Shown: positions 1 through 15,816 of the stretch, piece after piece
Position numbering within the stretch: the stretch's first letter is position 1
How the letters are laid out: each line of letters starts with the position of its first letter
Virus record (IMG/VR): IMGVR_UViG_3300020020_000019
Source of the DNA: a virus
DNA: 15,816 nt
Reading direction: 5' to 3' (one strand)
Notes under the pieces: model-generated
Told to the model about the DNA's origin: nothing
Seen by the model: the letters and a program-made list of their open reading frames with translations, nothing else
The model's database searches: none
Made by a program: the position numbers and the translations under genes

Positions 1-127
1 CAGGTCACGTTCCAATTCAAACGCAAGCCCGACGGCCAGTTCGGCACCGCCCTCGCCTGGAAGGTGATTCCCGGCGACGGCTCGGCGTCGACGGCCGGGC
101 CGCCGCCCGGCATGGCCGCCGACGAGC
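1..127. repeat. Terminal direct repeat, copy 1 (identical to 15690-15816); probable circular-assembly overlap
   Basis: Base-by-base comparison of 1-127 with 15690-15816 shows 127/127 identity. The repeat lies inside a coding frame. Confidence 0.95.
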
Positions 128-153
128 CGGTCGACGAGCTCGCCGAGGCGTGA
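1..153 (+). CDS. 3' end of the major tail protein candidate (continuation of 15228-15816 across the circular junction)
   Basis: Frame 1 is open from position 1 (QVTFQFKRKPDGQFG...DEPVDELAEA) to TGA at 151-153. The same peptide is encoded at 15690-15816. The stop overlaps the next GTG start (GTGA). Confidence 0.6.
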   Translation, partial: QVTFQFKRKPDGQFGTALAWKVIPGDGSASTAGPPPGMAADEPVDELAEA

Positions 154-605
154 GCTTCATCGCCGCGACCCGTACCGACACGTTCGACGTCGGCGCCCTC
201 GAACGGTCGATGCGCGCCGCCAACCGGGACGTCGGCCGGGAGCTCGGCCGCCTCGCCCGCAAGGCGCAGCTCGACGCCGCCAAACAGGTCCGCGGGTCCC
301 TGACGCTGTCGGGGATGGGAGTCCGCCTCGGCGTGCGGGCCCGCACGTTCGCCGGTGCCGTGTCGACGACCGTCGAGGTTGAGGCCCGCCCGCCCGGCCC
401 GTGGGCGATCGTCGAATCCGGCGCCAGCGCGCACACGGTCCGGGCCCGTCGGGCCCGGGCCCTGCGCACCCCGTACGGGCCCCGCGTGTCGGCTGAGCCG
501 AAACGGCAGACCGGTCGGCGGGTGTGGACGCGGGCCACCGAACGGGCCGCCCCGGTCATCGACCGGGCCGTCGCCGATCTGTTCGACGACGCGTTGACGG
601 AGTGA
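150..605 (+). CDS. HK97 gp10-like head-tail / tail-completion family protein (151 aa), in the position usually held by tail assembly chaperones
   Basis: The GTG start overlaps the upstream stop. The basic protein has a gp10-like pattern (WAIVESGASAH resembles the YA..VE.GT motif, with an ARR...R..W C-terminal part). High GC3. Confidence 0.4.
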   Translation: MSFIAATRTDTFDVGALERSMRAANRDVGRELGRLARKAQLDAAKQVRGSLTLSGMGVRLGVRARTFAGAVSTTVEVEARPPGPWAIVESGASAHTVRARRARALRTPYGPRVSAEPKRQTGRRVWTRATERAAPVIDRAVADLFDDALTE

Positions 606-609
606 TCCG

Positions 610-2691
610 GTGGCCGGCCGCGACCTCAACTACCGCATCACCGTTGACGCCGCCGCCGGGACGGCCGGGATCCGCGATTTTTCGCGGGCCGTGAACCGGG
701 AGCTGCGCAGCGTCGACAAGTCGCTTGACGAGACCGGCACGAACGCGACGCGGGTGGCCCGGGCCCTCGGCGACATGGCCGATCAGGCCGAAACCGAGCT
801 GCGCGCCGCCAGCCGGGCCGCCGAGGCCCTCGGCCGGGCCCTCGGCCCGGAGCTGGCCGCCCGCATGGGTCAAGACGGCATCGCCGAAAAGGTCGGTGAC
901 CTGACCCGGCTCGGTCTGTCGTTCGAGGAGATCGAGGCCGACGCCGAACAGCTCGCCGCGGCGATCAAACGGATCGACGACGTGCAGGTATCGGCCGTCG
1001 ATCAGGGGATGGGCAACCTCAACGGCCGGCTCCGCGAGGCCCGCGAGAACGCCGATCAGTCCCGTTCGGTGTTGGCCAACATGGTCGGCAACTCGACGCA
1101 GTCGATCGCCGGGTTGGGTGGGGTCGTCGGCGACCTCGGTGTCGGATTGGGCCAGCTCGGCGAGTACGCCACCGAGGGTGGGATCGGGTTGGCCGGGCTG
1201 GCCACGGTGGCCGGCCCGATGGCCGGTCTGGCCCTCGTCACCGCCGCCGTGTCGAAGTACATGGGGGTGATCGCCGAGACGAAAGCGTTCAATCAGGACC
1301 GGGTCCGCGGGTTCGCCGACGCCCTCGACGACGCCGCCGTGTCGGCTGGGGAGCTCCAGGACATCCTCGCCGGCAAAGAGGACCCGACGTCGCTGATGGC
1401 CCGCATTGGATCGCAGACCAAAGATGTCGAGGACTCGGTGCGGGCCGTGATGGGCACGTTCGAGGATTTCAACCGGATCGTGCAGGGCGGCGCCGATGAG
1501 TTCGACCGGTGGGCCGCCGGTCAGCTCGCCGTCGCCGCCGCCGCCGGCGCCTCCGAGGAGGAGCTGCGCAACCTCGACGCCGCGTTGCAACAGGGGTTGC
1601 GCTCGACGCAGGCCAACTCGGCAGTCGCTCTGGCCCTCGGCGACGGCTACGACGATGTCGTCGACGCCGCGTTCGCCGCCGGCGCGGCGATCCGCCAGAA
1701 GGGGGAGGCCGAACGGGAGGCCGGCCGGGACGCCGCGTTCTACGGGGAGGCCACCGAGGACGCCACCGACGCCACCCGCGCCTACACCGACGCCGAGCTC
1801 GAAGCGGTCGCCGCCACCCTCAACCAAGTCTCGGCCCTCATCGCTGCGAACACCGCGATGGGGGAGATGGCCGACGCCCGCCGGGCCGCCGCCGACTCGA
1901 CGTTCGCCGCCCGCGACGCCGAACGCGACTTCCTCGAACAGCTCAAGACCACGGCCGAGCAGATCGCCGCCGCCCCGGGGATGACGCAGGAGAACGCGGC
2001 CGCCCTCGACGAGCTCGCCCTGGCCGCCGGCCGGGCCGCCGACAGCCAAGTCCAGCTACAGAAGGATTCGATGGCGTCGATGGGGGCGACGCAGGACGCC
2101 ACCGACGCCCAACACACCTGGAATTCCTCGATGTTGAATTCGGCCCGCACCACGGACGGGCCGATGCGGCAGGCCATCGTCAACTACATCGCCCAAGTCA
2201 ACGGGATACCGCCGGAGAAGGTGTCGGAGATCCTCGCCGACCCGCAGTACGCCACGATCGAAGCGGCGGCCGCCGCCCTCGACGCCGCCGCCGTCCCCCG
2301 TACCGCCACCGTCACCGCCGAGTCATCGAATGTTCGCCCGACCGAGGACGAGCTGAACAACCTGGCCCGGCCGCGCACCGTGCAGATGTCGGTCAACATC
2401 CGTCAGGTCGGCGCGTTCGCCCCGCCCAGCTATGCGACGACGACGGCGACGGCGACGGCGGCCCGCCGGCCGCGCGCCCTGGCCGTCGGCGAGGGTGCTG
2501 ACCCCGCCCCGGCCGCTACTGCCGGAGTGGCCGCTACCGGGGTCGGCCCCATCTACCTGGACGCCCCGACGTCGGCCGTTACCCCGGTCACCGTCGACAT
2601 GCGTGGCGCCATCCTCGGTTCCCGTTACGACGTCGTGCGCACCGTCCGCGACGCCGTCCGCGACGGGGTCCGCCTGGCCGGAAGCCGTTGA
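610..2691 (+). CDS. Tape measure protein (693 aa)
   Basis: It is the largest ORF. GGAG lies 8-9 nt upstream of GTG 610. The sequence is Ala/Glu/Arg-rich and helical, with a Gly-rich hydrophobic segment (GLGGVVGDLGVGLGQLGEY...GLAGLATVAGPMAGLALVTAAV). It sits between tail-tube and tail-tip genes. Confidence 0.8.
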   Translation: MAGRDLNYRITVDAAAGTAGIRDFSRAVNRELRSVDKSLDETGTNATRVARALGDMADQAETELRAASRAAEALGRALGPELAARMGQDGIAEKVGDLTRLGLSFEEIEADAEQLAAAIKRIDDVQVSAVDQGMGNLNGRLREARENADQSRSVLANMVGNSTQSIAGLGGVVGDLGVGLGQLGEYATEGGIGLAGLATVAGPMAGLALVTAAVSKYMGVIAETKAFNQDRVRGFADALDDAAVSAGELQDILAGKEDPTSLMARIGSQTKDVEDSVRAVMGTFEDFNRIVQGGADEFDRWAAGQLAVAAAAGASEEELRNLDAALQQGLRSTQANSAVALALGDGYDDVVDAAFAAGAAIRQKGEAEREAGRDAAFYGEATEDATDATRAYTDAELEAVAATLNQVSALIAANTAMGEMADARRAAADSTFAARDAERDFLEQLKTTAEQIAAAPGMTQENAAALDELALAAGRAADSQVQLQKDSMASMGATQDATDAQHTWNSSMLNSARTTDGPMRQAIVNYIAQVNGIPPEKVSEILADPQYATIEAAAAALDAAAVPRTATVTAESSNVRPTEDELNNLARPRTVQMSVNIRQVGAFAPPSYATTTATATAARRPRALAVGEGADPAPAATAGVAATGVGPIYLDAPTSAVTPVTVDMRGAILGSRYDVVRTVRDAVRDGVRLAGSR

Positions 2692-2692
2692 C

Positions 2693-4009
2693 ATGGCCGC
2701 CGTGCGTGCCTTGCTCGGCCCGGTGCCGGTGTTCCCGTGGGCCGAGCTCGGTGTCGGCGACGTCCGCTCCCCGTCCGGTCAGGCCCGGTGGGATCAGTCC
2801 CGGTGGGATGCGCCCGACGCCCGATGGGCCGGCACCGAGCCGACCTGGCTGGATGTGTCCTGTGAGGTCAACTCGGCCGAGTCCGACACCGGCCGGACCC
2901 GGGTCGTCGAACGGTTTCGGCCCGGCGCCGCCGAGGTCGTGCTCCTCAACGTCGACGGGTGGGCCGACCTGACGCCGCCGCCGACCCCGCCGGCCCTGCT
3001 CCCGCTACGCCCGGGCCGCCAGTTCCGCTACGGGGTCGACACCCCGACCGGCCGGCGCATCCTGTTTCGCGGCTACGTCGACGAGGCCGTCCCGATCTAT
3101 CAGCCCTACGGCACCGACGTCGTGCTGTGTTCGTGCATCGATGCCGTTGGGGAGGCCGGCCGGGCCGCCCTCGACCCGTTGCCGGCCCCGGTCGGTGACG
3201 GCGACACCGTCGACGTCCGCCTCGGCCGCATCCTCGACGCCCGCCAGTGGCCGAGCAACTATCGGGATCTGGCCCCGACGTCGGTGCGTCTGCTCGCCTC
3301 GACGCTCGGCGGCGCCGTCGTCGATCTGCTCGGTCAGGCCGCCGACTCCGGGGGTGGTGCCGTGTTCGGCGATCTCGCCGGCCGTGTCGCCTACCGCGGC
3401 CGGGACTGGCAAACGTACGTGCCGGGCACCCCGCCCGACGCCACCGTCGGCAACCTCGAGCCGGGCGACGTCTGCCCGTCGACGTGGGAGCTGTCGTTCC
3501 GGCGTCGTGACGTGACGACCGTGGCCCGCCTCGGCCGTTCCGCCGACTCGCATGTCACCGTCGTCGACGAGGCCGGCCGCCGCGTCGCCGGGTTCGAGCC
3601 GTTCACCCGTTCCGATCTGCTGACCGCCGACGATGCCACCCTGACCACGCTCGCCAACCGGATCCTCGAGACCCGGGCGGTGGCCACGATGCCACGTGTC
3701 GAGGCCGTCACCCTCGACGCCGCCACCGACCCCGGTGATGGCCGGGTCGTCGAGCTGATGGCCACCGCCCGCCCGGAGACCCCGACCCGGATCCGTTGCC
3801 GGCTCCGGGCTCGTGACGGCCGCGCCGTGTTCGACGTCGACATGTTGGTCACCGCGGTGCGTCACACGATCACCGACCGCGGCCGCTGGTACTGCCGGCT
3901 GACCCTCGACGCCGCCGCCCCGTTCGCCGCCGCCGGTGGCCGTTGGGACCGGGCCGGGTGGGACCGCTCAACGTGGACCGACGTCGTACGAGCCGTGGAG
4001 GTCGTCTGA
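2693..4009 (+). CDS. Minor tail protein, distal-tail (Dit / Sipho_tail)-like (438 aa)
   Basis: ATG lies 2 nt after the TMP stop. The pattern F-R-G-Y-V-D...C-I-D-A...R-I-L...GGAVFGD..GRV.YRGRDW resembles phage tail family proteins. Position is immediately after the TMP. Confidence 0.55.
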   Translation: MAAVRALLGPVPVFPWAELGVGDVRSPSGQARWDQSRWDAPDARWAGTEPTWLDVSCEVNSAESDTGRTRVVERFRPGAAEVVLLNVDGWADLTPPPTPPALLPLRPGRQFRYGVDTPTGRRILFRGYVDEAVPIYQPYGTDVVLCSCIDAVGEAGRAALDPLPAPVGDGDTVDVRLGRILDARQWPSNYRDLAPTSVRLLASTLGGAVVDLLGQAADSGGGAVFGDLAGRVAYRGRDWQTYVPGTPPDATVGNLEPGDVCPSTWELSFRRRDVTTVARLGRSADSHVTVVDEAGRRVAGFEPFTRSDLLTADDATLTTLANRILETRAVATMPRVEAVTLDAATDPGDGRVVELMATARPETPTRIRCRLRARDGRAVFDVDMLVTAVRHTITDRGRWYCRLTLDAAAPFAAAGGRWDRAGWDRSTWTDVVRAVEVV

Positions 4010-4407
4010 TGGCATTCCCCGAACACGTCGCCCCCGACGAACTGATCGAGTCGGCGTGGGGCAACGCCGTCGTCGACGCCCTGTTCACCGTCGCCGTCGC
4101 CGCCGACATCAACGGGCAGACGAGGGAAGGGGGCCGGCTACGCATCCAAGCCGGCGTGATCACCGCGACGACCGACGTCAACGGTGACATCACCATCCCC
4201 CTCGGCGGCGCCGCCGCCTACGACGGCAACCCAGTGACCCTCATCATCCCGGCCACCCCGACTCAACCGTTGATGGTCACGGTACTGACGTCCAGCCCGG
4301 CCAGCGCGACGGCCCGTGTGTGGTGGGGGTCGGGCGCCGGCATCGGCACCCCGGTCGCCAATGGGACGTTCGCCTTTTTCTGGTTCGCGATCGGGCTACG
4401 ACCCTAG
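4009..4407 (+). CDS. Small minor tail / putative tail-tip or receptor-binding protein (132 aa)
   Basis: The ATG overlaps the upstream TGA (TGATG). High GC3. The sequence looks beta-rich (ITATTDVNGDITIPLGG...VTVLTSS). The call rests on position in the tail module only. Confidence 0.35.
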   Translation: MAFPEHVAPDELIESAWGNAVVDALFTVAVAADINGQTREGGRLRIQAGVITATTDVNGDITIPLGGAAAYDGNPVTLIIPATPTQPLMVTVLTSSPASATARVWWGSGAGIGTPVANGTFAFFWFAIGLRP

Positions 4408-4419
4408 GAGGTCCCCGCT

Positions 4420-4722
4420 ATGTCCTACACGACGATGAGCCGGGCCGCCGCCGACCCGGCGTTGACGGATCGCATCACCGCGGCCACCGTGCAGGAGGCG
4501 TGGAACAACCCGGCCGCCGCCGGCACCCTGTTCGGCGTCGACGTGCAAGCCTCGGCGGGCAACGCGATGCGGATGTGGTGGCCGGTGTGCATTGCCGCCG
4601 ATGTTGCTGCCGCCTACGCCTCGGCGCTCGCCGCCGGCAACCCGAACCCGGGCGGAGATGATGCCGTCGTCACCGACGGCATGATCCTCGCCAACGTGCA
4701 GGCGAAATGGCCGCCGGAATGA
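4420..4722 (+). CDS. Hypothetical protein (100 aa)
   Basis: It has the strongest Shine-Dalgarno in the window (AGGAGG at 4406-4411, 8 nt upstream of ATG 4420). High GC3. No recognisable motif. Confidence 0.6.
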   Translation: MSYTTMSRAAADPALTDRITAATVQEAWNNPAAAGTLFGVDVQASAGNAMRMWWPVCIAADVAAAYASALAAGNPNPGGDDAVVTDGMILANVQAKWPPE

Positions 4723-4856
4723 GCGACACCCCGTCCTCGCTGACCCCGGCCGACGCCGAACGGACCATGTACGAGGCCGCCCGCCGCCGCCGCCACGCCG
4801 CCGAGTTCGGCGATGTCGACGATGACGACGCCTACGACGCCGACGACCCGCCGTGA
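4719..4856 (+). CDS. Small acidic hypothetical protein (45 aa; MSDTPSSLTPADAERTMYEAARRRRHAAEFGDVDDDDAYDADDPP), absent from the supplied ORF track
   Basis: Hand translation. The start overlaps the upstream stop as ATGA and the stop overlaps the next start as GTGA. It fills an otherwise 130-nt gap and has high GC3. Confidence 0.5.
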   Translation: MSDTPSSLTPADAERTMYEAARRRRHAAEFGDVDDDDAYDADDPP

Positions 4857-5698
4857 GCCTGTTCCTGACCTGGCTGGCCGACGAGCTGCGCGCCGCCGGG
4901 CTAAACGTCGTCGAGTACTCGGGCTGGACGACCCGGGCCCGCTCGAGCGGCGGGTACGGCGCGGCCCCGTTGTGCGTCATGGAGCATCACACCGCCTCCC
5001 CGCCGTCGTGGGACGGCCAGCGGGACGCCGACTACTGCGCCGTCGGCGATCCCGACGCCCCGCTCTCGAACCTGTACATCGAACGATCGGGCCGGGTGTG
5101 GGTGCTCGCCGCCGGGGCGACGAACACGAACGGCAAAGGTTGGGCGATGACGTTCTCCCGGGGGACGGTGCCGACTGATGGGATGAATACCCGCGCCGTC
5201 GGGATCGAGTGCGGCAACAACGGGGTCGGCGAGGCGTGGCCGGTCGCCCAAGTGGACGCCCTCATCGCCGCGGCCAACACGGTCAACGGCCGGCTCGGCA
5301 ACGTGCCGGCCGACGTCGCCGGACACGTCCACTACACGAACCGCAAGATTGACCCGGCCACCGCCGCCGCGGTGCAGGGCGCCTGGCGGCCCCGGTCGAT
5401 CAACTCATCGGGGTCGTGGAATCTCGACGACATGCGCGCCGAGCACGTCCGCCGGGCCGCGGCCCCGGCCCCGACACCGGAACCTGAGGAGGACGAGGAC
5501 ATGGCGAAAGAGCTGCTGGTGCAGGGGATGCCGTCGGGATCGTTGCAGGTCGCCGACGCCCTGCTGACGTCGCGCCGGCCGATCTCCGGCGACGCCTACG
5601 GGGCCCTCATCAACACCGAGCAGTACGTCGCCGTGCAGTTGCCCGACGAGGATGTCGACCGCATCCCGTTCACCCCGCAACGCGACGTCGTCACCTAG
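4853..5698 (+). CDS. Endolysin, N-acetylmuramoyl-L-alanine amidase (Amidase_2/PGRP-like) with an uncharacterised C-terminal domain (281 aa)
   Basis: N-terminal LADELRAAGLNVVEYSGWTTRAR, VMEHHTASP, AVGIECGNNG and GHVHYTNRKIDP match the amidase_2 zinc-ligand layout. It lies immediately upstream of the holin. Confidence 0.8.
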   Translation: MSLFLTWLADELRAAGLNVVEYSGWTTRARSSGGYGAAPLCVMEHHTASPPSWDGQRDADYCAVGDPDAPLSNLYIERSGRVWVLAAGATNTNGKGWAMTFSRGTVPTDGMNTRAVGIECGNNGVGEAWPVAQVDALIAAANTVNGRLGNVPADVAGHVHYTNRKIDPATAAAVQGAWRPRSINSSGSWNLDDMRAEHVRRAAAPAPTPEPEEDEDMAKELLVQGMPSGSLQVADALLTSRRPISGDAYGALINTEQYVAVQLPDEDVDRIPFTPQRDVVT

Positions 5699-5702
5699 TC
5701 CG

Positions 5703-5957
5703 ATGCCCCGCCGGCCCTTCCCCGGCGCCGGGGTCCGCGATTGGGTCGCCCTCGTCCTGGCCCTCGGCATCGCCGTCGGGTTGAACGTGATCCTGCTCGC
5801 CGTGCTGTATGACGCCATCGCCTCGGCCGGGCCCGGGCTCAGTGAGAACGCCACGCAGATCATCACCGGCGCGTTCGGCGGGATCATCGGCGTGCTCGGG
5901 TCGTATCTCGGATTCCGCGCTGGCGAGAAACAGAACGACGAACGACCACCGCCGTGA
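5703..5957 (+). CDS. Holin, two transmembrane helices (84 aa)
   Basis: There are two hydrophobic helices (WVALVLALGIAVGLNVILLAVLY and ITGAFGGIIGVLGSYLGF) and a charged C-terminus (RAGEKQNDERPPP). It lies directly after the endolysin. Confidence 0.7.
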   Translation: MPRRPFPGAGVRDWVALVLALGIAVGLNVILLAVLYDAIASAGPGLSENATQIITGAFGGIIGVLGSYLGFRAGEKQNDERPPP

Positions 5958-5996
5958 TGCGACATCGGTGGTGGAGATTCCACGGCCGATGTCGCA
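5958..5996. terminator. Strong hairpin directly after the holin stop (11-bp + 5-bp stems)
   Basis: tgcgacatcgg-tg-gtgga-gat-tccac-gg-ccgatgtcgca. Both arms are perfectly complementary. It lies between convergent transcription units and has no U-tract. Confidence 0.5.
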
Positions 5997-6024
5997 ATTC
6001 GCGATGTGCTAACAGATCGCGAAT
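5997..6024. terminator. Second hairpin / 9-bp inverted repeat with 10-nt spacer (attcgcgat-gtgctaacag-atcgcgaat); terminator or recombinase core-site candidate
   Basis: A perfect 9-bp inverted repeat directly abuts the first hairpin. It lies between the + strand late operon and the - strand int unit. Confidence 0.4.
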
Positions 6025-6032
6025 CCACCTGG

Positions 6033-6134
6033 TCACGGCCACCAGCCCTGGCGATACATCCACTCGGCGAGGAGCACCCCGAGCGGCGGCGCGATCAACG
6101 CCACCAGGGTGCCGTAGTAGCGGAGTCGGCTCAT
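6033..6134 (-). CDS. Candidate 33-aa single-pass membrane peptide (MSRLRYYGTLVALIAPPLGVLLAEWMYRQGWWP), absent from the ORF track
   Basis: Hand translation of the reverse strand. It runs from ATG to TGA and about 31/33 codons end in G/C. It has a hydrophobic core with a Trp-rich end. It lies 40 nt downstream of int on the same strand. The RBS is weak. Confidence 0.35.
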   Translation of the reverse strand: MSRLRYYGTLVALIAPPLGVLLAEWMYRQGWWP

Positions 6135-6174
6135 GGCACTCGCGCTCTAAACAAAGTCAACGAACCCCTGGTCA

Positions 6175-7014
6175 TCACGCCGCCGGCAACTGCAGGGCGC
6201 GCGACGTCGCCGCCGTGCGCTCGGGGAGACAGGCCGTGTAGATCTGCGTCGTCGCCACCGAGGCGTGGCCGAGCAGGTCGCGCACCGCCAGCAGGTCGGC
6301 GCCGGGTACCTGCAGCGCCGCCGTCGCGCATCGGTGGCGTAGCTGATGTGCGGTCGTCGCGTAGCCCGCGGCGTGGATGGCCAGGTTGACCCGTTGCGAG
6401 ACCCGGTGGGCCAGCATCCGCCGCCCGGTCTGCCCGACGAACACGGCGCCGTCGCGCCGGCTCGAGGCCAGACGCAGCGCGGCGAGGGTGCGCGTCACGT
6501 CCGTTGACAGGCTGATCAGGCGTTCCTTGTCGCCCTTGCCGTTGACGATCACCGTTCCCGCGGCCAGATCGACGTCGCGCCAGTCGAGCCGTGAGCACTC
6601 GCAACACCGCAGGCCGGCGCACGACATCAACGCGAACAGGGCGCGCAGCTGGACGTCGTCGGTCTGCACCAGCCGGGCGATCTCCCGATCGGGTGCCGGC
6701 CGCGGCAGACGCGCCGGCACCTTTGGCCGGTCGACGAGCGTGGTCGGGTCGCCGTCGGCCAGGCCCTCGCGCTGCAACCACCGGTAGAACGCCCGCAACG
6801 CGACGAGCAGGGCGCGCGTCGAGCTCGCTGCCAGGCCGCGGTCGCGGGTCCACGCCTCGACGTCGCGGTAGGTCGCCGCCGCCGGGTCGGGGTGTCGACA
6901 CAGCCACTCCCCGGCCACCGCGAACCGCGGCCACACCGTGCGCGGCGCGAACCGGCCGGTCATGTACCGGCGGTATGCGTCGAGGTCGACGTCTGTCCCT
7001 CGATCGTGTGACAT
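6175..7014 (-). CDS. int: Tyrosine integrase, XerC/D-like (SAM-like core-binding domain + catalytic domain, no arm-binding domain)
   Basis: The catalytic signature is present: AGLRCCE (Arg), GKGDKER (Lys), HQLRHRCAT (His-x-x-Arg) and LGHASVATTQIYT (His, Tyr). Start chosen at ATG 7014 (MSHDRG...). The longer ATG 7053 start adds 13 codons with poor GC3, includes a rare TTA codon, and collides with the divergent gene. Confidence 0.85.
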   Translation of the reverse strand: MSHDRGTDVDLDAYRRYMTGRFAPRTVWPRFAVAGEWLCRHPDPAAATYRDVEAWTRDRGLAASSTRALLVALRAFYRWLQREGLADGDPTTLVDRPKVPARLPRPAPDREIARLVQTDDVQLRALFALMSCAGLRCCECSRLDWRDVDLAAGTVIVNGKGDKERLISLSTDVTRTLAALRLASSRRDGAVFVGQTGRRMLAHRVSQRVNLAIHAAGYATTAHQLRHRCATAALQVPGADLLAVRDLLGHASVATTQIYTACLPERTAATSRALQLPAA

Positions 7015-7066
7015 AGTGGGCACGGACTGTAACTGACTGGATCGAGACGACATGCATGTGATTAGA
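7015..7066. promoter_or_regulatory. Divergent int / early-operon control region with a TAGAAT -10-like hexamer (7063-7068) and the motif ATGTGATTA (7056-7064)
   Basis: This is the only non-coding DNA between the two divergent units. TAGAAT fits the actinobacterial TANNNT -10 form. A CATGCATG palindrome lies at 7051-7058. Confidence 0.4.
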
Positions 7067-7285
7067 ATGACATCGATGGAATCCCGACCTGACTACCTCG
7101 ACGTCGACCAAGTGATGGAGCTGCTGCACATCCGTTCGAAGACCACGCTGCACCGCTACCTCGGTGAAGGACTGCCCTCCCATCAGATCAGGCCGGGTGG
7201 CCGTCGCCTGTACGACCCCGTCGAAGTGCGTGCCTGGATCGAGTCTCGATGGAGTGAACGCAACGCAGATGACGGCGCCGCGTGA
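7067..7285 (+). CDS. Excisionase-family / MerR-like HTH DNA-binding protein (Xis or early regulator); start ambiguous (ATG 7052, 7067 or 7076)
   Basis: YLDVDQVMELLHIRSKTTLHRYLGEGLPSHQIRPGGRRLYDPVEVRAWIES matches the HTH_17 excisionase pattern (L..S..T..R......P......R.....D...W). It is divergent from int. Confidence 0.7.
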   Translation: MTSMESRPDYLDVDQVMELLHIRSKTTLHRYLGEGLPSHQIRPGGRRLYDPVEVRAWIESRWSERNADDGAA

Positions 7286-7449
7286 TCACGATCGACGTCG
7301 CCATCGCCAACGCCTACGACGCGCTCGGCGCCGCCGAACGCAATCTTGCCGCTGCCGCTGACGCGCTCCGGGCCGCGACCGAAGCGCTCGAGCTCGGCGG
7401 GGCCGCCGTCACCTACGCCCGTGGCCAGCTGCGCGAGATCGTGGAATGA
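7282..7449 (+). CDS. Small Ala-rich helical hypothetical protein (55 aa; VITIDVAIANAYDALGAAERNLAAAADALRAATEALELGGAAVTYARGQLREIVE), absent from the ORF track
   Basis: Hand translation. There is a GTGA overlap upstream and an ATGA overlap downstream. High GC3. Confidence 0.5.
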   Translation: MITIDVAIANAYDALGAAERNLAAAADALRAATEALELGGAAVTYARGQLREIVE

Positions 7450-7769
7450 GCGCCGTCAACCTGCGGGCCATGCAGTACGCCCGCACCGTCTGCATGGAGG
7501 CGCCCGACATGCGCATGGCGCCGCGGGCGCTGCTGCTACTGCTGTCCACCTACGCCGATCAGGCCGGCGTGTGCTGGCCGTCCGTTGGCACGCTCGCCAA
7601 CGTGCTCGGGCTGACCCCGGCGAACGTGCGCCGAGCTCGCCGGGACCTCGTCGGGCGCGGACTGATCGCGCTCGACGCCCGGCCCGGACACTCCTCGATC
7701 GTCCGCTTCCCGGTCGTCGCGCACACCCTCCGCGCCGTCCCCCGGGACGCCGACGAGGCCGCCGGATGA
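7446..7769 (+). CDS. Winged-helix / HTH_36-like DNA-binding protein (107 aa); candidate replication initiator or repressor
   Basis: PRALLLLLSTYADQAGVCWPSVGTLANVLGLTPANVRRARRDLVGRGLIAL resembles the PF13730-type helix-turn-helix domain seen in phage and plasmid replication or regulatory proteins (recognised from memory). Confidence 0.6.
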   Translation: MSAVNLRAMQYARTVCMEAPDMRMAPRALLLLLSTYADQAGVCWPSVGTLANVLGLTPANVRRARRDLVGRGLIALDARPGHSSIVRFPVVAHTLRAVPRDADEAAG

Positions 7770-7779
7770 CCCGCCGGGA

Positions 7780-7788
7780 TTGTCCACA
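7780..7788 (+). promoter_or_regulatory. Exact match to the high-GC actinobacterial DnaA-box consensus TTGTCCACA
   Basis: The sequence ttgtccaca lies 10 nt after the HTH_36-like gene stop and directly abuts the palindrome array. It is a single copy, so a chance match is possible. Confidence 0.35.
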
Positions 7789-7890
7789 CCCCGCGCGGTG
7801 GCGCGCGGGGTCGCGGCCCCTGACCCCGCGCGGTACCGCGCGGGGGGGGCGCGCGGCACCGCGCGGGGGGGGCGCGCGGTACCGCGCGCC
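7789..7890. repeat. Array of four GC-only palindromes (CCCCGCGCG-gtgg-CGCGCGGGG, then three CGCGCGG(T/C)ACCGCGCG) with two G8 spacers; includes two tandem 23-bp units
   Basis: The four elements lie at 7789-7810 (9-bp arms), 7824-7845 (perfect 22-bp palindrome), 7850-7865 (one central mismatch) and 7871-7890 (perfect 20-bp palindrome). Tandem units GGGGGGGGCGCGCGGYACCGCGC lie at 7842-7864 and 7865-7887. No credible ORF covers the region. Confidence 0.85.
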
Positions 7891-7922
7891 AGAACAAACC
7901 AATGAACAGACCAGTAGAACAA
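7891..7922. repeat. AT-richer segment with three GAACA direct repeats spaced 12-13 bp (7892, 7904, 7917)
   Basis: aGAACAaa / tGAACAga / aGAACAag. This is one of the AT-richest stretches of the window, adjacent to the GC palindromes. Confidence 0.5.
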
Positions 7923-7980
7923 GGGCTTTCATCCCGCTACGCGCGCCAGCGACGCCGCGACGATCGGTGAGCCTTTCGTC

Positions 7981-8190
7981 ATGACCGCTCGGGAACTGTT
8001 CGAGGAGCTCTGTCGCCTACACGACCGGCACGACCTCGGATTCGTTCGATACACCGACGCGCTGCGGATCGTCGGCGGCGCTCACATCACCGCGCAACGT
8101 CTGCTCCAGGAGCTCGTCGAGTCCGAGATGATCGTCTGGCAATCAAACGGGATGATCATCCCCATGCGACGAAAGGCCGAGAGTGCCTGA
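7981..8190 (+). CDS. Hypothetical early protein (69 aa), possibly winged-helix
   Basis: ATG-initiated ORF with coherent helical sequence (ITAQRLLQELVESEMIVWQSNGMIIP). GC is lower than in the structural genes. The stop TGA lies inside the first copy of the junction motif. Confidence 0.55.
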   Translation: MTARELFEELCRLHDRHDLGFVRYTDALRIVGGAHITAQRLLQELVESEMIVWQSNGMIIPMRRKAESA

Positions 8191-8461
8191 CGAACCGCTG
8201 TTCGTTTCCGATCCTGACCGCGACGTGACGATGGCGCTCTACACCGCGCTGTACGTAGACGAGGGTATGGCGACGGTGGCCGCTCGACGGGTGGCGGTCC
8301 GATGGTCGCGGCCGATCGCTGTCATCGGTGCGGGTGTTCACTCGATCGGCGCGTCACCGTTCAGCGGCGAGCGGGTGTGGGCGATGTTCGATCTGACCGA
8401 GGACGACACGGGCGAAGTACGTCGCCGGGCAATCGTCGTTGTGGAGTCGGGCAATGGCTGA
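8183..8461 (+). CDS. Hypothetical early protein (92 aa) starting M-P-D-E-P-L-F
   Basis: GTG 8183 is preceded by GAAAGG. There is an 8-nt overlap with the upstream gene (GTGCCTGA). The start context is identical to the next two genes. Confidence 0.55.
   Translation: MPDEPLFVSDPDRDVTMALYTALYVDEGMATVAARRVAVRWSRPIAVIGAGVHSIGASPFSGERVWAMFDLTEDDTGEVRRRAIVVVESGNG
8187..8203 (+). repeat. Gene-junction motif, copy 1: CTGACGAACCGCTGTTC
   Basis: Identical 17-mer to copy 2. It begins at codon 2 of the downstream gene and contains the upstream gene's stop. Confidence 0.9.
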
Positions 8462-8666
8462 CGAACCGCTGTTCAATTCCGGTGTGTTGCACCCTGAGCA
8501 CATAGCAATCGAGCCGCAGTCGATCGACGAGGCGCGGCTACAGATGTGCGCTCAGCTTCACCATGCGATGTACGGCGGGGTGTGGGCTCGACCAGAGTCA
8601 CCCGCCGTCATGTGGGCCGAGATGCTCGACCGCATCGACCGTGCCGCACGGCAGTTCCGCCGATGA
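8454..8666 (+). CDS. Hypothetical early protein (70 aa) starting M-A-D-E-P-L-F
   Basis: ATG 8454 has GGAG 7 nt upstream. There is an 8-nt overlap with the upstream gene (ATGGCTGA). Confidence 0.55.
   Translation: MADEPLFNSGVLHPEHIAIEPQSIDEARLQMCAQLHHAMYGGVWARPESPAVMWAEMLDRIDRAARQFRR
8458..8474 (+). repeat. Gene-junction motif, copy 2: CTGACGAACCGCTGTTC
   Basis: 17/17 identical to copy 1, with the same position relative to start and stop codons. Confidence 0.9.
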
Positions 8667-8806
8667 CTGACGAACCGCTGTCCATCAGCGCCGCGCTCGA
8701 GGTCGTCGACGCGGAGACCCTCGACCCGCTCGTCTGGCCCGATGAGGTCGCGGCGCTACGTGTGCTCGCCGCCGAAGTGCGGCGTCTACGGGAATCGGAG
8801 CAATGA
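8663..8806 (+). CDS. Hypothetical early protein (47 aa) starting M-T-D-E-P-L-S
   Basis: ATG 8663 overlaps the upstream stop (ATGA). The sequence is an amphipathic helix. GC3 drops over the last ~20 codons, where frame 0 (the next gene) has better GC3. Confidence 0.45.
   Translation: MTDEPLSISAALEVVDAETLDPLVWPDEVAALRVLAAEVRRLRESEQ
8667..8683 (+). repeat. Gene-junction motif, copy 3: CTGACGAACCGCTGTCC
   Basis: 16/17 identical to copies 1 and 2, again starting at codon 2 of a small ORF. Confidence 0.9.
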
Positions 8807-9074
8807 GTCCCGTTGCATCTGCATCGATCGCGCTAGCGTTCGATCCGTGGCCGGTCGTCCACCGCTCGCTCTCCCATCGCACGGGACCCGGGCCCGGTAC
8901 CAGTCCCGTCAAGGTGCCTGCCGGTGCCTGCCGTGCCGGCAGGCGAATGCGGGCTATCAGGCCGCCTATCGGTCGGGTGCCGTCCGCGAGACCTCGGCGG
9001 TCTCGGCCGATGGGCGCGGCGTACAGCTCACGCTCCCGACGCATGAGCACCACGTCATCCGCGCCGGGCGGTGA
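8742..9074 (+). CDS. Cysteine-motif (HGT..Y...C-x-C-x2-C) small protein, probable zinc-binding DNA-binding partner or N-terminal module of the HNH endonuclease; start uncertain (ATG 8742, GTG 8760 or GTG 8847)
   Basis: The frame contains SHGTRARYQSRQGACRCLPCRQANAGYQAAYR, a motif I recall as recurrent in actinophage HNH-associated and DNA-binding proteins. GC3 is better than in competing frames. The stop overlaps the HNH start (GTGA). Confidence 0.5.
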   Translation: MRSRRYVCSPPKCGVYGNRSNESRCICIDRASVRSVAGRPPLALPSHGTRARYQSRQGACRCLPCRQANAGYQAAYRSGAVRETSAVSADGRGVQLTLPTHEHHVIRAGR

Positions 9075-9331
9075 ACCCGTACCGCGACCCGGAGCACCGG
9101 GCCGCCGTGGCCGCCCTGCACCGGCATCCCGTCATCTGCCGGTGTGGGGCGACGGCCACGACGATCGATCACGTGCCGCCGCTGGCCCTGCACCGTCACC
9201 GCCGCGGTTCGGGGTGCTGTGTCGGTGTGCCGCGTTGCGCGCCGTGCAACTACGGGGCCGGGGCGCGCATCGCCGCGGTCCGTCGGCGCGCGTTCGCGCG
9301 TCGACGTCCGAACGCGTCGCGCGTCTGGTGA
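9071..9331 (+). CDS. HNH endonuclease (86 aa)
   Basis: CRCG...IDHVPPLALH...CAPCN gives the CxC / DH / CxxCN beta-beta-alpha-metal layout. It lies just upstream of the terminase genes, as in HK97-like cos phages. Confidence 0.75.
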   Translation: MNPYRDPEHRAAVAALHRHPVICRCGATATTIDHVPPLALHRHRRGSGCCVGVPRCAPCNYGAGARIAAVRRRAFARRRPNASRVW

Positions 9332-9345
9332 CGTCGCGGATTTTT
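9302..9345 (+). terminator. Candidate intrinsic terminator at the end of the early operon (7-bp outer stem cgacgtc/gacgtcg, inner acgcg-tcg-cgcgt hairpin, then T5 run at 9341-9345)
   Basis: Complementarity was checked by hand. The T5 run is one of very few T-runs in the window. The stem is modest and the loop is long. Confidence 0.3.
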
Positions 9346-9422
9346 GGGGCTCGTGGCGGGCACCGCCGCTCCCCCACCTGTCTCTCTCCGATGGGGGTCA
9401 TGACCCTCGAATATGTGATTAC
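9346..9422. promoter_or_regulatory. Structured non-coding region between HNH and small terminase; candidate cos / packaging-recognition and late control region
   Basis: Elements present: hairpin ccccca-(15 nt polypyrimidine loop)-tggggg at 9371-9397, a perfect 12-bp palindrome GGGTCATGACCC at 9395-9406, and the ATGTGATTA motif at 9413-9421. The position is typical of cos in HNH-dependent packaging systems. Confidence 0.4.
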
Positions 9423-9779
9423 ATGACCGGCCGCCGGCCCGGCCAGGCCCCGCTGTTCCCGCCGGATCCGCCCGGATCGCGCCGGATCGGCCGGGTTCGC
9501 CGTGGATGGGACGTGACCGTGCGAGCTCTGCGGGCGACGGGCCGGCTGGAGCCGTTCGACGAGGCCGTGATCCGTCTCGGCCGGGTCGTCGCCGATCAGG
9601 CCGACGCCATCGAGCACGACCCCGAGCAGTCGCCGTTCGTGCGCAACGCCCTGTACAAGACGATGCTGACGACGATCATCACCCTGCGCGACCAAACCCG
9701 ACCCGATGCTGACACTGCCTCCCTCGACGACCTGCTCGCCGCTCTGGTGCACCTCGAGGACGCCGGCCCGGCCGAGTGA
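9423..9779 (+). CDS. terS: Terminase small subunit (118 aa)
   Basis: ATG 9423. The sequence (VRALRATGRLEPFDEAVIRLGRVVADQADAIE...) resembles P27-family small terminases. It lies directly upstream of and overlaps the large terminase. Confidence 0.6.
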   Translation: MTGRRPGQAPLFPPDPPGSRRIGRVRRGWDVTVRALRATGRLEPFDEAVIRLGRVVADQADAIEHDPEQSPFVRNALYKTMLTTIITLRDQTRPDADTASLDDLLAALVHLEDAGPAE

Positions 9780-11124
9780 CGGCGCCCATGTCGCCGCGTT
9801 CGCCCGGGCCATCGGCCGCCCGCTGATCCCGTGGCAACGCGACGTCGCCGACCTGACCGGCGAGCGCGACCCGGCGACTGGTCTGCCCGCGTATTCAAGG
9901 GTGGTCTTGATTGCGCCGCGCCGGGCCGGCAAATCGGCGCTGATGCTGGCCCGCGCCCTGGCCACGATCCGCGCCCCGCACGGCCGGGCGTTCTACACCT
10001 CGGCGCATCGGGAGAACGCGGCGCGGATGTGGCGCGACGACTGGTTTCCGACCGTCGAACGTTCCGCCCTCGGCCCCTACACGCGCCTCGTCTACGGCAA
10101 CGGGTCCGAGACCATCGCCTACCGCAAGGGTCTCGGCGGGTCGACGTTCCGTCTCGTCGCCGCCAGCGGTGACGCCATCCGCGGCGCGGCGACGAACCTC
10201 GTCATCATCGACGAGGCCCGCGGGCTCAGTGTCGACGAGGGTGACGAGCTCGAGCGGGCCGTGTTCCCGACGCAGGCCACCGGGGCCGGCGGGCAGACGT
10301 GGATCGTGTCGAACGCCGGCACCGCGGCATCGGCATGGCTGGCCCGCTGGCGCGACCTCGGCCGCCAGGCCGTCGCCGAGGGACGCACGTCGCGGCTTGC
10401 CTACGTCGAGTACGCCGCCCCACCGGACGCTGACCCGGCCGACGAAGCGACCTGGTGGCGGGCCCATCCCGGGCTCGGCCATCACGTCAACCTCGACGCC
10501 TTGCGCGCCGATTACGAGGTCATGGCCCCGGACGCGTTCGCCTGCGAGTACCTCGGCTGGTGGCCCGAGACCCTCGTCGACACCGTTCTCGTCGACGCCT
10601 GGCTCGCCGGGGTCGCCGACGTCGCCCTCGTCGACCCGGTCGTGTTCGCCCTCGAGGTCGACGAGGACCGCACGACCGCCTCGATCGTCGCCGCCGGCAG
10701 CGGCGGGGACGACCGGGTCGTCGTCGAGCTCGTCGAGCACCGCCCTCATGGGCCGTGGGTCGGCCCGCGTCTCGTCGAGCTCGCCGAACGCTGGTCGCCG
10801 ATGGCCGTGGTGTGGGATGCCGGCGGCCCGGCCGGCGCCCTGGCCCCCGAGCTCGTCGAGGTCCCGACCCGCCTCGTCCCCTACCGCACCGCCGAGGTCA
10901 CCGCCGCCGCCGGCTGGTTCTACGACCGTGTCGTGTACACCGCCGATGTCGTGCACCGCGCCGATGTCGACCTCGACGGCGCGATTGCCGCCGCCCGGCG
11001 TCGTCGGGCCGGCGGCGCCTGGCTGTTCGACCGTCGCCAGCCCGGCGCCTGCCCGTTGATCGCGGCGACGATGGCCGTGTGGGCGCACCGCGACGCCACC
11101 CTCGGCCGTCCGAGCGTCACCTGA
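9706..11124 (+). CDS. terL: Terminase large subunit (472 aa)
   Basis: Walker A is present in VLIAPRRAGKSAL and Walker B in LVIIDEA, with a C-terminal nuclease-like region. ATG 9706 is the only canonical in-frame start upstream of Walker A, giving a 74-nt overlap with terS. Confidence 0.85.
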   Translation: MLTLPPSTTCSPLWCTSRTPARPSDGAHVAAFARAIGRPLIPWQRDVADLTGERDPATGLPAYSRVVLIAPRRAGKSALMLARALATIRAPHGRAFYTSAHRENAARMWRDDWFPTVERSALGPYTRLVYGNGSETIAYRKGLGGSTFRLVAASGDAIRGAATNLVIIDEARGLSVDEGDELERAVFPTQATGAGGQTWIVSNAGTAASAWLARWRDLGRQAVAEGRTSRLAYVEYAAPPDADPADEATWWRAHPGLGHHVNLDALRADYEVMAPDAFACEYLGWWPETLVDTVLVDAWLAGVADVALVDPVVFALEVDEDRTTASIVAAGSGGDDRVVVELVEHRPHGPWVGPRLVELAERWSPMAVVWDAGGPAGALAPELVEVPTRLVPYRTAEVTAAAGWFYDRVVYTADVVHRADVDLDGAIAAARRRRAGGAWLFDRRQPGACPLIAATMAVWAHRDATLGRPSVT

Positions 11125-11169
11125 CCCCGTAATCGGGGGGCCGCTGGCCGCTCTGTGGCCGCCAGAGCG
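11125..11169 (+). other. Two hairpins immediately after terL (ccccg-taat-cgggg at 11125-11138; cgctctg-tggccgc-cagagcg at 11149-11169)
   Basis: Perfect 5-bp and 7-bp stems were verified by hand. They form part of an unusual 150-nt non-coding gap in an otherwise tightly packed operon. Confidence 0.5.
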
Positions 11170-11274
11170 ACGAAACGGACCCCGCCTGGTACCTCAGTGC
11201 GGGCAAACCGGCTACGGGCCCCTGGTGACGCGTTATAGACGGCGCGGCGCGCGTTACATCACGGTTTGCGCCAG

Positions 11275-12456
11275 ATGGGCCGCCGTTCTGCCGCCCGCGC
11301 CAAGGCCGCCGAGGCCCGCGCCGCCGCCGATGGCAACCTCGGCGCCATCGAGCGGATCATCGCCGACGCTCAGGCCCGCCGCGAACGCCTCGGCGATCTG
11401 TCCCCGTTCGAGCTGCCGATCGTCGTCGCCTGCCGCCAGCTCGTCGCCGACACCGTGGCGCAGCTCCCGTTCGTCAACTTCCGCGGCAACCTGCCGACCG
11501 CGGAGCAACCGCCGATCGTGATCCGCCCCGATCCGTGGGAGCCGCGCTGGCAGACGATGCACCGTCTCGTCATGAACCTGACCGGCCCCGGCTACGTGTG
11601 GCTGATCCCGACCGCGTTCTACGCCGACGGTGTCACCCCGGCCGCCGTGCGTGTCGTCGACGCCGCCGAGGCCGCCGGCACGTTCGACCCGTCCGGCCGG
11701 CTCGAGCGGATCATCTGGCAGGGCAAGCGCTACGAGCCGGGTCCGACCGGCGCGGTGTGGGTCCCGTGGCGCGTCGAACGGGTCGGCACCCTCGGCTCGG
11801 GCCCGATCGGGTCGTGCGTCCGGGCCGTCGAGTACCTCGCCGCCCTGTGGCAGATGGCCGGATCATTCTGGGAGGCCGGGTTCCCGTCGATCGCCCTGGT
11901 CATCGAACAGGCCCTCTCGACGACGCAGAAACGGGAGGCCAAAGAAGAGATGCTCGGCGCGTTCGCCCGCCGGCACGAACCGGCCGTCGTCGACCGTGGC
12001 GGCCGCCTCGAGGCGATCGGATCGAACGCCGTCGACTCGCAGCTCGTCGAGTCGATCGAGGTCGCCAATGCCGAGGTCGCCCGAGCGTTCGGGGTCATGC
12101 CGTCGCTGGTCAACGTGCGCGCCGGGGACTCCCTCACCTACGCGACGACCGAGGCCGAACTGTCGAAGTGGCTCAAGCTCGGATTGGGCGCCTACCTGAT
12201 GCGCATCGAGGCCGGGTTCTCCGAGCTGCGCCCGCTCGGCCAGCATGTCCGCGCCGACACCTCGGCCTTGCTGCGCACCGACCTCAGCGCCCGCTACGGC
12301 GCCTACTCGGTGGCCCTCGGCCGCTGGCTGACCGTCGACGAGGTGCGCGCCGCTGAATCGTTGCGTCCGATGCCGGCCGGCACGTTCCCCGGCGAGCCGA
12401 CGTCGCCGGCCGTCACCCCGTCCCCGTTCCTCGACCCGTCAGGAGTACTCCCGTGA
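11275..12456 (+). CDS. Portal protein (393 aa; alternative TTG start at 11266)
   Basis: The size and the position between terminase and protease/capsid fit a portal. High GC3. The stop overlaps the next GTG start. The family was not confirmed by a named motif. Confidence 0.7.
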   Translation: MGRRSAARAKAAEARAAADGNLGAIERIIADAQARRERLGDLSPFELPIVVACRQLVADTVAQLPFVNFRGNLPTAEQPPIVIRPDPWEPRWQTMHRLVMNLTGPGYVWLIPTAFYADGVTPAAVRVVDAAEAAGTFDPSGRLERIIWQGKRYEPGPTGAVWVPWRVERVGTLGSGPIGSCVRAVEYLAALWQMAGSFWEAGFPSIALVIEQALSTTQKREAKEEMLGAFARRHEPAVVDRGGRLEAIGSNAVDSQLVESIEVANAEVARAFGVMPSLVNVRAGDSLTYATTEAELSKWLKLGLGAYLMRIEAGFSELRPLGQHVRADTSALLRTDLSARYGAYSVALGRWLTVDEVRAAESLRPMPAGTFPGEPTSPAVTPSPFLDPSGVLP

Positions 12457-14219
12457 CCGTCACCGTTCCCGCGTTCCGTTCGACCGCCACGATCGCCCCG
12501 GTGTGGCATGCCGGCCGCCGGGCCGCCGTGACCGCCGGCCCCGACGACCTGACCCTCGAGGCGTGCGTCGTGCCGTGGCACACCGCGGCCCGGGTCACCG
12601 ACGACGGCCGCACGTTCTACACCGAGACCTGGTCGCCCGGCTCCCTCGTCCCCGAGGACCGGGTCGTCATCTACGACGGCCATGTCCCCGGCGGTGGCGG
12701 GGACGGCCAGCTCAACTCGGACCGTCAACCGATCGGCCGGGCCGACACGTTCACCGAACGGCCCGACGGGCTGTATGCCACGCTGCGCCTGGCCAACACG
12801 TCACGCGGCCGTGACGTCTACGAGCTGGCCCGCGTCCTCGGTTTCGTCAACGTGTCCCTCGAGGCCGACGTCCCCGTCGGTGGCACCGGGACCGTGGCCC
12901 GCACCGCGGCGACCCCGTGTCCGCTGACCGGGATCGCCGTCGTCCTGCCGCCCGGTACCGGCGCCTTCCCCGGCGCCGTCGCCGCCGCCGGCCGGGCCGC
13001 CGGGGACGAGGACGAGACCGACGAGACCACCGACGACGAGACCACCGACGACGAGACCACCGACGAGACTGACGCCCCGGCCGGCCGGGCCGCCGTCGGC
13101 GAGCTCGTCCGCGCCGAGCTGGCCCGCTACGGGATGACCCCGGGCCGCCGCCCGTCCGGCCGCACCGCCGGACCGCTGGCCCGTTTCGCCAACTTCCGTG
13201 AGTTCGTCACCGCGGCCCGGGCCGCCGAGGGTGACCGGGCCGCCGAGCTGCGCACCGCGTTCGCCGCCGCCTACCAGCAATGGCGCGAGCTTGACCGGGT
13301 GGCCGCCACCGGCGTCGTCGGACGGGCCCTGTTGGATCAGGTCACCGCCGACAACCCGGGGCTGATGCCGCCGTCATGGCTGACCGAGGTGTTCGGCATC
13401 GTCGACCGGGGCCGCCCGTCGGTCACCGCCCTCGGCGGACCCCGCAACCCGGGCGACGCCGGCATGGATGTCTATTGGCCGTACTACGACGGCGACCTGC
13501 TGGCCATCGTCAAAGAGCAGACCCCGACCGAGAAGAGTCCGATCAACTCGGTCAAGGTCAGCTTCAAACGGGGCCAGGCCACGCTCGACACGTTCGCCGG
13601 CGGGTCCGATGTCAGCTACCAGCTGCAACGCCGCTCTTCGCCGTCGTACATGGCCCTCTATGACCGCATCCTGCAGATCGCCTACGGGCTGACCACCGAG
13701 GTCGCGTTCGCCACCGTCCTCTCCGCCGTCGACGCGACACCCGAGGCGTATGATCTGGCCGCCGACACCGACGGCTCCGCGTTCCGGGCCGTCCTGTTCG
13801 GCGCCTCGACCGAGGTCCGCAACGTCACCGGCGAACCGGCGTCGGTGGCCCTCGCCGCCACCGACGTGTTCATCGCCCTCGGCGGCGCCCCGTGGCTGTG
13901 GCCGCAGATGTACGGCACACAGAACACGGCCGGCACGGCGCAAGCCTCGACGCTGACCATCTCGGTGTCCGGGTTGACGATCACCGAGGCCCCGGGCCTG
14001 CCGGCCGGGACCCTCATCATCACCAACCCGGGCGCCGCGGCATGGTTCGAGGAGGGACCGTTCATCGTCACCGCCGAGGACATCGAGAAGCTCGGCACGA
14101 ACGTCGCGATTTGGGGGATGGGCACGGCCGGGGTGTTCCTGCCGGCCGGGGTCGTCGAGGTCACCGTCACTCTGCCCGCCCCGCTCGGCGCGGCGACCAA
14201 GCGTTCGGCCGCCAAGTAG
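12453..14219 (+). CDS. Prohead (HK97 S78-like) protease / scaffold-like linker / HK97-fold major capsid protein fusion (588 aa)
   Basis: AGGAG lies 7 nt upstream of GTG 12453. The N-terminal ~170 aa are protease-like (YDGHV...GLYATLRL...NVSLEA). An acidic repeat linker and a helical segment follow. The C-terminal ~330 aa are capsid-like. No separate protease or capsid gene is found elsewhere. Confidence 0.7.
   Translation: MTVTVPAFRSTATIAPVWHAGRRAAVTAGPDDLTLEACVVPWHTAARVTDDGRTFYTETWSPGSLVPEDRVVIYDGHVPGGGGDGQLNSDRQPIGRADTFTERPDGLYATLRLANTSRGRDVYELARVLGFVNVSLEADVPVGGTGTVARTAATPCPLTGIAVVLPPGTGAFPGAVAAAGRAAGDEDETDETTDDETTDDETTDETDAPAGRAAVGELVRAELARYGMTPGRRPSGRTAGPLARFANFREFVTAARAAEGDRAAELRTAFAAAYQQWRELDRVAATGVVGRALLDQVTADNPGLMPPSWLTEVFGIVDRGRPSVTALGGPRNPGDAGMDVYWPYYDGDLLAIVKEQTPTEKSPINSVKVSFKRGQATLDTFAGGSDVSYQLQRRSSPSYMALYDRILQIAYGLTTEVAFATVLSAVDATPEAYDLAADTDGSAFRAVLFGASTEVRNVTGEPASVALAATDVFIALGGAPWLWPQMYGTQNTAGTAQASTLTISVSGLTITEAPGLPAGTLIITNPGAAAWFEEGPFIVTAEDIEKLGTNVAIWGMGTAGVFLPAGVVEVTVTLPAPLGAATKRSAAK
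13020..13064 (+). repeat. Perfect 3x tandem 15-bp repeat GACGAGACCACCGAC, encoding (DETTD)x3, within the acidic linker (13005-13073)
   Basis: Three identical 15-mers were counted base by base, followed by a partial copy (gagac). The repeat is in-frame. Confidence 0.9.
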
Positions 14220-14224
14220 CGGCC

Positions 14225-14833
14225 GTGCCGGCGCCGGTCGTCACCGCGCTCGACCCGGACGGCGCCCGGGTCGGCGGACCGAACCTCACCTTGCGCGTCC
14301 GCGGTGCCGGGTTCGACCCGGCCGCCGTGATCGTGTTCGGTGGCGGTGACGAACCGACGACATGGGTCGCCGACGGCGAGGTGACGACGATCGTCCAACC
14401 CTCGACCGCGTCGGGCCCGGCCGAGGTGACGGTGACCGTCCGCAACGCGGACGCCACCGAGGCGCCGCCGTTGCTGTTCAGCTTCACCGTCGGTGACCCG
14501 GTGCCGCACTACGTCACCGCGACCGAGGTCCTCGAACGGCTCCGCCTCCCGGCCAACCATCCCGACGCCGCCTACGTGATCCGCTGTACCGCGGCAGCGA
14601 ACGAGCTCGTCGACGACGAGCTCGCCGTCGTCCTCGACGTCCCGTATCCGGAGTCGGTGTGGCGGGCCGCGCTCGGCGTGGCGATCCGCGTCTACCGCTT
14701 CAAGGACGCCGAGTCCGACGTCGCCAACGCCTGGTCCGACACCGGCGCGCTGCGGATCCCGCGGGACCCGCTGGCCGGGTACCGCGACCTGCTGACCCCG
14801 TGGTGCCACGGCTCGAAATGGGCGCCGGCGTGA
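14225..14833 (+). CDS. IPT/TIG (Ig-like) domain fused to a gp6-like head-tail connector/adaptor (202 aa)
   Basis: The N-terminus PVVTALDPDGARVGGPNLTLRVRGAGFDPAAVIVFGG...EVTVTVRN...LLFSFT fits the IPT/TIG pattern. The C-terminus TATEVLERLRLPANHPDAAYVIRCTAAANELVDDEL fits the Phage_connect_1 pattern. It is one continuous frame from GTG 14225. Confidence 0.6.
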   Translation: MPAPVVTALDPDGARVGGPNLTLRVRGAGFDPAAVIVFGGGDEPTTWVADGEVTTIVQPSTASGPAEVTVTVRNADATEAPPLLFSFTVGDPVPHYVTATEVLERLRLPANHPDAAYVIRCTAAANELVDDELAVVLDVPYPESVWRAALGVAIRVYRFKDAESDVANAWSDTGALRIPRDPLAGYRDLLTPWCHGSKWAPA

Positions 14834-15231
14834 GCATCACCGCCGAGGCCCGCCAGACCCTGGCCGCCGCCCTGACCGTGGCGGTGGCCCCGGTGCCGGT
14901 GTTCGCCTTCCGGCCGCTCGAGCTGGCGACGCCGTGCGTCTACCTCGATGTTGCCGGCCGCCGCGCCGCCGATGATGACGGGGCCCCGCTGATCGTCGTC
15001 ACGTTCCCCGTCGTCGCCGTCGTCGACGGCACCGATGAGGCGCAGATGGCCGCCCTCGACGAGCTCGGCGACCAGATCTGGGATGCCGCCGTCGCCCTCG
15101 AGGGGGAACCGGTGTCCGCCGTCGCCGACGACGTCGACGTCGGCGGGCCCCGGCTCCGCACCCTGAACACCGTCGTCGACGTCGTCGTCGCCCACCTGAC
15201 CCTCTGCGCTGAAAGTGAGACCGCCGCATGA
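14830..15231 (+). CDS. Neck protein, tail-terminator / head-closure candidate (133 aa)
   Basis: There is a GTGA overlap upstream and an ATGA overlap downstream. It lies between the connector and the major tail protein. No diagnostic motif was recognised. Confidence 0.4.
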   Translation: MSITAEARQTLAAALTVAVAPVPVFAFRPLELATPCVYLDVAGRRAADDDGAPLIVVTFPVVAVVDGTDEAQMAALDELGDQIWDAAVALEGEPVSAVADDVDVGGPRLRTLNTVVDVVVAHLTLCAESETAA

Positions 15232-15816
15232 CCCGCACCCTGTTCAAGATCACCGCCGGTGTCGTCGCCCTCGACCTCGTCGACCCCGCCGCCGTCGGCT
15301 ACGACCCCGCCTGGCAGGCCCCCGGCGGCAAGACATTGCCGGCCGTCCGCATCGCCGACTACGACGCCCTGACGACCGGCTACGGCTGTCAGCTCGTCAC
15401 CGGGGTCGTGACGGCAACGGCGAACACGACGACCGAAACGATCGACGGCACATGGTGCGATCTCCCGGCGACCGAGCAGATCGCCGGGGCCGACTCATGG
15501 GCCGTGGCGTGGGATCACTACCAGGACCCGACGCTCGCCGACGGGCTCTCGGCCTACCTGTTCGAGCACGCCGGCAAGGACGCCTACCTGTACGTCGGGT
15601 GTGGCGGTGACGGGGTGCCGCCGGTGTTCATCGGCGTCGTCACCCTCTCGGCGTCGTCGCTCGGCGGTGGCCGCTCGGCCGCCCGGTCGCAGGTCACGTT
15701 CCAATTCAAACGCAAGCCCGACGGCCAGTTCGGCACCGCCCTCGCCTGGAAGGTGATTCCCGGCGACGGCTCGGCGTCGACGGCCGGGCCGCCGCCCGGC
15801 ATGGCCGCCGACGAGC
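15228..15816 (+). CDS. Major tail protein candidate, 5' part (total 204 aa; continues at 128-153 through the circular junction)
   Basis: It lies upstream of the TMP region. The segment TETIDGTWCDLPATEQIAGADSWAVAWDHYQDP...GKDAYLYV resembles TP901-1/phi13-type tail tube proteins (from memory). The ORF is open to the window end. Confidence 0.55.
   Translation, partial: MTRTLFKITAGVVALDLVDPAAVGYDPAWQAPGGKTLPAVRIADYDALTTGYGCQLVTGVVTATANTTTETIDGTWCDLPATEQIAGADSWAVAWDHYQDPTLADGLSAYLFEHAGKDAYLYVGCGGDGVPPVFIGVVTLSASSLGGGRSAARSQVTFQFKRKPDGQFGTALAWKVIPGDGSASTAGPPPGMAADE
15690..15816. repeat. Terminal direct repeat, copy 2 (identical to 1-127)
   Basis: 127/127 identity with the window start. Confidence 0.95.

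Follow-up and report, generated by a model that had tools for sequence, protein, structure and literature searches.

The block at positions 7770-7980 of a small temperate phage genome is, with a probability that we put at about two in three, the replication origin of the phage, a theta-type iteron origin of the lambda or plasmid type that would be served by a truncated initiator. An earlier note on this DNA had read the succession of an initiator-like gene, a DnaA box, iterons and an easily melted segment as an origin. This is the best-supported reading, given the matches to initiator families, an array that co-varies with the initiator, analogous modules in other phages and a meltable tract. 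Protein binding, melting, the use of DnaA and a start of replication at the block are what we infer from the sequence. The analysis provides a concrete predicted pair of origin and initiator for the little-studied phages of ~15-16 kb that infect high-GC soil bacteria and carry no replication enzymes. It is of use in the annotation of cluster AN-like phages and possibly in the design of minimal actinobacterial vectors.

The phage genome and the position of the block

The window, by which we mean the whole stretch of 15,816 nucleotides analysed here (IMG/VR record IMGVR_UViG_3300020020_000019), is a complete circular temperate phage genome of ~15.69 kb. The whole 15.8 kb window has a terminal redundancy of 127 nt, and other assemblies of the genome, permuted and independent, measure 15.7-15.8 kb. 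Overall GC content is 72%; at 15.7 kb this is a very small soil phage, probably one of high-GC bacteria. Its genome encodes an integrase, an excisionase-like HTH_17 protein, HNH, TerS and TerL proteins, a portal, tail genes and an amidase, and the gene at the capsid position is without any family match. Neither polymerase, primase or helicase genes nor a P-like or DnaC-like loader gene were found among the genes scanned (Pfam, PHROG), and a tRNA scan of the genome returned none. Neither the whole window, by megablast, nor the block, by blastn, matched anything in phage and plasmid collections, and PLSDB contained no match for the block or for close protein relatives.

Four further assemblies (JGI, two from ENA, and Logan), which may come from related samples, have the block with the same sequence as the window, the lengths of its G8 runs included, and the block is therefore not an assembly artefact. 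It had been described as free of ORFs, which holds loosely: there is no codon-position GC signal, and the gene calls of four assemblies place no gene there, but mechanical ORFs do cross it. One of these, at 7346-7984, runs through the array with a stop that overlaps the next ATG and was considered as a frameshifted long initiator; it was rejected because the gene ends ahead of the array in all three relatives and because there is no codon-position signal. The 69-aa product of the gene that bounds the block downstream has no Pfam or PHROG match, and its only homologue among 5.8 billion proteins is itself. The integrase gene is the sole gene off the main coding strand. With all genes but one on one strand, cumulative GC skew falls near-monotonically, without an inflection at the block, and its detrended extremes lie at ~9600 and 15401.

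Further downstream, the gap between the HNH and TerS genes (~9332-9422) contains an AT-rich spot, and five IMG/VR contigs of related phages begin 74-156 nt upstream of TerS. The cos site is thus probably located elsewhere than the block, at about 9332-9422, and the block as a cos site was ruled out by the position of the HNH and TerS genes together with these contig starts.

A predicted initiator gene upstream of the block

The gene that precedes the block encodes a 107-aa protein with a Pfam match to HTH_36 (5.7e-10) and a second match, to the RP-C N-terminal domain (6e-4), that lies below the cut-off of that family. Eight of its nine PHROG matches are annotated as 'replication initiation O-like', 'replication initiation protein' or 'primosomal protein'. 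Four of these families are O-like (phrog_391 at 1.8e-9, 345, 678 and 8540) and three belong to the 'replication initiation protein' class, and no regulator family occurs among the annotated matches. P0002 and P0003 show the same PHROG pattern. With the N-terminus of gp23 from the cultured Arthrobacter phage Taj14 the protein shares 34% identity over 53 aa. No locus encoding the HTH_36 protein turned up in the viral, genome and metagenome collections that were searched, and a profile search added no relatives to the first three.

The PHROG matches cover the first ~70-160 positions only of profiles that are 196-455 positions long. By this measure the 107-aa protein corresponds to the N-terminal DNA-binding domain alone of the O-like initiators, and the C-terminal domain that recruits the helicase loader (the O-P interaction) is absent from it. 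An initiator that would comprise the DNA-binding half only of an O-like protein is counted against the origin reading, as is the occurrence of just one DnaA box in the block.

The AlphaFold model of the protein is a winged helix (pLDDT 77), with disorder predicted for residues 93-107. Foldseek with this model returned generic, weak matches to ArsR, MarR and GntR regulators, none of them at E<=1e-3. Because only generic winged-helix matches were obtained, the fold search cannot tell an initiator from a regulator. A sequence search of solved structures with the protein gave zero matches.

Palindromes, DnaA box and AT-rich tract

The features of the block and of the genes around it are collected in Table 1.

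Table 1 Coordinates of the predicted origin and neighbouring features in the window
Feature	Position	Strand	Remarks
Predicted origin-binding initiator gene, winged-helix (HTH_36), 107 aa	7446..7769	+	Pfam, PHROG, AlphaFold
DnaA-box match TTGTCCACA	7780..7788	+	Exact; adjoins CCCC flank of first palindrome
Iteron 1, imperfect palindrome CCCCGCGCGGT / GGCGCGCGGGG	7789..7810	.	9/11 pairs about axis 7799.5; centre GGTGGC
Iteron 2, perfect 22-bp palindrome CCCCGCGCGGTACCGCGCGGGG	7824..7845	.	Axis 7834.5
G8 run, spacer of iterons 2 and 3	7842..7849	+	First G is last base of iteron-2 core
Iteron 3, CGCGCGGCACCGCGCG	7850..7865	.	One mismatch to core; centre GGCACC; axis 7857.5
G8 run, spacer of iterons 3 and 4	7865..7872	+	Includes last G of preceding core
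Iteron 4, perfect 20-bp palindrome GGCGCGCGGTACCGCGCGCC	7871..7890	.	Axis 7880.5; adjoins AT-rich tract
Predicted DNA-unwinding element, top strand A/C-rich	7891..7932	+	GC content and nearest-neighbour energy; 3x GAACA at 12-13 nt spacing; includes GAACAAAC
Possible extra half-site beyond AT-rich tract, GCTACGCGCGCCAG	7936..7949	+	Like right arm of iteron 4; inferred from sequence
First gene past predicted origin, 69 aa	7981..8190	+	ORFan; block boundary and candidate partner of short initiator
HNH gene	9071-9331
TerS gene	9423-9779		1.4 kb downstream of block

Four palindromes of G and C around a GGYACC centre had been described in the earlier note. All four are present at the positions given there, and the description fits except for the first, which is centred on GGTGGC instead. 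Their dyad axes are 35, 23 and 23 bp apart, so that the reported 23-bp spacing of the last three, with two G8 runs between them, was confirmed. TRF detected this array as the top-scoring tandem repeat of the window (period 23 nt, 2.7 copies, 94% matches, score 117). In the whole window, the 16-mer core CGCGCGGTACCGCGCG is found at <=3 mismatches in the four palindromes only, two of which match it exactly, and there are no G8 runs other than these two. Within the possible half-site downstream, CGCGCGCCAG repeats 7883-7892 directly over 10 nt.

The DnaA-box match was likewise as first described, in coordinates and in exactness, and is the sole match at <=1 mismatch in the 15.8 kb window. It is identical to the high-affinity DnaA box that PMC4285127, the source of the consensus, gives for S. 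coelicolor and M. tuberculosis. No second box at <=2 mismatches occurs in 7760-7990; the block, having a single box, does not resemble the cluster of several DnaA boxes of a chromosomal oriC.

The AT-rich stretch with its three regularly spaced GAACA copies also stands. The tract 7893-7932, which begins 3 nt past iteron 4, holds the lowest-GC 30-nt (0.37, tied with one at 7052) and 40-nt (0.40) segments of the genome, as well as its second least stable 40-mer by nearest-neighbour energy. The GAACA copies, at 7892, 7904 and 7917, represent 3 of the 16 on the plus strand of the genome and fall within 30 nt. The motif AACAAAC is also found at most ~80 nt past the arrays of two other small actinophages (L030 and L031, see below), and three of its eight occurrences in 252 kb are so placed.

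Array and initiator in related phages

Two close relatives, L005 and L006, have initiators that are 62-66% identical to that of the window, and in both the flank T.TCC.CACCCC, the best-conserved stretch in the alignment of the three, and the palindromes come right after the initiator stop codon. The palindromes are spaced by 35-36 and then 23 bp, with one additional 45-bp interval in L006, and the L005 homologue of iteron 1 lies 35 bp from site 2, the same distance as in the window. Sites of the L005 type read CTGTCGGTACCGACAG.

The L005 counterpart of iteron 2, CCCCTGTCGGTACCGACAG, carries three compensatory base-pair changes: from the window to the relatives, the arm GCGCGG becomes TGTCGG and the paired CCGCGC becomes CCGACA. 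The central tetranucleotide is roughly kept (GTAC, CTAC and GTAG), and at the place of the G8 run between iterons 2 and 3 the relatives have CCCACCCC or CCCCACCCC with the 23-bp period unchanged. The first residues of the predicted recognition helix also differ in the three proteins (PAN, DRN and PTS). Array and initiator vary together in these relatives while the phasing stays, in a comparison that covers the left-hand part of the array, both contigs ending inside it and before the AT-rich tract.

A DNA-binding gene occupies the same position, after a MerR/HTH_17 gene, in five further small actinophages (L008, L022, L030, L031 and Taj14). The MerR/HTH_17 gene follows the integrase gene in four of the five, and in the lytic Taj14 a small HTH gene stands at this place. 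All five carry a phased repeat array of their own inside the DNA-binding gene. An AT-rich tract comes directly past the array in L022, Taj14 and L030 and after a short G+C-rich repeat in L031, and none follows the array in L008. The latter phage, whose structural genes are 96-98% identical to those of the window, has a 207-aa HTH_36 ORF with 17-bp palindromes at a 22-bp period. In L022 a 282-aa ORF contains six dyad repeats at 33, 33, 34, 21 and 21 bp; L030 has five repeats 21-22 bp apart, and in the Taj14 gp23 gene TACCCCCGGGGGGGTA occurs twice, 25 bp apart. Periods of 21-25 bp and of 33 bp come near whole numbers of helical turns, and such phasing is important where proteins bind duplex DNA.

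Initiator families were matched by the L031 protein (phrog_2447 'replication initiation protein', 1.8e-41) and by Taj14 gp23 (phrog_8540 'replication initiation O-like', 2e-102, in addition to Pfam HTH_36). The L022 and L030 proteins gave no initiator family match, L022 matching no family at all and L030 a generic winged-helix Pfam only. Swapped initiators with matching swapped arrays at one genome position constitute a natural experiment in initiator-iteron specificity.

The DnaA box, for its part, is only partly conserved among the relatives. In L005 and L006 the homologous position is taken by TTATCCCCA and ATGTCCCCA, respectively, with C at the seventh position as opposed to A in both consensus boxes. 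An exact TTATCCACA box lies beside the unrelated array of L030, and near the arrays of L008, L022 and Taj14 there is no box at <=1 mismatch. Exact matches are rare, with three in the high-GC loci and four when Taj14 is included (0.2 per kb at <=1 mismatch), and two of them, in the window and in L030, abut arrays.

Alternative readings of the block

The palindromes might instead form an operator array. The HTH_36 protein would then regulate transcription, for instance as the immunity repressor that is otherwise missing or as an early/late switch: bound cooperatively to the four palindromes, it would block or activate the transcription that runs from the early genes into the small genes downstream and on into the packaging and structural operon. 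We consider this unlikely. A generic winged helix, with ArsR, MarR and GntR repressors (dimers on palindromic operators) as its closest solved structures, would, together with phased palindromes, suit such a role equally well, and no CI-like repressor was identified among the genes scanned in this integrase-carrying phage. With all genes bar the integrase on one strand an internal control point would be needed, and co-variation of protein and palindromes is to be expected here too. However, the annotated PHROG matches of the protein are all to initiators or a primosomal protein. A promoter scan of 6900-9800 did not find a sigma-70-like site, so that no promoter or operator role could be anchored, and the palindromic site does not recur at the divergent int/early promoter region or elsewhere in the window. 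The same module of gene and array occurs in Taj14, a phage of cluster AN, for which a lytic life style is described (PMC5513430). In the five related phages the array lies inside the gene of the binding protein, with an AT-rich tract after it in four (directly in three), which is the layout of an origin. With no recognisable promoter, the operator idea, raised previously for these palindromes, fares worse than the origin.

A role in RNA, as factor-independent or Rho-assisted terminators, as attenuators, or as stabilising or processing structures between the int-proximal early genes and later ones, is less probable again. The 221-nt region does fold far better than shuffled sequences on either strand (z = -4.3), the stems co-vary in the relatives with the central tetranucleotide roughly kept, and the block sits inside a long co-directional transcription unit. 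No U-tract follows any of the hairpins, however, and a terminator scan of the block came back empty; mycobacterial RNA polymerase, the sole actinobacterial one tested, is reported to need a U-tract (PMC3993855). Independent hairpins would also not account for DNA-symmetric palindromes with a 23-bp period that is kept in three sequence-divergent phages, and Rfam, at a permissive threshold, has no family in the block. Since the arrays of the relatives lie inside ORFs that run on for 60-100 codons past them, they are not efficient terminators there. Terminators or attenuators, also suggested earlier, therefore compare poorly with the origin where U-tracts are absent.

It is very improbable that the block is a packaging (cos/pac) site used by terminase or a structure-prone hotspot in which G-quadruplex, i-motif or slippage drives phase variation or recombination: the contigs of the two closest relatives do end inside the array and the hairpins are flanked by G-runs, but these ends fall in near-identical 23-nt tandem units, as assembly breaks would give, the conserved order HNH, gap, TerS, TerL places cos in the gap, the G8 lengths agree at assembly level in all five assemblies, and no strand-specific G4 is conserved because the relatives carry C-rich spacers (CCCACCCC) on the same strand, which leaves the G-quadruplex and slippage idea of the earlier note without support.

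A model for initiation at the block

If the block is an origin, dimers of the 107-aa winged-helix protein would bind the four dyad sites with their phasing of 35, 23 and 23 bp. The resulting nucleoprotein array would stress the adjoining tract 7891-7932, the tract would open, and host proteins would load the helicase, with host DnaA at the flanking TTGTCCACA box as the obvious candidate helper. Helicase loading would have to fall to host proteins, since no helicase, primase or polymerase gene is present among the genes scanned and the predicted initiator is without the helicase-recruiting C-terminal half.

A more specific version of this model is possible but doubtful. Here the 107-aa protein would do no more than mark the origin, and host DnaA, together with the conserved single-strand element GAACAAAC that is common to phages with non-homologous initiators, would load the helicase. 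If true, this would represent a hybrid of phage-type and plasmid- or chromosome-type initiation in the smallest tailed actinophages, and would explain how 15-kb phages manage without a replication enzyme or loader.

Comparison with known systems

The window resembles ori-lambda in having phased dyad iterons, an AT-rich tract beside them and, in cis, a gene that encodes a winged-helix O-like protein. Unlike the iterons of lambda, those of the window are almost pure G+C with G-run spacers, and a consensus DnaA box flanks the array; we know of no such box within ori-lambda. In lambda the iterons are 19-bp imperfect inverted repeats that, together with an AT-rich tract, occupy the central part of gene O, and lambdoid origins have four iterons (six in Stx phages) that are bound by the winged-helix N-terminal domain of O (PMC7466680). 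The predicted initiator of the window differs from lambda O in its length of 107 aa and in lacking the C-terminal loader-recruiting domain, and no P-like gene was recognised among the genes scanned. Its gene ends at a stop codon (7767-7769) ahead of the array, as do those of L005 and L006, and the window origin would therefore be intergenic, not in-gene.

Taj14 (cluster AN, genus Decurrovirus), a siphovirus of ~15.5 kb, shares with the window the order of TerL, portal, capsid-protease fusion, tail, lysis, MerR/HTH_17, HTH_36 protein, small genes and HNH. Its gp23 gene, annotated as 'helix-turn-helix DNA binding domain protein', likewise has phased palindromes of GC, among which there are C5/G7 runs, and an A/C-rich AT tract after them. 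In contrast to the window, Taj14 has no integrase, its TerL is only 29% identical and its repeat sequences are unrelated; moreover, its array codes for a linker within gp23, beyond which the protein goes on into a Cys-rich C-terminal domain. The description of cluster AN in PMC5513430 makes no mention of an origin.

Among plasmids, the closest parallels are with Streptomyces pWTY27, pFP1 and pFP11, in which a rep gene is accompanied by adjacent non-coding direct and inverted repeats bound by Rep and by AT-rich segments (PMC3583192). The window similarly combines an initiator-like gene, an adjacent non-coding array and an AT-rich segment in a high-GC actinobacterial setting. Unlike these plasmids the window is the genome of a tailed phage, in which terminase, portal and lysis genes are present, and its 107-aa predicted initiator belongs to another family than the 522-aa RepA of pWTY27 and has no RepB-like primase/polymerase partner. 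As in iteron theta plasmid origins, a DnaA box, predicted here by sequence match, adjoins the iterons, and iterons at a ~22-bp period with a DnaA box and an AT-rich tract are the textbook plasmid layout. The design is already known from ori-lambda and the iteron plasmids and is not a new principle; the phage that carries it is new.

A probable replication origin next to a gene for a truncated initiator-like protein

The non-coding block between the HTH_36 gene and the next gene at 7981 is, in our assessment, the replication origin of this phage with a probability of about 0.68; we go no higher because the support is drawn from sequence and an operator array retains some weight. The adjacent O-like initiator, which is truncated, would bind the iterons (the four GC palindromes of the block), with a DnaA box flanking them and an unwinding tract adjoining. 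This layout of initiator, DnaA box, iterons and melting tract had been proposed in the earlier note, and family hits, co-varying palindrome arms and the modules of relatives make it the best explanation.

The DnaA-box match, palindromes, G8 runs and AT-rich GAACA tract all lie where the earlier note had placed them. The common 16-mer core of the palindromes, CGCGCGGTACCGCGCG (≤3 mismatches), has four sites, all in 7792-7888, and no others genome-wide, with dyad axes spaced 35, 23 and 23 bp. Four palindromes are thus present as claimed, although the proposed GGYACC centre does not hold for the first, which is imperfect and centred on GGTGGC. Likewise, the two separating G8 homopolymers exist, but the first G of each belongs to the core before it, which makes the repeat unit 23 bp long (16-bp core and 7 G). 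The only match to the DnaA box in the window at ≤1 mismatch, TTGTCCACA, is identical to the high-affinity box given for Streptomyces coelicolor and Mycobacterium tuberculosis (PMC4285127). Genome-wide, GC content is lowest in the tract at 7893-7932, for segments of 30 nt (a tie with 7052) as well as 40 nt; the tract is also the second least stable 40-mer and carries three of the genome's 16 plus-strand GAACA copies. The block is the same in the window and four other assemblies. A GC-skew inflection, suggested earlier as a check, was not seen at the block, the skew being dominated by the one-strand gene arrangement.

A mechanical ORF of 212 codons (7346-7984) runs in another frame through the HTH_36 gene and the whole array, its stop (7982-7984) overlapping the ATG of the next gene (ATGA). 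It was judged non-coding; it could be what is left of a longer ancestral initiator in which, as in related phages, the array coded for the linker.

Genome and gene map

An exact 127-nt repeat at both window ends (1-127 = 15690-15816), together with independent assemblies of the same genome that start at different points (contigs of 15,701 and 15,815 nt, circularly permuted), indicates a complete circular assembly of ~15,689 bp (G+C 71.8%). From a gene map built from codon-position GC, stored gene calls and family scans, we take this ~15.69 kb genome to come from a small, siphovirus-like phage that carries an integrase and whose genes are ordered as in Arthrobacter phages of cluster AN. The closest cultured relatives by TerL are small actinophages, including these 15.5-kb phages; gene order is common to both, whereas TerL is just 29% identical. 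No polymerase, primase, helicase or helicase loader was found among the window genes scanned. The attP site probably lies between the lysis genes and the integrase, where no tRNA-like sequence showed up.

Features of the phage genome and motif positions in two related contigs (window positions unless another contig is named)
Feature	Position	Strand	Remarks
Tail genes	~610-4400		
Amidase	4853-5698		
Lysis-integrase gap	5957-6175		lower GC
Hairpin, 10-bp stem	~5960-5996		GCGACATCGG...CCGATGTCGC; in lysis-integrase gap
33-aa ORF	6033-6134	minus	in lysis-integrase gap
Integrase	6175-6963 or 7053	minus	
Excisionase-like HTH_17 protein	7052-7285	plus	
55-aa ORF		plus	between HTH_17 and HTH_36 genes
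HTH_36 protein	7446-7769	plus	107 aa
AACAAAC / GAACAAAC after array	7893		
AACAAAC / GAACAAAC after array	L030, 3437	minus	
AACAAAC / GAACAAAC after array	L031, 4075	minus	
Four small ORFs	7981-8806	plus	after block
Gap, ~260 nt	8806-9070		last small early ORF to HNH gene; no gene call or clear codon-position signal
10-nt tandem repeat	8913-8937		GGTGCCTGCC; inside the ~260-nt gap
HNH endonuclease	~9071-9331	plus	absent from stored gene calls; identified by motif IDHVPPLALH...CC...CxxCN and similarity to related contigs L011 and L015
TerS	9423-9779	plus	
TerL		plus	between TerS and portal
Portal	11275-12456	plus	
Large capsid-position gene	12453-14219	plus	no family hit
15-nt tandem repeat	13019-13066		CGACGAGACCACCGA; perfect, 3.2 copies, 100% matches; inside large capsid-position gene, encoding a repeated pentapeptide

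The HTH_36 protein and its two closest relatives

The 107-aa protein belongs to HTH_36 (Pfam) and matched nine PHROG families, eight of them annotated as 'replication initiation O-like', 'replication initiation protein' or 'primosomal protein'. Its predicted structure is a winged helix with a disordered tail; a structure search with this model returned only generic winged-helix regulators with weak scores, which do not tell initiator from regulator. The PHROG matches extend over just the N-terminal, DNA-binding portion of the profiles, which are 196-455 positions in length. Given this and the winged-helix model, the protein resembles the origin-binding half of an initiator of the lambda-O type, with no counterpart of the half for helicase-loader recruitment.

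A collection of 5.8 billion proteins yielded just two further proteins like it, with 62% and 66% identity. Their short contigs (L005 and L006) both end within the array, and we read these ends as assembly breaks because they fall in near-identical 23-nt units. Directly 3' of the stop codon, L005 carries a DnaA-box-like motif joined to CCCC (TTATCCCCA-CCCC) and L006 carries ATGTCCCCA-CCCC plus a second CTATCCACA-CCCC, followed in both by palindromes. The axes are 35 then 23 bp apart in L005, exactly the window spacing, and 36, 45 and 23 bp apart in L006. Palindrome copies agree within each phage, with arms CCCC-GCGCGG-TA-CCGCGC in the window, CCCC-TGTCGG-TA-CCGACA in L005 (three base pairs altered on both sides relative to the window) and CCCC-TCGCCC-TA-CGGCGA in L006. 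The longest nearly invariant stretch of the three-way alignment is T.TCC.CACCCC, and the three proteins differ in sequence where the predicted recognition helix begins. Retained layout and phasing with co-varying arms are what a cognate protein-site pair would predict.

Analogous gene and array modules in other small actinophages

Searching with TerL and the integrase brought up a family of viral contigs, 12-16 kb in length, whose early region is mosaic. Wherever readable (five phages), the gene after the MerR/HTH_17 gene encodes a DNA-binding protein together with its own phased repeat array, the MerR/HTH_17 gene following the integrase in four of the five. L008 shares TerS, TerL and portal with the window at 96-98% identity, with an integrase just 50% identical and no match for its other early genes. 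The mosaic boundary is sharp (L008 1-4050 versus window 6175-9420), the whole integration and replication module being exchanged. Such joint swapping of initiator and array between otherwise near-identical phages would be expected of an origin-initiator specificity pair.

In L008, a 207-aa HTH_36 ORF has 17-bp palindromes CCGCGCAGcCTGCGCGG with a 22-bp period just after the winged helix, and no AT-rich tract after the array. The 282-aa ORF of L022, without a family hit, has an N-terminal stretch that we read as HTH-like. Six copies of GAACTCGGACCGGTATCGGTCC follow, spaced by 33, 33, 34, 21 and 21 bp, and after them an A-rich tract and additional C-terminal sequence. In L030 the ORF codes for a winged-helix protein of 230 aa and has AAATGCGCGCGT five times with a spacing of 21-22 bp; an exact TTATCCACA, which has no other match at ≤1 mismatch in 10.8 kb, stands ahead of these repeats, and an AT-rich tract ending in GAACAAAC comes after them. 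L031 encodes a 161-aa ORF matching phrog_2447 'replication initiation protein' (1.8e-41), with GTGA(C/G)TCAC repeats, then ...GAAACAAACCA.... In the cultured Arthrobacter phage Taj14, gp23 is an HTH_36 protein (phrog_8540 'replication initiation O-like', 2e-102) whose winged helix shares 34% identity with that of the window protein. Within the gp23 gene lie ACCCGGTGTCGT dyads and two copies of TACCCCCGGGGGGGTA 25 bp apart; an A/C-rich AT tract comes next. A related contig, L023, opens with a tandem array, five 12-nt units of GCGGGTGCAAAT (1-60), just upstream of early genes, possibly another origin type.

Across 272 kb of fetched loci, TTGTCCACA or TTATCCACA matched at ≤1 mismatch 0.2 times per kb and exactly four times, two of the four abutting arrays (window and L030). 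The box in the window block is single, the homologous positions of L005 and L006 depart from consensus at the seventh position (A in both consensus boxes), and no good box was found in L008, L022 or Taj14. We consider a part for DnaA plausible in the window and in L030, and unproven as a general rule. Of eight AACAAAC occurrences in 252 kb, three lie within ~80 nt after arrays, in phages whose initiators have no detectable homology to one another. The motif may be an unwinding element or host-factor signal that these phages share, but as a post hoc choice from AT-rich tracts it is no more than a lead.

Other explanations for the block

The palindromes may instead form an operator array. No promoter-like site was found in the region, however, the site has no further copy at the early promoter, and the family evidence favours initiators; a lytic lifestyle has been described for cluster AN phages, Taj14 among them (PMC5513430), which argues against a module of immunity repressor and operators. 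Terminator or attenuator hairpins may also be considered, as the region folds far better than shuffles on both strands (z about -4.3). Conserved hairpins would also fit the co-varying arms but give no reason for the fixed 23-bp period; every hairpin lacks a U-tract, on which mycobacterial RNA polymerase is reported to depend (PMC3993855), and the arrays of relatives are read through as coding sequence. A cos site may be proposed for the block, but it probably lies in the HNH-TerS gap (~9332-9422): this 90-nt gap holds one of the most AT-rich spots of the genome (~9385-9420), and in five related IMG/VR contigs the first base lies 74-156 nt ahead of TerS. That the G tracts may be slippage or G-quadruplex elements is countered by G8 lengths unvarying across five assemblies and by C-rich same-strand spacers in L005 and L006 (CCCACCCC or CCCCACCCC).

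Comparison with known origins

The origin design proposed here is classical; what is new is a clear comparative series in the smallest actinophages, a half-size initiator and possible DnaA dependence. The block is best explained as working like ori-lambda or an iteron plasmid origin. In ori-lambda, 19-bp imperfect inverted repeats and an AT-rich tract lie in the middle of gene O (PMC7466680). L008, L022, L030, L031 and Taj14 share this arrangement in that all five carry the array inside the ORF, in or just after the region following the DNA-binding domain. The window differs in two respects, its predicted initiator lacking the C-terminal recruiting domain and its origin lying outside the initiator gene, and we therefore class it under the general iteron-origin kind rather than as a lambda-family origin.

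Follow-up and report, generated by a model that had tools for sequence, protein, structure and literature searches.

The question raised by this locus is why several consecutive small phage genes with unrelated bodies begin with nearly the same nucleotides. The window analysed here, i.e., the whole stretch of 15,816 nucleotides, represents a complete genome (about 15.8 kb) of a high-GC, temperate soil phage population. A search with CTGACGAACCGCTGTTC on both strands, with up to three mismatches allowed, yields exactly three matches in the window, all on the + strand, at positions 8187-8203 and 8458-8474 (no mismatches) and 8667-8683 (one mismatch, TTC to TCC), compared with a chance expectation of 0.09 in 200 dinucleotide shuffles, none of which reached three. 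The first-pass annotation, which had regarded these three copies as far beyond chance and had detected no others by eye, is confirmed on both points. Each copy starts within codon 2 of a small ORF, as described there, albeit at the second rather than the first base of the codon, and the encoded proteins share the reported starts, namely V-P-D-E-P-L-F (GTG at 8183), M-A-D-E-P-L-F (ATG at 8454) and M-T-D-E-P-L-S (ATG at 8663). The upstream stops at the first two junctions indeed lie inside the motif (TGA at 8188-8190 and 8459-8461, an 8-nt overlap in the form NTGNCTGA), and the third junction is an ATGA overlap in which the ORF 8454-8666 ends. The GTG start at 8183, initially considered doubtful, agrees with independent public gene calls for the same contig, which give the same four genes of 69, 92, 70 and 47 aa.

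The 17-mer is the best-conserved part of a longer junction module of about 27-40 nt that extends from the Shine-Dalgarno (SD) sequence to about codon 9. In its usual form, this module consists, in the 5' to 3' direction, of GGAG, 7-8 nt, ATG GCT GAC, a 12-nt core GAACCGCTGTYC (consensus GAA CCG CTG TYC) and two semi-conserved codons (x-Ser); an alternative leader class is exemplified by ATG CCG AGT GAA CGA ATC. The stop codon of the preceding gene is the +2-frame TGA just past the ATG (ATGGCTGA), and most copies place the end of the upstream ORF at +5 relative to the start. The frame is constant, and a single patch holds the stop of gene n as well as the ribosome-binding site (RBS), the start and the opening 7-9 codons of gene n+1. 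The core follows the start at a distance of 0-24 nt and forms part of the translated sequence, with a separate GGAG at the RBS position. Conservation drops to background outside about -20 to +18, and the conserved core is sharply bounded at 12 nt. Fifteen cassettes end in Asp-Gly, a dipeptide encoded by GATGGCTGA.

The small-gene block in the window, all on the + strand, opens with a 69-aa gene without a family match (7981-8190), the stop of which lies within junction module 1. Codons 5-7 of this gene (7993-8001) read GAA CTG TTC (E-L-F), that is, the core minus CCG; with both strands considered, GAACTGTTC at 7993 is the single GAACTGTYC of the window (0.11 expected), and this site is probably a fourth, decayed copy of the leader. 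The segment 8102-8203, which includes the 3' end of this gene and module 1, is 97% identical to contig L001, with the match ending at the last base of the core. Module 1 (8171-8209) contains a weak SD sequence GAAAGG (8171-8176), the GTG at 8183, the upstream TGA and the core GAACCGCTGTTC (8192-8203) followed by GTT TCC (8204-8209); it heads cassette A (8183-8461, 92 aa), an ORFan for which the only database match is the protein itself and no Pfam or PHROG family was found. Module 2 (8443-8480), with the SD sequence GGAG at 8443-8446, the ATG at 8454, the upstream TGA and the core at 8463-8474 followed by AAT TCC (8475-8480), heads cassette B (8454-8666, 70 aa), whose body family is found in other contigs behind different leaders. 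Module 3 (8663-8689) comprises the ATGA stop/start overlap at 8663-8666, no evident SD sequence, and the core variant GAACCGCTGTCC (8672-8683) followed by ATC AGC (8684-8689); it heads cassette C (8663-8806, 47 aa), the last of the array, which has a single homologue, P0008, with 85% identity. P0008 ends in ...ADG, the ending encoded where another module follows, and therefore the same cassette C is internal to an array elsewhere. The right boundary of the array (8795-8820) is formed by an ATGA junction (8803-8806) and the block CCGTTGCATCTGCATCG..., which is common to four array variants (the window, L011, L044 and L052) and at which 94-96% identity resumes despite the differing arrays. No promoter-like sites and no + strand terminator-like sites were detected between 6900 and 9800, where the single terminator-like match is on the - strand (8162-8149).

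Many high-GC contigs, from viruses and from metagenomes, have the exact 17-mer or ATGRCTGACGAACCGCTGTYC where genes start. In metagenome searches, the same core was found at the head of no fewer than 63 small cassettes with a median length of 60 aa, the bodies of which represent more than 50 unrelated families with almost no family matches. The arrays include 2 to 11 copies (e.g., 9-11 in L010 and six each in L066 and L085), and in 49 of 55 distinct copies an in-frame ATG or GTG is found at most 8 codons upstream. Homologues of ORF B start with MADEPLF, MSERTEPLF, MNTEPL-N or MSDDPPIQ, and one retains MAD only, having lost the core; five body families are found behind different leader classes. 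Several low-GC IMG/VR contigs with GAACCGCTGTCCATCAGC (L064, L065, L068 and L070-L072) were rejected as chance matches, given that they carry single copies in one conserved gene of an unrelated phage family. A literature search for the motif or the peptide returned nothing relevant.

Within the core, Glu is encoded by GAA in 55/55 cases and Leu by CTG in 58/58, compared with 22% and 39%, respectively, in the bodies of the same cassettes, and the 12 variant forms of the core set are all non-synonymous (F/S/L/T/N, L/P, E/D/K/G/Q/V), in a data set that is biased by the retrieval of most loci through exact DNA matches; among the loci retrieved via protein homology, the cores are more decayed, and two variants are synonymous (GAG and CTC). 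Judging from these codons, the core is conserved at the level of DNA rather than that of the peptide. The earlier claim that the conservation resides at the nucleotide or junction level and does not reflect paralogy holds: the bodies lack similarity, the core codons are invariant, and ORF B bodies occur with different, decayed or missing leaders. The core variants also cluster by genome (P=0.00015 and P=0.0005), with significance reached only after the arrays found through protein homology were included, the first test on the DNA-selected set having given a non-significant P=0.10. For example, all six copies in L085 contain CCGCCG, and all copies in L011 end in TCC or ACC. The core copies evolve in concert within genomes.

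The ends of homology between contigs coincide with the module. The backbones of the window, L011, L044 and L052 are 93-96% identical outside the array and carry four different arrays, so that the motif flanks variable cassettes in relatives. At the 3' edge of the core, identity changes from 98% to 45% between the window and L001 and from 93% to 33% between L047 and L048; at the 5' edge, it changes from 35% to 100% between L053 and L066 and from 25% to 74% between L010 and L060. Contigs L047 and L060 have exactly one cassette in common, from one core to the next, and L053 contains two cassettes fused in frame at a core copy. Among the free ends of HSPs of at least 80 nt, 19/44 fall on a module in both partners; in 5000 randomisations, this number averaged 7.6 and never exceeded 18. 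The first-pass annotation had offered boundary or linker sequences for cassette exchange as one of its two explanations, and this reading gains support from the at least 63 unrelated cassettes headed by the motif in many contigs, from the four arrays in one backbone and from homology blocks that begin or end at the core far above chance. Class-I modules show 26-30 nt of perfect identity between contigs, which is at the minimal pairing segment of Red-beta (23-27 bp) and just under that of RecA (31-34 bp) (PMC3945230), whereas crossovers between different leader classes have only 12-18 nt of identity, below the published minimal pairing lengths. We infer that homology at the module causes the exchanges, as opposed to merely marking where viable joints survive.

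The explanation that we favour, and regard as moderately probable, is that the core belongs to a portable stop/start/leader patch in a hypervariable ORFan array, whose cassettes are swapped through short-homology recombination without losing their translational coupling. Each cassette would be bracketed by two patches, and recombination from patch to patch, between phages or within one array, would replace, insert, delete or fuse whole cassettes, with all products in frame and translationally coupled to the neighbouring gene, presumably through the stop/start overlap. The joints would be made by homology-dependent recombination, probably via a phage or host pathway of the single-strand-annealing or RecA type. 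The near-identity of the patches would be upheld by the exchange traffic itself, through concerted evolution and survival of exchange-competent cassettes, and the requirement for a working initiation region probably adds to it. The breakpoints could, in principle, also represent illegitimate joints that survive only where a working junction is recreated. The retention of this particular 12-mer in many phage lineages is not obviously accounted for by recombination alone, and a primary function, in translation or as the binding site of a reader, may underlie it. A further possibility is that the 12-nt core is the recognition site of a dedicated cassette-mobilising activity, either a phage or host enzyme or a Chi-like hotspot for host end-processing. 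We consider this quite unlikely and retain it because breakpoints are found at either edge of the core, whose length, where leader classes differ, does not suffice for classical homologous recombination, and because the core variants are lineage-specific. Its Chi-like form was rejected: the GAACCGC heptamer shows no excess outside the leaders (six copies, three of which are the leaders themselves, where 3.6 were expected). If a mobilisation site did exist, the arrays would be a phage counterpart of integrons, in which promoterless ORFans, possibly with counter-defence functions, are shuffled at a defined in-frame site and captured cassettes are expressed at once via translational coupling.

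The simplest alternative to the portable patch, that A, B and C are tandem paralogues with the shared start as a remnant of duplication, draws on the adjacency and small size of the three genes and their common first residues; it is almost certainly wrong. BLASTP comparison of the three proteins detects no similarity past the first 7-13 residues, in agreement with the original observation that nothing is shared beyond residue 7, and tandem paralogy is refuted at this level of sequence comparison. In addition, the sizes differ (92, 70 and 47 aa), none of the three matches a Pfam or PHROG family, the ORF B family is found elsewhere behind other leaders, the leader is common to more than 50 unrelated bodies, and neutral decay that erased the bodies would not have spared 12-21 nt. 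Selection could instead act on the leader as a functional N-terminal peptide, (D)-E-P-L-F/S-x-S, that serves as a targeting or processing signal or as a degron on unrelated proteins. All copies are in a single reading frame, the residue two past the core is mostly Ser, encoded by TCC and AGC, which are not interconvertible in one step, and the array is directly upstream of the packaging genes. The constant frame is, however, equally demanded under the recombination model, where a joint out of frame would inactivate the downstream gene, and the third codon positions are frozen while the replacements are radical (F/S/I/T/N/L, L/P, E/K/G/Q/V), the opposite of what peptide selection would produce. 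Moreover, homologues of ORF B keep the body with the leader decayed or missing, and structure prediction places the leader in a disordered segment outside the fold: the AlphaFold model of cassette B, a low-depth model, is a two-helix hairpin (H24-40, H50-69) in which residues 1-15, including the leader, have pLDDT below 50. A peptide function is, on this evidence, very unlikely.

The core might also be an operator for a sequence-specific regulator that acts on mRNA or DNA, such as a RegA-like repressor, the target of a RegB-like nuclease or a stoperator- or SAS-like site, with exchange as a by-product. One protein, as is the case for T4 RegA, may control many unrelated phage mRNAs through a shared sequence in the initiation region. 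The RegA sites are AU-rich and overlap the start codon, whereas the core described here is GC-rich and in most copies starts at least 9 nt past the start; no RegA-type family match was obtained among the scanned ORFs. The second explanation of the first-pass annotation, a RegA-like translational operator, is neither supported nor refuted by these results: a 12-nt block within the initiation region allows for a reader, whereas neither RNA structure, nor covariation, nor a shared candidate binder was found. More generally, an operator is consistent with conservation at the DNA or RNA level and not of the peptide, with a conserved block of sharply 12 nt inside the region covered by the initiating ribosome, with the presence of every copy on the coding strand and with the covariation of the core across the unrelated cassettes of one genome, as with a co-evolving reader. 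The same genome-wise pattern is exhibited by the subcluster-specific ESAS consensus sequences of Cluster K phages (PMC3203893). Against this interpretation, the motif-bearing contigs share structural genes alone and no small binding protein, the single-sequence z-scores (0.03-0.85) and the alifold value (-0.94 kcal/mol) indicate no conserved RNA structure or covariation, and Rfam gives no match. Furthermore, there is no antisense copy of the core elsewhere in the window, given that the reverse-strand matches coincide with the known sites owing to the partial palindrome in the core, and the motif marks only hypervariable ORFan cassettes, being absent from the genes at 7052, 7282 and 7446, which are conserved and belong to regulation and replication. 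We therefore view an operator as unlikely, although the least so among these alternatives. A specific version of a DNA site, a host LexA (SOS) box of the Gram-positive/actinobacterial type (CGAAC-N4-GTTCG) that would keep the cassettes silent in the lysogen and turn them on after DNA damage, is highly improbable. The resemblance consists of a 4+4 inverted repeat, GAAC-CGCT-GTTC, of the sequence CGAAC-CGCT-GTYCGA in many copies, which fits the Streptomyces consensus tCGAAC-N4-GNNCGa (PMC9380542), and of a perfect ACGAAC/GTTCGT palindrome in copy 1 of the window; actinobacterial hosts are also indicated by the Rpf-type transglycosylase domain of a related contig. GAAC-N4-GTTC is kept in about two thirds of the core copies, and copies with a following G also fit the wider consensus. 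However, the spacer at these sites is always CGCT or CGCC, which LexA does not need; about 30% of the copies have GTCC, and L011 (a close relative), L006 and L062 lack the full palindrome and yet keep the other 11 bases. The base that precedes the core is C in only 33/46 copies, the sites are intragenic at intervals of 150-300 nt and not at promoters, there is no independent LexA-type box elsewhere in these phages, e.g., at a promoter, and the relaxed consensus matches by chance several times per locus.

The portable patch that we propose is most closely related to the short conserved boundary ('linker') sequences that have been invoked to explain how lambdoid and P22-like phages exchange modules (Susskind & Botstein 1978; Clark et al. 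2001, cited in PMC3029335). In both cases, a short sequence is located at gene boundaries between unrelated modules, homology breakpoints fall on it, and general recombination at the patch is proposed. Here, in contrast, the patch is in coding sequence, as an in-frame leader that includes the upstream stop and the downstream start, and it is present at every array gene and in dozens of cassettes, so that it is the rule within the array. The PeSLs (promoter-early stem-loop cassettes) of T4-type phages, intergenic elements of about 100 bp with a sigma-70 promoter and a terminator stem-loop, have been proposed to yield more viable recombinants than random illegitimate recombination (PMC2839356, PMC4122927). 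Like the patch, they are repeated regulatory motifs that flank ORFans in hyperplastic regions where near-identical phages differ, and the expression signals travel with the gene; the module described here differs in being about 27-40 nt long and translational (SD sequence, start, stop and leader), without a promoter, a terminator or significant RNA structure.

The SAS of Cluster K mycobacteriophages is a 13-bp sequence, GGGATAGGAGCCC, that takes the place of the RBS, 3-7 bp ahead of the start codon, and SAS/ESAS have been suggested to act in initiation or to bind a factor (PMC3203893). SAS/ESAS are asymmetric short repeats in one orientation, at the translation starts of non-structural genes of different families, with a strong ATG preference and with the upstream stop sometimes within the repeat. 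The module copies analysed here likewise have one orientation, are confined to non-structural genes of different families and are ATG-biased. The core, however, is unrelated in sequence to GGGATAGGAGCCC, downstream of the start and translated, and a role in cassette exchange is not described for SAS in the available parts of PMC3203893. The T4 capsid-targeting sequence of internal proteins (PMC3012670) is similar in that highly diverse small proteins have only a short N-terminal leader in common; here, by contrast, the nucleotides are conserved and the amino acids vary radically. Integrons also consist of co-oriented arrays of small, unrelated, promoterless cassettes that are bounded by repeats and expressed from upstream. 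Integron cassettes carry an attC site at the 3' end and depend on an IntI integrase and attI. These arrays, in contrast, lack the attC-type imperfect inverted repeats of 57-141 bp, the repeat being 12 nt, 5', in frame and translated, and no recombinase was seen apart from a tyrosine integrase of the ordinary phage type.

Phage mosaicism has two competing explanations, exchange at short linkers and random illegitimate recombination followed by selection, and the linker idea has been weakened by the absence of such sequences from most boundaries (PMC3029335). With a patch of about 12-30 nt that brackets each array gene and carries dozens of independent end-points of exchange, the linker hypothesis becomes directly testable, and a near-identical module at the positions of gene swaps is rare direct evidence for this old idea of genome shuffling. 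The portable gene-start module is a new variation on the theme of boundary sequences: with the stop, RBS, start and leader in a single patch, any inserted cassette would be expressed, an arrangement that, by way of analogy, resembles engineered standardised translation-initiation elements. The cassettes represent a large pool of rapidly exchanged ORFans, and such loci often hold anti-defence or host-takeover genes; the motif provides a simple handle for collecting them from metagenomes.

With respect to the phages themselves, no near or distant match for the cassette region was found among cultured phages, and a 38-nt module query against these gave only chance-level matches. The TerL protein is only about 30% identical to those of Arthrobacter and Gordonia phages. 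The core is found in none of 24 other loci with related TerL (29-73% identity), a result that says little because many of these loci do not extend over the early region. The scan of genomes for a host detected the array only in L040, a 4.2-kb contig that is identical to the early region of L011 and is binned to a Gemmatimonadales MAG; the remaining four matches are single matches in unrelated taxa. A Gemmatimonadales host was rejected given that binning is unreliable for so short a contig and that the Rpf-type domain points elsewhere, namely to Actinobacteria, which are probably the hosts of this phage population. Most of the contigs are short metagenome fragments, and no tRNA or attP clues were found. 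The tyrosine integrase in the window, assigned to the general Phage_integrase family only and associated with prophage integration, is the single recombinase gene recognised there. The motif-bearing contigs belong to at least two structural lineages. In the first-pass annotation, the junctions were labelled as those of early genes, a label that derives from position only; on this reading, the cassette genes would be expressed early.

A search of both strands of the window, allowing up to three mismatches, gave exactly three matches to CTGACGAACCGCTGTTC, all on the + strand, at 8187 and 8458 (both exact) and 8667 (one mismatch); dinucleotide shuffles give an expectation of 0.09, and three copies were reached in 0 of 200 shuffles. 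The first-pass annotation had placed the three copies of this 17-mer at the same positions, and translation from GTG 8183, ATG 8454 and ATG 8663 (V-P-D-E-P-L-F, M-A-D-E-P-L-F and M-T-D-E-P-L-S, respectively) reproduces its reading frames, with the TGA of the motif serving as the stop codon of the upstream gene at the first two junctions and an ATGA overlap at the third. Public gene calls on identical contigs match four small genes (69, 92, 70 and 47 aa), the last three of which are headed by the motif (ORF A, 8183-8461; ORF B, 8454-8666; ORF C, 8663-8806). BLASTP found no similarity among these three proteins past the first residues, and the comparative evidence also supports the earlier conclusion that they are not paralogs. 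The complete junction patches, here called modules, occupy 8171-8209, 8443-8480 and 8663-8689 on the + strand. The gene upstream of the three starts at 7981 (M-T-A-R-E-L-F) and contains, at codons 5-7 (7993-8001), GAACTGTTC (E-L-F), that is, the best-conserved 12-nt core of the motif (GAA CCG CTG TYC) without its CCG codon; given that this string is unique in the window, against 0.11 expected, it is probably a decayed fourth leader copy. In the small-terminase-like gene (9423-9779), which starts M-T-G-R-R-P-G-Q-A-P-L-F, codons 10-12 read CCGCTGTTC (9450), an in-frame match to the last nine bases of the core. The window has no further CCGCTGTYC apart from the cores themselves; the related contig L011 shows this feature too, and it could be a relic leader or a coincidence.

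The conserved block extends beyond the 17-mer. The class I leader consists of GGAG, a spacer of 7-8 nt and ATG GCT GAC followed by the core, and the other leader classes have only the core in common with it; they include ATG CCG AGT GAA CGA ATC (MPSERI), ATG CCT GAG CGC GAT GTT (MPERDV), MSN, and ...GGA ATG, where the core comes immediately after the start. The two codons 3' of the core are mostly GAT TCC, ATC AGC or AAC AGC (x-Ser), and conservation falls to background at +18. Every leader class has a +2-frame stop right after the ATG (ATGGCTGA, ATGCCTGA, ATGAGTGA), so that a single patch holds the stop of one gene together with the ribosome-binding site, start and leader of the next. In most module copies the upstream ORF terminates at this stop just 3' of the ATG and, accordingly, 15 cassettes (small genes headed by a module) end in Asp-Gly, encoded by GATGGCTGA.

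The first-pass annotation had proposed looking for the motif in relatives, and it was found there at the starts of varied cassettes. A scan of IMG/VR detected the 17-mer in high-GC contigs, again after the start codon, with four exact copies in L010 and two in L002. Degenerate scans identified arrays of cassettes: L010 packs at least 9 copies into 1.5 kb, and there are 4 copies in L011/L005, 6 in L066, 5 in L051 and 4-5 in L047. A metagenome scan added 15 short contigs, mostly with 2-5 copies. The core GAACCGCTGTTC, with at most one mismatch, is present in 55 distinct copies in high-GC loci, 49 of which have an in-frame ATG or GTG at most 8 codons upstream. Six IMG/VR contigs of 43-45% G+C (L064, L065, L068, L070, L071 and L072) contain GAACCGCTGTCCATCAGC once each, inside the conserved ...IPGSR(I/T)EPLSIS... 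segment of one gene family of unrelated phages; these were treated as a chance match multiplied by a common gene family.

Clustering sorts the protein bodies beyond the leaders into over 50 families, including 47 singletons; they have essentially no family matches, and five body families are found behind different leader classes. ORF A is an ORFan, and ORF C has one homologue, the C-terminus of which (...ADG) means that in its own array it is followed by a further module. The body of ORF B (...EPQTIDEARLQMCAQLH...) is conserved in four homologues, and three of these have differing heads (MSERTEPLF, MNTEPL-N and MSDDPPIQ). The fourth (146-337 of L077; MADPTEMRYLS...) was called without a leader, and its DNA keeps ATGGCTGAC, 27 nt upstream in frame, with the core lost; the publicly called start probably lies downstream of the true one, and this leader probably lacks only the core. 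In L053, a core copy on the - strand (GAACCGCCGTTC, ~6520-6615) has no start codon and lies midway in a longer ORF, the downstream half of which is a stand-alone cassette in L066 (8135-8305); this ORF looks like two cassettes that have been fused in frame at the core.

Comparison of related genomes supports the cassette exchange that had been proposed from the window alone, both through differing arrays in one backbone and through breakpoints at the core. L011 (IMG/VR, 15,560 nt) matches the window at 94% identity over the tail genes and from 8795 on, whereas its early region and its array are different; L044 and L052 carry two further arrays in the same backbone (94-96%), and all four sequences regain identity at the ATGA junction at 8803. 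At base level, identity between the window and L001 is 98% upstream of the module and 45% after it, and between L047 and L048 it changes from 93% to 33%; conversely, it rises from 35% to 100% in L053/L066, from the first base of the core, and from 25% to 74% in L010/L060, from the core. L047 and L060 have exactly one cassette in common, from core to next core. Among the ends of HSPs of at least 80 nt that are not contig ends and lie inside arrays in both partners, 19 of 44 fall within -25 to +20 of the core in both sequences (null mean 7.6, maximum 18 in 5000 randomisations). Clustering of core variants by genome is not significant in the DNA-selected set (P=0.10); once arrays found via protein homology or a variant pattern are added, clustering is strong at both variable positions (P=0.00015 and P=0.0005), so that unrelated cassettes of one genome share its local core version. 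For example, CCGCCG accounts for 6/6 cores in L085, 3/3 in L077 and 4/6 in L066, and all L011 cores are TCC or ACC.

The simplest account, which we consider somewhat better than an even bet, is that the module is a common homology patch for cassette exchange. Cassettes would be swapped at homologous module patches, and the in-frame, self-contained stop/RBS/start design would keep the recombinants expressed. We infer recombination itself, as well as translational coupling and the 'early' timing of these genes. Class I modules from different contigs are perfectly identical over 26-30 nt, which is near the minimal pairing segment reported for Red-beta (23-27 bp) and just below that for RecA (31-34 bp) (PMC3945230). 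Joints between leader classes have just 12-18 nt of identity, which either weakens the homology-patch model or hints at some different mechanism.

The leader could instead be a functional N-terminal peptide, which we regard as very unlikely. The constant reading frame and the serine after the core, encoded by both TCC and AGC, could fit such a role, but a recombination joint equally needs a constant frame because out-of-frame joints would be lethal to the downstream gene. In an unbiased six-frame search at the protein level for EPL[FS], all start-proximal cases use GAA CCG CTG T[T/C]C; different codons are found in three internal matches, apparently due to chance, at other loci. Among 63 cassettes, the core Glu is GAA in 55/55 and the core Leu CTG in 58/58, compared with 22% and 39% in the bodies of the same cassettes, and all core variants change the amino acid (TTC to TCC, CTC, ACC or AAC; CTG to CCG; GAA to GAT, AAA, GGA, CAA or GTT). 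Loci reached via protein homology, that is, without selection for the DNA motif, add ATC, CCGCCG and two synonymous variants (GAG and CTC), so the DNA-level constraint on the core is strong, not absolute, and is exaggerated by DNA-based sampling. From an alignment of five sequences, AlphaFold models ORF B as a two-helix hairpin (model pLDDT 70.7), with residues 1-15 outside it at pLDDT below 50.

The first-pass annotation also considered a translational operator for a RegA-like repressor, an unlikely reading although less so than the peptide. RNA structure z-scores are 0.03-0.85, the consensus fold has 4 pairs (-0.94 kcal/mol) and shows no covariation, Rfam gave no match, and no binding protein is common to the motif-bearing contigs. 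Inside the array there is no promoter-like or + strand terminator-like site, and the single terminator-like hit lies on the - strand (8162-8149). A LexA box is also very unlikely: the core reads GAAC-N4-GTTC, and the Streptomyces consensus tCGAAC-N4-GNNCGa (PMC9380542) accommodates many of its copies, but all GAAC-N4-GTTC sites in these phages have the same spacer, no other LexA-type sites are present in them, and some genomes have GTCC forms only.

The module resembles the PeSL cassettes of T4-type phages, where ORFans are bordered and shuffled by means of a repeated regulatory unit (PMC2839356); however, the module is translational and about 3-fold shorter than the PeSL unit. The Start-Associated Sequences of Cluster K (PMC3203893) are similar in position, orientation and gene class, whereas their sequence is different and the module lies downstream of the start and is translated. 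No description of the motif itself was found in the literature searched.

The window (71.8% G+C) is a whole contig of ~15.8 kb for which there are independent assemblies from several samples (ENA, Logan, JGI). Comparison of 1-15816 with L011, L073 and L074 suggests that the phage is temperate, siphovirus-like and very small, and that the window is its complete genome in circularly permuted form. Three related contigs (L011, L061 and L062) span 14.7-15.6 kb, which suggests that phages of this unusually small size with an integrase form a family. There is no close cultured phage: megablast gave no match, and TerL is ~30% identical to those of Arthrobacter and Gordonia phages. An Rpf-type transglycosylase domain in the related contig L069 (9-323) hints at actinobacterial hosts. 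L040 (DATHDT010000338.1, 4194 nt), which is identical to the L011 early region including three leader copies, is binned in a Gemmatimonadales MAG, a placement that may be a binning artefact.

The gene order starts with tail genes and an Amidase_2 lysin, followed by a tyrosine integrase that points leftward (6175-7053) and two HTH genes, the first Xis-like (HTH_17) and the second replication-initiator-like (HTH_36, 7446-7769). A 210-nt gap rich in G+C palindromes then precedes the four small genes (7981-8806), after which come an unassigned stretch with an HNH-like ORF and the small-terminase-like gene, TerL, portal and capsid. In the non-coding gap, a 16-bp G+C palindrome, CGCGCGGYRCCGCGCG, occurs four times at 7789-7890, twice in perfect form (CGCGCGGTACCGCGCG, at 7827 and 7873), with G runs in between; the gap could be an origin/iteron region, a set of operators, or terminator hairpins preceding the small genes. 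The ~600 nt at 8806-9423, which may include the cos/pac region, are left without annotation by public gene callers. This stretch contains an 86-aa ORF (9071-9331, GC3 0.85) whose Cys/His pattern is HNH-like; the ORF clusters with the N-terminal portion of a longer one, of 584 aa, adjoining the terminase region in L069. The codon composition of the long ORF 8803-9426 is non-coding-like, yet where four relatives differ by indels at its start, the lengths are all divisible by three.
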